This document shows positions 1 to 64,000 of a stretch of DNA of 64,000 nucleotides, piece after piece. The stretch is from assembly GCA_023139045.1 (NCBI GenBank), contig JAGLOJ010000044.1, forward strand, positions 23,274 through 87,273, in the 5' to 3' direction. How positions within the stretch are numbered: position 1 is the first letter of the stretch; every line of letters begins with the position of its first letter. Below the pieces are notes generated by a model. It saw nothing but the letters and a program-made list of their open reading frames with translations. It searched no databases and was not told the DNA's origin. The translations under genes and the position numbers were made by a program. Source of the DNA: Candidatus Sabulitectum sp. GTDB taxonomy: Bacteria > Fermentibacterota > Fermentibacteria > Fermentibacterales > JCC-6.

Positions 1-23
1 GGGTTCTGGCTATACCGGGGCGA

Positions 24-2069
24 TCAAGATTCTCCCCTATCCCCTCCAGTATCAGTCTCACTCCCTGCTCCACTTTCTTCAGATCCATCATTCTTCACCT
101 CCTCTTCATCGCTGTCAGCATTATCTTTTTCTGCGGAATCCTTGTCATAATCAGGTGAGTCAAGCCCGGGAAATTCCATTCCAGGGCGAAGTTCAGCCAG
201 AATCCCTTTTATCTCAATACTGGAAACAGTCTCTTTTTCCAGTAGATCCTCCGAGAGTCTTTCAACAATATCCCGGTTCACTTCAAGAATGGCGAGAGCA
301 GCGTTGTAGGCCTCACCAATAATTCTTCTTATCTCATCATCTATCACTCTGGCAGTGTACTCACTGTAACTCTTTGTTCTTGCGAAGTCACGACCGAGAA
401 ACACAGGACCATGTTCTTCGGAGAATGATACGGGACCAATCTCGGGGCTCATTCCCCAGTTGCATACCATCTTCCGGGCAAGGTCTGTGGCTCGGTCAAG
501 ATCGTTGCCCGCACCTGTACTCAGTGTGTCCAGGAACAGCTTCTCTGCACCGCGACCACCCAGCAGACGAGCCAGCACACTTTCACAGTACTCAAGTGAG
601 TAATTGTGCCTTTCAGCTTTTGGCAGGAAGCTGGTTACGCCCAGTGCCTGGCCTCTGGGAACAATAGTAACCTTGTGGAACGGATCAGATTGCGGGCTGA
701 AAATATTCACAATGGCATGACCGCTCTCGTGAACAGCAGTAAGTTTTCTCTCTTCCTCCGACATGACCATGCTTCTTCTCTCGATGCCCATGATTATCCT
801 GTCCACTGCATTCTCAAAATCACGCATTTCAATGGAATCCGCATTTCTTCTTGCCGCGTGAAGAGCTGCTTCATTGGCAAGAGACTCAAGATCAGCCCCG
901 CTGAAGCCGGGAGTTCTTCTGGATATAACAGAAAGCTTAACCTCTTTGTGAAGGGGCATTCTGGCGGTGTGTACCTTCAGAATAGCCTCACGACCCTTTA
1001 CATCAGGCATGCCAACGGTGATTCTTCTGTCAAAACGCCCTGGACGAAGCAGAGCAGCATCAAGAACATCAGGCCTGTTTGTTGCCGCAATAACGATCAC
1101 ACCCTGGTTGTCAGCGAATCCATCCATTTCAACCAGAAGAGCATTAAGAGTCTGTTCCCGTTCGTCATGCCCCCCACCGAGACCGGTTCCACGCTGACGG
1201 CCTACCGCGTCAATCTCATCTATGAAAATAATGCTGGGAGACTTGGCTTTCGCCTGGACGAAAAGGTCACGGACACGACTGGCACCGACACCGACAAACA
1301 TCTCCACAAAATCAGAACCACTCATAGAGAAGAAAGGTACCTTTGCCTCACCCGCAACAGCTCTTGCCAGGAGGGTCTTTCCGGTTCCGGGAGGTCCGAT
1401 GAGAAGAACTCCCTTGGGAATCTTACCGCCAAGTTTCTGGAACTTTGCAGGTTCCTTCAGGAATTCAATAATCTCTTCAAGCTCCTGTTTTGCCTCATCA
1501 CATCCGGCAACATCTTCAAATGTGTTCTTGGGTCGATCTCCGGTAATGAGCTTCGCTTTACTCTTGCCGAAGCTGAATGCCTGGCCTCCACCGGACATCC
1601 TTCTCATTATGAATATCCAGAGAATTATGAAAAGAAGGATAGGCCCGATGTTTATCAGAATGGCCATAAGACCGCTGGGCCCCCTGCCGGAAACATCAAC
1701 GCCATGTTCTCTGAGCAGATCGATGGAGCCTGCATCCTCAAATGGTATAAAACTGGAATACTTCAGATATTCCTGTGCACCTTCACCGTTACCAATGATC
1801 TGTGGAGAACGGAACTCACCCTCAACATCTCCACCGGTGGAGAGAACTGCGTTCTCCACCTTTCCCTGACCTGCATACTCCAGCAGCTCGGAATAGGTTA
1901 TTGAGGCCCGGTCCGAACCTGATCCGAGAAAGATTACCAGCACATATGCAAGAAGCCCAAGCATAACCCACATTGTAATGGTTCGGAAACTGCATCCTCC
2001 AAGCCCCGGCGGAGGGGTTGGCAGGGGATTCTTCTTCTTCTTATCGGGAGGTGTTTTGTTTTCACTCAC
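24..2069 (-). CDS. ftsH: ATP-dependent zinc metalloprotease FtsH. The true start is probably the internal Met near 1973, after a Pro/Lys-rich leader.
   Basis: Walker A motif [21 protein letters not shown] second region of homology, and the HEXXH zinc site HESGHAIV. An acidic C-terminal tail is present. It closes the conserved tilS-hpt-ftsH order. Confidence 0.95.
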
Positions 2070-2613
2070 TGTGCATATTCTCCGTTTCTTCCCTCAGTGC
2101 AACAATATCAGGCAGATTTCTCCAGAAGCCACCAGGTCCATCCAGCCCGTACCCCACAACAAATTTGTCGGGGATTGTAAAGAGGGTTCTATGTAAATCC
2201 ACCTCCACCGTTCTTCTTGATGGTTTATCCAGAAGAACAACGCTGCGGATTGATCTCGGGTTTCTCGATTGAAGTAATTTCTGAATATACGCCAGTGTAA
2301 GGCCGGTGTCTACAATATCTTCCACAATAAGCACATTTTTGTCATGGAGTGGAAAGGAAGTATCAAGGGTCAGACGAACTTCACCGGATGAAACTGTCTC
2401 TTCCCCGTAGCTGGCTGCGCCCAGAAACTCTACCCGTATGGGCACATCCATGGCTCGAATCAGATCTGCCGCGAACACAAAGGCACCACGCAGAAGAGGA
2501 ATTACTACTACTTCCTCGCCGGTGTACAGTTCTGTAAGCTCTGCTCCAAGTTTCTTGATTTCTTTCGAAATCTCAGAAGCACTTACCAGAACATCGTACT
2601 TAACATTCATCAA
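2062..2613 (-). CDS. hpt: Hypoxanthine-guanine phosphoribosyltransferase
   Basis: PRPP-binding motif VLIVEDIVDTGLTL. Size of 183 aa fits. It overlaps ftsH and tilS in the operon. Confidence 0.9.
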   Translation of the reverse strand: MMNVKYDVLVSASEISKEIKKLGAELTELYTGEEVVVIPLLRGAFVFAADLIRAMDVPIRVEFLGAASYGEETVSSGEVRLTLDTSFPLHDKNVLIVEDIVDTGLTLAYIQKLLQSRNPRSIRSVVLLDKPSRRTVEVDLHRTLFTIPDKFVVGYGLDGPGGFWRNLPDIVALREETENMHSE

Positions 2614-3533
2614 AACCTCCCATGACCTCTGGCCTCAACACGAACCAGTTCGCCCTCTGCAACAAGCCTTTTCCCACCGGGGAGAATGTGTTTCCCTCTT
2701 CCTCCGCGATTGAGCCAACTCAATATTTTTTGAAATTCCTCAAAACCATTCCTTGGTTTTCCCGCCATCTGCCATAGAGTCAAAGCTCCCAGTACACCGG
2801 GCATCTCAATGAGTTCCCCTCTTTCAATGCTGTCGCCCTCTGTGAGTGCGGAAAGCTGATTCTGTAGATCCCTCCATCTGCTGAGAATAGCACCGGAACG
2901 GCAGATCCCTGATACGGCTTCCGGGAAATGACTCTCAAGTACAGGCATAACTTCAAGTCTTAATCTGTTTCTTTGAATGCCTGTGTTCCGATTGGAAAGA
3001 TCCTCGACCCAGTCATGCCCGTTCTCCCTGAGCCAGTTTCTTACCTCACTGCTGTGTACGTCAAGCATTGGTCTTCTAACCGGGCCAACCCCCCTGTAGT
3101 CCATTCCTCCAAGCCCGCGAAGTCCTGAGCCCTCGAACAGTCGCATCAAGAGTGTCTCTGCTCTGTCACTTGCAGTGTGGGCCACGGCAACAATCTCCGA
3201 CTGTTCAAGAAAGATGCTCTGGCGGATCGAACTCCACCTGCTTTCCATTGATCCAGTCTCACCGGAATCGGGACGCCGGCAACAGAAAGACAGTCCGAGT
3301 CGCTCAGACAGATTGCTGACAAAAAGCTCATCCTTGCGGGAATCTTCTCTGAGCCCGTGATTAATGTGCAACACATCCAACTGCCAATTCCTCGCAACTG
3401 CAAACCTCTTCAACAGATACAGCATTGCCACAGAATCAGCGCCCCCTGAAACAGCAGCAGTAACACAACTACCCCGGGGAAGCAGAGATTCCCTGGCAAC
3501 GGTTTCCAGAAATATCTTTTCCAATACCCTCAT
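2610..3533 (-). CDS. tilS: tRNA(Ile)-lysidine synthetase TilS. The start is chosen at the internal Met (MRVLEKIF...) because the longer ORF runs to 3659.
   Basis: PP-loop motif SGGADS about 28 residues from the chosen start. A 4-nt overlap with hpt is present, giving the canonical tilS-hpt-ftsH synteny. Confidence 0.85.
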   Translation of the reverse strand: MRVLEKIFLETVARESLLPRGSCVTAAVSGGADSVAMLYLLKRFAVARNWQLDVLHINHGLREDSRKDELFVSNLSERLGLSFCCRRPDSGETGSMESRWSSIRQSIFLEQSEIVAVAHTASDRAETLLMRLFEGSGLRGLGGMDYRGVGPVRRPMLDVHSSEVRNWLRENGHDWVEDLSNRNTGIQRNRLRLEVMPVLESHFPEAVSGICRSGAILSRWRDLQNQLSALTEGDSIERGELIEMPGVLGALTLWQMAGKPRNGFEEFQKILSWLNRGGRGKHILPGGKRLVAEGELVRVEARGHGRF

Positions 3534-3639
3534 AATTCTAATATAATCCCTAATGCGGGATGTCCATGAAAAACAGGATGAAACTTGAAGCCCGGCGTAC
3601 TGCAATGCAATACTGCGTGCGGGTAAAGGTGAAAGGTGT

Positions 3640-4050
3640 TTGATGATAACCGGTAACAACCCTGTCGAATTAGACAGGGGTATTATCTACAGGGAACCTG
3701 AAAAGAAAGCCGGGAAGAAACCGGCAAAAATTCCCTGGCCATACATGGCTGGTGCCATCGCCCTTCTTCTTATTGTCATACTTCTTTTCATAAACCCCGG
3801 AGATGGAGAATTCATCGAATCTCCGCCACCGGAAGAACAGGCAGAGAGGGATTCGATTTTTTCAGCAGCAGTCAGAATAGAACAATACCGGGATAACTCT
3901 GATTCACTCCCGGATCCGGCTGAAGTTTCACTTCCTGTTGATTTCACATACGAAAAGGAAGATGCGCTGTTGTGGTTTATTGAAACTGAATCCGGCCTTT
4001 ACTACACTTCCGACATGGGCATTGAGTCCTTCAGGCGGGGGGAAATATGA
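3640..4050 (+). CDS. Hypothetical membrane-anchored protein
   Basis: 136-aa ORF with one TM helix (AGAIALLLIVILLFI). It is divergent from tilS and its end overlaps the start of the next gene. Confidence 0.45.
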   Translation: MMITGNNPVELDRGIIYREPEKKAGKKPAKIPWPYMAGAIALLLIVILLFINPGDGEFIESPPPEEQAERDSIFSAAVRIEQYRDNSDSLPDPAEVSLPVDFTYEKEDALLWFIETESGLYYTSDMGIESFRRGEI

Positions 4051-4445
4051 ACCCCGCAGGAACAAAGGGTTTCACACTGATCGAGCTGATGATCGTCGTG
4101 GTTATCATTGGAATTCTTGCGGCAATTGCCATTCCAAAATTTCAGGATGTCACCGAAAGTGCCAAGTATGCATCCTGTCGATCAAACCTCAGGAATATTG
4201 CAGGAGCACTGAATTTGTACGCGGCTAACAACGGTGAATATCCCGGTGCTTTTCAGGGGCATAAATGGAGAAAACTAAATTACATTCCAGACTATGTTCA
4301 CACCGAATTACTCTGCCCTTCCACAATGACCCCTTACCGTTTCAGAATCACAGGGAAAGACTATGATCTTTTCCGGGTCAGAGGCTGGAACGGCAGCTGC
4401 AAAAGAAACCATGGAATGTACCGGAACAGTGTGTATCAACCATAA
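4047..4445 (+). CDS. Prepilin-type N-terminal cleavage/methylation domain protein, that is a type IV pilin or pseudopilin
   Basis: The N-terminus GFTLIELMIVVVIIGILAAIAIP is the class III signal and pilin motif. Size is 132 aa. Confidence 0.65.
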   Translation: MNPAGTKGFTLIELMIVVVIIGILAAIAIPKFQDVTESAKYASCRSNLRNIAGALNLYAANNGEYPGAFQGHKWRKLNYIPDYVHTELLCPSTMTPYRFRITGKDYDLFRVRGWNGSCKRNHGMYRNSVYQP

Positions 4446-4481
4446 TTGTAAAACAGTGACTGAACTATCGAGAGGATGTAA

Positions 4482-6404
4482 ATGAGGCCAGGTGGTTCTG
4501 GAAGCAATGAAAAAGCTACATTGCCGGAAACAAAGTGCTCCCCTGCGCAGCACGGGCAACCGGCTCTTCACAAAGCACTGAGATTTCCGGATCTCTTTGC
4601 CATTGCTACCGGAGCCATGGTAAGTTCAGGATTGTTTGTTCTCCCGGGTCTTGCCTACTACTACGCCGGTCCGGCAGCCATCGCAGCTTATGTACTTGCA
4701 GGTATTCTTATTCTTCCAGCGCTGTTCAGCAAAGCAGAGCTTACCACTGCGATGCCCAAAGCAGGAGGCGACTACTACTTCATTGACAGATCTCTGGGAC
4801 ACATGGCAGGTACCATTGCCGGAATCGCAGCCTGGGTAAGCCTGAGTATCAAGACCGCCTTTGCGTTTGTGGGTATCAGGGTGTTTCTGGAGGTTCTTGT
4901 TCCAGGGGGGAACAGTCTGGGTATAACGCTTGCTGCACTGGTTTTCTTTACTTTTCTGAACCTCCGTGGCGCAGCCCATGCGGGGAAAGCTCAGATTTTC
5001 ATGGTTGCAGGGCTTCTTCTCATTCTACTGGTATTCTCCGTTCTGGGCAATCTGCACACCTCCGCTGCAAGACTGGTTCCTTTCGCGCCAGGTGGAATCA
5101 AGGGTGTTCTTGAAGCAACAGCACTTATTTTTATTGCTTTCGGAGGGCTTACAAAAGCGGCAAGTGTTGCAGAGGAAGCTGCCAATCCCAAGCGTGACAT
5201 TCCTCTGAGCATGCTGACTTCACTGGCAGTGGTTACATTCCTCTACTTCACTTCGGTTATGGTCTGCGTTGGAACCCTGGATGGAAATGTGATGGCTGCA
5301 TCCATGACACCCCTATCCGATGCAGCTAAAACTTTTGCAGGAAATCCCGGATTCATTGTTCTTGCTCTTGCGGCTGTTTTCGCCTTTCTGTCCACTGCAA
5401 ATGCGGGAATTCTTGCCTCGGCAAGATTCCCTCTGGCAATGAGCAGAGATAGATTGATTCCATCGGTGGTTGGAAGAATCGGGTCAAAAAGAGGTACACC
5501 CTGGTTTTCTATTGTCCTCACAAGTGTATTCATCGCGGCCATGCTTTTTCTCGACTTCGTAAGACTGGTAAAAATGGCCAGTGCCATGCAGATATTCCTG
5601 TTCATGCTGTCGAACATTGTCGTAATAGTAATGCGGGAAAGCCGGATTCATACATACAAACCATCGTTCAAGAGCCCCTTGTACCCCTGGATGCAGATAG
5701 TGGGGGCGGCAACAATGTTCATGCTGCTGGTAATGATAGGCATGGAGGCACTGATTGCCTGTTCAGCAGTGGTGCTGGGTGGTTCAGTCTGGTACTTCCT
5801 CTACTCCAGAAAACGGGTGGAAAGAGATTCGGCACTGCTTCACCTTGCTGCAAGAATTTTTCCGAAAGAACTCAGGCGAAGAAATGAATCCATTACCCGG
5901 GAACTGAAAAAAGTTCTCATGGAGAGAGATGTAATCACAGAGGATCGTTTTGACAAACTTGTACTGGCCTCGGATATCGCAGACATTGAAGAACCGCTGG
6001 AACTGGAAGAATTTCTGAAGCTTGTCGCGGGCAGAATTGCCCCGTCCCTGGAAATGGAAGCAGATGAGTTGTTCCGTCTGCTTCTGGAAAGGGAAAGAAC
6101 ATCTCCTACCGCGCTGCGTCCCGGTCTTGCCATTCCACATATCATCATTCCCGGCACAGGAAAATTCACGGTGAACCTTGCACGATGCAAAGGCGGCATA
6201 AACTTCAGTGATGACACCGAACCGGTGCATATTATCTTCATTCTTGCCGGAACCATGGACGAACGAAATTTCCACCTGAAAGCACTGATGGCAATTGCAG
6301 AAATAACCACCGCCTCCGGATTCGACGATTCATGGAGAAAGTGTCTGACTGTGCAGGGGCTGAGAGACCTTGTTCTTCTTTCGAAAAGACGAAGAGAAGT
6401 GTGA
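4482..6404 (+). CDS. APC-family amino acid permease fused to a C-terminal PTS EIIA type-2 (fructose/Ntr-type) domain
   Basis: The first 440 aa or so form a multi-TM region typical of the APC superfamily. The C-terminal soluble domain has the phosphorylatable-His motif GLAIPHIIIPG and the segment HLKALMAIAE, as in PTS_EIIA_2. Confidence 0.75.
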   Translation: MRPGGSGSNEKATLPETKCSPAQHGQPALHKALRFPDLFAIATGAMVSSGLFVLPGLAYYYAGPAAIAAYVLAGILILPALFSKAELTTAMPKAGGDYYFIDRSLGHMAGTIAGIAAWVSLSIKTAFAFVGIRVFLEVLVPGGNSLGITLAALVFFTFLNLRGAAHAGKAQIFMVAGLLLILLVFSVLGNLHTSAARLVPFAPGGIKGVLEATALIFIAFGGLTKAASVAEEAANPKRDIPLSMLTSLAVVTFLYFTSVMVCVGTLDGNVMAASMTPLSDAAKTFAGNPGFIVLALAAVFAFLSTANAGILASARFPLAMSRDRLIPSVVGRIGSKRGTPWFSIVLTSVFIAAMLFLDFVRLVKMASAMQIFLFMLSNIVVIVMRESRIHTYKPSFKSPLYPWMQIVGAATMFMLLVMIGMEALIACSAVVLGGSVWYFLYSRKRVERDSALLHLAARIFPKELRRRNESITRELKKVLMERDVITEDRFDKLVLASDIADIEEPLELEEFLKLVAGRIAPSLEMEADELFRLLLERERTSPTALRPGLAIPHIIIPGTGKFTVNLARCKGGINFSDDTEPVHIIFILAGTMDERNFHLKALMAIAEITTASGFDDSWRKCLTVQGLRDLVLLSKRRREV

Positions 6405-6646
6405 TAAACACCGCGCTCCCTGCAGGACCTTTGCCGGGTTATACTATGATGTGCCCGGCAATGGGTGTTGAGTAGATATGATACACGGTCAAGATAGAAT
6501 TCTTGGTGGTTCGCAGAGAATAGTGTAACTATTTAACAATAATTTAAGAAGATTACGGCCGACTGTGTGGTTTTTGTGCCGGTGCTGCATTCCCGGGCAT
6601 GCTTCTGGTAAAGTCTGTTGAACCTTGTATTAACTGGAGGTTGAAA

Positions 6647-7054
6647 ATGGCAGAGGAAAACAAGCCAATCCGACTGGATGCCGGAATTGATGATTCCGCA
6701 TTTGGGAAAAAGACGGTTGCGCCGAAGAAAAAAAAGGATTCAAAACTGCTTCCCTATCTGCTTGGTGGTCTCATTCTTCTGACAGGATACTATTTAATCA
6801 GCGCTGGAGGAAGATCCGCCAGCAGCTTGGACCTTACCCCCGAACAGGAACAGATTCAAACAGAAGTTACCGGTGTTATTGACAGCTATGTAACAGAGAA
6901 TGGCTCACTCCCTGATGATCCCTCCAATTTGAATCTACCTGAGGGGTCAGAAATAATCATGGGAGACGACGGTTCCTGGATGGTCAGCACAGCAGACGGG
7001 CAACTGATTTTATCAGAGAACGCACTTCCGCCATTCGAAGATGGCCCGCAATAA
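6647..7054 (+). CDS. Hypothetical single-pass membrane protein
   Basis: Start chosen at MAEENKP, preceded by the ribosome-binding site GGAGG. It has a Lys-rich segment and then a TM helix. No recognised domain. Confidence 0.4.
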   Translation: MAEENKPIRLDAGIDDSAFGKKTVAPKKKKDSKLLPYLLGGLILLTGYYLISAGGRSASSLDLTPEQEQIQTEVTGVIDSYVTENGSLPDDPSNLNLPEGSEIIMGDDGSWMVSTADGQLILSENALPPFEDGPQ

Positions 7055-7255
7055 AGAATCACTGTGACTGTGACTGAAAATAGGTATTAAGCAGTAGTGC
7101 CTCACGGGCGAGATACAGAACGACTTGGGGATTACTACCCGAGAGCGTCCCGAGCGATAGCACGTAGAGCCAGCAAGATGCGATATTTTGGGCTGTACAG
7201 TGTATTAGTACTGATTCTCAGTCAAGGGAAACTGGCATAACAACAACAGGCAAAG

Positions 7256-7284
7256 GCGTCGAAAATAAATCGACGCCTTTTATA
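7256..7284. terminator. Hairpin GGCGTCGA-N-TCGACGCC followed by TTTT. It may act as a bidirectional terminator between the upstream gene and the tRNA.
   Basis: Perfect 8-bp inverted repeat with a T-run, read directly from the sequence. Confidence 0.4.
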
Positions 7285-7286
7285 AC

Positions 7287-7362
7287 TGGTAGCGGCGGAG
7301 GGACTTGAACCCCCGACCAGCGGATTATGATTCCGCTGCTCTACCAACTGAGCTACACCGCC
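7287..7362 (-). tRNA. tRNA with anticodon CAU. It is an elongator-type Met or the tRNA-Ile2 lysidine substrate, and is not initiator-like.
   Basis: A manual cloverleaf can be folded. The acceptor stem is GGCGGTG/CGCCGCT with two G-U pairs. The D-arm is GCTCAGTTGGTAGAGC, the anticodon stem-loop is GCGGA-ATCATAA-TCCGC, and the T-arm is GGGGG-TTCAAGT-CCCTC. Discriminator A and an encoded CCA are present. The 29-31/39-41 positions are not the GGG/CCC of initiator tRNAs. Confidence 0.85.
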
Positions 7363-7402
7363 ACTGCCGAAGTGAGGACAATACAGTCGAATTCCGGTTT
7401 TG

Positions 7403-7747
7403 TCAAGATTTTTCCGAGTTGCTGGAAGATTTGATTTTCCGAAGCATAATTGCGTCTCCAATTCGAACCCGCTTGAGAACTCCACCTCCGATAAACAGGC
7501 AAATCACCCAGGCAAGCAGAGAAGCACCAAGAATACCGAGTAAAATCATTGGTGGAACCGGAATGTAATAGCTGAACCAGAAGATTACTGCTAACAACAG
7601 AATCGCAATCACAGGTACAAGAATGAATTTAAGTGCTCTGGAAGTCATTTCTGTTCTCTTCTGAAACCAGTTCTCAAGCATTTCCAGTTTTTCTTTATCG
7701 GAAAAATCAAAAGAGCTAAAGTCATTTGAATAATCATTCATGGTCAT
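7403..7747 (-). CDS. Small membrane protein with two TM helices
   Basis: ORF downstream of, and overlapping, the stop of the 598-aa gene. Hydrophobic helices are present. No homolog recognised. Confidence 0.35.
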   Translation of the reverse strand: MTMNDYSNDFSSFDFSDKEKLEMLENWFQKRTEMTSRALKFILVPVIAILLLAVIFWFSYYIPVPPMILLGILGASLLAWVICLFIGGGVLKRVRIGDAIMLRKIKSSSNSEKS

Positions 7748-9530
7748 CCAGCCTTTCAGTGATTGCATCGAGAATGGCATCCCTTTTCTCCGATTCAAGA
7801 GCACGACCGTTTTCCTGCACCCTGAGCAGGACTGATACAGCACCTGACCATCTGATGATACTTGCAGTAACGGTAAAATCTCTCACCACTGCAAGAAGAC
7901 CTTCCATGTTTCGGCATTCACCCTTTCTGGCGCAACAGAAAAGAGTGGCCGCAGGTTTGTTTCTTCCCGGTACTTCTTCACAGACAACATTGCTAACCGG
8001 TCCATCGCGGGACAGAAGAGGGGAGATCGTCTCGAACAGAAGCCTGATATGCATGGAAAGCTCTTTCACAGGTACGGAGGCCCTCATGAAGTCCTCCAGA
8101 CTGTAATAGAAATCGGTTACAACAGTGTCTGGAATGTCAGAGAGTTCTTTTCTTATCTCATCAAGCTGGTTCACATCATTGAGGCGCATACCCTGATCAA
8201 AGTCTCTGAAGTCACCGAAACTATCCTGAATGGCCCGTTTCACAATGGAATAGGCGTCCTCCATCTGATCAAAGTGTTCCCGCTCTGCGACGAAATCAAA
8301 TACATCAACCCATACATCCTGTCTTCTGGAAGGTGACTTGAATGAATTGACTCCTATACCTCTTTGAATACTCAGATTCTTCACCAGCTTCAGTATCCGG
8401 GTGTCATGACCCTTGGCATCACTGTTCTGGTCTGCACTGGTAACAAGCAGCAGTTTCAGTTCGGCATTGAATGTTGTGATGTTCTCCAGGGCGATGTAAG
8501 CCTGGTTGATTCCGGTGGTTCTGCATTCTTTGATAAGCAGCGGGAGGAGAGCTCTGCCTATGTGCTCTGTTCCACCGTAATGGTGAATTCTGTGAAGTCG
8601 CTCAATACCCCTTGAAACCAGCAGCTTTCTGAGGTACTCCCGTATCATTTTCAAGTCAGTCCTGGTTGCACTCATGCCGTTGGGACCTGTCATTTCAACC
8701 CTGATGGAAACGATACCGTCATTGGTGGTGTATTTCCTCTGATGGCTTACTGTAGATCCTGGCCAGGAGACAGAAAGAGCTGTGGTAAGATCCTGAAAAG
8801 AAATGTCTCTCTCGTAGCCAACTATATTTATTCCGGTGAGATGCTCGCCGTTGGCTCTGATATTCCTGATCCTGTAGAAAGGGGCACCGCCCTTTGTCCT
8901 CACATTCTCAACAAGGTCGAAATTTGTCTTGACAATCCAGGCGAGATCGGATTTCTTTCGGGCAAGCAGATACTGATCGGATCTTGAACTTATGAATAGA
9001 ACAAGCTGCCCTTTCTTTCCGAGAATACCTTCTGGAATATCACCATTATAGATACGAGTAAGTTCTTCCAGAATCCCCTGATAACACTCAACTCTGTCTG
9101 CCGATCTGTCAAGAAGGGAGATTACTCCTGCCCTGCCAACTGCCAGTCTCTGCAGCAGCTCACTGAGCTTATTGGCATCTTCCCTGAATTTTCTTCCGCG
9201 CTCCTCAGAATCATTAATAGCGATTCCGGTTATGATGATACCTCTTCGGATTCCCTGTTTTTCAACAGTGAAACCCTCCAGAAGATCAAGATTCCATCCT
9301 GCATGGTGAAGTTCGCCAATGACAATTGAAGCCAGCCCGGCCCAGTCAACAGCGCTAACACCCAGCAGGGCAAGGCCGTCTCTCACATCAACAGTTATTG
9401 AAACATCTTCTTCAGAGTTGAAAAGGCAGGTATATATCTGTTGCCGCCTGTGACTCGGAATTACAACAACCGGGCAGGTTTCACCAAAACAACTCAACTT
9501 GTTCTTCTTGTTCTGTTCTTCTTTACGCAT
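7734..9530 (-). CDS. Hypothetical 598-aa protein, possibly with ACT-like regulatory domains
   Basis: Long ORF with no internal stops and coherent composition. I could not assign a family with confidence. Confidence 0.55.
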   Translation of the reverse strand: MRKEEQNKKNKLSCFGETCPVVVIPSHRRQQIYTCLFNSEEDVSITVDVRDGLALLGVSAVDWAGLASIVIGELHHAGWNLDLLEGFTVEKQGIRRGIIITGIAINDSEERGRKFREDANKLSELLQRLAVGRAGVISLLDRSADRVECYQGILEELTRIYNGDIPEGILGKKGQLVLFISSRSDQYLLARKKSDLAWIVKTNFDLVENVRTKGGAPFYRIRNIRANGEHLTGINIVGYERDISFQDLTTALSVSWPGSTVSHQRKYTTNDGIVSIRVEMTGPNGMSATRTDLKMIREYLRKLLVSRGIERLHRIHHYGGTEHIGRALLPLLIKECRTTGINQAYIALENITTFNAELKLLLVTSADQNSDAKGHDTRILKLVKNLSIQRGIGVNSFKSPSRRQDVWVDVFDFVAEREHFDQMEDAYSIVKRAIQDSFGDFRDFDQGMRLNDVNQLDEIRKELSDIPDTVVTDFYYSLEDFMRASVPVKELSMHIRLLFETISPLLSRDGPVSNVVCEEVPGRNKPAATLFCCARKGECRNMEGLLAVVRDFTVTASIIRWSGAVSVLLRVQENGRALESEKRDAILDAITERLDDHE

Positions 9531-9609
9531 GTGTAATTATGAAACAGAATTGATGCACTGACCAGTATTGACAGATAGACAGAAAATGAGTATTTATCAG
9601 CGGCACTGA

Positions 9610-9686
9610 GGGCGAGTAACTCAGTTGGCTAGAGTGCCTGCCTTACAAGCAGGACGTCGGGGGTTCAAGTCCCTCCTCGCCCACCA
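9610..9686 (+). tRNA. tRNA-Val (anticodon TAC)
   Basis: Acceptor stem GGGCGAG/CTCGCCC, anticodon loop CTTACAA, T-arm GGGGG-TTCAAGT-CCCTC, discriminator A and an encoded CCA. Confidence 0.9.
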
Positions 9687-9690
9687 GAAG

Positions 9691-9719
9691 ACCGGGGGGC
9701 AATGTCTCCCGGTTTTTTT
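9691..9719 (+). terminator. Rho-independent terminator downstream of tRNA-Val
   Basis: Stem ACCGGGG..CCCGGT followed by TTTTTTT. Confidence 0.55.
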
Positions 9720-10464
9720 ATTTTGCCATCCTGAATCCGGTGTACCAGGTGATATCTCCATGGCCTATCTGTCTGATAAATCCCAATGTCATGGCATTTT
9801 CCACCTGAGCCCAGCTACCACCCATAATGTGTATTGAACTGTCGGCGACGCAGAAAACCATTTCAGCAACATTCCCTGCCATATCAACGAGACCACCGTT
9901 TGACAGTGGGTAAGAACCACCAGGAGCAGTATACATGAAGCCATCCAGATCTCGCTGCTCCCAGATGTTCAGGGCCATATAGTTTGCCGGAACTCCTGGA
10001 ACCTCAGCTGAAGAAAGAGCTCCCCAGGGATATTGCTCGTTTATATTTCCAGTAAGACCGAGGGAGGCGGCATACTCCCACTCGTTTCTGGTCGGAAGCC
10101 TTGCACCGATGAGGGATGCGGCGGTTTCTGCTTTTCCCGGGCTGACATTCACCACTGGATAATCGGAAAATTCGTAGAAGTATCCATCCATTTCCGGAAA
10201 ACCCGGGTCTGCCGGATGAGGAAGTCCTGATTGGTCTGCAAGATACCGGTAAAGCCTGTTGTTCACCTCAACCTTCTGGAGCTGGAACGACTGTATTCCC
10301 ACAGTCTCACCGGTGGAATTAACAAAGGTGCCTCCGGGAATACTGATGAACACAGTATCCTCCACCTCAATGGGCAGAGCAGCAGAAACCGTTTCCTGTT
10401 CCTCTTCACAGGCAATAACCACCGTGCAGAATACCACCAGAATCACCCTCAGGTATCCCTTCAT
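9718..10464 (-). CDS. Formylglycine-generating-enzyme (FGE/sulfatase-modifying factor) family domain lipoprotein
   Basis: Signal peptide with a lipobox (VIAC). The C-terminal motif ...GGSW...WYTGFRMAK resembles the FGE-sulfatase family terminus (GFRCA). Confidence 0.55.
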   Translation of the reverse strand: MKGYLRVILVVFCTVVIACEEEQETVSAALPIEVEDTVFISIPGGTFVNSTGETVGIQSFQLQKVEVNNRLYRYLADQSGLPHPADPGFPEMDGYFYEFSDYPVVNVSPGKAETAASLIGARLPTRNEWEYAASLGLTGNINEQYPWGALSSAEVPGVPANYMALNIWEQRDLDGFMYTAPGGSYPLSNGGLVDMAGNVAEMVFCVADSSIHIMGGSWAQVENAMTLGFIRQIGHGDITWYTGFRMAK

Positions 10465-10695
10465 TTACTGCCTTTCCTTCTTGTCTCCCGGTTTCAGAAT
10501 AATCGCAACGGGAATTACTACGCAGTATCCCAGAATGAGCATTATCGGAGAGATGGAAATGTGACCTGCCCTGAGCAGAAACCATCCAGCTGTTATGATA
10601 ACAAGACCAACTGCAAAAAGTATGTAGTTGATATTACTGAAGGGCACAGTGTCCTGCCTGTTCAGAGAAGATACAGGCTTTTTATCTTTAGCCAT
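10465..10695 (-). CDS. Small membrane protein with two TM helices
   Basis: 76-aa hydrophobic ORF lying directly against the FGE-like gene. Confidence 0.35.
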   Translation of the reverse strand: MAKDKKPVSSLNRQDTVPFSNINYILFAVGLVIITAGWFLLRAGHISISPIMLILGYCVVIPVAIILKPGDKKERQ

Positions 10696-10733
10696 TTTCT
10701 TCCTTTCATTTTAAAATAAGCGAATCCAGCATG

Positions 10734-11966
10734 CTAATCTAAAACATCTTCTGCGGAATTGGGAAGTCCGTTTACCCAGCCGTGGGATACAGATTCGTTT
10801 ATTGCTTCCCCGACAACAAAGAACGAGCCTGTAACAACCATGGGGGAATTGTCAGCAATTTCTCTGCATCTGGCAACAGCATCCCCGATTACATCCTGAA
10901 CCTCCACCTGAAAACCCTCTTGTCTCATGTGCTCCGCAAGCACTGAGGCTGTGAGTTTTCTTTCACTGTCCGGTGTAGTTACAACCACAGTTCCAGCAAT
11001 GCCCTTGAGCAGATCAACCATTTGATGCCATGGCTTATCATCAAGGAATCCCACAACCATAGGCACCGGTTTTCTCCAGGATTGAATGTGTGCGACAAGA
11101 GCTTCCATGGACTGGGTATTATGAGCAACATCAAACAGTATAGATGGGCTTCCGTTCCTGTGATCCAGTCTCCCCGGCCATCGCAACGAAGCGCATGTTC
11201 TGTTGTAGGCAGCCTCTGTATCGCTCTCTGATCTGCCGAAAAGCTCCTGTGCTGCGGTATAGGCAAGTGCGCTGTTGTCCAACTGATGGGCGCCGGGCAG
11301 AGGGCTCTTTTTGACTGTAACCGGGAAAACACGCCTGAGTTTTCCTCTGTTCACAGCATCCATTACCACTTGTTCAACTCCGGGAGTCTGGGAAGCAGCA
11401 ATAAGTACCGTTCCCGGGGCTGCAATGGCGACCTTTTCCGCTGCAATTTTTTCCCTGGTATCCCCCAAAATCCTGCTGTGTTCCACTCTCACACCGGTAA
11501 AAATGGTTCCTGCCCCAATATAAGTTCTTGTTGCGTCAAGCCTTCCGCCAAGCCCTGCTTCTGCAGCCACCCATTTCACACCCATGGAAGCAAAATACCA
11601 GGCAGCCATGGCAGTGGTTATCTCAAAAAATGTAGCAGAATGCTTTCTTATGATGTGTCTGTAATCAGTTATGAACTCGGCCACGGCATCCTCGGGAATC
11701 CAGTTGCTGTTAACTGCAATTCTCTCTCTGAAATCAAGCAGGTGGGGTGACGTCCCGCGTCCCCAGGAGATGCCCAGTGCACCGGCAATTCCTGAGAGTA
11801 TGGCGGCAGTACTTCCCTTGCCGTTAGTGCCTACAATATGAACTGTCTTGAATTTCTTTTCGGGATGATCAAGTTCCTCCATCAATGAAAGCATTCTCTC
11901 AAGACCGTATTTCATCCCCATTCGTCGTCTGCTGAAGAGCCACTTTTCGGCTTCTCTGTAATTCAC
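10734..11966 (-). CDS. folC: Folylpolyglutamate synthase / dihydrofolate synthase
   Basis: Mur-ligase family P-loop VHIVGTNGKGSTAA. Size is 410 aa. Confidence 0.9.
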   Translation of the reverse strand: MNYREAEKWLFSRRRMGMKYGLERMLSLMEELDHPEKKFKTVHIVGTNGKGSTAAILSGIAGALGISWGRGTSPHLLDFRERIAVNSNWIPEDAVAEFITDYRHIIRKHSATFFEITTAMAAWYFASMGVKWVAAEAGLGGRLDATRTYIGAGTIFTGVRVEHSRILGDTREKIAAEKVAIAAPGTVLIAASQTPGVEQVVMDAVNRGKLRRVFPVTVKKSPLPGAHQLDNSALAYTAAQELFGRSESDTEAAYNRTCASLRWPGRLDHRNGSPSILFDVAHNTQSMEALVAHIQSWRKPVPMVVGFLDDKPWHQMVDLLKGIAGTVVVTTPDSERKLTASVLAEHMRQEGFQVEVQDVIGDAVARCREIADNSPMVVTGSFFVVGEAINESVSHGWVNGLPNSAEDVLD

Positions 11967-13180
11967 CTGGACAACCTCTCAAGAAGCTGGATTATCGACC
12001 TTTCCTGCTTTTTCCTGACTGTTTCCTGGGCGGAAAGAACCTCATCATGGCAAACGGAATCGCCACTCTCTGCAGCATTGGTTATAAGCGCCATGGCAAG
12101 AACTCTGCATCCCATAGATCTGAGTGCCAGTGCCTCCTGTGCAGTAGACATGGATACTGCGGATGCTCCGCTTTCCCGGATTAACTCAACCTCTGCCGCT
12201 GTCTCGTAGGCGGGACCCGAGACACATGCAAAGACTCCCTTGTGACAATTATTCATGTACTGCTCCGCCGTTCTCTGCAGAGAAGGGGAATACACATTGT
12301 TACCGATAAAGCAATCGGATGAATCGGGGATGCAGCCGGAAAAATTAATATGGTCCGTAAAAATCATTGCGTCCCCTACGGAATATGCCGGGTCTACTGC
12401 TCCGGCGGAACTGGTGAGAACCCAGGTTCCAACACCAAGAGCAGCCAGTGCAGCAGGCAGCAGGGTTATCTCTCTGCCGGAATAACCCTGATAATGGTGT
12501 CTTCTTCCCATAACAAACACAATTCTTCCGTCGGCACTGGTACGAAGTGTATGGGAATGCCCTTCAACTGCCTCGCCTGACATACCGGGGATATCAGAGA
12601 ATGGTATGGACTGTCCGTTACCGAAAGGCTCGGTTGCCCAGCCCAGTCCGGAGCCCAGAATCACTCCCACCTGAGGAATAGTTTTAAGACGGTTATAAAG
12701 GTAAAGTAAAGTATTCAGAGTATGCAAAAGCGGTTTAAGAGGTTTCTCCATGAATACTCCGTTTATGCCTTCACCATAGAAATCAGGAAGGGTTCTCTGA
12801 ACTGAAAAGTCGAGGCTGCTGTAAAACTCACCGGCAGAAACATTCTTCTCCCGTACCTCCAGCACTACCCTTTCCGCCTCCATGTGCCGACCCCAGTACA
12901 GAGCAGAGCCAAGAAGATCTCCGGCAATACCACGACGTCGGTATTCCGGATGAACACAGAGACTGATAACATGCAGAGTTCCCGGTTCAGAAAACGTGGC
13001 AGATATATAGCCGATTGCACAACCATCAACAAAAGCAGCAATTGTGTAGAGCACCGGATCCCTCTGAATAAGAGCCTGTATCTCTGCAAGATCCCACGGT
13101 CTGGGAAAACAAAGCTGCTCAAGTTCAAATAAGGAAGCAGCATCGCTCCTGGAAGGACGATAATATTCTGTAGTCTTCAT
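11963..13180 (-). CDS. Fusion protein: an N-terminal GNAT acetyltransferase (RimI-like) joined to a C-terminal purine nucleoside phosphorylase (PunA/XapA family)
   Basis: The N-terminal half has the GNAT motif A (HPEYRRRGIAGDLL) and sits immediately downstream of tsaB, as in the tsaE-tsaB-rimI arrangement. The C-terminal half has the GSGLG, GRRHHYQGYS and VSMSTAQE motifs of family-2 PNP. Confidence 0.8.
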   Translation of the reverse strand: MKTTEYYRPSRSDAASLFELEQLCFPRPWDLAEIQALIQRDPVLYTIAAFVDGCAIGYISATFSEPGTLHVISLCVHPEYRRRGIAGDLLGSALYWGRHMEAERVVLEVREKNVSAGEFYSSLDFSVQRTLPDFYGEGINGVFMEKPLKPLLHTLNTLLYLYNRLKTIPQVGVILGSGLGWATEPFGNGQSIPFSDIPGMSGEAVEGHSHTLRTSADGRIVFVMGRRHHYQGYSGREITLLPAALAALGVGTWVLTSSAGAVDPAYSVGDAMIFTDHINFSGCIPDSSDCFIGNNVYSPSLQRTAEQYMNNCHKGVFACVSGPAYETAAEVELIRESGASAVSMSTAQEALALRSMGCRVLAMALITNAAESGDSVCHDEVLSAQETVRKKQERSIIQLLERLSR

Positions 13181-13866
13181 TTTGGAAAAATCCTCTGGTT
13201 AAACTCGCGCAGGTACAAAGGTTCAACATCCTTGTCGAAACCGTATCTACCCGCAAGAGAGCAGGCGCAATCTGCAACAATTGAAGATCGGGGATGATCA
13301 AGAAGCGGATGAACCCATTTGAGTCCGGGGCATGTAATTTCACTTCTCCCGGAACCTGCCGCTGAAAAGATTCTATCTGATACCAGTTCCTCAAGAACCT
13401 CTGCAGAATAAAGGGATTGTGGAATAATTTCCTGAGATAAAGGGTCCGGTGAACTGAAAGCTCCGGCAAACACCTCTCCGGTTCTTGCTTTGACACAACC
13501 CAAAACAGGCCCTTCCGGCAATGACGCTGCAATTACCCGGAGAGTTGATACTCCCTTTACCGGAACTTCCCAGCCGGCAGAAAGACCCAGCACAGTGGAA
13601 AGACCGATTCGGAGCCCGGTGTATGAACCTGGCCCCAGAGAAACACCGATCCCCGACAAATCCTTGCCGCAAATACCCGATTGCTTCAAGGCCTTTTCTA
13701 TTGCGGGCAGAATCTTCTCCGAATGAAAACCGGTTACCGGCAGAATAGACTCTGTGAGCAGCACACCATCTTTCAGCAGTGCCACCCCGCCCATGGATGA
13801 AGTGGTATCAATACCCAGCCAGATTCCACTCAACTTGTACTCTCCTGCTGTCAGGTGAATCTCCAT
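13177..13866 (-). CDS. tsaB: tRNA threonylcarbamoyladenosine biosynthesis protein TsaB (YeaZ). The true start is probably later than the longest ORF.
   Basis: N-terminal motif GIDTTSSMGGVALL and a Kae1/YgjD-like inactive fold. It is adjacent to tsaE. Confidence 0.85.
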   Translation of the reverse strand: MEIHLTAGEYKLSGIWLGIDTTSSMGGVALLKDGVLLTESILPVTGFHSEKILPAIEKALKQSGICGKDLSGIGVSLGPGSYTGLRIGLSTVLGLSAGWEVPVKGVSTLRVIAASLPEGPVLGCVKARTGEVFAGAFSSPDPLSQEIIPQSLYSAEVLEELVSDRIFSAAGSGRSEITCPGLKWVHPLLDHPRSSIVADCACSLAGRYGFDKDVEPLYLREFNQRIFPK

Positions 13867-14245
13867 TGGAGATCAAAATTGTGCAACCCCTTCTTTCCTT
13901 GAAATCCTCCATGCGTTCGGGCCATTCAACCAGCACAACCGCATCTGATTCCAGAATCTCTTCAAATCCAAGCATAAGCATTTCTTCTCTGTAACCTTCC
14001 AGCCTGTAAAGATCCATGTGATGAACCTCCAGCCCCATCCCTGCAATACTATACACAGAATCCATAATAAAGGTCGGGCTGGGTATGGCACCTTTGACAC
14101 CGAGAGAACGGATGAATGCCCTGGCAAATGTTGATTTCCCAGCCCCAAGCGGACCTGAAAGAAAATACCTGTCGCCAGGTCTCACCGACCTGGCAAGTTC
14201 CCGAGCCAGTTTCTCAAGACCGGAGACGTCAAGTTTTTTCATCAT
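13808..14245 (-). CDS. tsaE: tRNA t6A ATPase TsaE (YjeE)
   Basis: P-loop FLSGPLGAGKSTFARAF. Size is 145 aa. Confidence 0.85.
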   Translation of the reverse strand: MMKKLDVSGLEKLARELARSVRPGDRYFLSGPLGAGKSTFARAFIRSLGVKGAIPSPTFIMDSVYSIAGMGLEVHHMDLYRLEGYREEMLMLGFEEILESDAVVLVEWPERMEDFKERRGCTILISNGDSPDSRRVQVEWNLAGY

Positions 14246-15804
14246 CCTCTATACTTCTTGGGTCTGAGTACCTCACAAGGTACAAGCATTTCCTCCAGGG
14301 AAACTCCACCATGCTGAAACGATCCCTTGAATTTGTACATATCTTCCCTGTTGAAACCATTCTGCATTAACAGGTAATCCTCTCTGGCAAACAGGTAAGT
14401 CTTCCTGGGGTTATCATCAGGAAGACCCCAGTCTGCGGGATTATTTACAACAATGGAATGTTTGGGATCTGCACTCAGAGAATGGCCGAACCTGTACCTG
14501 ACACTGTGCGACATTCCCCTGGCACCACGGACGGTGGTTATTCTGTTGGCCTGGGTTGAACCGTGATCACTTGTAACAATAATCGTCGCTCCGCGGGCAC
14601 TCAGGGTTTTTATCATCTCGAAAAGGAATGAGTGTTCAAACCATCCCTCTGCCAATCTTCTGAATGCTGAAACATCCGGTGCAATGTCTCTAATCAGATC
14701 CAGTTCCGACCTGCCATGGGTGAGGTGGTCAATAAAGTTCACCACTATGGCCATGAAGCCGTCTCTGAGAAAATGAGAAAGGCCGCGCTTCACATTCTCC
14801 CCTTCCTGGCGGGTAGACACTTTTGCGTAAACAACATCTTTGCCTGTCCGCCATCCAAGACGGCCAAGGGCGTCTCCAAGGAGTAACTGTTCGTAGGAGT
14901 TAAGCCCGGGACAGCCGTACTCTTCGATCCAGCGAGTTCTGTAAAATCTCCAGATATCTCTTGGAACCAACCCGCTGAAAATAGAGTTACGGCTGTATGG
15001 AGTTGCCGATGGAAGCCCGGCAACCATGAAACCCGGCTCGCGGTGATACCAGCGCTCTATGGACCTGGCCATGAGCAGCCACTGATCATGTCTCATGCAG
15101 TCAACAACAAGAAAAACTACCTCGTCTGTTCCCCTGAGAAGCTCGGGAACAACTTTTCTTCCAAGAACGTTGTGTGCCATAAGCGGAGCTGATTCAGGTG
15201 AGGCCAGCCAGTTGGGGTAGTTCTTTTCAATGAACCGGGAGAATCCCATTTCAACCTGATCCAGTCCTCCACCCTGAATTCCATGCAATTTCTGCTCAAG
15301 CTCTCCACCGAGGCTGATATCCTTTTCCATCCATGAATGATAGAGGTGGGTCCAGTCGGAAAGGCTGTTATCTCTGTTGTGGCGAATCTTTTCTGTTTCC
15401 GAAACAACCTCTATTGCTGCCTTGTTCACCTTCAGCTTACCGGACTCCAGCAGTCTCTTCAACACAAGAAGTATCTGACTGGGGTTAACCGGTTTGGTGA
15501 GGAAATCCGCAATAGTCCCAGCTAGAGCCTTATCCATCAATTCTTCTTCCTCGCTCTGGGTAACCATAACCACAGGCAGATCTTTGTAGCTTTTGCGTAT
15601 CTCATGAACGGTCTCAAGACCGTCCATACCCACCATCATCTGATCCATGAGAACCAGATCCACTCGTATGCTCCTGAGAATATCAAGAGCCTCCCGCCCG
15701 CTGCTGGCCGGGATAACCTCGTAGTTCCTTTTTCTCAGAAAACGAATATGAGCCTGTAGATGATCTATTTCATCATCAACCCACAGTATTGTTATCACTA
15801 TCAC
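14242..15804 (-). CDS. PorX-like response regulator: a CheY-like receiver domain fused to a PglZ / alkaline-phosphatase-superfamily domain
   Basis: The N-terminal receiver has ILWVDDE and the conserved Asp. The C-terminal region has the alkaline-phosphatase-superfamily metal-site motif TSDHGS. This is the same architecture as Porphyromonas PorX. The gene overlaps the histidine kinase gene. Confidence 0.75.
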   Translation of the reverse strand: MIVITILWVDDEIDHLQAHIRFLRKRNYEVIPASSGREALDILRSIRVDLVLMDQMMVGMDGLETVHEIRKSYKDLPVVMVTQSEEEELMDKALAGTIADFLTKPVNPSQILLVLKRLLESGKLKVNKAAIEVVSETEKIRHNRDNSLSDWTHLYHSWMEKDISLGGELEQKLHGIQGGGLDQVEMGFSRFIEKNYPNWLASPESAPLMAHNVLGRKVVPELLRGTDEVVFLVVDCMRHDQWLLMARSIERWYHREPGFMVAGLPSATPYSRNSIFSGLVPRDIWRFYRTRWIEEYGCPGLNSYEQLLLGDALGRLGWRTGKDVVYAKVSTRQEGENVKRGLSHFLRDGFMAIVVNFIDHLTHGRSELDLIRDIAPDVSAFRRLAEGWFEHSFLFEMIKTLSARGATIIVTSDHGSTQANRITTVRGARGMSHSVRYRFGHSLSADPKHSIVVNNPADWGLPDDNPRKTYLFAREDYLLMQNGFNREDMYKFKGSFQHGGVSLEEMLVPCEVLRPKKYRG

Positions 15805-17165
15805 TCCCCCCCTTCCAGAGGAAGAAGTATGCTGAAGATTGTGCCACGGTCAGGGGTACTTGAAAGCAGCCGGATAGAACCATTGTGGTATTCCTCGATT
15901 ATTCGCCTGGCGAGAGAGAGACCAAGACCCCATCCGCCTTCCCTGGTAGTAAAACCGGCCTGGAATATTCTACCCTGGGCGCCGTAAGGTATTCCACACC
16001 CGTTGTCAGAAATCCTGATTTCTATCTCTGTTGCTGCTGAATGGGCATACTCACAACTGACAGTTACTTTGCCTCCATCAGAACTGCCGGCGCAGGAAGC
16101 AACTGCGTTCTTTATCAGATTTTCAAGAACCCATCCAATCAACACCGAACTGCCATTAACAATGTGTTCCTCTGAACTCTGCTCAAATACAAGAACCACG
16201 CCACCTCCGAGAACACCTTTTCTTGCATTGAAATAGTCTACGATGTCAGAAACCGTACTTTCAATACTTATCGGTTTAAGCTTGGGTCGTCTTCCCATCT
16301 GACCATATCGCTGAGCAATACTGTTGAGTCTGTTCACATCGGCATCCATGTGCTCAAGCGCATCGCTGAGATCCGGAATGTCAGAAAGCTCCGGATCATC
16401 CTTCAACAATTCGATCCAGCCCATAAGCGAGGAAAGCGGGGTGCTTATCTGATGGGCAGTCTCCCTGGCAAATCCCACCCAGGACATGTCCTTGTCTCTG
16501 GAAATTTCTGCGCGAAGGAAGACGAACACAACAGCAGCAATGAGAAGAAGCAACCCAAGCTCAAGAAAAGGAATAAACCTCATCTCCGTATTCAATGGAG
16601 ATGTACCATAGAAAAGATGTCCAATGGTGTCTCCTCTTGCTATTATTGGAATCGCCTCATTCTCCTCCGCAAGGGCAACCATTTTCTTTCGGAACTCCGC
16701 TATCCCGTCGGTGGAAAAATCATCAATAACTTGGCCGTCAACTATCTGGGGAACATTGTTCTCGTCAGCAAAAATTGTGGGAAAGTCCAATCTGTTCACC
16801 AGATCCCCAAAAAGTCTTCTGGTAAAATCAATTGCCTCTACCCTCTCCTGCGGAAGAAGACGCACGGTATGAATGAAACGAGTTGTATCAGCACAGACCA
16901 GGCAGAAAAGAGATTCGCTCTCCAAAGAAAGATCCAACCTCTCACTGGGATGACCGCACTCTGTACATGACATAATTCCTGATTCATCTCCAACAATACT
17001 CAAAGGATATTGAACTCCTGCCCAGAGCCATGCGATTGTCTCACAATCCTTTCTGTTGGATTGATTCAACCTGTTTGCAAGATCGTGTGTATACCATAAA
17101 AACAGCCAGATTGTGATACTTGCAAACAGAAAAAAAGCTATTCGTCTTCTGAAAGTGTTATGCAT
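15801..17165 (-). CDS. PorY-like sensor histidine kinase
   Basis: Two TM helices flank a periplasmic loop. The H-box is ETAHQISTPLSS. The HATPase_c domain has the N, G1 and G2 boxes (DNGCGIP, GWGLGLS). Confidence 0.75.
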   Translation of the reverse strand: MHNTFRRRIAFFLFASITIWLFLWYTHDLANRLNQSNRKDCETIAWLWAGVQYPLSIVGDESGIMSCTECGHPSERLDLSLESESLFCLVCADTTRFIHTVRLLPQERVEAIDFTRRLFGDLVNRLDFPTIFADENNVPQIVDGQVIDDFSTDGIAEFRKKMVALAEENEAIPIIARGDTIGHLFYGTSPLNTEMRFIPFLELGLLLLIAAVVFVFLRAEISRDKDMSWVGFARETAHQISTPLSSLMGWIELLKDDPELSDIPDLSDALEHMDADVNRLNSIAQRYGQMGRRPKLKPISIESTVSDIVDYFNARKGVLGGGVVLVFEQSSEEHIVNGSSVLIGWVLENLIKNAVASCAGSSDGGKVTVSCEYAHSAATEIEIRISDNGCGIPYGAQGRIFQAGFTTREGGWGLGLSLARRIIEEYHNGSIRLLSSTPDRGTIFSILLPLEGGE

Positions 17166-18228
17166 TTTCTGTTTCCATTACCGGGAAAGAGAATCCGGCG
17201 TTTTCGATTACTGTTTTACACGAGTGCGGAGGAACACAAAAACCAAACTTCTTCATGTCAATTCCCGTCCTGAATGAAAGGCTGATCCTGTTTCTTATCT
17301 TCTGAAGCCGAATAGCAGCATGGTCACCGAACAGATATTCTTCATGGAAACGGGGAACGGCAATAGAAGCGGATGAGGCCAGAAGAAGACGCTCCATCTG
17401 ACTGGCCCCCAGCCCTTCGATGCAACCGGCAGCAAGAACCAGTTCTCCACCATCTTCTACGGCACTCTCCCACAAAAAAACTGCTTTCATCGCCTGGTAA
17501 AGGCTTATTTCCAGACTCCTGCCCGGTCGAATCTCCAGAGATGCATATCTTTCCTTCACCGAAACACCACACTCGACCGCTGCAACCTCAGATGCCTTGT
17601 AGAAGGAAGTGTCGAAAGAACCGCAGAAAACAGTATCACTTCTGAAAACCCCGTTTACCATGATGATTTCAGTTCGCTCAGCAAGAAATGCAGCACCCTC
17701 CATCATATCCTCGTGCACAGGATTTCCAGTCAGCTTGCCAGGCAGTGCTCCTGGAAGACAGGCAAGAAAATGGTTCTGCACAATAGTTTTCCGGGAAGAT
17801 ACCCCCGGCAGAAATGACTTCCGCCCGCCGGTAAATCCGGCAAAATAATGCGGTTCAACCGTATTCACAGCAAGAACCGGCCCTTCCAGCAGCCATGGAT
17901 GAATTTCCACTGCTGTTCCCCGGGATGTAGTACCAATATGAACATGAGTTCCATCAGTACACATGTTGCTCTCAGCAACAACATTTCCCGCAAAGCCCTC
18001 ACCTAGAATAGACCAGCCTTCTCTGCAGGTCACCGGTCTGTGAGTTCCAGTGGCAAAGAGAACCCTTGCTCTGCCTGCCAGTACCGGCTGCAAAGCAGCA
18101 AGATACCTGCGGGGAGATGGTCTGGTATCGTCATTTACAACGACGGTGATTTGCCCGGTCATGCCTGCAACTTGATCCTGAATCTCTGATATGGACATGG
18201 CTTCCCTCAATGGATAGACTACACTCAT
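17158..18228 (-). CDS. LarA-like family protein (nickel-pincer-nucleotide-dependent lactate racemase / epimerase family)
   Basis: VVVNDDTRPSP, ATGTHRPVT and EPHYFAGFTGGRKSFLPG match the LarA motifs (DHTRP, the catalytic His, and FAGFSGGRKS). It is shorter than canonical LarA. Confidence 0.7.
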   Translation of the reverse strand: MSVVYPLREAMSISEIQDQVAGMTGQITVVVNDDTRPSPRRYLAALQPVLAGRARVLFATGTHRPVTCREGWSILGEGFAGNVVAESNMCTDGTHVHIGTTSRGTAVEIHPWLLEGPVLAVNTVEPHYFAGFTGGRKSFLPGVSSRKTIVQNHFLACLPGALPGKLTGNPVHEDMMEGAAFLAERTEIIMVNGVFRSDTVFCGSFDTSFYKASEVAAVECGVSVKERYASLEIRPGRSLEISLYQAMKAVFLWESAVEDGGELVLAAGCIEGLGASQMERLLLASSASIAVPRFHEEYLFGDHAAIRLQKIRNRISLSFRTGIDMKKFGFCVPPHSCKTVIENAGFSFPVMETENA

Positions 18229-18254
18229 AAAAGCAACAGAAGAATATACGCACC

Positions 18255-20165
18255 ATGTGGAGGTTCAACATGAATTTCAGGAAGGGATTCTCCCCCTTTG
18301 TCATTTTTCTGCTTATTCTGCTGGTATTCACCGCAGGTATTGCCCTTGCAAGAGCAGGGGGCGGTCAGAGCTACGGAGGAAGCAGTTCAAGATCATCCAA
18401 CGGAGGTGGTGATGGACTTGGAATCCTGATCTATTTCCTTCTCCGCCTTTGCATTGAACAGCCAGCTATCGGAATCCCACTTGTGATAGTAATTATAGTG
18501 GTCTCTATCGGCGTTAAAAAGAAGAGGCTCAAAAAGCAGTACAGTACTATTCAGAGGGCAGGCAACAGGAATCTTAATCAGTCACAAGACTCAGTCGCAA
18601 CTCAGACTGCTCTTGCAAACATCAAACAGAGAGACCCTCAGTTTACAGCAGCAGCTCTGATCAAGAAAGCCGACGCTGCTTTTCTGGAGATACAGAAGGC
18701 CTGGTCTGACCAGAACCTTTCAAAGGTGAGAAGATTCATCAGCGACGGAGTAAATGAGAGATTCTCTCTGCAGATCGACATGCAGAAAAAGCAGGGTATC
18801 AGAAACGAAATGGAAGATGTCCAGATTCTGGGTACAGAGATAACCTCGATTGAAAGTGATTCGCACTTCGATTCAATACATCTGAAGATCACAGCCAGGG
18901 CCAAAGACACCGATGTAGATATTGTAACAGGCCGAAAGATCAGAGATAACTTCTCCGGCACTTTTGTGGAATACTGGAGTTTCCTAAGAAAACCAGGCGT
19001 TCAGACTCTTGCCGGTAAGGGTCTTGTTGAAGGCGTCTGCCCCAACTGCGGAGCACATCTTGAACTTTCTGATTCCGGCAAATGCCTGTACTGTGATGCT
19101 GTTATTACCAGTGGAGAGTATGACTGGGTGCTCAGCGAGATAACACAGTCCATCGAATGGAGTACTGCAGCAAATCCCTCGGCAGTTCCAGGATACACTC
19201 AAATGTTGGAGATTGATCCCGGCTTCAACCTTCAGACTATTGAAGATACGGCTTCCGTTATCTTCTGGAGATACATCAAGAGTTACTTTGACAACAGCGC
19301 TGACCCGGTAAGAAAAATGGCCACTGAAGGCTATTCGGATTCCCTCGCAAAAAGCCTGGGAAATGTCCGGGATGACAAGTCCCACCTTTTCTTCGCTGAC
19401 GCGGCTGTTGGTGCCGTTGAAGTCCAGACCATTGCTCAAAGCGCAGATTTCGACCGGATTCAGGTGCTGGTCAAGTGGTCTGCGGCAAACCGGTGGATCG
19501 ACCATACCGGTAAAGCGAAGGGCGGCGGGCCCAAAACCATAAGACCTCAGATTTTCACGCTACTCAGGAAACATGGAGTAGCCACCCTTGCAGCCACTCA
19601 ACTTAACAGTGCTCACTGCCCCGGGTGCGGAGCCCCTTATACCGGAGGTGACAGCGGGTCCTGCGAATACTGCGGCAGACCCCTGAATGACGGCAGCGGA
19701 GCATGGGTTCTCGAATCGATTGGGCCATTCAGCTCTGCACGAATCAACTCCGCAGGAGTGTCTCCAGTAGCAGGCACTTCAAATGTCTCTCCCGACATTC
19801 TTCTCATGGCCATGGCAAGCACAATGTATGCAGATGGAGTACTGGACGACAAGGAAATGGATATGCTCAGCTCCTTTGCAAGTCACAGAGGCATTTCGTC
19901 AGAACATCTTTCCGCAATTATTGCTTCGATCACTCAGCCGGACGCACAACTACCCCGACCGGCCAACACAGCCGAGGCAATGGAAGTTCTCAAGGCAATG
20001 GTGAGAATGTCTCTCGCTGATGGCAGAATCGACGATTCTGAAAAAGCACTTCTGCAAAACTATGCAGCTAGTGCCGGTCTGTCTAAATATGAGGTTTCCT
20101 CCACCATAGCCAAACAGAGAAGATATCTGTACAGGGAGGCAAAGAAAGCCACTAAGGCAAAATGA
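18255..20165 (+). CDS. Multi-domain membrane protein: an N-terminal TM and Gly/Ser-rich linker, a Tim44-like domain, two CxxC...CxxC zinc ribbons, and a C-terminal TerB/DjlA-N-like domain
   Basis: The TM-GS-TM N-terminus followed by the ANIKQRDPQF...WSDQNLSKVR segment is typical of bacterial Tim44-like proteins. There are two ribbons: CPNCG...CLYCD and CPGCG...CEYCG. The C-terminal ADGVLDDKEM...LADGRIDDSEKALL resembles the TerB repeat. Confidence 0.5.
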   Translation: MWRFNMNFRKGFSPFVIFLLILLVFTAGIALARAGGGQSYGGSSSRSSNGGGDGLGILIYFLLRLCIEQPAIGIPLVIVIIVVSIGVKKKRLKKQYSTIQRAGNRNLNQSQDSVATQTALANIKQRDPQFTAAALIKKADAAFLEIQKAWSDQNLSKVRRFISDGVNERFSLQIDMQKKQGIRNEMEDVQILGTEITSIESDSHFDSIHLKITARAKDTDVDIVTGRKIRDNFSGTFVEYWSFLRKPGVQTLAGKGLVEGVCPNCGAHLELSDSGKCLYCDAVITSGEYDWVLSEITQSIEWSTAANPSAVPGYTQMLEIDPGFNLQTIEDTASVIFWRYIKSYFDNSADPVRKMATEGYSDSLAKSLGNVRDDKSHLFFADAAVGAVEVQTIAQSADFDRIQVLVKWSAANRWIDHTGKAKGGGPKTIRPQIFTLLRKHGVATLAATQLNSAHCPGCGAPYTGGDSGSCEYCGRPLNDGSGAWVLESIGPFSSARINSAGVSPVAGTSNVSPDILLMAMASTMYADGVLDDKEMDMLSSFASHRGISSEHLSAIIASITQPDAQLPRPANTAEAMEVLKAMVRMSLADGRIDDSEKALLQNYAASAGLSKYEVSSTIAKQRRYLYREAKKATKAK

Positions 20166-20683
20166 AGCTGATAACCGACAAAGCACACTACAGCAGCATT
20201 GTTGAAGATGGTATGCTCAGGGCACAAAGCAGAATATGGATCGCGACAGCCAATGTAAAAGATCTGCACATTCCAGGGGGAAGGCATCGCAGTCTTCCCC
20301 TGCTTAATCACTTCGAAAAACTGCAGAGAAAAGGTGTGAATATCCGGATTCTTCACGGAGCAAAACCATCTTCTCCCTTTTTAAACACTCTTGCAGAACT
20401 AACAGAACTTCACCAGGGCGACGGATTTGAAATGCAGCTCTGCCCCAGAGTCCACTCCAAGATTGTCATTGTAGACAACCGTATGGCCTATACGGGCAGC
20501 GCGAATCTCACTGGTGCTGGAATCGGGGCAAAGTCAGATAAAAGAAGAAATTTTGAATGTGGAGTAATCACGGAAAACCCCAGGGAAATACAGCAGCTTG
20601 AGGAATACTTTGACAGCATCTGGATTGGCTTATTCTGCAAAGCCTGCGGCAGAAGAGATATCTGTACCAGCCCTGTGATCTAG
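20162..20683 (+). CDS. Phospholipase D (HKD) family nuclease, Nuc-like
   Basis: The HKD motif HSKIVIVDNRMAYTGSANLT fits HxK(x4)D(x6)GSxN. Size of 173 aa is like Nuc. The start overlaps the preceding stop as ATGA. Confidence 0.8.
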   Translation: MKLITDKAHYSSIVEDGMLRAQSRIWIATANVKDLHIPGGRHRSLPLLNHFEKLQRKGVNIRILHGAKPSSPFLNTLAELTELHQGDGFEMQLCPRVHSKIVIVDNRMAYTGSANLTGAGIGAKSDKRRNFECGVITENPREIQQLEEYFDSIWIGLFCKACGRRDICTSPVI

Positions 20684-20805
20684 CCTGTATTTCGGATTTA
20701 TCTATATTCTTAACATTTTGTTTGTGGCTCTGTTGTCTATCAGAGTAACAAGAAATAATTTGTGCTATTTTTAGCAATACTATGCATTTTTCTTTAAGAT
20801 TTCCG

Positions 20806-21408
20806 CTATTCCAAAACCATAAGCATTCTCTCGATTAACCTGTACACAGTCGTTGTACCTATTTTTCGAGGCCAATCTGCGCATTGAGGTTTGTCTCTGC
20901 TCTTCGCCCTAAGTATTGCCTTTTCGATCATCTCACTGGAAAACTGATTTTTTCTAATTTTTTTATTGTATTCGGGTAAGCGCTTCTTTAAACGATTAGA
21001 GCAGTTGTTGGAGCTGGAAATCCTTTTCCCGTCCTCGAAATGCAGAAGGAGCCAGAGTTCGAATTTGAGATTGCTTAATGCAAACCCATAATTCTCTTTT
21101 TCAAGAGACCATTCATAAAGTTCAGCCAAATGTTCATCGCTCCAGTTGTCTTTATCCACAACCAGCCAAGCTTCATCGGATTTCCGTAACGCCTCCCGAA
21201 CAAGATGGTCCCTCATTTTCTTAAGCACCTGTTTGGGAGAGCTGTGTTTACTCCTTAGGCATTTGATACAAAGAGCCGAAGTTTCTCTATCAAACAAGCC
21301 AAAATATTGAGGTTCCGTTACAGCTCCCTCAACAGCAATCACGAATAGTTTTCTGTATCTTCTTTCTCCTAAAGCGCGTCTAAACTTTCTTCTCTTCAAA
21401 GCGATCAA
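20806..21408 (-). CDS. RloB-like (Toprim/OLD-family) protein, the AbiLii-like partner
   Basis: The N-terminal motif [14 protein letters not shown] matches the RloB CEGEKTEPNYF signature. Size is 200 aa. It overlaps the upstream AAA_21 ATPase gene. Confidence 0.65.
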
Positions 21409-22733
21409 CCGTTCTTCACACTTTTTAAAGAAACGAATTGATTCGTCGATAGATGGGGAACTCCTCTCATTCTACCCTGAAGATAGCTCTTTCGAATGTC
21501 TTTATCATAGCGAACATCTTTATATTCACCAAAGGATATTAGACTGGAAACGCCAGATGGATCTCTCTCTGTAACCCACATCTCATCCCGCCGAAACAGT
21601 TGTTGATCCATTAGAAGCAAATCATGGGTAGTCACCACCAACTGCATTCTGCTCTCCTGGTTACAATTTGCCAGGTATACCTCAAGTAGTCTCGTTGTTA
21701 ACTGGGAGTGGAGACTGCGATCCAACTCGTCTATCAAATAAATCCTTTCTGAACTTTGTGATGCAAGATCCAGAAATGCAGGGAGCAGATCAATCAAACG
21801 CTGCGATCCGTCAGATTCCTGATATATCTCAAACCTGACTTCAGTGCCGTCAGACTTACGGTGGTAAGCAACCAATCTTTTTGCAATCAGATTGCCATTC
21901 TTACGCTGAACTATATAGCGCTCATTCATTGAGGAGACTATCCTTACTGCAATTCCCTCCTGAAGATCTTTTTGAAGATTTACTTTCATGCTTTCTGGAA
22001 AAGGAAGGCTTTCAAAAGAGACATCTTCCCCTGCCAGACGAATAATTCCAGTATCAAGCTCTGGGAGTAGATTATTCATGATTGCATAGAGTGGATTACT
22101 TTCATCCAGGAATTGTTCAAACGGTTCAAATCTCGAATCCGGTGCAATTAGTACAAGATTCTTTTTAAACCAGTCATAAATTGGCCGGAAAGTATCAACA
22201 TTCTGAGATACGGAGTTTGTCAGAAACAACTGATTCTCACGTGTTCCCTCGTTGACAAAAAAGAGAGTACGATCATCTGCCATTGAATTACTAAACTTCA
22301 TAGAATCAACTGTACGGTTAAAGAGCACACTTTCGCTAGTACTATTTATTTTTGTAAGTTTCTCCTCAAGAACTTTCTTTCTTGTTACGGTGAAACAGTA
22401 TTCATAAACAGTGTCGTTTATGAGAAGTTCAAACTCAAAACGGGAGGGACGCTCACTGGTAAATGAATCCAATCTGAAGGTCTCAACTGGAATCAGACTA
22501 TCAGGCTGAATTCCCCTGACAATCAGATCTTTTGCAAAATTGATCGCCTTAAAAAAACAAGTCTTTCCAGAAGCGTTACCACCATAAATTGCAGCAACGG
22601 GAAGAATCCTTATGGGGTACTTGTTTACCCTTGAAACACGCTCTCCATGCTGACGCTCTCTGCTGGCAATCATAGAAAAAGAAACACGATCACGGAATGA
22701 CATCCAGTTCTCAACAGAAAATGAAATTAACAT
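21405..22733 (-). CDS. AAA_21-family ATPase, the AbiLi/RloA-like partner
   Basis: Walker A motif [16 protein letters not shown]. The C-terminus has [11 protein letters not shown]...[12 protein letters not shown]...VVTTHD, which are the Walker B and D-loop of SMC-like AAA_21 ATPases. It is paired 5' of the RloB gene. Confidence 0.75.
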
Positions 22734-22890
22734 ATCAAGCTCTCCTAATGTGATTTTTTCTCATATTGCATTTGTATTATCGCATTATTGCAAAGTCGAG
22801 TCAATCCCCATGTGATTTTTTCTCTTTGCGCCATAGGGAGCCACTGTTGTGACTTCCTAAAAAGAAGAGAATTTACCCGACCCTGGCTGC

Positions 22891-23325
22891 TTAGTAGATC
22901 TGGCCCATGATGATTCCGTAAGCTTCCCCGACACCATCGAAGTGATATCTGATTTCCATTCTCCCGCTCTGTTTTGGATTGAACACCGAAGGATCAAACG
23001 CCATTATCAGAACCTTACCATTCACACAGGAGAATTTCACACTTCCGGCTTCTTTTGGATCAAAGGGGAGATGGATGATTCTCTTCCTGAATGCGTAACC
23101 CACAAGTCGCTTGTTTGATACGGCAAGGGAACCCCACAGACTCTCCCGCTTGCTGCGAATACTCCTGCCAGGTGCTTCCAGCCGGTGATACACAACAGTA
23201 ACACGAACCCTTTCAGCCGCGAAAAGAAGACCTTCATTTTCCATGAATGCACGGGTTTTAAAAGGGAGATCAAACGGTTTGAAGAAACCTGCCAGTTTCT
23301 GCTTCAGTGTACTCATTTGTGACAT
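22891..23325 (-). CDS. Hypothetical protein
   Basis: 144-aa ORF in the same AT-richer patch. No family recognised. Confidence 0.4.
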   Translation of the reverse strand: MSQMSTLKQKLAGFFKPFDLPFKTRAFMENEGLLFAAERVRVTVVYHRLEAPGRSIRSKRESLWGSLAVSNKRLVGYAFRKRIIHLPFDPKEAGSVKFSCVNGKVLIMAFDPSVFNPKQSGRMEIRYHFDGVGEAYGIIMGQIY

Positions 23326-23372
23326 CCTAACATATCTTGTGCTTTCTCTGAACCGGAAAGACGGAACTGAGG

Positions 23373-23891
23373 TCAGTCCGGGGAAATCATTTTCCAGTTT
23401 CCGGCTTTGAGATACCTGCCAAGAAGCACTGATGAAATCACAACAAGTGGAATGGATACAAGCAACCGAACCAGTGTGAACTTTACCCCCATAAAAGATG
23501 CCTCAAAGATTATCATCGGTATTCGGCAAACAGCTGCAAATCCCACATAAGCCAGAACAACCTGTAATCTCGCTCCTTTCTCATGAAGAGCCCAGGCTAC
23601 GGGAAACGCCACATAAAGACCGCCCACCGTGGTTCCGGCCAACAGCAGCACCCAGAGAAAACTCATAATTGAGGAATTTTCGCCAAGATGTTTCTCCACC
23701 CTCTCCCGGCTGACCCAGACCTGAAACAACCCGATAAGAATAAAGGCGCCTGGCAGAATCTTCAGCATGGAAAGAGTAAAAGAGAGAAAGTTAGTGCCAA
23801 TGTCTTTTCCCGGTTGATACCCGAATGCAAGTGAAAAGATGATAAACGCTGTATAAGCGGTGATAAGTATTACTGGAAATTTTGTCTTCAT
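23373..23891 (-). CDS. Predicted permease, second subunit of a split two-gene permease (DUF318-like)
   Basis: Start chosen at MKTKFPVIL, which forms an ATGA overlap with the upstream half. The protein is a multi-TM protein. Confidence 0.5.
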   Translation of the reverse strand: MKTKFPVILITAYTAFIIFSLAFGYQPGKDIGTNFLSFTLSMLKILPGAFILIGLFQVWVSRERVEKHLGENSSIMSFLWVLLLAGTTVGGLYVAFPVAWALHEKGARLQVVLAYVGFAAVCRIPMIIFEASFMGVKFTLVRLLVSIPLVVISSVLLGRYLKAGNWKMISPD

Positions 23892-24370
23892 TGCATTACC
23901 TCTGCAAACACCAGTCCTGTAGCAAAAGCGACAATTACAGCAATGATAAGACCAATGCCATTTCGAATCAGGGCGGTTTTCATACCAAAATATGCCTTCT
24001 CTACTGGAAGAGTAACCAGTCCCACCATCATCAGGGTGGTTGTAAATCCGGAAAGAACCATGTATGGAACTCCCTGCTCCCTGAGAATTCCGCACAGTGG
24101 AAACACAATGAAGCCGGGCATAAGGGCAATTGAACCCACCAGCATGGCAATTCCCATCCCTTTCAAGAGATCTTCCTCACCGAGGTATTCCCTTATCAGC
24201 TCCTGAGGGAGCAGGTAAAGGGAAACAGAAACCAGAACAAGCATCACAATAAACATCGGCAGGATGTTGCTGAATTTCCTCCAGGCGATCTTCAGCGCCC
24301 TGATCGTCTTTTTCCTGTCAGCAAAGAAAGATGTCAGCAGAAGAATCACGGTGACGCTATAAAAAAACAT
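23888..24370 (-). CDS. Predicted permease, first subunit (DUF318 / YraQ-like)
   Basis: 160-aa protein with four TM helices and a short GxxxG-rich stretch. It is translationally coupled to the next ORF. Confidence 0.5.
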   Translation of the reverse strand: MFFYSVTVILLLTSFFADRKKTIRALKIAWRKFSNILPMFIVMLVLVSVSLYLLPQELIREYLGEEDLLKGMGIAMLVGSIALMPGFIVFPLCGILREQGVPYMVLSGFTTTLMMVGLVTLPVEKAYFGMKTALIRNGIGLIIAVIVAFATGLVFAEVMQ

Positions 24371-24373
24371 TGG

Positions 24374-25390
24374 TTATCTCCTCGTGCTGTCGCCCGGGAC
24401 GCCCTTGGGTAGTAATCCCCAAGTTGCTTTCCGTGCCTTTATGCAGAAAAAAGAACTTGCGCCCCATGAGCGATACCAGGTTCCATTTTCAAGATTGTCT
24501 CTGCACATCTTCCTGTATTCTTCGTTTATTTGATCAGCTTTTTTCATACTCCTGTAGTAAGAGGACAATGAACCTCCACCGGCAAGAAAGTATTCTTTGA
24601 ACTCCCGTTTGTGCCTTCTTTGATCATCTTCATTCTCTTCAATATACTTTTTTGCTGTCTCCATGCGATATTTCTGCACCGGAGTTTCATACGGAGGCTG
24701 CACGAAATTGCATATATCGTTGCACCGTGAATCTATCTCAACCAGTCCAAGATCATACATCATCATAGGGAGCTTTACAGCAATGGAGAAATCTCCATGA
24801 CCAAGTTTCTTTCTGCCCCGGACCCAGGTCATCATAGTGCGATGGCGCTGAAGGATGTAATCGTCAGCAACATCGTTTTCTGAGAAGTCAACAACCATCA
24901 TGGATGCTGAAAGATTGTCCGGCTCATTGCACATGATCAATCCTCCCGGCTTTGTCACTCTGACCATCTCAGCAAGAGCCCTCTCCGGGAATTCAAGATG
25001 CATCAAAAGGGTCTGACACATAGTCCAGTCGGCATAGTTGTCTGGAAACGGGAGGGCATATGCATCTCCCTGTTGAAAGGACACCTTACCGCCTTGAGCC
25101 CATTCCTCTGCCATGACACAAGCTTCTTCAATCAAATCCGAGGATTTATCAACTCCGCAGTATTTGCCACCTTCACTAAAATATTTCCAATAGGTCCAGC
25201 CAAGGTAACCAAGACCGCATCCAGCATCAACAACGGTCATCCCCTGCTTCAACCCCATCCAACGGGAGTACATTTCAATTGTGTCATCACGCCACATGTG
25301 CTTCCTTTGCTCAACTATCATCCTTTTCAGATAATCCTCTGACCAGTCCTTGTTCTGCATAAAACCTCCGCGTTGCAGTCCTGTGCCCAT
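24374..25390 (-). CDS. Class I SAM-dependent methyltransferase
   Basis: Motif I VVDAGCGLGYLG and an acidic residue after beta-2. Confidence 0.75.
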   Translation of the reverse strand: MGTGLQRGGFMQNKDWSEDYLKRMIVEQRKHMWRDDTIEMYSRWMGLKQGMTVVDAGCGLGYLGWTYWKYFSEGGKYCGVDKSSDLIEEACVMAEEWAQGGKVSFQQGDAYALPFPDNYADWTMCQTLLMHLEFPERALAEMVRVTKPGGLIMCNEPDNLSASMMVVDFSENDVADDYILQRHRTMMTWVRGRKKLGHGDFSIAVKLPMMMYDLGLVEIDSRCNDICNFVQPPYETPVQKYRMETAKKYIEENEDDQRRHKREFKEYFLAGGGSLSSYYRSMKKADQINEEYRKMCRDNLENGTWYRSWGASSFFCIKARKATWGLLPKGVPGDSTRR

Positions 25391-25486
25391 CTATAATACT
25401 TTAACGCTGTTGTGTGCACTTGACTGGAACAAGCTATTGGGCTATGAACAGCAGAATGGTTCTTAACCCCTAAGGAAAGGAAGAGA

Positions 25487-26152
25487 ATGAAATATCTTTT
25501 AATTGCAATGACGCTTCTTCTGGTGTCAGTCGCAACAGCGGATTGGCCCTGGCTCGAGAATTTTGATGCATACTCCGCTGGAACCGGCATCATTGGCCAG
25601 GGTAACTGGGAAGGCTGGGGTGGCAGTTCTGCCCCCGACGCTTACATATCTGATGCACAGGCACTGAGTGCCCCTCACTCCCTTGATGTTGAACCTACCT
25701 CTGATGTTGTTCAAGAATTTAACATCACCGAAGGACAGTGGGTTATCACAGCCTGGCACTACATTCCATCAGGCTCCACAGGCAAGCAGTTCTTCATTCT
25801 GCTTACTCTCTACGATGGTACTAATAGCAAATGGGCTCTTCAGCTCAAATTCGATTCAGATCTGGGTCAACTGAAGGTCACTGAGGGAACAGTTACCACC
25901 GCCATTATCTATGACCAGTGGACTGAAGTTAAAGTTGAAATCGACCTTGGTACAAGCATGCAGACCATCTCTTACAACGGCACCGAATTAGAAACCATCG
26001 CATGGGGAACCGGCACTTACATAGAGTTTGATGCTCTGGATCTGTTCAGTGACGGCGGAAGCTCGATCTACTGGGACGATATCAGCCTCGTAGAGATAGA
26101 AGAGGCCCTTGCACCCAGCACATGGGCAGCCATCAAGACTTCACTCAAGTAA
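25487..26152 (+). CDS. Secreted hypothetical protein, possibly a lectin/LamG-like beta-sandwich
   Basis: Signal peptide MKYLLIAMTLLLVSVATA, a beta-rich composition, and a terminator directly downstream. Confidence 0.5.
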   Translation: MKYLLIAMTLLLVSVATADWPWLENFDAYSAGTGIIGQGNWEGWGGSSAPDAYISDAQALSAPHSLDVEPTSDVVQEFNITEGQWVITAWHYIPSGSTGKQFFILLTLYDGTNSKWALQLKFDSDLGQLKVTEGTVTTAIIYDQWTEVKVEIDLGTSMQTISYNGTELETIAWGTGTYIEFDALDLFSDGGSSIYWDDISLVEIEEALAPSTWAAIKTSLK

Positions 26153-26168
26153 AATCGAATTATCTAAA

Positions 26169-26200
26169 GGGGGAGCTGGGGCCACCAGTTCCCCCTTTTT
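26169..26200 (+). terminator. Rho-independent terminator
   Basis: Stem GGGGGAGCTGG-loop-CCAGTTCCCCC followed by TTTTT, immediately after the stop at 26152. Confidence 0.7.
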
Positions 26201-26930
26201 CGTTGTGAGAATGGAAGCAAGGACAATCAGGATGAGAATCCTTCCGCCCCTTTAACAACCGGTAAAAAATACAAGCAGCCCCATATCATCTACCGCAACT
26301 GTGCCGGTCGTATTACAAGCCACGCCTGGCGCACTGATGAATCCGGTATTGAGGAAGTTTATTCAACCCGGAAAACAGTTGAAACCGGAAAACTGGTGGT
26401 TCTGTAATCAATCTGAGGTAATTTATAGAAAATGACGGGGCAGCGCCAGGAGAGTGTGGCTGACAATAGGCGCTGTGCAGTTACGACGCCGGATCGAGTC
26501 AGAATCCGTGCGGATTTGAAGAGATTAACAACGCTATTTGATGATAATGCGTGCCCCCCTGGCTTGTTACGATAGGGTTCTTTCAGTCATAAATTTCTAT
26601 GTCGCCGTTGACTGTTTCAATCTTCACAATTACATCAGTTGTCAGGTCGACAGTTATTTCGCCATTTACTCCAGAGAGATACAGATCGTTTTTCAGTTCA
26701 CTAACCGTGCGGGTGATATCACCGTTAACGATGCTCTCTTCTCTTACAACATCTTCACCAAAGGCGGAACCGAAAAAAAACAGACAGTCAACACAGCAAA
26801 CAGCAATTTCACAACAAGATATATAAGCAGTTTGCCAATATGTCATATCCACTTGATATTTTGTAACTGTCCTTTATGCTATTTGATTGATGTGCCGGTT
26901 TTCTCAGTCGCTCTGCTTCTTCTCTTCTTT

Positions 26931-28130
26931 CTAAACTTCCGTGTAAAGTAATACGTGGCACTCTTTCAGGAGTTTGATGATGTCAAGATGCTGAGGGCAG
27001 TGCTCGATGCATCTACCACACAATGTACACTTTGCAGCATTATTCTCTTCACCCAGAGATGCATAGTATGCTTTTGCTGTTGGGAGATCACTGTAGATTC
27101 TTGCAGTGTTGAAATAGTCAAACACAGAAGGGATTTCAACGCCCTGCGGGCAGGGCATACAATACCAGCAATCGGTACAAAGTATTGGTGCTTTTGATTC
27201 ATAAGCTTTCCGCGTATTGGCAATTGCTTTAAACTCGATACCTGTAAAGCTCCTGATTTTCGCATTTTCCACAGTATGCAGATTCTGCCTGAGTTGCTCC
27301 ATTGTATTCATTCCGCTGAGTACAACTGAGATATTGTCCTGGTTCCATAGCCATCTGAAGCTCCATTCCGCAGGGGATCTGCCGGGAACAGCATCCTCCA
27401 GGATCTGCTTGACATCCTCAGGTGGTTCTTTGGCAAGCTGCCCGCCTCTGAGGGGTTCCATCACCACTATGGCCAGGCCCTTGTCCGCGGCATAGTCGAT
27501 ACCCTGCAGTCCGGCTTCTCTGTCAGCGTCCATATAGTTGTGCTGCACCATGGCCAGGGCCCAGTTGTCGTAGTCATCGATTATCTGCTTGAACAGGGGA
27601 AATTTGTCATGGAAGGAAAATCCAAGATGCCCGATAACGCCATCGGTCATTTTCTTTTCTGCCCAGTCAAGAAAGTGGAATCTCTTCATTTTGTCCCACC
27701 AGTCCTGCTGCAACGCATGAAGCAGGTAAAAGTCAATGTGATCTATCTGCAGTCTTTCCATCTGAGCATCGAAAAATCGATCAAGATCCCCAGGTTTCTC
27801 GACCATCCAGGTTGGCATCTTTGTTGCTATCTTCACCTTTTTCCTGTAACCGTCAGCAAGAGCGTTCCCAAGAAATCCCTCACTGTTCTCCCTGTGATAG
27901 ATCCAGGCAGTATCAAGGTAGTTCACTCCGTTGTCTATTGCATGGCGAATGAGGGTTCTTGCTTCTTCAGTGCGAATCTTCCCGTAGTCTTTTCCCTCTG
28001 TGGGCAGGCGCATTGCACCAAATCCAAGGGCAGAAACCTCCCAGTCCAATTTGCCGAACTTACGATACTTCAATGCAACCCCCCCTGTAATGTCTTGACC
28101 AGTGAAATGACAATGCTGCATTCTCGGCAA
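26931..28130 (-). CDS. Aldo/keto reductase fused to a C-terminal 4Fe-4S ferredoxin-type domain
   Basis: The AKR N-terminus is KYRKFGKLDWEVSALGFG. Cys clusters CTDCWYCMPCPQG and CTLCGRCIEHCPQ lie at the C-terminus. Confidence 0.8.
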   Translation of the reverse strand: MPRMQHCHFTGQDITGGVALKYRKFGKLDWEVSALGFGAMRLPTEGKDYGKIRTEEARTLIRHAIDNGVNYLDTAWIYHRENSEGFLGNALADGYRKKVKIATKMPTWMVEKPGDLDRFFDAQMERLQIDHIDFYLLHALQQDWWDKMKRFHFLDWAEKKMTDGVIGHLGFSFHDKFPLFKQIIDDYDNWALAMVQHNYMDADREAGLQGIDYAADKGLAIVVMEPLRGGQLAKEPPEDVKQILEDAVPGRSPAEWSFRWLWNQDNISVVLSGMNTMEQLRQNLHTVENAKIRSFTGIEFKAIANTRKAYESKAPILCTDCWYCMPCPQGVEIPSVFDYFNTARIYSDLPTAKAYYASLGEENNAAKCTLCGRCIEHCPQHLDIIKLLKECHVLLYTEV

Positions 28131-28199
28131 AACTATCGCTCAGAGTGTTGACTCTCTCAATATATCTTCAGTGGCAAAAGAATTGCAAAAAACCAGTCT

Positions 28200-29108
28200 C
28201 TATGATTCTATGAAATCTGCAAGATTTACCAGAATGAGCAAAACCTCTTTTTCCAGTTCCTTCGCTTCCTTGAGAAGTTCTATTTTCTTCTTTTTTTCAA
28301 GCTTCTTGTCGCTCACTGTCAGAAGAATATCACCAATCACGTCGAATAAACTCTGCAGTTTCAATGCAATCAATGAAGAGGTGGGATAAGCACCGGCAAT
28401 CTCACCAAAGTAAAGTGCTCCCTGTTTTCTGCACTCAGACCAGACTGTCCCATTCCACCAGTTGCCGTGCTCTGTACCATAACCTTTCCTTACACCCCGA
28501 AGCCAGGCATCATAGGCAGCCATCCCGCAGGCGTAGGGCTTCACGGTATAGCCTGAGGGATTTTCGTTCAGATCTCTTACAAATTGAAGACTCTGCCGAA
28601 TTGCACAATCAGGATCAGGAAGTTCGATGCTCTCAAAGCTGAAGAAGCAGGCGTGAATCTCATCTTTCCACTCAGCCCAGTTTCCGAATGAAAGGTGTGC
28701 AGGGGGAAAATCCATATCCCAGGGCTGAGAGCAAATAAAACCGGTATCATCGAATCCGGTTACAAGCTGATAATCCATATTCACCACACAGCAGGGATTC
28801 CCCATTTCAAGCTCTGCCTTAATGGATTTCTCCAGAATGTTCCTCTCCTCCACGGCACTTTCACCGGAGAAGAAACCATGTTTCTTCATGTGGATTCCAC
28901 AATTCTCAAGCAGAGCAATGAAGGGATCAATATTCCAGCAGTAAGGCCCGCTCGGGCAGATTGCCTCATGGATGTTCATGAAAAAGGCATGCCCTGATCT
29001 TCCGTAAAGAGCAGGTGTACTCAAATCTATTTCCAGATGATCGGCAACACCGCGGATCACTCCCATAAGAGATGTATTGAAAGGGGCTTGAGTAATATCC
29101 ATTTTCAT
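28200..29108 (-). CDS. Hypothetical protein
   Basis: 302-aa ORF with no recognised motif. It is co-directional with the AKR gene. Confidence 0.45.
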   Translation of the reverse strand: MKMDITQAPFNTSLMGVIRGVADHLEIDLSTPALYGRSGHAFFMNIHEAICPSGPYCWNIDPFIALLENCGIHMKKHGFFSGESAVEERNILEKSIKAELEMGNPCCVVNMDYQLVTGFDDTGFICSQPWDMDFPPAHLSFGNWAEWKDEIHACFFSFESIELPDPDCAIRQSLQFVRDLNENPSGYTVKPYACGMAAYDAWLRGVRKGYGTEHGNWWNGTVWSECRKQGALYFGEIAGAYPTSSLIALKLQSLFDVIGDILLTVSDKKLEKKKKIELLKEAKELEKEVLLILVNLADFIES

Positions 29109-29362
29109 TGTTCATCCTCCCTTTTGTCATATTGAAGAAACTCCACAGGTGCCCCATTACACACAATCAAGGCTGTTGTAACACCTTCAGACGGGCCGTT
29201 CGAACCTATCAGAATATCTTTGCCCTTTATCTTCGTCAGAAGATTATCTGTTTCAAATGCGATATGAGGAACTTTCGGAACAAGCTCTGGAATCAGTGAA
29301 TCCGCAGTAAATCCGATCAACTCTATCCCGTAAGAATTGGTACCTAAACCAACTACATACAT
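29105..29362 (-). CDS. VOC/glyoxalase-family domain protein. The start is uncertain and may extend to about 29440.
   Basis: PHIAFETDNL resembles the glyoxalase HIAFEVDD metal-site strand. The longer ORF overlaps the GNAT gene in another frame. Confidence 0.4.
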   Translation of the reverse strand: MYVVGLGTNSYGIELIGFTADSLIPELVPKVPHIAFETDNLLTKIKGKDILIGSNGPSEGVTTALIVCNGAPVEFLQYDKREDEQ

Positions 29363-29429
29363 ACCGGACTTCTCAAGATAATTTTTACTTCCCACGGGAG
29401 TATTCCGGGGAATTTCCAGATGCTGATAT

Positions 29430-29912
29430 TCAAAAATGCTCACCACTCTCCTCCAGACTCTTAACCATGATAAGACAGGGATTTTCAGCACCCCATAAAT
29501 CAGACATTTCCTCAAGAGGGGAAAAACCCGTGGACAGATAGAATTTTCTTGTTTCAGCATAATCTTTGTTTGGACTGGATGGGCTGAGTGTTTTAACCTG
29601 AAGAAACTTGACTCCCTGTGCCACAAGATCAAGCTCAGCTTCTCTCTGAAGGGCTCTTCCAATACCCATCCTGTGAAATTCAGGCAGGATTCCCATTACA
29701 TGAATCTCTGCACTCTCAGAATAATGTCTTTCCACAGAGAGAAAACCAATGATCCTTTCCTCGATAACAGCAGTGTAAGTGGGCAGGTAATCAACTTTGT
29801 TCACATAGGCCCGAAGGGCACTTTCAATTCCAAACCATTCCGGCAGATCGCGGAGAACAGCCTCACATTGAGATCCCAGTCTCAGCTCTGCAGCTCTTAT
29901 CTCAAAATCCAT
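29430..29912 (-). CDS. GNAT family N-acetyltransferase
   Basis: Motif A HRMGIGRALQ. Size is 160 aa. Confidence 0.8.
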   Translation of the reverse strand: MDFEIRAAELRLGSQCEAVLRDLPEWFGIESALRAYVNKVDYLPTYTAVIEERIIGFLSVERHYSESAEIHVMGILPEFHRMGIGRALQREAELDLVAQGVKFLQVKTLSPSSPNKDYAETRKFYLSTGFSPLEEMSDLWGAENPCLIMVKSLEESGEHF

Positions 29913-30038
29913 AATTCATTCCTCATGAAAAGGTTACAGATAAACATAGGAGCGAAAAGAAAGAAAACAAGGGGGGGTTGACACGATTGTACTACTTTGC
30001 TATTACAGTGGTACAATTTTGACAGAGGAGGAAATGTA

Positions 30039-30425
30039 ATGCTCAAAATTGATGCCGGCTCAGCAGTGCCTGTATACGAGCAGTTGAAAAGACAGATAAA
30101 ACTGAGGATAGTTTCCGGTAGGTATCCCTCCGATCACCGAATGCTCTCAATCAGGCAGCTTGCCTCGGAGCTTACGATTAATCCCAACACAATTGCCAAG
30201 GTTTACCGTCAGCTGGAGGGAGAGGGGTTTCTCATGTCAAAGACAGGTTCAGGATTCTTCGTAAAGCTCGAAAAGGAGCAAATGGGAACTACCAGAAGAA
30301 AACTGCTGGCTGAATTAACCGATGAATTCATCTCTCGGGTAGTTGAGCTTGGCTTCACGCCTGACGAACTAATAAACACTCTGTCTGAAAAGCTTGAGAG
30401 GAAATCTGCCGATGATCAAACTTAA
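30039..30425 (+). CDS. GntR-family (YtrA-like, short) transcriptional regulator
   Basis: The ribosome-binding site AGGAGG lies 8 nt upstream of the ATG. The wHTH is SIRQLASELTINPNTIAKVYRQLEGEGFL. A short C-terminus is typical of the YtrA subfamily that regulates adjacent ABC exporters. Confidence 0.8.
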   Translation: MLKIDAGSAVPVYEQLKRQIKLRIVSGRYPSDHRMLSIRQLASELTINPNTIAKVYRQLEGEGFLMSKTGSGFFVKLEKEQMGTTRRKLLAELTDEFISRVVELGFTPDELINTLSEKLERKSADDQT

Positions 30426-31212
30426 TAATTTAACCTGCGGCTATGGGAAGAATCCTGTTCAGTCAGATATATCCTTCGATATCAATGAAGGCGATGTTGT
30501 GATGATCACCGGACCCAACGGTGTGGGCAAATCAACCCTGCTCAAGGTTCTTGCAAACATTCTGTACCCGACCGCCGGAACAATAGACTACGGCTGGCCT
30601 GACACAAAAGACCCACGGCAACTCATTGGTTATCTGCCGGACAGTCTCAGCATCTACAAATCAATGAAAGTAAAAGATCTGGCAGAACTCCACTGGGGCG
30701 CATTCGGTGTAAAACCTGCACCTCTCCCCCTTCTCAAGGAAGCCTCCATTGACTGGAATTCAAGAATCAGCGAACTCTCAGTAGGGCAGAAAGCAATCTT
30801 CCACCTTTCACTGATACTCTCCACAAACCCGAAACTCATCCTTGTGGACGAAATACTGCACTCCGTTGACCCTCACCTTCGCAACCTGGCACTGGAAACA
30901 CTGGTAAAGACCATGGCAGACAGCAAACCAACTGTAGTCATGGTAAACCTGAATTACAACGAAGTTGAACACCTGGTTAACAGGGTAATCTTCCTGACGA
31001 AAACCGGCATCCTGCTGAATGAATCCACCGAGTACCTCCTGGAGAACGCCAGACTGGTTGTTGCCGACGAGGCCCCGGAAAATGCAAATGTACTCGCCAC
31101 CAGAAGTTATACAGGCAGAACCGAACACCTTGTTCTTCCAGGTGAAGGTGAGCAGATGAAACTCTCGGAAATTCTGACAATGCTCATGGGCAGCACCTAC
31201 CAGTCAGTGTAA
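30412..31212 (+). CDS. ABC transporter ATP-binding protein
   Basis: Walker A GPNGVGKSTLLKVL, signature LSVGQKAIFHLS, and Walker B LILVDE. Confidence 0.85.
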   Translation: MIKLNNLTCGYGKNPVQSDISFDINEGDVVMITGPNGVGKSTLLKVLANILYPTAGTIDYGWPDTKDPRQLIGYLPDSLSIYKSMKVKDLAELHWGAFGVKPAPLPLLKEASIDWNSRISELSVGQKAIFHLSLILSTNPKLILVDEILHSVDPHLRNLALETLVKTMADSKPTVVMVNLNYNEVEHLVNRVIFLTKTGILLNESTEYLLENARLVVADEAPENANVLATRSYTGRTEHLVLPGEGEQMKLSEILTMLMGSTYQSV

Positions 31213-31228
31213 GAAAGGAGTACCAGAC

Positions 31229-32029
31229 ATGTGGAAAAATGAAATCATGGACACCCTGAAGCAGACTGCGCTGGTGCTCAGTTTTTCTCTGCTGATCCCG
31301 ATAATTTATGGTATTAACAGCATGAGATTTCCAGAGGAAAATTTGTTCTTCACATGGTACATCGATTGGGGATTGACCTACCTGATCCCTATCCTGACAC
31401 TCTATCTGGCATACAACATGTTTGCCTCTGAAGATTCTGACGGGGCGTTGGAATACATGAAAAGTCTCCCTGTTAATAAATGGGAATTACTGGCCATCAA
31501 GATTCTTCCAAGGCTTGCTGTAACGCTTGTTCTTATGCTTATCTATACTTATCTTGTTATGGGTCATTATCTACCTCGTCAATTGGGAGTGTCCTGGCTG
31601 AGCACTTTGCTTCTACGCTTTTCCCTTCTCCCCAATGCCATCAGCATTGGTTTTCCCCTGATGGTTCTGATCTCAGGCTTCATGCTGGGAATCTCTAACA
31701 GAAAAAATCAATTTCTTGTTCTGGCCCTGGCAATACCAATACTGTACATGATTTACAGCCAGGGGTTCCTGGGCGTTCGATTCTCCCTTTACCACTTCTG
31801 GTGGAAGCTTTTCCAAACCGATCAATACAATCACATAATGCGACTTCTAAGTTCAGTTATCCAAATATACATTCCAGCAATGATACCTTTAGTTGTTCTG
31901 ATTCCTGTTTTCAAATCATGGGATTGCTCTTCAGGCAGAGCAAGAAGCGAGAGAATGCTGAAACGAATGGCCGGTCCACTGGGGTTGCTGATTGTTTTAT
32001 ACGCTGTCGGTCAACTCCATTTGCTTTAG
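31229..32029 (+). CDS. ABC-2-type permease, paralog 1 of 4
   Basis: Six-TM protein with the shared N-terminus M(W/L)K(N/K)EIMDTLKQTALV and the shared C-terminal motif SWDCSSGRxRSxRxLKRxAGP. Confidence 0.7.
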   Translation: MWKNEIMDTLKQTALVLSFSLLIPIIYGINSMRFPEENLFFTWYIDWGLTYLIPILTLYLAYNMFASEDSDGALEYMKSLPVNKWELLAIKILPRLAVTLVLMLIYTYLVMGHYLPRQLGVSWLSTLLLRFSLLPNAISIGFPLMVLISGFMLGISNRKNQFLVLALAIPILYMIYSQGFLGVRFSLYHFWWKLFQTDQYNHIMRLLSSVIQIYIPAMIPLVVLIPVFKSWDCSSGRARSERMLKRMAGPLGLLIVLYAVGQLHLL

Positions 32030-32041
32030 GAAGGTACAAAA

Positions 32042-32806
32042 ATGTTGAAAAAAGAAATCATGGATACTCTGAAGCAGACTACGCTGGTACTCAGCTTTCT
32101 CCTGCTGATCCCGATTGTGTTCTGGGTCAATAATATGATACTCCAGGACAATCCTCCGTTTTCGTTCTACCTCACCTCAGGAGTTATGCTGGGTATCACT
32201 CTTCTTGCATTTAGTCTGGCATACACAATGTTCAGCTCAAAAAGAGATGAATTTAAAAATTTGTTAAGTACAGCTTCCTCAAAATGGGAACTCCTTGCTG
32301 TAAAAACACTTCCAAGACTTACTGTGGTATGGATACTCATGTTAGCCTTCCTGATTATCGGTGCCATGCCTCCAGAGCAGATTGCAGGAAGCGCCTTTAT
32401 GCGCATTTTAGGCATCCGCCTGGGAGAATTTCTTGTGATATTCAGCGTGCCCCTGCTGATTATGCTGTCCGGTTTTTTCCTGGGTATGGCTGACAAAAAG
32501 AGCCCTCTTCTTATCGGTTGCTTCCTGCTGGCAATGACTTATCCTCTTCTTACCGGTCCAAAAATACTTATCAATGTGTTTGACAAGGTATTCATACCAT
32601 TGAGAATTACAGCAATCGCTACTCTTGATGTGGCAACGATAATAACTGTTTTGCTGCCTTCTGCTTTAGTCGTCTGTGTACTTATCCCCTTCTACAAATC
32701 ATGGAATGCTTCCTCGGAAAAAATAAAAAAAGAGAGAATGCTGAAACGAATGGCGGGGCCAGTGGGACTGATCATTCTTCTTTCCGCATACGCACTGGTG
32801 TCGTAA
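32042..32806 (+). CDS. ABC-2-type permease, paralog 2 of 4
   Basis: Same conserved N- and C-terminal motifs as paralog 1, with a diverged middle. Confidence 0.7.
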   Translation: MLKKEIMDTLKQTTLVLSFLLLIPIVFWVNNMILQDNPPFSFYLTSGVMLGITLLAFSLAYTMFSSKRDEFKNLLSTASSKWELLAVKTLPRLTVVWILMLAFLIIGAMPPEQIAGSAFMRILGIRLGEFLVIFSVPLLIMLSGFFLGMADKKSPLLIGCFLLAMTYPLLTGPKILINVFDKVFIPLRITAIATLDVATIITVLLPSALVVCVLIPFYKSWNASSEKIKKERMLKRMAGPVGLIILLSAYALVS

Positions 32807-32819
32807 GAAGGAGACTGGC

Positions 32820-33626
32820 ATGCTGAAAAAAGAAATAAAAGACACCCTGAAACAGACAGCTCTGGTTTTCAGTTTTATGCTGCTGATTCCAATTATTTTT
32901 GGTATCAATAATTTGAGATTTCCAGAAGAAGATCTTTCCTTTCTATGGTACATAGAGTGGGGTGTGAGTTACCTTATTTCTTTCCTGACTCTCTATCTGG
33001 CGTACAATATGTTTGCGTCAGAAGACTCTGATGGGGCATTGGATTACATAAGAAGTCTCCCTGTAAACAAATGGAAACTACTTGCTATCAAGATTCTTCC
33101 AAGGCTCGCTGTTACTCTGCTTCTTGTTTTTGCTTACAGATATCAGATTGAATACCGCTATACTCTTGGAGTGGCGGGAATTTCACAGAGTGGTATGCTT
33201 CTTTATCACTTCTCCTTTCTGCCCAACACAGGAATTTTCCTCATGATAATGATCGCAGGTTTCCTACTGGGAATATCAAACAGGAAGAATCCCTTTCTTG
33301 TTGTTGCCCTCGCAATGCCAGTGCTGTACATGATTCTCGGCAAGGCATCTCTTCCAGGACCAATGTATAGAAGTATTTATTATTGGTGGTATGGTCACTT
33401 TGGTTACATGTCCCACAATGTCTATCGTTCAATGATGTTCCTCTTTACTACTTTCCTTCAGGTCTACCTTCCATCAATACTATCATTCACAGTACTAATT
33501 CCAGTCTTCAATTCGTGGGATTGCTCTTCCGGAAGAATCAGAAGTCAGAGGATTCTAAAGCGAATAGCCGGTCCTCTGGGAATGATCATTGCTTTGTACA
33601 CAATCAGTAATTTCCGTTTTCTGTAG
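32820..33626 (+). CDS. ABC-2-type permease, paralog 3 of 4
   Basis: Same conserved N- and C-terminal motifs. It is closest to paralog 1. Confidence 0.7.
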   Translation: MLKKEIKDTLKQTALVFSFMLLIPIIFGINNLRFPEEDLSFLWYIEWGVSYLISFLTLYLAYNMFASEDSDGALDYIRSLPVNKWKLLAIKILPRLAVTLLLVFAYRYQIEYRYTLGVAGISQSGMLLYHFSFLPNTGIFLMIMIAGFLLGISNRKNPFLVVALAMPVLYMILGKASLPGPMYRSIYYWWYGHFGYMSHNVYRSMMFLFTTFLQVYLPSILSFTVLIPVFNSWDCSSGRIRSQRILKRIAGPLGMIIALYTISNFRFL

Positions 33627-33638
33627 AAAGGAGCTGGA

Positions 33639-34388
33639 ATGCTGAAAAAAGAAATCATGGATACTCTGAAGCAGACAGGAGCAATTTTAAGTTTCATGCT
33701 GCTGATTCCAGTAATACACCAGGTTAATGAGATCAGGCTGGGTGGTACTTCGTCTCTAGGTAACTATTTCATAAAAGGTGCATCACTGAATTTTATGTTA
33801 CTTATTGTCGGACTTGCATATATGATGTTCTCATCTGAAGATAATGATGATGCAATGGAGTATTTGAAATCTCTGCCTGTCTCAAAGTGGGAACTGCTCA
33901 ATATAAAGATACTTCCAAGGCTTGCAGTTCTATCTGTTCCCATACTGGGTTTTACTATTTTCTCTGCTCTAACGGCTCCTTCCGACATAACCGATTACTT
34001 CTTTCTGTTGGTAGCGCCAGTTGCACTTACAGTAATAATTGCTCTGATCTCCGGATTCTTCCTGGGAATATCAGACAGGAAGAATCCGATTCTTATAGGA
34101 GCAATGACCCTTCTTTCTTCATATCCAATATTCCTCGGATCCATTATTGTGCATAGAATTTCTCGATACATCGTTCACCAGACCCAAGCAGAAATCCCTC
34201 TCTACTTATACGCTCTTGTGCACTTTGTAACTGTAACGATCCCTGTATTGATCCCGTTGTGTCTTCTCATCCCAGTTTACAGATCATGGGATTGCAGATC
34301 CGGAAAAGTTAGAAGCCAGGCTATCCTGAAACGACTGGCAGTTCCTTCAATCCTGATTGTAATACTCTGGGGAGTACTTTCACCCTGA
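33639..34388 (+). CDS. ABC-2-type permease, paralog 4 of 4
   Basis: Same conserved N- and C-terminal motifs (MLKKEIMDTLKQT... and ...SWDCRSGKVRSQAILKRLAVP). Confidence 0.7.
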   Translation: MLKKEIMDTLKQTGAILSFMLLIPVIHQVNEIRLGGTSSLGNYFIKGASLNFMLLIVGLAYMMFSSEDNDDAMEYLKSLPVSKWELLNIKILPRLAVLSVPILGFTIFSALTAPSDITDYFFLLVAPVALTVIIALISGFFLGISDRKNPILIGAMTLLSSYPIFLGSIIVHRISRYIVHQTQAEIPLYLYALVHFVTVTIPVLIPLCLLIPVYRSWDCRSGKVRSQAILKRLAVPSILIVILWGVLSP

Positions 34389-34430
34389 TAAATCTTAAAG
34401 GCAGACTTAATCGACAACAAGGAGAAGTTA

Positions 34431-35567
34431 ATGAAAATGAAGCAGGAATTGATTCTTTTTACAGTTACGGCAGCAATCTTTTCGGGATGCGGAGAAAGCC
34501 CGCCGGAAGAAGTATCTGTAATAGAAACAGTGGAAGAAGTACCGGTTATACCCGATTCTGTGGCACAGTGGATTGAGTGGGCGGAAGAAAGCGGAGACGG
34601 GCTCTGGGAAGATGGCAGCCACAGGTTCATTCTGAAAGAATCCCTTGTTTACGGCGGACAGGAAATACCGCCTTTCTTCAATGTTGAAGGATTCGACTTC
34701 AAGGGTGATACACTGTTTGTAAGCGATCCTGCGGACCAATCTCTTGCTGCTGCCTCACTTACAACCGGAGAGCAGATCTGGAAAGTGGGGGAACAGGGAG
34801 GGGGGCCCGGGCATTTCAACGGTATCTGCGAAATTGCAGCAGGATCTTCCCGAATCGCTGTATGCGACATGGGCAACAACAGAGTTTCACTATTGAACTT
34901 TTCCGGTGAGTTTCTTACCGAAATTTCTATCCAGTGCCCGTTCGATGTCATGTGGAAAGGTGATACTTTATTTGTTCTCAGTCTTGCCGAAAGCAAACCT
35001 CTGAACATGTACAATGCAGATGGTGAGTTTCTTGACTCGTGCGGTGAATTGCCGGAAGAATTGGATATGCTTGCTTATTCAAACAGGCACCTCCACGGGG
35101 TAGTGGCTCCGAACGGTCATGTACTGGTTATTTCACGATTCCTTGCCGGAATATGGAAAATTGATCCTGCCACTGGTTCAACTGAATTGTTTTCTGAAAT
35201 TTCATTCCCCCAGGGTGAAATGGTAAATGATATTGCCAGTGGGTCATTTATGGTTCTCTCCAGAGACATCTTCATCGGCCCTGACGGAATGGTAAATGTG
35301 ATACTGCCTGTTTTCTCTGAAAATGGCGGGCCATTGTCTGACGGTAGTGAAATGCTTAAAACAACCGCAGTTCACAGGTACAACTGGGATGGTGAGTATC
35401 TGGACAGCTGGGTAATCGATGGTACTGTGGGTGTTGTGCTGATGCACAACGGGCAACTCTTCTCCGCAGACAGATATGCTGACGGTGTTGTAATTGATCA
35501 CGGTGTAATTCCGCTGAATCGGAGTGCAGAGCATGATATGAACGATGTGAGGTCGCAGTCCACATAA
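34431..35567 (+). CDS. NHL-repeat / six-bladed beta-propeller lipoprotein
   Basis: Lipobox FSGC. NHL-like repeats are present (GDTLFVSDPADQS...GGGPGHFNGICEIAA...IAVCDMGNNRV). It is a paralog of the genes at 57145 and 62689. Confidence 0.65.
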   Translation: MKMKQELILFTVTAAIFSGCGESPPEEVSVIETVEEVPVIPDSVAQWIEWAEESGDGLWEDGSHRFILKESLVYGGQEIPPFFNVEGFDFKGDTLFVSDPADQSLAAASLTTGEQIWKVGEQGGGPGHFNGICEIAAGSSRIAVCDMGNNRVSLLNFSGEFLTEISIQCPFDVMWKGDTLFVLSLAESKPLNMYNADGEFLDSCGELPEELDMLAYSNRHLHGVVAPNGHVLVISRFLAGIWKIDPATGSTELFSEISFPQGEMVNDIASGSFMVLSRDIFIGPDGMVNVILPVFSENGGPLSDGSEMLKTTAVHRYNWDGEYLDSWVIDGTVGVVLMHNGQLFSADRYADGVVIDHGVIPLNRSAEHDMNDVRSQST

Positions 35568-35727
35568 GTCCCTTCATATTTTTAAGCAATCCTGGGCACC
35601 TGCATTGAATCTAAAAGCGGGTGCTCAGGAATATTCGACATTGCACTGCACCTGAAAAGCGTGTTTCAAAACTGTTATTTTCTCACCTTTGACCGTACAC
35701 CACCCAAAAACATTGCCAGAATTGGCT

Positions 35728-35756
35728 TTGACATTAACTCTCCGTGCATGTATCTA
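35728..35756 (+). promoter_or_regulatory. Putative sigma70-like promoter of mazE: TTGACA, a 17-nt spacer, then TATCTA
   Basis: A -35 and -10 pair about 25 nt upstream of the mazE ATG. The -10 element is weak and matches only TAT in its first half, so this is tentative. Confidence 0.3.
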
Positions 35757-35779
35757 CAATGTAGAAACGGGGATCGAAA

Positions 35780-36019
35780 ATGCAAACAATCATTAAAAAA
35801 TGGGGAAACAGTCTTGCCGTGAGGATTCCGAAGGCAATTGCCGAAGATCTTCGCATCGAGAACAATTCAAAGGTTGAACTCTATACCGAAAATAATTGTC
35901 TCGTGGTTAAATCGATAGAAATTGAATACAGCTTAACTGAACTTCTCTCAAAGGTGACTGAGGAAAACCTGCACAAGGAGATTGATACTGGAAGAAGTGC
36001 AGGGAGGGAAGAATTGTAA
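35780..36019 (+). CDS. mazE: MazE/AbrB-type antitoxin
   Basis: IIKKWGNSLAVRIPKAIAEDL is a SpoVT/AbrB swapped-hairpin motif. Size is 79 aa. Confidence 0.75.
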   Translation: MQTIIKKWGNSLAVRIPKAIAEDLRIENNSKVELYTENNCLVVKSIEIEYSLTELLSKVTEENLHKEIDTGRSAGREEL

Positions 36020-36039
36020 TTCCACCTGATCGTGGTGAA

Positions 36040-36341
36040 TTGGTCTGGATTTCCTTTGACCCTCAGGCTGGCCACGAGCAAGATGGAAGAAGACCTGCAC
36101 TGGTTCTATCACCGAAAGAATACAATGCCAGAGTTGATCTTGCTCTTTTGTGCCCTGTCACATCCAGAATAAAGGCTATCCATTTGAGGTTCTTCTTCCG
36201 AAAAGCTGTCTTATTACAGGTGTTGTACTATCCGATCAGGTAATAAATCTTGATTGGCGGGCAAGAAATGCAGAGATTGCAGACAGGGTACCAGATTCAA
36301 TACTTCATGAAGTTCTATGTAAACTTGGAACATTGCTGTAA
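36040..36341 (+). pseudogene. mazF: MazF/PemK-family toxin interrupted by a +1/-1 frameshift near 36150-36240
   Basis: Frame 1 gives GELVWISFDPQAGHEQDGRRPALVLSPKEYN...CPVTS. Frame 3 continues as KGYPFEVLLP...GVVLSDQVINLDWRAR...LHEVLCKLGTLL. Joined together, these make a complete MazF. Confidence 0.6.
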
Positions 36342-36346
36342 CAACT

Positions 36347-36823
36347 TCAGTGCAGTCCCATTTCCATAACAAATTCGGATATGGCTCCGGTTTCAAGATC
36401 AGATGTGCTGGTTCTTGATTTCTTGATGATAAACATGATAAGCTTCTCGACAAGGTTCAACTTTTCCCAGTAGATTTCATCACCGAAGAGTTTCTTTGAT
36501 ACAGCGTGCGTATGAAGTTCTTCGCCAAAGAGCTTCAGATATCTTCTGCCTGTTTCACTGTGGTCTCCACAGCATATAAACAGACCAAGTTTCTTTTTGA
36601 GAAGCTGTTGCCTGTTCTTTGTGCAGAATGCAGTCATCTCCTTCTGAATCTTTCCCACATAGACTGAAGAGCCGAGGATTATTTTATCGAAAGGCTCAGT
36701 ATCAAAATCCGGTTTTTCCGCAAGATCCACTGTTTTTATTTCCCCGGATGCTTTTTCTCTGAGAATTCCAGCACATTTTGCTGCGGTGCCGTGCTTCGTG
36801 GTGTAAAGGATGACAGTATTCAT
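36347..36823 (-). CDS. Flavodoxin-like domain protein
   Basis: N-terminus MNTVILYTTKHGTAAKCAGIL is the flavodoxin FMN phosphate loop. Size is 158 aa. Confidence 0.6.
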   Translation of the reverse strand: MNTVILYTTKHGTAAKCAGILREKASGEIKTVDLAEKPDFDTEPFDKIILGSSVYVGKIQKEMTAFCTKNRQQLLKKKLGLFICCGDHSETGRRYLKLFGEELHTHAVSKKLFGDEIYWEKLNLVEKLIMFIIKKSRTSTSDLETGAISEFVMEMGLH

Positions 36824-36837
36824 GCTTTCTCCTTTTC

Positions 36838-38463
36838 TCAGTGAGGGCCGATGGCTCTGCAGTTGTCCGGCGGCAGTGAATCAACAGCCATGTAACCATC
36901 AGGCACATTGCCTGTAAATTCGTAGATGATGGTGTTGTCGGATTCTGTTCTCCAGACTTCCGTGATGAATGGCGGGGGATCGATTACATCCCAGGAAGTG
37001 CCATCGGGAGATCTTCTCCAGCACCTGGAAAGCCAGGGCCTTAAAGTCGGGAGGTCTCTGTCGACCACCATATACTGCACATTGTGTTTCTCAAGATAGG
37101 GCCAGAGGAGCATTTCGTAGTCGTTGGGCCAGGCAAGAGTTGGCTTCCGGTAGATCCAGTGAAACAGTTCCACATTCGGATAGGTGCAGACCCATGCCGA
37201 GTCAGAAGCATTCTCCTCTACCCATACGGCGACCACCCTGGCCTCTGCGGCTCTCGCCCTGCTTTCCGTCTGCATTACCCTGATGAAAGGGGCGGCAAGA
37301 ATCAGAATACATATCAGTATTATCCAGTACAGAAGAACTCTTCCCTGTGGTCTTTGTATTGTTTCCTTGAATCCTGCAGCTCCAATTCCAACAACTGCTG
37401 GAACGGCGATGGTCAGATATCTGCCGGCGTGCTGGTGCAGAACAAGAGCAAGAAGTACCGGTCCAATGGCAATTAGCGGAAGAAGCATTTTCCGTCTGGT
37501 TTTTAGAGAAAGCAAGGCGATCATTCCCGGCACCATGAAGAGTACGAGGGTGGGCTGCCCAAATATTTCTCCCCGGTGAGTACTGCCCAGCGTAAAGGGC
37601 TCTATCACTCTGAGAATACCTGCACCGAGATATTTTGCAACCGCTGCAGACCCCTGATTGTTCCACATGTCTGAAGGGGATGGGGCTGTCTCACGAACAC
37701 TCCATGCAGACCAGTGGTTCTCGTTGAGAAGAAACTGACCATTCTGGCTGTGAGTAGGGCTTCCAAATTCATTCATGTTCCTGATCAACCACGGAGATAC
37801 AATAATCAGAGCTGTCACTCCGCAGAGGATGGCCTTCAGCCACTTTTTTTTACCGCCCTTCAGAAGTATCCACACGCCCATTGCGGGCACAGCAAGCACT
37901 CCCTGGGTTCTGGTCAGATAGAGAAAACCGGACATAGCCCCAAGAACGAATGCCCTCTTCCAGGATATCTCTTCCCTGTCAGCCACGATGAGTATCAGAT
38001 AAAACAGAGCTAGGTAAAGCATCAAGCTGTCCGGTTGAGTGGAGAACCATACGAATGGCGGATCCACCGCCAGATAACCAAACACCACCAGGGCAGCCTC
38101 TCTGCCGAATAGTTTTTTTGCCCAGTAAGCGCAGAAAAACATGGCCAGCAGTCCGTGGAACAACACCACCATTTGTGCCTGAACTATGCCAGTACCGAAA
38201 AGGGCAAATGCCGGCATCAGCAACAAAGCCATTGCTGGCTGCCTGTTTGCCTCCGGCCTCAGAAACTCATCCGATGGATCGTAAAGGGTCCATTTTACGA
38301 ATGTCTTAAACCCAAGACCCCTCTTAAGGTTGTCTGCCAGAAGAATATGTGAGGCCATGCCATCACCGGCTGGAATCGGGTTACGAAGAACCACCCATCC
38401 GCGGATAAGAACTCCGACTAACAGTATGAGAACTGTCGCAAGAAGAAAAGTTTTTTTACTCAT
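36838..38463 (-). CDS. Membrane glycosyltransferase of the ArnT/PMT type (GT39/GT83-like)
   Basis: 541-aa polytopic protein. An N-terminal TM is followed by the loop RNPIPAGDGMASH. Many TM helices fill the N-terminal two thirds, and a soluble C-terminal domain follows. Confidence 0.6.
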   Translation of the reverse strand: MSKKTFLLATVLILLVGVLIRGWVVLRNPIPAGDGMASHILLADNLKRGLGFKTFVKWTLYDPSDEFLRPEANRQPAMALLLMPAFALFGTGIVQAQMVVLFHGLLAMFFCAYWAKKLFGREAALVVFGYLAVDPPFVWFSTQPDSLMLYLALFYLILIVADREEISWKRAFVLGAMSGFLYLTRTQGVLAVPAMGVWILLKGGKKKWLKAILCGVTALIIVSPWLIRNMNEFGSPTHSQNGQFLLNENHWSAWSVRETAPSPSDMWNNQGSAAVAKYLGAGILRVIEPFTLGSTHRGEIFGQPTLVLFMVPGMIALLSLKTRRKMLLPLIAIGPVLLALVLHQHAGRYLTIAVPAVVGIGAAGFKETIQRPQGRVLLYWIILICILILAAPFIRVMQTESRARAAEARVVAVWVEENASDSAWVCTYPNVELFHWIYRKPTLAWPNDYEMLLWPYLEKHNVQYMVVDRDLPTLRPWLSRCWRRSPDGTSWDVIDPPPFITEVWRTESDNTIIYEFTGNVPDGYMAVDSLPPDNCRAIGPH

Positions 38464-38555
38464 GACTGCTAATTTACTTCAAACACCCTTCGCTGGCAAA
38501 GTCACACCTTGACTTGATATGGTGGTTGACGGTAGAGAATGGTGGGAGGTGTCTG

Positions 38556-39326
38556 ATGGAACTTAAGATTGCCACCTGGAATGTAAACTCCGTGAGGGCA
38601 AGAATACCGGTAATTACCAACTGGATTGAAAAGGAAAAACCTGATATCCTGTGTATGCAGGAATTGAAAGCTACTGACAAACAGTTTCCCCTGAAAGAAT
38701 TCAGCGCTCTTGGTTACCACTCGGCTGTGAATGGACAGGTAAGGTGGAATGGTGTTGCCATCATTTCAAAAAATCCCATTAGCGATATTCAAACCGACCT
38801 GTCCGGTTTTCTTCCCGAGCAGAGCAGAATGATCTCAGCCTCTGTTTACGGAATCAAACTGATCAATGTGTATGTACCCAACGGCGGTGATGTTGATCAA
38901 CCAAGGTTTCAGGAGAAACTCAGTTACTACGAGATACTGAGGGAATATGCTCTTGCCTTCCCCGGGCCGACTGTAATACTGGGCGACTTCAATGTAGCCC
39001 CCGGTCCAATTGACACACACTCCCCGGAGGAGCAGGATGGTATGCTGTGTTACCATCCCCTGGAACGGGAGCAGATTCAGAAGTTTGCAGAAGCAGGTTT
39101 CACAGATGTCTTCAGGCAATTCCACCCTGAAGGGCAGGCATACAGCTGGTGGGACTACCGGGCTGCCTCCTTCAGGCGCAAGAGAGGTATGAGGCTTGAC
39201 CTTGTACTGGCCGACAATTCTGCCGGCAGAATGATAACCCATTGCTCCATAGACACGGAACCAAGGGGCTGGGAGAGACCTTCCGATCACACCCCGGTAG
39301 TATTCAATATTCAAGTTTCGGAATAG
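38556..39326 (+). CDS. xthA: Exodeoxyribonuclease III
   Basis: N-terminus LKIATWNVNSVRARI...ILCMQELK. The motifs GDFNV and SDHTPV are present. The ribosome-binding site GGGAGG lies upstream. Confidence 0.9.
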   Translation: MELKIATWNVNSVRARIPVITNWIEKEKPDILCMQELKATDKQFPLKEFSALGYHSAVNGQVRWNGVAIISKNPISDIQTDLSGFLPEQSRMISASVYGIKLINVYVPNGGDVDQPRFQEKLSYYEILREYALAFPGPTVILGDFNVAPGPIDTHSPEEQDGMLCYHPLEREQIQKFAEAGFTDVFRQFHPEGQAYSWWDYRAASFRRKRGMRLDLVLADNSAGRMITHCSIDTEPRGWERPSDHTPVVFNIQVSE

Positions 39327-39381
39327 AAGATAGTTCAGGATAGTATCAGAATTATAGACAGTTCACCGAAAGGATTGAAAA

Positions 39382-40317
39382 GTGAAAAACGTGCTGCTGG
39401 CAATACTTGTACTCAGTGCAATCGCATGCAGTGAGACAGATACAGAGATAGAGCGAGAACTCGCACCTGTTCAGGTTCATGAATGGGGTGTACTTACCTG
39501 GAGCGGGGATAATCCGGTTCTCTCTGCTGTGCCGGGAACTGCTTCTCCTGAATCCCTGCTGCCCGATCATCCAATTACCGATGAAGATGGTTTCCTGCTC
39601 AGAGCTCCAGTCCTCTACTTTCATGGCCCGGCATTCTCCGGATCTGTCACTGTGAAAACGGACAATGGCTCCATATTCGACATCTACCCCCCTGTCCCCG
39701 ATGAGGACAGAAACTACAACTATTGCACCTGGACAGCGGACTTTGGCTATGAGCCTGTTGAAGAGTATCCCAATTTTAACGGGATGGCTCCAGGTGAATG
39801 GAATTACGATCTCTGGAGAACGAGTGATGCCCTCAGCATCAGCCGGGCCGATGGCTGGGCTGACAAGTTTCTCTACTATGAAACTGCTCCGGCCAGTACA
39901 GACTTCCTGCCCTACAGACCGGGCATGGAATCTCTGTGTGAAGAACACATGGATATCAAAGCACTTGTAATAAAAAATGGGCGCGACGGTGTTTTCTACT
40001 CACACTGCACCCTTCGGGATATTGTGTATGGCGGAGATATTGAGGCAAAAGACATGAAATCTGACGACATCCTGAGAATCCTGTACGACTGGTCGATTGA
40101 TGTAATCTATTTCGAAGAAGTTGATGCACTGTGGAACACATGGTCAAGCTGGGTACTGCGTGATCACATGAATGAACCCGCCTACAGCAACGGCCTTGTA
40201 ATGTACGTGATTCCTGCTGAACTTACTGAAAAACTCAGCACTATCTCTGTTGTTCCAGATGGTTCTCACTACACTGTTGATATTTCACGCTACCTTATCG
40301 TAGCAATGCCCCTGTAG
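39382..40317 (+). CDS. Secreted protein of unknown function, paralog A of a tandem triplet
   Basis: Signal peptide and lipobox-like AIAC. Shared motifs VHEWGV, PVLYFHG, WR and KFLYYE. Confidence 0.6.
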   Translation: MKNVLLAILVLSAIACSETDTEIERELAPVQVHEWGVLTWSGDNPVLSAVPGTASPESLLPDHPITDEDGFLLRAPVLYFHGPAFSGSVTVKTDNGSIFDIYPPVPDEDRNYNYCTWTADFGYEPVEEYPNFNGMAPGEWNYDLWRTSDALSISRADGWADKFLYYETAPASTDFLPYRPGMESLCEEHMDIKALVIKNGRDGVFYSHCTLRDIVYGGDIEAKDMKSDDILRILYDWSIDVIYFEEVDALWNTWSSWVLRDHMNEPAYSNGLVMYVIPAELTEKLSTISVVPDGSHYTVDISRYLIVAMPL

Positions 40318-40328
40318 AGGAGGAGACA

Positions 40329-41288
40329 ATGCTACCACTTCTGTTCCCATTCATTGCAGATACGGTCATAGCTCCACCGCCGGATTACGAGGATCTGTTC
40401 GTTAACGAATGGGGAGTTGTTGTGTTCACTTCAGAGGGAACAACTCTGGCGGGTGCTCCTGACGAAAACGGAAATGTTTACTACGGCAGGGAAGTCTTCG
40501 GACCACTGCTTGTAGACGCCCCGGTCATATGGATCCATGGAGCATTCTTTGAAGATGCAACCTTTACAGTAAAAGCAGCTCAGGGATGGCTTACTACCCT
40601 GTTCCCCCAGCCAGATGTCACGTTAGGCGATGACAGGCCTGTAGTTGCTTCCTGGAACATTTCCGCACCCCCTCCCTATCCACGACGAGAAAGACCTGAA
40701 TTAATTGTTCCGCCTGATACCCCATTTGGCTGGGCAATGGGATTCTGGAGGCAGGTACCAAGTCTGGATCTTTTCTCCGCAGGCAGCGGTGAGTACATGG
40801 CCAACTTTCTCTACTACGAAGCAGGTATTTCCTACTGGGAGGTTCCTGATGGTATCTACGATGCGAAGATTCTTGCCGCAAACTATGCTTCAGATGGTCT
40901 ACTGATTACCACTGGTAATGAACCGCAAGTAAAAAGAATCCAGTTGATACCCCTTCCTGACGGATCCGGTATACCGGGCAACCAGACGGATCGGCTCTCC
41001 GACGAGGAGATATGTGAAGTTATTTGCGGCTGGGCTGCAGGCAACCTTAAATCTCAGGAGATCACGGCTCTCTGGCAGACCTGGGAACCATTTTTCTCCA
41101 CATCCATCGTGGATATGAACGATGAATATGTTCACGACCGCAGGGGAATAGAAGAGAAATGGATTCTCTTCCCGCTGCCCTGGGATGTTGTGGAGGAAAT
41201 CAGCACCATTCACCTTGAAGTTCACGACTCAGTTGACAGAAATATCACTTACAACAGACTCTTCCTGGGTCTGGTAAGGGTGTACTGA
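40329..41288 (+). CDS. Secreted protein of unknown function, paralog B
   Basis: Shared motifs VNEWGVV, PVIWIHG, FWRQV and NFLYYE. Confidence 0.6.
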   Translation: MLPLLFPFIADTVIAPPPDYEDLFVNEWGVVVFTSEGTTLAGAPDENGNVYYGREVFGPLLVDAPVIWIHGAFFEDATFTVKAAQGWLTTLFPQPDVTLGDDRPVVASWNISAPPPYPRRERPELIVPPDTPFGWAMGFWRQVPSLDLFSAGSGEYMANFLYYEAGISYWEVPDGIYDAKILAANYASDGLLITTGNEPQVKRIQLIPLPDGSGIPGNQTDRLSDEEICEVICGWAAGNLKSQEITALWQTWEPFFSTSIVDMNDEYVHDRRGIEEKWILFPLPWDVVEEISTIHLEVHDSVDRNITYNRLFLGLVRVY

Positions 41289-41289
41289 C

Positions 41290-42144
41290 ATGATCACGAC
41301 TACACTGCTTATTCTATTGGCAGGGCTTCAAGTACACGAGTGGGGTGTTATCACACAAACACCACTTGCATTCGGCGGGGCTATCCCGGAGTTGCAACCA
41401 TGGGAAAATGAGTTTGAAGATAAAGCCCCGGTTATCTACTTCCATGGAGATCCCTGCACAGTAACAGTCAGGATCAATTTTCCGAGAATGGGATATGCGA
41501 CCAGCGTGCTTCCTGAAGCAGATGAAGGAGGTTCAAACTCCACTTACATCGTATGGAAAGATCTTGAACTCACAGAATCACCAGAGCCTGATCTCACCGA
41601 AGGATGGGCTCAGTGTGAGGATCTGGAATACCCGATTCCTCTCTGGCGACAGGTTGATGCACTTTGCGTAACAGCAGGCGACAGATACGATCGCTTCCTG
41701 TACTACGGGTGTGTTCCCGGCAGTCCGGGAGATCTGCCATTCATTAGTGAATCCGGTAATCAATCCTTCCGGATGCCCTATGGAGAGATCCCCTGTCTGG
41801 TACTCAAATCAGCTGGCGGAAGACCAATGTTTGGAGTCTTCACTCTGGCAGATATTATTACCAGTATACCCAAAGGTCTTCAATTCCTTGATGACCCGGT
41901 ACAACTGAAGCGAGAGCTGTGGCGCTGGGCAGAAGGTGATTTGACTGAGGGCGAATTCAACAGTTTCTGGAACACCTGGGAAAGTAAATTCCTCTCTGAC
42001 TCCTCCACCGATGTGATGATCCTTTACCGGGTTCCCGAAGAGATCGTTGAACGTATAGCAACAATAGAAATAATTCCAGACACCCGGATGGATGTTGAAA
42101 TTAAACGCTTCATCGTTGCAGAGTTACCTTACAGAACACCATAA
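41290..42144 (+). CDS. Secreted protein of unknown function, paralog C
   Basis: Shared motifs VHEWGVI, PVIYFHG, LWRQV and RFLYYG. Confidence 0.6.
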   Translation: MITTTLLILLAGLQVHEWGVITQTPLAFGGAIPELQPWENEFEDKAPVIYFHGDPCTVTVRINFPRMGYATSVLPEADEGGSNSTYIVWKDLELTESPEPDLTEGWAQCEDLEYPIPLWRQVDALCVTAGDRYDRFLYYGCVPGSPGDLPFISESGNQSFRMPYGEIPCLVLKSAGGRPMFGVFTLADIITSIPKGLQFLDDPVQLKRELWRWAEGDLTEGEFNSFWNTWESKFLSDSSTDVMILYRVPEEIVERIATIEIIPDTRMDVEIKRFIVAELPYRTP

Positions 42145-42530
42145 CCCATGTAAATGACACTGCAGAGGAGTCCGATCGATTCCTCTGCAGTTTGTCCTTA
42201 TATAGGACCGCTTATTGCTTGTGTATTATTGCCATATTATGTATTTGCTTCTCAATTACTATCATTTTTCTACCTACTGTTATGTTTTTTTACGCTGTTT
42301 ACAATTCTTCATTTACAAGAGCAGCACACAACATAACCATGAATTTATGGCTGGTGGAAAACGTCTCTCGTTGATATAACATACTACTGCGATACGTATT
42401 TATGGATCAGGGTAGAATCTATCAAAACAATAAAAAGATGTGTATTCCACACACATTTTTTATATATTCACAGTGCTGCTTGAGAATTTAGAGGTTACAA
42501 CACATAGTCATTGAACAGTTGGAGCTCAAC

Positions 42531-43895
42531 ATGAAAGCATACGATGTAATTATTATCGGCGGTGGCCCCTCAGGGATCATAACCGGAGTTACCGCACAGA
42601 AGCAGAATCCTGACAGATCATTTCTGATGATCAAGGAAGAAGAAAAAGAGCTTGTACCCTGTGGTATTCCATATGTCTTTCACGATCTGGATGATGTATC
42701 CCAAAACAAGATGGGACCCGCTCCATTTGTTAAAGCTGGCGGCGAGGTCATTGTTGATAAGGTTACAGATATCAATATCATGGCAAAAACACTCCGGACT
42801 TCAACCGGCGCAGAGATGTCTTACCGTAAACTTATTTTCGCAACCGGTTCTGTCCCGATAGTTCCGACTTTCATCAAGGGCTACGATCTTGAAAATGTCG
42901 AACTCATTCCTAAAAGCTATGATTACATCGCTGGCTTGAAAGATAGAATACTTTCTTCAGAAAATATTGTTGTTATCGGTGGCGGGTTCATCGGTGCTGA
43001 GGTTGCGGAACAGATAGCCAAACACAAGAACAAGAAAGTAACTCTGGTTGAGATACAGGATCACTGCCTTGGCCAGGCATTTTCACCTGATTTTGCAGTG
43101 CTTGCTGACAAAAATCTAAGGGAAATAGGAGTGCGTGTTCTCACTGGAAATACTGTTGAAGAATTAATCGGCAGCGATGGAAAAGTACACTCTGTTAAGC
43201 TGAAAAGCGGTGAGACGATTGAAACAGACATGGTTATTTCTGCAATTGGATACAAACCCAACACTGATCTTGCAAAAAGGGCAGGCCTGCCGCTTGCAAA
43301 GAACGGAACTATCAGAGTAGACAAATTCATGCGTACAGATGAAGAAGACGTATATGCAGTAGGTGATTGTTCCCAGACATTCGGTTTCATTACCGGTAGA
43401 ACAGACAACATCATGCTGGCATCAACGGCAACTGCCGAAGCGCGCATTCTCGGGTATAACCTCTATAAAATTGGAATTCTCAGAACATTCTCCGGAACTC
43501 TTTCTGTATTCTCAACGGAACTGAATGGTTATGCCTTTGCCTCAGCAGGAGCTATTGAGCAAACTGCCGAGGCAGACAGGGTGGATTATGTAACCGGTAG
43601 TTTCGCAGACGTGGACAGACACCCGGGAGCATTGCCCGGTGCAAAGGAAATCCGTATAAAGATAATTGTCTCGCCCAAGAACGGTGAAATCATCGGTGGC
43701 GAAATTTACGGTGGAAAATCGATAGGTGAGATGATTAACATCATTGCCCTGGCAATTCAGAAATACGTAACAGTGTATGAACTTGTTTCTTTCCAGGTGG
43801 GAACACATCCCCTTCTCACCACAGCACCGACCAAGTACTCACTTATCAAAGCATGCGAAGATGCAATTTCCAAGATAAACTGTATTCAGCAATAG
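42531..43895 (+). CDS. FAD-dependent pyridine nucleotide-disulfide oxidoreductase (NADH oxidase / CoA-disulfide reductase family)
   Basis: FAD site VIIIGGGPSG. NAD site VVIGGGFIGAEVAEQ. An AVGD motif is present. Confidence 0.85.
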   Translation: MKAYDVIIIGGGPSGIITGVTAQKQNPDRSFLMIKEEEKELVPCGIPYVFHDLDDVSQNKMGPAPFVKAGGEVIVDKVTDINIMAKTLRTSTGAEMSYRKLIFATGSVPIVPTFIKGYDLENVELIPKSYDYIAGLKDRILSSENIVVIGGGFIGAEVAEQIAKHKNKKVTLVEIQDHCLGQAFSPDFAVLADKNLREIGVRVLTGNTVEELIGSDGKVHSVKLKSGETIETDMVISAIGYKPNTDLAKRAGLPLAKNGTIRVDKFMRTDEEDVYAVGDCSQTFGFITGRTDNIMLASTATAEARILGYNLYKIGILRTFSGTLSVFSTELNGYAFASAGAIEQTAEADRVDYVTGSFADVDRHPGALPGAKEIRIKIIVSPKNGEIIGGEIYGGKSIGEMINIIALAIQKYVTVYELVSFQVGTHPLLTTAPTKYSLIKACEDAISKINCIQQ

Positions 43896-43898
43896 TTG

Positions 43899-43966
43899 CT
43901 CTATCTGCTCGATTGAGTTTATTTTTTGGGAGGGGGGGGGAGAGCGATCGGCTCCCCCCCCCTCAT
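43899..43966. terminator. Homopolymer-rich hairpin between convergent genes: T6-GGGAGGGGGGGGG-AGAGCGATCGGCTC-CCCCCCCCCCTC
   Basis: A G-run and a C-run form a long GC stem around a small internal palindrome. It sits directly after the nox stop. Confidence 0.45.
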
Positions 43967-44152
43967 CACTGAGTTCAGACTAAATCATTAACTGCCACTG
44001 TAATCTCTCAGTGCAGTATCAGTATTCTCATTTCCTTCGACAGGCAACAGGTTACAGTAAGTGATGTTGCAGCCCATGATGAAGGAAATGTACCAAATGA
44101 AAAGAATCAGGCAGGCGGTAGTATTATTCCCACCCACCGCTTGTCAGTCTGA

Positions 44153-46198
44153 TCAGTTGGTTACAACCAGCTTGCTTACTGCCGCAGCGGAACCCGCTTC
44201 AAGTCGAACAAAGTAAATTCCAGGCTGAACAGCGTCAGTACGACCACTTGTGTTCCAGATAACTGCGCATGAACCTTCAAGAGTCTGATTCCAGACGAGT
44301 CTTCCGGAAACATCAAAGATGGAAATCTTTCCTGCAGAGGCTGTGAAGTTTGCAGCGAAAGACACAGACTCTCCGGCGGCCACCGGGTTTGGGAAGGGCC
44401 CGGAAAGAGAAATTGCAATGGGGCTGATTAGTCCATGTGCAGCTTCTTCTATCCCGGTAGATCCATCCCGGGGAATTAATGTGGGATCATGGAAGCCGTG
44501 CCAGTTCAGAATACAGTACAGCTCTCTGTCATAGCCACCTGTCCAAAGAGGAACTCTACGGTCTTTAGACGTGGCAAATGCTTCGCCTATAAAGGAATTA
44601 CCATTTTCGTAAACTTCTTCTGTGAGGTAAACGCACATCCACTCACTAACGCCCATTTCAGGGATGTTGCCCTCCCAGCCATAACTGGTGTTGAACATTA
44701 CCGATACCGCGCCACCATCTACATTGTGCACGAGAGCCTCAGCACAGCATTCACCGTCATGGAAGGCTCCAGGCATACATGCTATGCTGTGATGAACACC
44801 GGCTTTATCGCCATTGGTCAGGCTCTGAGCAATTGAATTAGTCATCATGGATGAAGGTGAACCCTCCCAGTAAATACCGCTGGTATTGCCATGTCCAGCA
44901 TAGTGTACCCAGTTGGTTCCGCTGTTGATAATATCTGTCGGAGTGGTGAAGCCATCACCGGACCTGGCTGTTTCATAGGCTTTATTCACAATCCATCCGG
45001 TTGGAAGATTAACTGCGATTGAATCACAAACCCTCGCTCCTGTATACCCGGGAAACAAGCCTGCTCCGCAGAGCATGGCAGTTGTCTGCCAGTCTCCAGC
45101 AGGAGGTGAACTCTCATACATCATGGTTCTCTCCACAAAAAGAGCTGCTTCACCGACTGTGTCAAACAGGGCTCTGCCAACGGACACATCTGCATAAAGA
45201 TCCAGATCATCATTGGTCTGACCGTAACTGTGGTCACCACTGGCATCCCATGTGCCATCCAGGTCGCTGAAGTAAAGATCAATCGGCACATTATCAGTGT
45301 ATCCCTCGCATGACAGATTAACCATTCGTACAGGAATGATATTCTGATCCCCGGCAAGGAGAACATGTTGAATGCCATCATTGCTGTATCTTTCAATGAT
45401 GTAATTCCTGAGCTTCTCCGCATCATCATATCCCGAAGTGCCGGAGAGAACATCAGCGATGTCAACCAGTTCTGTGCTGATCCCCTGTGAATTCTTGAAT
45501 ACGACAAAAGCAGTGAAGAGATCGGAATAATCACCGGCAGTAATCACAACGTAATCCACTGCATCAAAACCAAGTGGTGACGGACTGTACTGCTGAATAT
45601 CTTCAGGATTATCAATCCATCCCCTGAGCTGTTCCCCGGCACTCTCCACCTGAGCAGGAGAAACAGTACTGGAGATTCCTTCGCTCCAGGTCACAGTTAC
45701 ATCAACTGATTCGACAAACTCAAGCTCTCTGGAAACCGGATTGTACCTGTAGGGATACACCAGAAAACTTACAATGGCATAGCCCGATTTGTTACCGGTT
45801 CTCAGATTCTGTACCCGTTCCGCCGGCCAGAACTCATTAATCCCGTAGATTGATGGATTCCCACGGATAATCTCGGCAGTTGCAGGAACTGCGCTGAAAG
45901 GTCTCGGAACAGCGACTGGTTGAACAATACCTGATACTGCAACGGTTCCCCCATCCGCAGTTGTTGCAGAAAGAGACACATTTTCAGCACCGGCTGGAAC
46001 AACAAGCGCAACGACTCTTGCGGGAAGCAGCGGCTCGCCCGGCAATCCTGCAGATTGACAGTTGGAGAACTGGATTCTGGTATAACCCCTGTAGCTATGC
46101 TCAGTCAGTACATCATTCTGAAAATCAACATGGTAAGTAAGCTGCCCGGCAAAAGATGAAAGACAACTCAACAGAAGAACTGCAATAATCCTGCTCAC
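44153..46198 (-). CDS. Peptidase C25 (gingipain-like) with a type IX secretion system C-terminal sorting domain
   Basis: A signal peptide is present. The segment VLLAGDQNIIPVRMV, the His in YAGHGNTSG and the Cys in SIACMPGAF resemble the gingipain catalytic dyad region. The last 80 aa or so (KISIFDVSGRLV...GIYFVRLEAG...KLVV) match the Por_Secre_tail CTD. Confidence 0.75.
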   Translation of the reverse strand: MSRIIAVLLLSCLSSFAGQLTYHVDFQNDVLTEHSYRGYTRIQFSNCQSAGLPGEPLLPARVVALVVPAGAENVSLSATTADGGTVAVSGIVQPVAVPRPFSAVPATAEIIRGNPSIYGINEFWPAERVQNLRTGNKSGYAIVSFLVYPYRYNPVSRELEFVESVDVTVTWSEGISSTVSPAQVESAGEQLRGWIDNPEDIQQYSPSPLGFDAVDYVVITAGDYSDLFTAFVVFKNSQGISTELVDIADVLSGTSGYDDAEKLRNYIIERYSNDGIQHVLLAGDQNIIPVRMVNLSCEGYTDNVPIDLYFSDLDGTWDASGDHSYGQTNDDLDLYADVSVGRALFDTVGEAALFVERTMMYESSPPAGDWQTTAMLCGAGLFPGYTGARVCDSIAVNLPTGWIVNKAYETARSGDGFTTPTDIINSGTNWVHYAGHGNTSGIYWEGSPSSMMTNSIAQSLTNGDKAGVHHSIACMPGAFHDGECCAEALVHNVDGGAVSVMFNTSYGWEGNIPEMGVSEWMCVYLTEEVYENGNSFIGEAFATSKDRRVPLWTGGYDRELYCILNWHGFHDPTLIPRDGSTGIEEAAHGLISPIAISLSGPFPNPVAAGESVSFAANFTASAGKISIFDVSGRLVWNQTLEGSCAVIWNTSGRTDAVQPGIYFVRLEAGSAAAVSKLVVTN

Positions 46199-46245
46199 TG
46201 GAACACCTCTTTCAAAAAAGCGTGCGGGACGCTATTTATTAAAAC

Positions 46246-46712
46246 TTATTTAAATTCATCAGCTGCTTTCGAGTCCTTGGGAAACTCGCCGGAAACTGCA
46301 GGTTCGTTACGGCTGAACAACTCCTTAACAGAATCACTCTGAAGGGTCACGAGAGTAAAGACTCCCAGAATTGTTCCCATTGGCAGAAATATGCAAAGAA
46401 CTCCTGCCCCAAACAGGCAGACCTGGTAATCAGCTGTCTGTCCAGATTCCTTCCCGCAAGAAAAACAAGAACTGCCAGCCCCCACCCAGTCAGGATTATC
46501 AAACCGGCAACGGCAGAAAAAATTGCACCCGCAAACCCGAGAACAGGCAGATTCTCGCTGAATCCGCCAACAGTCATGGTGATACCCAAAGCAAGATGAA
46601 TCAGAGGTATGCATGCAATGAAAGCTATAATTCCTGCCATGATGTAGTGAAAGATCGAGAGTATATGAAGCGTGTCCCTGTCTGCGGTACTCATTAGTTC
46701 TCCTTCGAACAA
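46246..46712 (-). pseudogene. Small four-TM membrane protein, a paralog of the next gene, interrupted by a frameshift near 46440
   Basis: The N-terminal 121-aa ORF (MFEGELMSTADRDTLHIL...) and the C-terminal end of the overlapping 180-aa ORF (...DYQVCLFGAGVLCIFLPMGTILGVFTLVTL...) each align to one half of the intact paralog at 46745..47191. Confidence 0.5.
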
Positions 46713-46744
46713 GTACTGGTATTTTCTTCAGCCTGGAACTGAAA

Positions 46745-47191
46745 CTAATTGTTTCTTGAATCCTCTGACAGTTCACCGGAAGCTTCATTCCTGTTGAACA
46801 GTGCTTTCACCGAATCTTCCTGAAGAGTTATCAGTGTGAAAACTCCGAGAATAGTACCGAGAGGCATGAATATGCAGAGCACACCTGCCCCGATCATGCA
46901 GAACTGATACTTTGTCTGCCTGTCCAGATTCCTGCCGACAAAGAATATGAAAACAGCCAGCCCCCAGCCAATCAGAATAATCAGTGCTGCAACCAGGGTG
47001 AAAACGGCCCCAACTATCCCAAGAACAGGTTCATCACCTGTAATCGCTCCGACTGTGAGCGAAAGACCGACGGTGAGATGAATCAGAGGAATACAGGCAA
47101 CAAGGGCAATAAGCCCTGCGATAACGTAATGGAAGACAGCAAGCATGTGAAGGGTGTCTTTTCCCGGCACACTCATTAGTTCTCCTCTCAA
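46745..47191 (-). CDS. Small four-TM membrane protein of unknown function
   Basis: 148-aa intact ORF that is hydrophobic with a polar tail. It is the intact paralog of the frameshifted copy immediately downstream. Confidence 0.5.
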   Translation of the reverse strand: MRGELMSVPGKDTLHMLAVFHYVIAGLIALVACIPLIHLTVGLSLTVGAITGDEPVLGIVGAVFTLVAALIILIGWGLAVFIFFVGRNLDRQTKYQFCMIGAGVLCIFMPLGTILGVFTLITLQEDSVKALFNRNEASGELSEDSRNN

Positions 47192-47295
47192 ATATGATAC
47201 CGCATTAAACTAATTGTTTTCTCGCTGCATTCCAAATTTGACCGATTGTTTCAACCTTAATGACAAGGCATATTGCTAACAACAAAGGAGAAATC

Positions 47296-48087
47296 ATGAG
47301 AGAATGGAAAAAGAACAGGGAAATGATGAAATCTCACTTTGATTCAGATGCTTTTGCAGGTGAAGAGTCGGATCAGACTCTCGGAATGAAACAGCCGCCT
47401 CTGGAAATTGAACCACTGCCTGACTCAAGAATAATTGATCTTCCAGAGTCATCTGCTGCAGAATTGACGGAGCAGAACATCTACAAGTGCTTTCTCAAAC
47501 GGAAAAGCAGGCGAAAGTATTCGGAAGAATCAATCAGCCTGAAGGAACTCTCCTATATGCTGTGGGCCACCCAGGGACTGAAGAGGATTGTACCTGCCTA
47601 CTCAATGACCGGAAAAGCAACTCTCAGAACTGTTCCTTCAGCAGGCGCCCGTCATACCTTCGAAACCTACCTGGCAGTAAACGATGTAACAGGCCTGGAA
47701 TCAGGTATCTATCGATACTCCGCACTTAACCACAACATTGTGTTCCTTTTCAAAATAGCAGATATGAAGAAAAAACTTACTGAAGCTGCTGTTGGTCAGA
47801 GTTATGTGGGCAGGGCTCCTGTGATTTTCCTATGGGCCTGCAAACCTTACCTCGGAGAGTGGCGATACAAGGGCGAATCTCACAAAGCAATGCTTCTTGA
47901 TGCAGGCCATGTCTGCCAGAATCTTTATCTGGCCGCTGAATCGCTTAACCTTGGTACCGTGGCAATTGCGGCGTACTCTCAGAACAAGGTGGACGAACTG
48001 CTGAGGCTGGATGGAAACGATGAGTTCATAGTATACCTGGCTCCCGTTGGAAAGGTGGAGAACGCTTATCGACACCAGCATGATTAA
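47296..48087 (+). CDS. SagB-type dehydrogenase domain protein (nitroreductase superfamily)
   Basis: RTVPSAGARHTFETYL is the SagB/ThcOx signature (PSAGA..P). The C-terminus is GHVCQNLYLAAESLNLGTVAIAAY. The ribosome-binding site AAAGGAG is present. Confidence 0.75.
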   Translation: MREWKKNREMMKSHFDSDAFAGEESDQTLGMKQPPLEIEPLPDSRIIDLPESSAAELTEQNIYKCFLKRKSRRKYSEESISLKELSYMLWATQGLKRIVPAYSMTGKATLRTVPSAGARHTFETYLAVNDVTGLESGIYRYSALNHNIVFLFKIADMKKKLTEAAVGQSYVGRAPVIFLWACKPYLGEWRYKGESHKAMLLDAGHVCQNLYLAAESLNLGTVAIAAYSQNKVDELLRLDGNDEFIVYLAPVGKVENAYRHQHD

Positions 48088-48189
48088 GCTCGCAGGAGAT
48101 CAAGCAGTGAGCCCCGGCCATGTCACTGTTGAACAGACTCTTTTCCTGAAGTTGCAGCCACCCTTACTCAAGCAGTTCAGGGAGCTTAG

Positions 48190-50400
48190 TTGAGTACTTC
48201 AAACGTAGATACAGCTCCTAAATTTGGCACTTTCCTTGGTGTTTTCACACCGAGTGTCTTAACCATCCTTGGTCTTGTTCTTTACCTCAGAATCGGATGG
48301 GTAGTAGGTAACCTCGGGCTGGCTCAGACCATCCTGATTGTGTTGATAGCAAGTTCCATTACATTCATCACCGGGCTGAGCGCCTCAGCAATAGCCACGA
48401 ATATTCGGATCGGTGTAGGTGGCGAGTACTACATGATCTCACACAGCCTCGGGCTTGAATTCGGGGGAGCTATCGGCATTCCACTGTACCTTTGCCGTAC
48501 TTTAAGCTTGACCTTCTACAGTTTCGGGCTGGCTGAGGGAGTTCAACTTATGATGACCAGGTGGCATGGGCCAATGGCTGAATATACCGTCCCTCTTATT
48601 GCAGCGGCCATCATTGTTGTTGTTACCACCCTCTCGGGGAAAAGTGCTTCACTGGCACTTAAGCTTCAGATACCAATAATGATTGCAGTAGCAGTATCAA
48701 TTGCTGCTTTGATAATCGGTGCTGTTTCCTCCGGTTTCAGGGCACCTGAAATGATCTCCACCTACAGAACAGCACCCCAGGGCTTCTGGTATGTCTTCGC
48801 AATATTTTTTCCTGCTGTAACTGGTTTCACCGCAGGAATCGGAATGAGCGGTGACCTGAAAAACCCCAGCAAAAGCATCCCCAGAGGAACACTTATTGCA
48901 GTTCTGACTGGAGCAATAATCTATGTTATTGTTCCCATCATTTTTTCAATCACCAACTCTGTAAGTTTTGAAGAGCTTGCAAAGCCTGGAATGAACGCCT
49001 GGACCACAACCGCTTTCCTTGGAAGTGTTCTTGTGTTTGCAGGAATGTGGGGGGCAATACTCTCATCGGCATTTGGCAGTGCTCTTACCGGTCCCAGAGT
49101 TCTGCAGGCTCTTTCTGAAGACGGCCTTGCACCCAGGCTCCTTTCCCGCCTTTCAAACAATGGGCAACCGACAGTTGCCACCTGGATAACAGGTGCTCTT
49201 GCTCTTACTGCCGTTCTTCTTGGTTCTCTGAATGCTGTGGCACAGTTTGTAACAATCCTGTTCCTTACTCTCTATGTTATCATAAATTTCAGTGCTGCAA
49301 TAGAAAAACTGGTTCGCGATCCGTCCTATCGACCCACCATAAATGTTCCCTGGTATGTATCAATACTTGGATCTCTGGGTGCAATATTTGTTATGCTGCT
49401 GCTTAATCCCTTCGCGTGTTTTATGGCCATCGTAATTGAAATGATTATTTACTTCATACTTCGCAGAAAAGCTCTTGGGAAACGGTGGGGTGATGTGAGG
49501 GCGGGTTTCTGGTTTGCCCTTACAAGACATGCCCTGATCAAACTTGAGGGGCACAGCATAGATCCCAGAAACTGGCGCCCCAACATTACTGTTTTTACAG
49601 AAGAGATTGAAGAAGAAATTGATATGGTTTACCTGGCAACCTGCTTCAACCAGAAGATGGGGGTTGTAAATGTCTGTCGGATATTCGAAGGGCGGCTCAG
49701 TAGAGAGAACATTGATATCAGAAAGATGGAATCATTCATGAAAAAAATTCTATCTGACCATAATCTTTCCGCCTTCTGCAAGGTAAATGTTTCACCTGAT
49801 TTCATTCAGGGAGCAATTGATGTGGCTCAGATAAACGGTATTGGGCATCTCCGTTCAAATACTGTGATGTTCGGATGGCCCAGTGATGATGTCAAGCTTG
49901 ATCTGATGCTTATGATCATGCGCACGATTTCCACCATAGGCAGAAGCACAATTATTACCAAATTGAAAGAGTTGAAGAACAGAGGCTTTTACAGACAGAT
50001 CGATATCTGGTGGGGCGGAATGGAAAACAACGGAGACCTGATGCTTCTTCTGGCGCACCTGCTGCGTATGAATCCAATGTGGAGAGAAGCGAGAATAGTG
50101 CTCAGGTCCATAGTGGAAGATCCTGCAAGGAAGACAGAAGTAGAACAGAGCCTGTCTGATACCATCAGCTCTGTAAGAATCAAGGCTGAAGGAGAGGTCA
50201 TTGTAAATGATTCCCGGGCCAGCATCGCAGAAGTAATCAGAGACAACAGCCGGCAGGCAGACATCACCTTCATGGGGTTGATGATACCTGAAAGCGGATA
50301 TGAGCACGAATACAGTAAAAAACTGATTGAACTTTCAGAAGGCCTTCAATCCGTCGTCTTTGTGCGAAACGCCAGTGAATTCTCCGGCAAACTCCTGTAA
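48190..50400 (+). CDS. APC-superfamily transporter (amino acid permease / cation-chloride-cotransporter-like) with a large cytoplasmic C-terminal domain
   Basis: About 12 TM helices fill the first 450 aa or so, and then a soluble domain of about 280 aa follows. This layout is like bacterial SLC12 homologs. Confidence 0.65.
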   Translation: MSTSNVDTAPKFGTFLGVFTPSVLTILGLVLYLRIGWVVGNLGLAQTILIVLIASSITFITGLSASAIATNIRIGVGGEYYMISHSLGLEFGGAIGIPLYLCRTLSLTFYSFGLAEGVQLMMTRWHGPMAEYTVPLIAAAIIVVVTTLSGKSASLALKLQIPIMIAVAVSIAALIIGAVSSGFRAPEMISTYRTAPQGFWYVFAIFFPAVTGFTAGIGMSGDLKNPSKSIPRGTLIAVLTGAIIYVIVPIIFSITNSVSFEELAKPGMNAWTTTAFLGSVLVFAGMWGAILSSAFGSALTGPRVLQALSEDGLAPRLLSRLSNNGQPTVATWITGALALTAVLLGSLNAVAQFVTILFLTLYVIINFSAAIEKLVRDPSYRPTINVPWYVSILGSLGAIFVMLLLNPFACFMAIVIEMIIYFILRRKALGKRWGDVRAGFWFALTRHALIKLEGHSIDPRNWRPNITVFTEEIEEEIDMVYLATCFNQKMGVVNVCRIFEGRLSRENIDIRKMESFMKKILSDHNLSAFCKVNVSPDFIQGAIDVAQINGIGHLRSNTVMFGWPSDDVKLDLMLMIMRTISTIGRSTIITKLKELKNRGFYRQIDIWWGGMENNGDLMLLLAHLLRMNPMWREARIVLRSIVEDPARKTEVEQSLSDTISSVRIKAEGEVIVNDSRASIAEVIRDNSRQADITFMGLMIPESGYEHEYSKKLIELSEGLQSVVFVRNASEFSGKLL

Positions 50401-50426
50401 CCGCCCTTTCCTGCAATGACAATTCG

Positions 50427-51809
50427 TCATTTAATCTGCTGAAACAGTCTTGGAAGTTGCTCAATCAAATACAACGGCAGAGAGAGTAAATCACATTCAA
50501 CCTGCACAGTCGCGCCGGCTTGAGCAAGCCCGTGACTTATGTGCTGTAGAGATGGCGGGTTAAGATCGAAACGCACCGCTCTGGTGCATTTCTTCTGAGA
50601 AACAAACTGAAGTAGAGATTTTAGAGATCCGCTTTTCCCCGCCTTCACTTCAACCGGCACTATTGACTGGTCAAGCTGAATCAGGAAATCAACCTCTGCA
50701 TTTGCCGTTCTTCCCTCTCGCAACCAGTATGTAAGTGATTTAAAACCGGATGTTCTACCCATACTGCAAAGATGCTGGGCAATAAACTGTTCGGTGATTT
50801 TTCCCCTATTTATAAATGAAACAGTCTGTAACTCCTCCAGCGATATTCTGGTAACTCCGCACATGTGATTAACTAAACCGCAATCCAGAAAGTAGGGCTT
50901 GAATATGCGTTCATTAATTGTTGCTCCCAAAGGCAATCCCGACCCATCAGTGTGGTATGTCTTCACTATCAACTGGGCTTTCACCAGCAACTCAAGCGCT
51001 GTACGAACATCCCGCGCATGTGAATCAGGGCTGACTCGGAAATACTTGAACTTTTCACCAATTCCACGGGGCACATACTCAAATATCCTGTGGATCATCT
51101 GCAAAGCAGACCTGCGGGAATACTTGGCAAAGTCGTCCTTGTATGTCTCAGTGATAGAGGCATGAACATCTGTCACCTGGCTGAAATCCTCACCTGATTC
51201 GATGTACCGCTGTACAGCTTCAGGCATGCCTCCTGTAAGAAAATACTTCCTCTGCAGATCCAGAAGCCGGGCATGGGCTGTACCTGGAAAATCATCGCCA
51301 ATCTGATGCGTTCTCAAGAGGGCAAGAAGATCATCCTGAGACATTGCCTCAAGTACTTCTTCAAAACTCATAGGATAAAGGAAAAGGTATTGTATTCTAC
51401 CCACAGGCATTGAAATACTGTGTTTTGCCAGAGTAAACTCCAGAAGAGAACCAGCTGCAATCAGAGGGATATGAGGATGCTCCTCAAAGAAGTAGCGCAA
51501 AGATTGAATTGCTTCGGGAATGGCTTGAATCTCATCCAGAAATATGAGATCTTTTCCGGTGCGAATACTGCCTTTTCCGCAGAGATATTCCAACTCCTGG
51601 ATGATTCTACCAGGATCATTTGTTTTAAACACAGAAACTAGAGTGGGATGCCGCTCCAGATTGACTTCATGTAAATTAAGACCATTCTTTTCTGCGAATT
51701 GCCGAACCAGAGTTGATTTCCCAACCTGTCTTGCGCCGTGAATCACAAGTGGCTTTCTGGATGATGCTCCCAGCCAGCGGAATAGATTTTTCTCAGCAAA
51801 GCGTTTCAT
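50427..51809 (-). CDS. AAA-family ATPase with a DUF4143-type C-terminal domain (COG1373)
   Basis: P-loop IHGARQVGKSTLVRQ and Walker B LIFLDEIQ. Size is 460 aa. Confidence 0.7.
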   Translation of the reverse strand: MKRFAEKNLFRWLGASSRKPLVIHGARQVGKSTLVRQFAEKNGLNLHEVNLERHPTLVSVFKTNDPGRIIQELEYLCGKGSIRTGKDLIFLDEIQAIPEAIQSLRYFFEEHPHIPLIAAGSLLEFTLAKHSISMPVGRIQYLFLYPMSFEEVLEAMSQDDLLALLRTHQIGDDFPGTAHARLLDLQRKYFLTGGMPEAVQRYIESGEDFSQVTDVHASITETYKDDFAKYSRRSALQMIHRIFEYVPRGIGEKFKYFRVSPDSHARDVRTALELLVKAQLIVKTYHTDGSGLPLGATINERIFKPYFLDCGLVNHMCGVTRISLEELQTVSFINRGKITEQFIAQHLCSMGRTSGFKSLTYWLREGRTANAEVDFLIQLDQSIVPVEVKAGKSGSLKSLLQFVSQKKCTRAVRFDLNPPSLQHISHGLAQAGATVQVECDLLSLPLYLIEQLPRLFQQIK

Positions 51810-51912
51810 TCATCACCTCCTGAACTTGATATTGGCCATATCATACCCCTCTTTTCACCACTCAATGTACATATCATACCCTTATTATACACACTATGCA
51901 ATATTTCAGTTT
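51700..51912. repeat. Direct repeat copy 1, about 213 bp. It covers the 5' coding end, the start codon and the upstream region of the COG1373 ATPase gene.
   Basis: It is near-identical to 53670..53884, with a handful of mismatches read by eye. Confidence 0.85.
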
Positions 51913-52223
51913 TGCTGAGTCTCGATCTTTCATCCCATTGTCCAAAAACAGTAGAAGCAAGACGACTACAGTATCTGCACTGCTCACTTTAGATCTGTCA
52001 TCAAATTCAAAGGCTATGATCACTTGAGGCAGGAACCGATCTCGCAAGGGAGGGTACAAAGAAATGCCTTTGCAACTACGGCAGATCTGGTTTCCTGATT
52101 CTTGAACAGCTCAGATCCAAAGGGTATAGAGTTCCCTTGAGCTCTTCACAGCTCAGTGCTTTAAAGGCTTCATTCTTGAATGGTTGCGGCAACGACTTAC
52201 AGATTGTGTCCAAATTAGCACTT

Positions 52224-53576
52224 TCAATATCCAAAAGCCTGGGCCCCAGCAGGAGCATCTTCATTTCTCAGTAGCCACTTCCATGCTGGAATTATATCTA
52301 TCTTACCACTGTATGTTTCAATTGTTTCTTCATCATGAAGAGAAATGACAGTACTCTTTGAAAGCTTCAGCTCTTCCATTGCCTCACTAAGTGCCCGAAT
52401 TTCTCGATTTCGAGTTTTCAAGTTTGTTAAGTCTGCACAAACTTGGATGAGTTCAAAAACAGTGTTTGTTTCCGGATCACCTGTAATGAAATCAACTTCA
52501 TGTTTGCTGTTAGTGATATAGTAACTGATCGAGGCATCACGACGGAAGTAAAATCGTTTTCGCAGATTCAGAAAAACACAGTTTTCTAGTCTCGATCCCA
52601 GATTTGAGACTCCAGCAGATGAGACAGAAAAAGACAAACCTGGATCGATGGTGTAGATCTTCCTGGGGTTAACCTCTCTAACTCTTAAAGATCTGTTGAA
52701 TACAGAAATTGGAAACAAAAGAAAAGCGTCCTCAAAATGTGCAACAAGGTTATACAGCATTTCTTTACCTACTGAGATTCCTCTTGATTTGAAATCGTAA
52801 AAAACTCTATTAACTGAAAACAAGGAACCAGAGTTTTGCAGAAGCATTCGGGCGAAAGATCTAACTGCATTGATATTCTTTATTGAGTACCGCTCAATAA
52901 TGTCTCTTACTAAAACCAGCTCAACATAATCCTGTAAAACTTGATTTCTTTGATAATCATTCATTGATTGAATCCCTGGAAAACCACCCTGGTCAAGATA
53001 CTTCTTGAATAGATCCTCCATATCAAAAACTGTTTTACCCGGAGGATATTCTGGTGGCAGTTCTATTTCATGGAAAAGCAGGAATTCTTCAAAACTCAAC
53101 GGAAACAGCTCCCTTGCAAATCCCCTTCCTCTGAATTCAGTTGCCACTTCTGTAGAAAGCAATTTTGCTGAAGAACCTGTAACATAAAGACTGGCACTGG
53201 GATTATCCGTTATCCTCCGGGCGAATCGACTCCATCCTGAAATACTCTGAATCTCATCTAAAAACAGATGAAAGCTTCCCTCCCTGGCTTGTGGACTAAT
53301 CCGAAAGAAAGCATCCAGCAGATCTGACAGAATCCCAGATCCGTATGGATGTAATCTGTCGTCTTCAAGATTCAAGTATAAAATCGTTGAAGGATCCACT
53401 CCTTCTGAAATCAGTTTGTTTATGTGTTGAAACAATCGAAAAGTTTTACCTGTTCGCCTCATTCCAATAATAACCGAGGCCATGCCAGCCACTGGACTGA
53501 TATCCAAAATGCGAGGCCTGAGATCAGGAATCGGCCGAAACAACGAATCTGCTACGAATTGTTCTATGTGATTCAC
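52224..53576 (-). CDS. AAA-family ATPase with a DUF4143-type C-terminal domain (COG1373), a divergent paralog
   Basis: P-loop GMRRTGKTFRLFQ and Walker B HLFLDEIQ. Size is 450 aa. Confidence 0.7.
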   Translation of the reverse strand: MNHIEQFVADSLFRPIPDLRPRILDISPVAGMASVIIGMRRTGKTFRLFQHINKLISEGVDPSTILYLNLEDDRLHPYGSGILSDLLDAFFRISPQAREGSFHLFLDEIQSISGWSRFARRITDNPSASLYVTGSSAKLLSTEVATEFRGRGFARELFPLSFEEFLLFHEIELPPEYPPGKTVFDMEDLFKKYLDQGGFPGIQSMNDYQRNQVLQDYVELVLVRDIIERYSIKNINAVRSFARMLLQNSGSLFSVNRVFYDFKSRGISVGKEMLYNLVAHFEDAFLLFPISVFNRSLRVREVNPRKIYTIDPGLSFSVSSAGVSNLGSRLENCVFLNLRKRFYFRRDASISYYITNSKHEVDFITGDPETNTVFELIQVCADLTNLKTRNREIRALSEAMEELKLSKSTVISLHDEETIETYSGKIDIIPAWKWLLRNEDAPAGAQAFGY

Positions 53577-53669
53577 AATGTTTCCTTTCTATAAGGAAAC
53601 ATTACCTCAATTGTATACCTCTGTCAAGAGAACATGTACAAATATGAGACTGTAAGAACCTCTGTCAGA

Positions 53670-53884
53670 TTGCCGAACCAGAGTTGATTTCCCAACCTGT
53701 CTTGCGCCGCGAATCACAAGTGGCTTTCTGGATGATGCTTCCAGCCAGCGGAATAGATTTTTCTCAGCAAAGCGTTTCATTCATCACCTCCTGAACTTGA
53801 TATTGGCCATATCATACCCCTCTTTTCACCACTTGATGTACATATCATACCCTTATTATACACACTATGCAATATCGCAGTTTC
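53670..53884. repeat. Direct repeat copy 2. It contains a 5' remnant of about 37 codons of a COG1373 ATPase gene (53670..53780, minus strand) plus the duplicated upstream region.
   Basis: It aligns with 51700..51912. The remnant reads MKRFAEKNLFRWLEASSRKPLVIRGARQVGKSTLVRQ and then loses homology. Confidence 0.85.
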
Positions 53885-54133
53885 GAATCGGGATCAATTC
53901 AAGCCTTGCTGGATACCGATCTTTCTTCACGCAAATCAGAAACAGGCAGAAACAAGACCACAACATTAATTTCGCTATATTTCAGGTATGCCGGTTTATT
54001 TATTTGTAGTTCTTCTTTCCCCTATACCAGAATACGAGTTTTACATATTTTGCCTATCAAGCTCCATTCAGATTCAAGTAGAAGCCGTTTGCAGAGTAGA
54101 TCTGAATTGAAAAACAGCAGTACCACTTCCAAC

Positions 54134-55825
54134 ATGAGGAAACTCTGGCAAGACCGCAGGCTGCTTTTTCGCACCCTGACATTCCTCAAGCCATGGCTCA
54201 AATGGCATGCTCTTGGGCTTTTCCTCACAATTCTGGCTGCTGGTCTTGCTCTGGTTCAACCCTGGGTGACCAGGCTTCTTATTGATAAGGTTCTAATAGA
54301 TGGCAATACAGACCTGCTTCTTAAAATCTGCTTTGCCTATTTAGGAGCTGTACTTCTTGGTTCCCTCGTAGGTATGGCAATGTCGATTCTGTTCTCCTGG
54401 GTTGGCCAGAGCGCAGCAATAGACTTGAAGATGGCCCTGTACAAAAAGTTGAATACCCTGTCCATGGCCTTTACCGGCAGGAAAAGGGTGGGAGAACTGA
54501 TGGCGGGGTTTACCAGTGATATCCCCGTTATGCAGAGTTTGTACTCTTCAACCCTTTCAAGTACAATCAGTGAGGTAATCAGGTTCTTCGTAGTACTGGC
54601 AGTAATGATTTCTATTAACCCGCGACTTACCCTCCTGGCTGTACCATCCATTCCCCTGTTCGCCATAATTATTGCATTGGCAGGAACCATGCTGAAAAAG
54701 GCCAGTGCTGAAGTTCAAGAGAAAAGAGCTTTCTTCACTGCTACGCTTCAGGAACAGCTTTCAGGTCTCCGCACATCTGCTGCCTTCAATCTTGAGAACC
54801 GGGAAAGCGTTAAGTTCAAGAACTCCATGACAGATCTTATGCACTCAAGTATTCGCCTTACAGTTAAAGGCTTTGTAATGAATGCCGGTTCCCTGCTGGC
54901 ATCAACTACTCTCATTCTTGTGATATGGCTGGGTGGAAAAGAAGTAATTCAGGGCAGGATGGACGTTGGTGTACTGATTGCTTTCATCAGCTATTTCGGT
55001 ATGCTGTTTGGCCCTGTAGGCTCCATTGCCGGAATCGCCACACAGATTCTGAAAGCTATGGGTGCCGCAGAGAGGGTATTCACAGTCATAGATACAGAAC
55101 CCGCCGTGACAGAGCTTCCCGGTGCAGCAGAACTCACTGGTGTTAAGGGTAAGGTTGAATTCAAAAACATCAGTTTTTCCTACTCGGAAGAGTCTCCAGT
55201 TCTGAAGAATTTCAACGAGGTTATCCATGCAGGTGAAACAGTAGCCCTGTCCGGTGACAGCGGATCAGGCAAAACCACTCTGATATCTCTGTTGCTCCGT
55301 TTCTTCGATCCGGATAGCGGTGAAATTCTGATTGATGGAAACTCAACAAAAAACTTCACCCTTGAATCCCTCAGGAGAAACATCGGCGTGGTTTTTCAAG
55401 ATCCGTTCCTTTATCACTGTTCCGTGGCACAAAACATTCTTCTTGGCAGTCCTGAAGCATCAATGGACGAAATTGAAAAAGCGGCAAGGGCAGCCCATGC
55501 CCATGAGTTCATCACAACCTTGCCTGATGGTTACGATACTCTTGTCGGGGAACGGGGCAGCAGTTTATCCGGTGGGCAGGTTCAGAGGCTTGCCCTTGCC
55601 AGAGTATTCCTGAAGGATCCACCCATCGTTGTACTTGATGAAGCCACCAGCGCGCTTGACAGTAAAAGCGAGTCCAAAATACAGGATGCTGTTTCTCATC
55701 TTTTACAGAGCAGAACATGCCTTGTTATTGCTCACAGGCAATCTACTGTGGAGTCTGCTGACAGGGTAGTATCAGTTCCGCTTTTATCGGGCAATAACGA
55801 CATTACTCCCCTTGCTGCCAAATGA
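54134..55825 (+). CDS. ABC exporter, a fused transmembrane domain and ATPase (MsbA-like). The start is chosen at MRKLWQ.
   Basis: Six-TM ABC transmembrane domain, Walker A LSGDSGSGKTTLISLL, signature LSGGQVQRLALAR, and Walker B IVVLDEATSALD. Confidence 0.85.
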   Translation: MRKLWQDRRLLFRTLTFLKPWLKWHALGLFLTILAAGLALVQPWVTRLLIDKVLIDGNTDLLLKICFAYLGAVLLGSLVGMAMSILFSWVGQSAAIDLKMALYKKLNTLSMAFTGRKRVGELMAGFTSDIPVMQSLYSSTLSSTISEVIRFFVVLAVMISINPRLTLLAVPSIPLFAIIIALAGTMLKKASAEVQEKRAFFTATLQEQLSGLRTSAAFNLENRESVKFKNSMTDLMHSSIRLTVKGFVMNAGSLLASTTLILVIWLGGKEVIQGRMDVGVLIAFISYFGMLFGPVGSIAGIATQILKAMGAAERVFTVIDTEPAVTELPGAAELTGVKGKVEFKNISFSYSEESPVLKNFNEVIHAGETVALSGDSGSGKTTLISLLLRFFDPDSGEILIDGNSTKNFTLESLRRNIGVVFQDPFLYHCSVAQNILLGSPEASMDEIEKAARAAHAHEFITTLPDGYDTLVGERGSSLSGGQVQRLALARVFLKDPPIVVLDEATSALDSKSESKIQDAVSHLLQSRTCLVIAHRQSTVESADRVVSVPLLSGNNDITPLAAK

Positions 55826-55976
55826 GACTGTCGCTGGACAGATTATGATGCGTGAAGTGGAGCCCTTTTCAGACAGGAGCTATCTATTGCGGAAAAATAG
55901 AGGTATTGACACTCGAAAGTGGGGGGGGGTATATACGGTGGTGCTATTCACTAATTAACTTTTGGAAAGGTGAGAT

Positions 55977-57152
55977 TTGCCAGAGATGAAAATTGATTAT
56001 TATCTGCTTGCCGTAAGTACCTTACTGCTTTCCTGCAGTAAAGGGTATGAAGAGATGGATCCGGTCGCCTATCAGATAATTGAAAATCCTTCGGAAGTCA
56101 CTGTTGAACAGATAGCTGATATTCCATACATGTTTGCACATGATGGTTTGTTAATTCCTGGCAGCATTGATTCCTCTGATGATGTTATAGTTCTGGGGTT
56201 CTGTGGTGATTCTACGACTGCCGGTATATCAGCTTATGACTGGGAAGGAAAACTGCTCTGGTCAACAGAATATGGTACATATGGATATGCCTCAGCCGTA
56301 TGTGTTGATGGAAACAGGGTACTCTTTTCTGTTACTGATGAGATTCCGGTTCTTGATTCTGCCACAGGTGAAATGATTGAAACAATCAGCGCAGAAGGGC
56401 TCAGTGATATTCTTGTACTACCCGAGGCACCCGATGGACAGTCTATGCCAGACTTTAGACTCGCTCAGGGGATGGAAATACAAAGCGAGATTATGCTCTG
56501 GAATAAGCCGGAGTGTGATTTAAATTTCTCATATTGTGGATTCTTATCTGATTTGCACTGTTCCTTCCAAAGGTATCTCAGGGTTACACGAATCGATGGA
56601 TTATGGTATATCGGCATGACAGAGGGACATTACGAGCGCCTCAGTATTTATAAGGTACCGGATTTCCAGCATTCATTGCGACCAAAGGTATTCGATATTG
56701 CTCTGACAGACACATCGGTCGTCGCTATTCTTTCGTTTAGAGACATGGTGATGGAGTTTGCTTTTGATGGCAGGCTTATCAGAACGACATATTTTGGTCA
56801 TGAGCTTGAAGGTCCTATAAGTTTCACATACGACAGTTTTATGGGTAGTACAATTTTCAGGTATTTAATCGCTGATATTGATACCGATGACGAAGGCTGT
56901 ATTTACCTGCTTTACTCCGGTTACGGGGTTGGTCAAAACGGTAACGCCGAGATTTGGAAGGTGAATACTGTTTCCCTTACTGCTTCTATGGCCAGGCTGG
57001 ACCATTCCGCAGTGGCTTTCACGATTTGCGGCAGCAGAGCGGCCGTTGTGGAGCAGCAGCATGAGCCTGGCGAGGGTGATGAAATAGTATTAACCGGAAC
57101 CCCTTCGATTCATGTTTATCAGATAGAATGGGAGGACAGTACAAGTGTCTGA
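55977..57152 (+). CDS. Beta-propeller-like lipoprotein, a distant paralog of the NHL lipoproteins
   Basis: Lipobox LLSC. Composition is beta-rich. Its end overlaps the next lipoprotein gene. Confidence 0.55.
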   Translation: MPEMKIDYYLLAVSTLLLSCSKGYEEMDPVAYQIIENPSEVTVEQIADIPYMFAHDGLLIPGSIDSSDDVIVLGFCGDSTTAGISAYDWEGKLLWSTEYGTYGYASAVCVDGNRVLFSVTDEIPVLDSATGEMIETISAEGLSDILVLPEAPDGQSMPDFRLAQGMEIQSEIMLWNKPECDLNFSYCGFLSDLHCSFQRYLRVTRIDGLWYIGMTEGHYERLSIYKVPDFQHSLRPKVFDIALTDTSVVAILSFRDMVMEFAFDGRLIRTTYFGHELEGPISFTYDSFMGSTIFRYLIADIDTDDEGCIYLLYSGYGVGQNGNAEIWKVNTVSLTASMARLDHSAVAFTICGSRAAVVEQQHEPGEGDEIVLTGTPSIHVYQIEWEDSTSV

Positions 57153-58257
57153 TTCTTCTATTTTCTTCCTGCTGTGCATTATTCTTTGTACTGCCGGGCT
57201 ATCTTGCCAGTCAAATGTTGACAGCGATGTTTCCGTTTGCGAAGAACTGATCGAGTGGAGAGAATGGCTCGAAGCGTCCAGTCCTCCTGAAGTAGAAACT
57301 GACATGCCGTTTTACATTCCTTCCGATACGATACTGTCACCGGAGACGTGTGAGTATGAGTATTTCATGATAGAGAGTTTTGTGATTGATGACAACAGGA
57401 TATTTCTCAGCGATGGAAAATCCAGCACTCTTCTAGCTTTTAGCTTTGATGGGGAACTTCTCTGGAAAACCGGTGGCAAGGGAGAGGGTCCCGGTCTCTT
57501 CAGTGGTATAGGGAATATAGCCTGCAAGGGTGATACTCTCGCAGTATGTAATCATGCTGTAGGTCGCGTAGATTATTTCGACTGTAACACTGGTGAGTGG
57601 ATATCATCCATATCAATACTATGGCCGTATGACCTTTGTTTTCTTCCGAATGGTAATCTGGTTGTTGTAAGTCTAATGCAGAATGATCTTGTTACAGTAT
57701 TTACGCCATCAGGGGAAAAAGTTTTTAGCTCAGGTTCATGGAATGCACCAGGAGAGGAAGCCTTCCATTTTTTGTTCTCAGCAGGCAACAGGAATATGCG
57801 TTCAACTCTCGTATGTGACAGCGTACTGGCGGTCAATTCCTATTTTTATAACTGGTGTCAATTATACAATACCAACTCTGGAGAATTGATCAATGCGTTC
57901 AAACGTGAACTGCCTTTTCCCGAAATGGAGTTTGAAGAAATAAACGGGGTGTTTGTCGGGAAAATCTATGCAATTGATATTGCGTCGTTCGGGAGTATGA
58001 TTGCGATTTTACATAGGCCTCCAGAGGATAGTTGGGATATTTCATCAAGGTATGATGAAATTCCTTTTTATGAAATCGATTTTGCAATGGTTGATATCTG
58101 GGATACTGAAGGAGAGTACATAGGCAGTTTTGCCTTCCCTCGTGGGGTAGGACGTATCCTCTGGCACGATGGAATAATGTACGGTGCAACTGATGGGTCA
58201 GGAGAGCTGATTCGATATACTGAGATCACTTTCGATTCAGAAAGAAATCTGGAGTAA
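57145..58257 (+). CDS. NHL-repeat / six-bladed beta-propeller lipoprotein
   Basis: Lipobox GLSC. The motif block DNRIFLSDGKSSTLLAFSFDGELLWKTGGKGEGPGLFSGIGNIACKGDTLAVCNHAVGRV is parallel to those in the 34431 and 62689 proteins. Confidence 0.65.
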   Translation: MSDSSIFFLLCIILCTAGLSCQSNVDSDVSVCEELIEWREWLEASSPPEVETDMPFYIPSDTILSPETCEYEYFMIESFVIDDNRIFLSDGKSSTLLAFSFDGELLWKTGGKGEGPGLFSGIGNIACKGDTLAVCNHAVGRVDYFDCNTGEWISSISILWPYDLCFLPNGNLVVVSLMQNDLVTVFTPSGEKVFSSGSWNAPGEEAFHFLFSAGNRNMRSTLVCDSVLAVNSYFYNWCQLYNTNSGELINAFKRELPFPEMEFEEINGVFVGKIYAIDIASFGSMIAILHRPPEDSWDISSRYDEIPFYEIDFAMVDIWDTEGEYIGSFAFPRGVGRILWHDGIMYGATDGSGELIRYTEITFDSERNLE

Positions 58258-59007
58258 ATTCTGAAGTTTCCTGGGTTCTCAACCTTGGGAACGGTGTTCT
58301 GGCCCATGGTACAAGTTTTCCTCCAGCAGCAAATGTATGTCCGAAGCAGCCACCAAGACAGTACCTAAACAAATCACACTGTGAATCTCGGTAAATCGTC
58401 TGTCTGTTGCTGTCAGCATACCTTACATCGTGTAAGACCGAAAAATTTTCCCACGACCTGACACAGAGAAGGAACAGAGGGTCCAGTCGCTTTCGCAGAT
58501 CATCTATAGTCTGCTGTAAATCGCACATTCATCACTTCTTTTGTGTCTGATTTCATAATTACGGATCTGCCGTGTTTTTTCTCTTGATTCTTTCCCAATC
58601 ACGAGTTTCTTCCACCCAGGCAGCTCACCAAACAATTTGCTGCACACAACTTCTCCCCGGGAATCATTCATAATTACTGCTTTATCAATCTCTCTTTTAA
58701 CCCCATCGTAGTAGAGCAGATAAACTGGTTCTATCTCCAGCATCGCCGGGAACTTCACCTGAACCGGTGTCAACGGTTGGTTAAATTTTCCGATATCATA
58801 AAACCCTGTATATCCTGTGCCATGAATTGTACATATTGCAGTTTCGATTTAGAGCCTCAATTCCTCTCTTTGTTGAAATCAATCATTCTTCCCTGAATTC
58901 GGAAACAGCAGAATCAAGACAACAGCATCAATTTCGTTATACTTTAAAGGATGTCGATTTATTTATAAATCCTCTTTCTCAATATCAGAATGTGAGGTTT
59001 ACATCTT

Positions 59008-60102
59008 TTGCCAGTCAAAACCCGTTCAGAAGCGCTATTATTAACAGTAATTATCTCAATGCTCTGTATGCTGGCATGCGATTCAGCGACCGAAATGAGT
59101 GTTGTGGAACAAAGGCATCTTGTAGTTGTTGATTCAATTGGATCACTGTATGGGAATGATTATGAAATGTTCGGAAATATAAATGGTGCTTATTTTGTTG
59201 ATGATTCTACATTCGTTGTCCTGGACAAGGGGTACAATGAGTTGCGTGTTTTTGATAGAGAATGCAATTTCATAAAGACTGTTAATTGTCAAGGAAATGG
59301 TCCTTGGGAGTGTCAGGATGCAGCATATTTGTCTTCACTTGACAATACTATAGCTGTATTTGAATTTCTCATGCCACCAAGAGCTGTATTTTTTGATAGT
59401 GCAGTTAATCCCAAACGCTCAGTTGTTCTATCTGGATACACTGCTTTAATGGAACCATCGTTAGTGGATTCATTAACAATCATTGGGAGTGTCGGAAGTT
59501 TTTCAGAACAAAATGGGAATCAATTCGCCGGTATTGATGTGTGCTCTTGGAGCACAATAACAGGTGAAAAGTTATGTGAATATTTCTCAAATTCGATTCA
59601 AATAGATTCTAGAGAAGGTTTATACAGTAGACTGGTCAGCTTAGAACTCACTATTGCTGCATCAAGTAGCGGTTATGTATACGTAGCCCCAAGTAAGAAT
59701 GATTACAAGATTCTTATATACTCATCAGAAGGAATGTTGATAGATTCAATTTATCAAACTCACGAACGCGCAATGCGAAGTCAGGAGGAGATACTAGCAG
59801 AGTGGGAGTGGCGAAAATTGAGAGATATTCATTTGGGAGATTGGATACCATCTGAATACGAACTTGAGGTTACGCAACTTCAAGTTCAAGATTCATTAAA
59901 GTACTTGTGGGTCAGTCATGGATCATATTTCAATCCATCATTTGATGTATTTAACCTACTTGGTGATTTAGAATTTACATGTACTGTTGAAGGATTGCCA
60001 GAAAATGAGATTATTCGATTTGGAATAAATGACAATGGCATATTGGCGTACACTGATTACTGTGCTACTTATCCAAGATTGTATATCCTGGAATTTCGAT
60101 AG
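59008..60102 (+). CDS. Beta-propeller-like lipoprotein paralog. The gene is visibly AT-richer than the rest of the window.
   Basis: Lipobox MLAC. The motif YFVDDSTFVVLDKGYNELRVFDRECNFIKTV follows the NHL-like blade pattern. Confidence 0.55.
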   Translation: MPVKTRSEALLLTVIISMLCMLACDSATEMSVVEQRHLVVVDSIGSLYGNDYEMFGNINGAYFVDDSTFVVLDKGYNELRVFDRECNFIKTVNCQGNGPWECQDAAYLSSLDNTIAVFEFLMPPRAVFFDSAVNPKRSVVLSGYTALMEPSLVDSLTIIGSVGSFSEQNGNQFAGIDVCSWSTITGEKLCEYFSNSIQIDSREGLYSRLVSLELTIAASSSGYVYVAPSKNDYKILIYSSEGMLIDSIYQTHERAMRSQEEILAEWEWRKLRDIHLGDWIPSEYELEVTQLQVQDSLKYLWVSHGSYFNPSFDVFNLLGDLEFTCTVEGLPENEIIRFGINDNGILAYTDYCATYPRLYILEFR

Positions 60103-60189
60103 CGTAATCCTGCCTTGCCAAAGTAAATCTAGAGTTTCGCTTGACTGTGGGCTCAGGAATCAGACATTCACGGGTGTACCGTCCTGACC

Positions 60190-60292
60190 TCTCTCATCTT
60201 TGCAGAACATGCCTTGTTATTGCTCACAGGCAATCTACTGTGGAGTCTGCGGACAGAGTAGTATCAGTTCCACTGTTATCGACTATCGGCGC
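60190..60292 (+). repeat. Duplicated 3' fragment of the ABC exporter gene. It is a copy of 55697..55795.
   Basis: The fragment is tctcatcttt...cagaacatgccttgttattgctcacaggcaatctactgtggagtctgc.gacag.gtagtatcagttcc. It encodes RTCLVIAHRQSTVESADRVVSV and has only a few mismatches against the source. Confidence 0.8.
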
Positions 60293-60357
60293 AGTCACAG
60301 GTCTGAGTTGAACCGCCATCAATGACCTCCGAAGTAGTTCACTGATCAATTCTTGAT

Positions 60358-61104
60358 TCATTGATCAGATCGATTGAGTTTCATAAGAGAAGCTGTAATC
60401 AGAAAAGCACTCCAAAGAAATGGATAGATATTTTGTGCAATCCCGCTAAAGTTGGGTAGCTCTCCTATGATTTCAATTCCGGAAGACGGGGGGGGAAGGT
60501 GTCCTGCTGCGACATTACTGTATCCAATTCCAACAGGAAACAATGCGTTGCATACTGTTTTTGCTATTGCAGGATTCGAACCCAGAGAACTCCTGAAGAA
60601 GACAATTAGCGTAATAATAGGAAAAACAATATTGAAAGCCGGGAAAAACTTGTTATGAAAAAATGAGTTGCCAGCAATTGAAAATGCTGCCAATGCGATG
60701 GTTACCTGAATGATTCCAAATGCGGCTAAAAATAAATCAGCGGGAAAGTAGCCAGAGTACAATGGAAAGATCAAGCATGGTACGAAAAAAAGAATCACCG
60801 CCACAACAAGCCCCACTTGGGTAAGTTTGACAAACAGATCAAAATAGTATTTTTGCCTGCTCACTGGTGCAGTCACCCACATACGAATTCTTCCGCTTTG
60901 CAGTTCTTCGCCAATGCTCTTGTAAGTTGTTACCGAAAAGTAAAAAGAAAGGGCAAATATTACTGCAAACAACTGCCCGCCAATACCCAGATAGCAGCCT
61001 TCACTGCCTGCGCGCAAATCCATACCAACAGCAAGGAACATCAAAAGTGAATACCAGATTAGAGTCCCCAGCACGGAACTCCGGGTGTTTCTACGCCCCA
61101 GCAT
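60358..61104 (-). CDS. ABC-2-type permease, locus 2, second permease
   Basis: Six-TM protein. The motif RMWVTAPVSRQKYYF is shared with its neighbour. Confidence 0.6.
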   Translation of the reverse strand: MLGRRNTRSSVLGTLIWYSLLMFLAVGMDLRAGSEGCYLGIGGQLFAVIFALSFYFSVTTYKSIGEELQSGRIRMWVTAPVSRQKYYFDLFVKLTQVGLVVAVILFFVPCLIFPLYSGYFPADLFLAAFGIIQVTIALAAFSIAGNSFFHNKFFPAFNIVFPIITLIVFFRSSLGSNPAIAKTVCNALFPVGIGYSNVAAGHLPPPSSGIEIIGELPNFSGIAQNIYPFLWSAFLITASLMKLNRSDQ

Positions 61105-61808
61105 CAGTACCCTCTCTTATTTACCGCAACGAGAAGCACGCCAAAAACTCCCAGAGACCATAATGTGATATATAAAAAGTCTGACATCGTAATCACCGAT
61201 GGACTGATCAGCGGGAATACGCCATTGTACACAGATCGAATCCCGATTGCAATGGGCATTATGCTGTAAAGGACTCTCTTATGCTGCTGCATAATACCAG
61301 GGTCCAGCTGCATTACCAATAATATCCATGGGATAAATATCATTAAGGGAAGAGATAGATTCCCTCTGACTGATATGGAAACAAGAAATACAAACAAAAC
61401 CAGTACCACTGTTGTTGAGGCAACACCTCCTACTATCAAAAAGTAATTGACGGGGAGCATTCGATACTTCAGAAAGAAAAGCAAGACAACGATAGCAGCC
61501 CAGATAGTACTGCTCAGAACTACCCTTAGCAGTATCTTTTTGATGCTGGAGATGAACAGTTGTGCTTTAGATACTGGAGCAGTAACCCACAACCTCATAC
61601 GATTTGTGCTGATTTCCTCGTTGAACATAGAACTCACAAGAGAAGCGGTATAAGAAACAAAAGCCAGCATTACTATTTCCTGCAAAAATGCAAGAGATGA
61701 CGGATGCCTGCTGGATAAAACCTTAAATAACAATGCAGCGGAATACAGAAGAAAAAAGAACATTACAATCACCCTGTGCTTTTTATCGAGACTTCTGCTG
61801 AGCATCAT
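61104..61808 (-). CDS. ABC-2-type permease, locus 2, first permease
   Basis: Six-TM protein with the motif RLWVTAPVSKAQLF. It overlaps the ATPase gene stop. Confidence 0.6.
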   Translation of the reverse strand: MMLSRSLDKKHRVIVMFFFLLYSAALLFKVLSSRHPSSLAFLQEIVMLAFVSYTASLVSSMFNEEISTNRMRLWVTAPVSKAQLFISSIKKILLRVVLSSTIWAAIVVLLFFLKYRMLPVNYFLIVGGVASTTVVLVLFVFLVSISVRGNLSLPLMIFIPWILLVMQLDPGIMQQHKRVLYSIMPIAIGIRSVYNGVFPLISPSVITMSDFLYITLWSLGVFGVLLVAVNKRGY

Positions 61809-62647
61809 TGACCAACCGTTGCAAAGTAGAAGTCTTCCATGGTTACCGAAGAGACAGTGCTGTAATCAATTGGAAAGCTGTTCAGTGTCTGTTTTTCAAT
61901 AATGACAAAAGAATCGAAACTGAAACTAACCTTAGACTCTGGTATGTTCAATTCCTGCTGTATTTTTCTGGATAGTTTCCGGTAGTTTGAGAGAGATTCA
62001 AACTCTCCGGTGGCTATATTTCGTCCATCATGAATTATAAGGAAATTGCCCTGGTGCATTTCTACTTCATGCACCCTGTGCGTACTCTGCAGCACGGTAG
62101 TACCGGACTCGCAGAGCGTCTTTATCCGCTTCCGAACCTTTCTGATATTTATAGGATCCAAACCCTCCAATGGCTCATCCAGTATCAGGAATTCTGGTTT
62201 ACCGGAAAGCATCAGGGAAAGGAGCATCAACTGTTTCTCTCCTTTTGATTTCCCCTTATAGTACTGGTTGAGAAGATCCTCGCAGCCAAAATAATCGAAC
62301 ATGTCAGCTACATCAGAAAAGTTAATATCTTCTCTGTACCGCCCATACTCCTCAGTCATATCGGCAGTATTGCAATATACCGGCAGAATCACAGACTCAG
62401 GAAGATACCTTACAAACTTACGGGATTCAGGTTTCCGGCAGTCCACACCATTAATTAGAATAGTTCCACTGTCAGCAGAAATCAGATTCATTGCGATATT
62501 CATCAGGGTGGATTTACCCGCTCCATTACTCCCGAGAAGAATAGTGTTTTCACCTTTTCTTATATCACAGGAAAAGCCCTCGCGAAGACCTCTTGTTCTT
62601 CCGTAATACTTTTTCAGGTTTTCAGTTCTCAAGGCAAATCCACTCAT
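61805..62647 (-). CDS. ABC transporter ATP-binding protein, locus 2
   Basis: Walker A LGSNGAGKSTLMNI, signature SKGEKQLMLLSLML, and Walker B FLILDEPLEGLD. Confidence 0.85.
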   Translation of the reverse strand: MSGFALRTENLKKYYGRTRGLREGFSCDIRKGENTILLGSNGAGKSTLMNIAMNLISADSGTILINGVDCRKPESRKFVRYLPESVILPVYCNTADMTEEYGRYREDINFSDVADMFDYFGCEDLLNQYYKGKSKGEKQLMLLSLMLSGKPEFLILDEPLEGLDPINIRKVRKRIKTLCESGTTVLQSTHRVHEVEMHQGNFLIIHDGRNIATGEFESLSNYRKLSRKIQQELNIPESKVSFSFDSFVIIEKQTLNSFPIDYSTVSSVTMEDFYFATVGQ

Positions 62648-62688
62648 AAATAAATCTCCAAGCTGTAAGCTGTCTCTAAGCTCCTTCT

Positions 62689-63780
62689 CTACACAAACGC
62701 TGGAATAATTTCATAAATCCTGATGAACCCTTCTAAGCAATCAATGGCATAAATGTAATCACCGTTGATTTCGATTGTACCGCAGCATGTTTCCGGGGCA
62801 AGAACCGTATCGCAATATCGCCCATCCAGTGTGTATCGGTCAATCAAACCGATACTGGCGATGCGAGGCATGTCGCCCCGGCAAGTACTCAGAGTTTTAT
62901 CAATGGTAACTACAGGTAAGAGAACATAAAGCAGACTATCCGAAGAACTGCAGATATCGTTGCAGTGTATATACAGTATCCCTCCTTCGTTAGCAGGAGG
63001 AGTCAGGGGAGTATTACGGAAAAAACTTGTTTCAATCTGCTCATTCTTTAAATCATAAATCGTTATAACGCTTTCGTAAAATGATCCCACTGCAATTCGG
63101 GAATCCGGTAATGGAGTCACATATAAATTTCGGTTAGAGTAAACCACATTCTGCTCAAGAGTTGTTTCCCACTCACCAAATGCATCAATTTTCTCAAGGG
63201 TAACAGTATGATACAGATTAATCAGTTTTCCCTCTGCAAGACTCAGTACCACCAATACGGTATCATTTACCACAGTCAGGTCGTATGGAGTAGCAATGCT
63301 GATATCGCCCTGATAATCTCCGTGCTTATCAAGCACCGTAATACGTGAGTTTTGTTGATTATTCACAAATACTCTGGAGTTTGAAACTGCAATATGGGTT
63401 ATTCCTGAAAAATGCCCCGGTCCTTCCCCAGGTTCTCCAAATTTCCAGATGAGTTCATTTGTAGCAGCATTCAAACAGACAACACTCTCTGTAGAAGAAT
63501 CAGTCACGAAAAGAGTGTCACCGGAAATTGCAATATCCACCGGGCTGTAAAACAATGCAAATGCATCTCCACCAAGTGTTGAAACTTCCCTGAGAACAAC
63601 CTGTCTCTCAGGACTGTTTACCCACAACCCCTCGTCACTTGCCTGAGCCCACTCCTTCCATACAGCTAATGTGTACTCAGCAAGTGAGGTGTTTCCGCCC
63701 TGCGCTCCGGCAAATTCAGCATCTGATGTACAGGACAAAATAGCAAATAAACAGGATAACAAATAAATAGGAAACTTCAT
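62689..63780 (-). CDS. NHL-repeat / six-bladed beta-propeller lipoprotein, the locus 2 partner
   Basis: Lipobox ILSC. The motif block GDTLFVTDSSTESVVCLNAATNELIWKFGEPGEGPGHFSGITHIAV is nearly collinear with the 34431 protein. Confidence 0.65.
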   Translation of the reverse strand: MKFPIYLLSCLFAILSCTSDAEFAGAQGGNTSLAEYTLAVWKEWAQASDEGLWVNSPERQVVLREVSTLGGDAFALFYSPVDIAISGDTLFVTDSSTESVVCLNAATNELIWKFGEPGEGPGHFSGITHIAVSNSRVFVNNQQNSRITVLDKHGDYQGDISIATPYDLTVVNDTVLVVLSLAEGKLINLYHTVTLEKIDAFGEWETTLEQNVVYSNRNLYVTPLPDSRIAVGSFYESVITIYDLKNEQIETSFFRNTPLTPPANEGGILYIHCNDICSSSDSLLYVLLPVVTIDKTLSTCRGDMPRIASIGLIDRYTLDGRYCDTVLAPETCCGTIEINGDYIYAIDCLEGFIRIYEIIPAFV

Positions 63781-64000
63781 CTCTCACCTCTTTTTTAAAT
63801 AGTTCTGTCTTGTACGATGTGCAATAACTTTGGCATAATTCACCCGAATCCAACGACAACTGCATCAGCGTTTGTATTTGATGGAAAATTTCACATCTGC
63901 ACTAGTGTAATAGCACAGTAGTACAATCTTGTCAACCGGCATGAAGAATTGCTGGCCTGGGTGAAGAAGGGAATGTCTGTAACTCTGCTGAATGGCAGAA

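Follow-up and report, generated by a model that had tools for sequence, protein, structure and literature searches.

A conserved operon of Fermentibacterota joins an NHL-propeller lipoprotein to an ABC-2-type transporter and is linked to radical-SAM peptide-maturation clusters

Gram-positive lantibiotic producers combine a surface binder with an ABC-2 pump, and there is precedent for peptide immunity conferred jointly by a lipoprotein, an ATPase and a pair of ABC-2 permeases (PMC4828448, PMC5786555). In the LanI and LanFEG systems for subtilin (spaIFEG) and nisin (NisI/NisFEG), the parts list consists of a lipoprotein, an ABC-2-class ATPase and two different small permeases of six transmembrane helices, in the company of a lanthipeptide synthetase. 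A different set of parts is encoded together in the cluster for quinohemoprotein amine dehydrogenase (QHNDH; qhpABCDEFG), namely, a Cys-rich leader peptide (QhpC), a radical-SAM/SPASM cross-linker (QhpD), a beta-propeller (QhpB) and a dedicated efflux ABC transporter (QhpF) (PMC7876137, PMC8172795). In PmtR-PmtABCD, the exporter of phenol-soluble modulins, and in YtrA-type GntR-ABC operons, a short GntR gene is followed by genes for an ABC-2-class ATPase and permeases. The Pmt pump exports the producer's own peptide and also protects the producer from that peptide. ABC-2 pumps are encoded with extracytoplasmic accessories in NosDFYL, where these are NosD and the lipoprotein NosL, and in the PQQ/Ped system (TIGR03864/TIGR03866), where the accessory is a beta-propeller protein with YVTN repeats.

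We analyzed a window of 64 kb, that is, the whole stretch of DNA considered here, from a Candidatus Sabulitectum metagenome-assembled genome (Fermentibacterota). Its minus strand carries, from position 63780 to 60358, an operon of four genes that combines a lipid-anchored, six-bladed NHL propeller with a predicted ABC-2-type (type V) transporter composed of one ATPase and two divergent permeases of six transmembrane helices. The four open reading frames and their order, NHL lipoprotein, ABC ATPase, permease, permease, are those of the original prediction. The first gene encodes a type-B5 lipoprotein of 363 amino acids (62689..63780) and is separated by a 41-nt gap from that of the ATPase (280 amino acids; 61805..62647), the stop codon of which is overlapped by 4 nt by the gene for permease P2a (234 amino acids; 61104..61808). 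The gene for its paralog P2b (248 amino acids; 60358..61104) follows with an overlap of 1 nt. Such spacing fits a single operon.

The module lipoprotein has the signal sequence of a bacterial lipoprotein, with the lipobox ...AILSC and Cys17 (MKFPIYLLSCLFAILSC followed by TSD), and an alignment of 31 sequences shows conservation of at least 90% in the column of the lipobox Cys. Its fold of six four-stranded blades can be superposed on NHL domains, and the family hallmarks are an N-terminal W..WAESS..GLWE helix and a C-terminal DRY...G.YLDS motif. The fold class is shared with the DUF5128 (PF17170)/TolB-like six-bladed propeller lipoproteins of Bacteroidota, but sequence similarity is weak: the module lipoprotein has its own N-terminal helix and C-terminal motif and stays below the Pfam gathering cutoff (20.1 versus 22.9 bits), while a paralog at 57145 exceeds it with 24.0 bits. 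As predicted, the lipoprotein aligns with another at 34431 (32% identity over 326 amino acids, E 1.7e-45 by BLASTP), GDTLFV.D and GE.G.GPGHF are present in both, and the two are true paralogs. The paralog at 57145, of type B3, is 27 to 28% identical to each of the other B copies (E 1e-21 to 1e-24). Five related lipoproteins are encoded within the 64 kb, and three of the five adjoin ABC genes. As sampled, the family is confined to Fermentibacterota, and the sample of B lipoproteins is small, at about 33 distinct proteins, many of them from short metagenome contigs.

The ATPase (PF00005, E 2e-21) retains all of its catalytic motifs, Walker A GSNGAGKS, signature SKGEK, Walker B FLILDE and the H-loop His, and has a C-terminal extension ending in ...MEDFYFA. 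Among database sequences its closest relatives carry the annotation ABC-2 type ATP-binding protein, and its closest solved relatives are TM0544, ABCA3, Rv1218c, NosF and LptB. A separate ATPase with intact motifs and kinship to the ABC-2 class is a feature of type V transporters. The "ABC-2 permease" label is less solid for P2a and P2b. Their Pfam scores are below threshold for both ABC2_membrane_3 (PF12698; 17.6 versus 31.6 bits) and ABC2_membrane_2 (PF12679; 16.8 versus 27.2 bits), the former being a weak match for P2a and the latter for P2b, and neither permease has an NCBIfam match at E 0.01. Six helices are predicted from hydropathy and AlphaFold2 topology. For a permease model of low confidence (pLDDT 61), the 10 best Foldseek matches in the PDB are all type V transmembrane domains, with E values of 0.05 to 0.6 and TM-scores of 0.5 to 0.58; they include PmtCD, the top though weak match, NosY and ABCA7/ABCA4. 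P2a and P2b are 25% identical over 177 amino acids (E 3e-10 by BLASTP), and the RxWVTAPVS that both had been predicted to share is indeed common to them, as NRMRLWVTAPVSK and GRIRMWVTAPVSR; the motif EE..NR.RLW..PVS is conserved in permease alignment A3. P2a and P2b probably pair as a heterodimeric membrane domain. Orthologs of P2b occur in L017, L001 and L038, and there is a single permease in L006 and L037.

The adjacency of lipoprotein and transporter recurs elsewhere, which upholds this part of the original prediction. The order lipoprotein, ATPase, permease(s) is found in the window and its relative L017, in L001 (the same as L036), L038, L037 and L006 (the same as L021), with different flanking genes each time. 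The ATPases concerned form a narrow subfamily of six clusters (P0159 to P0164; 44 to 95% identity), beyond which the score falls from 238 to 131 bits, and the next-nearest ATPase, P0165, has no adjoining lipoprotein. In five of the six lineages of this subfamily the module lipoprotein lies upstream; in the sixth, L039, the ATPase and permeases are visible, and the upstream gene is cut to 35 codons. The B5-type lipoprotein precedes this ATPase subfamily wherever the upstream gene can be read. A second arrangement, that of locus 1 (described below), with the order GntR, ATPase, two to four permeases and lipoprotein, is present whole or in its visible part in L008 to L012, L014 and L022. Each of the two arrangements is conserved separately, and the module, as sampled, is restricted to Fermentibacterota.

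The primary home of the lipoprotein family, a point absent from the original prediction, is the radical-SAM/SPASM peptide-maturation cluster. The lipoproteins are a fixed part of an undescribed kind of cluster consisting of one or two Cys-rich precursors, a radical-SAM/SPASM maturase, one or more propeller lipoproteins and an ABC exporter. Precursor open reading frames, with a shared hydrophobic leader and a core of C..DC...C...G.G[HN], lie upstream of the maturase gene in L002, L024 and L026 (in tandem in L026), where precursor, maturase and B lipoprotein are all present. The maturase scores best against the peptide-modifying SPASM enzymes StsB, MftC, ScmE, WgkB and PqqE. B clades other than that of the module are encoded downstream of a radical-SAM gene in L002, L003, L007, L018, L024, L026 to L028 and L031. 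The module itself stands beside a maturase in L037, where radical-SAM, B, ATPase and permease genes follow one another on a single strand with gaps of 1 to 31 nt. In L021/L006, a 3' remnant of a radical-SAM gene, 41% identical over 97 amino acids to the L037 maturase (E 1e-21), lies directly upstream of the B gene; L017, an 89%-identical relative of the window, has a SPASM remnant in that position; and L020 has a radical-SAM gene, then B, then an ATPase-permease region with an internal deletion.

Genes and remnants of the kinds found in such clusters also occur elsewhere in the window, in an island from 53.8 to 60.3 kb. A decayed maturase gene (58295..58453, minus strand), of which only the region of the SPASM Cys motif (CDLFRYCLGGC) is left, is 66% identical over 53 amino acids to residues 379 to 431 of the L024 maturase (E 2e-22). 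On the plus strand, at 60192..60308, is a pseudogene fragment, the 3' end of an exporter gene of the ABC_membrane type, identified by tblastn (76% identity over 41 amino acids to residues 610 to 650 of the exporter at 53867, E 1e-10); in L017, an intact exporter abuts the module in its place. The exporter at 53867 (53867..55825, plus strand) is a half-transporter of 652 amino acids with ABC_membrane and ABC_tran domains (Pfam). Its best NCBIfam matches, all below cutoff, are MsbA-related and bacteriocin/HlyB-type exporters, and it is of the type that ends radical-SAM clusters, with homologs closing L002, L007 and L031. Between exporter and fragment, also on the plus strand, are three lipoprotein genes. 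The type-A gene (391 amino acids; 55977..57152; lipobox LLSC), a partner of type B, overlaps the start of the B3 gene (370 amino acids; 57145..58257) by 8 nt; its orthologs, 40 to 75% identical, all lie just ahead of a B3 gene, the A-B pairing recurs in L015/L034, L016 and L035, and relatives of type A are found downstream of a radical-SAM gene in L002, L003, L007 and L024. The type-C lipoprotein (364 amino acids; 59008..60102; lipobox MLAC) matches DUF5128 weakly and has relatives upstream of precursor and radical-SAM genes in L026 to L028 and upstream of the module in L021. The island is visibly rearranged.

Within the 64-kb window there is neither a precursor nor an intact maturase, only the SPASM relic, and there is no radical-SAM homolog upstream of the module. 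The four module genes are nevertheless under purifying selection, with dN/dS values between the window and L017 of 0.19, 0.09, 0.27 and 0.24. We infer that the window holds the orphaned tail of a cluster, in which maturase and precursor have decayed while lipoprotein and pump have been kept by selection. As the operon stands directly behind a peptide cross-linking enzyme in related bacteria, the module most likely handles, or protects against, a small, cross-linked, Cys-rich peptide. With neither precursor nor intact maturase in the window, any substrate would have to be supplied by another part of the genome or by other cells.

Our tentative choice, by analogy with LanI and LanFEG, is that the module may be an orphaned unit for self-protection against, or export of, such a peptide. 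The gene order of the subtilin spaIFEG operon is identical to that of the module. The likeness extends further, as the module is joined to a cluster for ribosomal-peptide maturation in L037, L021 and L020 and also occurs as an orphan, where biosynthetic genes are absent. The parts themselves differ. The module ATPase scores 98.3 bits against the LanFEG ATPase family TIGR03740, for which the cutoff is 309.75, and its permeases have no NCBIfam match (E 0.01) to the MutE/EpiE or MutG families; the lipoprotein is a 360-amino-acid NHL propeller, a fold other than that of LanI; the linked maturase is a radical-SAM/SPASM enzyme rather than a lanthipeptide synthetase; and the host phylum, Fermentibacterota, is diderm and part of the FCB group. 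We know of no precedent for a propeller of 360 amino acids as a bacteriocin immunity protein. As we picture it, the propeller, held by its anchor on the outside of the cytoplasmic membrane, would bind the cross-linked peptide, and the ABC-2 pump would use ATP to clear it from the membrane or periplasm. The outcome would be self-protection or resistance to the peptides of relatives, and where the cluster is intact the same pump could double as the peptide's exporter.

An unlikely alternative is that the cross-linked Cys-rich peptide, rather than being a toxin, serves as a subunit or cofactor, exported by the dedicated ABC-2 pump to dock in one or more propellers as an extracytoplasmic complex, in the manner of QHNDH. 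The parts of QHNDH match those of the clusters, L002 has the order precursor, radical-SAM, A, B, exporter, types A and B are also found fused in a single protein (P0026), the precursor cores place Cys beside Asp or Glu, as in substrates of Cys-Asp/Glu thioether formation, and the ABC-2 pump takes the exporter's place in L037. However, the precursors contain no Trp from which a quinone cofactor could be made, the clusters lack a heme or redox partner gene, and no His/Cys site for a metal or cofactor is among the residues that are invariant in the propeller. None of the clusters seen has the dihaem alpha subunit, the Trp-bearing gamma subunit, the subtilisin-like QhpE or QhpG; their propellers are six-bladed NHL lipoproteins, and the module differs further in having an ABC-2 pump and a lost maturase. 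Purifying selection on the module despite decay of the maturase is also hard to square with such a role, unless another cluster supplies the peptide.

The original prediction was of two copies of a conserved lipoprotein-dependent ABC-2 export system. Taken as a general system, in which the lipoprotein would be an obligatory accessory for the export of some nonpeptide cargo, we consider this reading quite unlikely. The other copy would be locus 1 (29997..35567, plus strand), in which open reading frames and Pfam matches reveal a short GntR-type regulator (PF00392), an ATPase, four tandem paralogous ABC-2 permeases, with ABC2_membrane_2 above cutoff (35.6 versus 27.2 bits), and a type-B1 lipoprotein, the one at 34431. 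In both loci a type-B lipoprotein does stand next to an ATPase and to small permeases that resemble the ABC-2 class, both pairings are conserved, and ABC-2 pumps with extracytoplasmic accessories are known, such as NosFY with NosD/NosL, NosF and NosY being among the closest solved relatives. While the lipoproteins are true paralogs, the transporters do not represent one system in two copies. The two ATPases are only 28% identical, at 60 bits, a score lower than each of them reaches against generic ABC-2 ATPases (about 100 bits for that of the module against those of other phyla). BLASTP finds no significant match between the permeases of the two loci (best E 0.02), and profile alignment with hhalign (probability 70%, E 4e-5) is limited to 50 columns surrounding the ABC-2 motif. 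These scores point to an unrelated ABC-2 subfamily for the module permeases, the case that the prediction itself had named as weakening the link. The loci differ in gene order, regulator and permease number, and in a neighbor-joining tree, a crude one, the lipoproteins that accompany each type of transporter fall into separate, nonsister clades. The restriction of the sampled family to one phylum and its ties to radical-SAM clusters also argue against a general system. For annotation, the two loci of the window should not be handled as duplicates.

Of the other described systems, Pmt and the YtrA-type operons share with locus 1 the short GntR gene ahead of genes for an ABC-2-class ATPase and permeases. 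PmtR is the second-best NCBIfam match of the locus 1 regulator, at 53 bits against a cutoff of 200, and ATPase scores against the PmtA model are 65 to 73 bits (73 for locus 1) against a cutoff of 350, far below the family thresholds; Pmt has no lipoprotein, and the module has no regulator. NosD, NosL and NosZ are absent from the module. Its ATPase scores 92.6 bits against TIGR03864 (cutoff 302.25), its propeller has no match to TIGR03866, only to the YVTN repeat model (18.9 versus 27.85 bits), and there is no PQQ or alcohol dehydrogenase setting around it.

That the lipoprotein itself is the target of the transporter, to be sorted, released or exposed at the surface, or that the adjacency is a meaningless result of a large paralogous family scattered near transporters, is very improbable, for although five related lipoproteins, three of them beside ABC genes, and a rearranged island would suit it, the ATPase subfamily and the B5 clade keep together in six lineages and varied settings wherever the upstream gene is readable, clade-by-context congruence in the lipoprotein tree speaks against chance, and the known lipoprotein-sorting pumps, LolCDE, are of the MacB type rather than ABC-2.

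Returning to the orphaned self-protection or export unit, a wider proposal is possible but rather doubtful: that Fermentibacterota have an undescribed peptide system in which a radical-SAM-cross-linked Cys-rich peptide is served by dedicated NHL-propeller lipoproteins of types A, B and C, either as a new kind of peptide receptor or immunity protein or as apoproteins of a peptide-derived cofactor; that ABC-2 pumps were recruited to these propellers at least twice independently; and that the module would be the first propeller-based orphan immunity unit to outlive its cluster. Should our reading be right, it would give a role to some forty sequence clusters of "hypothetical" lipoproteins from a phylum without a cultured model and would indicate a new class of radical-SAM peptide with its own precursors. 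The surface binder and ABC-2 pump design of Gram-positive lantibiotic producers would then have been reassembled out of unrelated components in a lineage of diderms, and the signal that predicts function would be the upstream maturase or its relic, rather than the transporter class.

The original prediction placed a lipoprotein, an ABC ATPase and two permeases, in that order, on the minus strand, and the reading of open reading frames in the window bears this out, with four tightly packed genes at 63780-60358. The lipoprotein (63780-62689, minus strand; 363 aa) has a signal peptide with the lipobox AILSC at its end, and the ATPase (62647-61805, minus strand; 280 aa; PF00005, E 2e-21) has all catalytic motifs intact. 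Permeases P2a (61808-61104, minus strand; 234 aa) and P2b (61104-60358, minus strand; 248 aa) are hydrophobic, each with six predicted membrane helices. Their Pfam matches, to ABC2_membrane_3 and ABC2_membrane_2, are sub-threshold, and no NCBIfam model matches them. After helix 2, the family-wide permease alignment keeps EE..S.R.K.W...PVSR, in position and style the usual ABC-2 motif. A poor permease model (pLDDT 61), built from a shallow alignment of four sequences, has type-V transmembrane domains (PmtCD, NosY and ABCA7/ABCA4) as all of its ten best PDB fold matches; the permease-family profile found no meaningful match among PDB sequences. The closest relatives of the ATPase carry ABC-2 ATPase annotation, and its closest solved structures are TM0544, ABCA3, Rv1218c and NosF. 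ABC-2-type is the best class for this transporter, as an assignment that stops short of formal family membership. Scans for sigma-70 promoters and terminators gave counts no higher than shuffled controls.

This module had been proposed as a second copy of locus 1 (29997-35567, plus strand), in which genes for a short GntR regulator and an ATPase precede those for four tandem paralogous permeases and a lipoprotein. The shared lipoprotein family is real, the two lipoproteins being true paralogues (32% identity over 326 aa, E 1.7e-45). The notion of a copy fails at the transporters: the ATPases align at 28% identity and 60 bits, and the locus-2 ATPase scores about 100 bits against hundreds of generic ABC-2 ATPases of other phyla. 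The permeases have no significant match by BLASTP (best E 0.02), and profile-profile alignment of the two permease families is limited to 50 columns at the motif (probability 70%, E 4e-5). The loci therefore join related lipoproteins to different ABC-2 subfamilies, and the two are not duplicates. A Q-loop of YLPE or YLPD in place of YLPQ was considered as a marker uniting both ATPases and rejected, YLPE or YVPE being common in generic ABC-2 ATPases. The locus-1 permease genes (within 29997-34388) are 36 to 59% identical to one another, relatives having two to four. The GntR gene shares 32 nt with the start of the ATPase gene, and the ATPase apparently lacks the H-loop histidine (VMVNLNYNE).

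In the related loci that we fetched (L-numbers), adjacency of lipoprotein and transporter is conserved for each locus type separately. The locus-1 arrangement, with two to four permeases, recurs in L008-L012, L014 and L022. The locus-2 ATPase subfamily is narrow, comprising six clusters at 44 to 95% identity, after which scores fall from 238 to 131 bits. A propeller lipoprotein of the same family (type B) lies upstream of the subfamily ATPase in the window and L005, L017, L001 (the same as L036), L006 (the same as L021), L037 and L038; in L039, which has its ATPase in common with L038, a cut gene of 35 codons is all that is visible upstream. One or two P2-type permeases lie downstream of the ATPase in every fetched locus of the subfamily, many related loci being short contigs, and no lipoprotein adjoins the ATPase that comes next in similarity (P0165, 35% identity). 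The flanks vary by lineage; for example, L001 carries a two-component system and a pst operon there, and both the window and L017 an Mbh/Mrp-like operon.

Searched by profile, 1.84 billion representatives yielded about forty full-length members of the lipoprotein family, along with thousands of irrelevant NHL-repeat proteins matched at blades 1-2. All genome-derived loci with a taxon name come from Aegiribacteria or Sabulitectum MAGs, and four others are labelled "uncultured bacterium." The commonest neighbor of the type-B lipoprotein in the fetched loci is a radical-SAM/SPASM enzyme, here called the maturase, immediately upstream (L002, L003, L007, L018, L020, L024, L026-L028 and L031). In some of these clusters a second lipoprotein, type A, stands between maturase and B, with an ABC_membrane-type exporter behind B. 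One representative-library protein of 733 aa (P0026) carries a B domain at its N terminus and an A domain at its C terminus in a single polypeptide, which suggests that types A and B act together. A type-C lipoprotein family travels with the same clusters, its member in the window lying at 59008-60102. None of the three types matched an NCBIfam model; literature searches on propeller lipoproteins in radical-SAM clusters and on DUF5128 returned nothing relevant, and no paper describing the system was found. The maturase scores best against the peptide-modifying SPASM enzymes StsB, MftC, ScmE, WgkB and PqqE, below all curated cut-offs. Upstream of the maturase, small precursor-like ORFs in L002 (153-311), L024 (2344-2526) and L026 (two tandem copies, 1842-1985 and 2047-2187) combine a hydrophobic leader with a common Cys-rich core, C..DC...C...G.G[HN], as in ...GCVYDCGPAECTEGAGCSVGAGHFMP.

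The module can be connected to such clusters through its own clade. In a neighbor-joining (distance-based) tree of 33 distinct B proteins, those linked to the module (B5), those linked to locus 1 (B1) and those paired with type A (B3) each form a clade of their own, without B5 and B1 being sister clades. Among the B5 loci, L037 carries maturase, B, ATPase and permease on a single strand, separated by 1 to 31 nt, and L021/L006 has the last 97 maturase residues directly before B (41% identity to the L037 maturase, E 1e-21). A YoeB/YefM-like toxin-antitoxin pair is inserted in L021 (1233-1744, minus strand) at the expected place of the maturase gene body. L020 has maturase, B and then the module with an internal deletion joining the ATPase start to the C-terminal half of the last permease. 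L017 and the window share 89% DNA identity over the module; immediately before B, L017 retains a SPASM remnant that the window's own contig has lost. Between the window and L017, dN/dS for the four module genes in order is 0.19, 0.09, 0.27 and 0.24; despite the lost remnant, all four are under purifying selection. What the module is made of, that its parts are conserved and that they originally stood behind a peptide maturase can be regarded as shown.

Biosynthetic debris lies nearby. A SPASM relic of 53 aa (58295-58453, minus strand, inside an ORF at 58226-58528) matches the L024 maturase at 66% identity (E 2e-22) and keeps the motif CDLFRYCLGGC, the remainder of the gene being gone; the L002 maturase as query had found no radical-SAM sequence in the window, and it was the closer L024 query that matched the relic. 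The idea that an 89-aa ORF at 58504-58773 once formed the N terminus of this decayed enzyme found no support (best E 0.2), and a 14-residue CX3CX2C-like match at 58798-58839 (plus strand) was too weak (E 0.36). No precursor-like ORF was detected in the window by Cys/Gly density or by tblastn with four precursors. A stretch of about 4.4 kb (55786-60204) that carries type A, B3 and C lipoprotein genes is absent from the 89%-identical L017 (compared with L017 11528-11602); bracketed by duplicated pieces of an ABC exporter gene (5' region, 58857-59028; 3' end, 60192-60308), it looks like a recombination hot spot. Relic, lost remnant and kept genes thus mark the island at 53.8-63.8 kb as what is left of at least one such cluster, with intact transporters, four intact lipoproteins and the biosynthetic genes lost.

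Two AAA_14/DUF4143 ATPase genes (50427-51809 and 52224-53576, both minus strand) adjoin the island, and the fetched stretch of L017 has one only, with 95% DNA identity to 50427-51809. Elsewhere in the window, a PLD-family nuclease gene close to RloB-like and AAA_21 ATPase genes on the opposite strand (20162-22733) looks like a small defense island. A C25 (gingipain-like) peptidase (44153-46198, minus strand) bears a type IX secretion C-terminal sorting domain, which implies a type IX system in this Fermentibacterota genome. A PglZ-domain response regulator, an unusual output domain for a two-component system, adjoins a histidine kinase (14242-17165, minus strand). For two long ORFs, at 7734-9530 (minus strand, 598 aa) and 25487-26152 (plus strand, 221 aa), Pfam gave no match at E 1e-5.

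What the module does may be approached through known systems. Its working is likened by analogy to LanI/LanFEG, but it belongs there by no sequence criterion, and by sequence it is not a member of the Pmt, Nos, Ped/PQQ propeller-ABC or DUF5128 families. On the external side of the cytoplasmic membrane the lipoprotein would bind a cross-linked peptide, which the ABC-2 pump would remove or export. This immunity and export reading is tentative, falling somewhat short of probable. The main alternative, which we consider unlikely, is an assembly like that of QHNDH, with the peptide serving the propeller as subunit or cofactor (PMC7876137, PMC8172795); both readings have the binding step in common and differ on whether the module would be of use without the peptide's genes. 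That the propeller is itself the maturase substrate was set aside because conserved small precursors are found upstream of the maturase. Self-protection is favored because binder and pump were kept after biosynthesis was lost, because a single lipoprotein, a single ATPase and a pair of permeases stand in the gene order of spaIFEG, and because the layout of locus 1 resembles Pmt/Ytr. Taken together, these features agree with LanI/LanFEG and Pmt as precedents (PMC4828448, PMC5786555).
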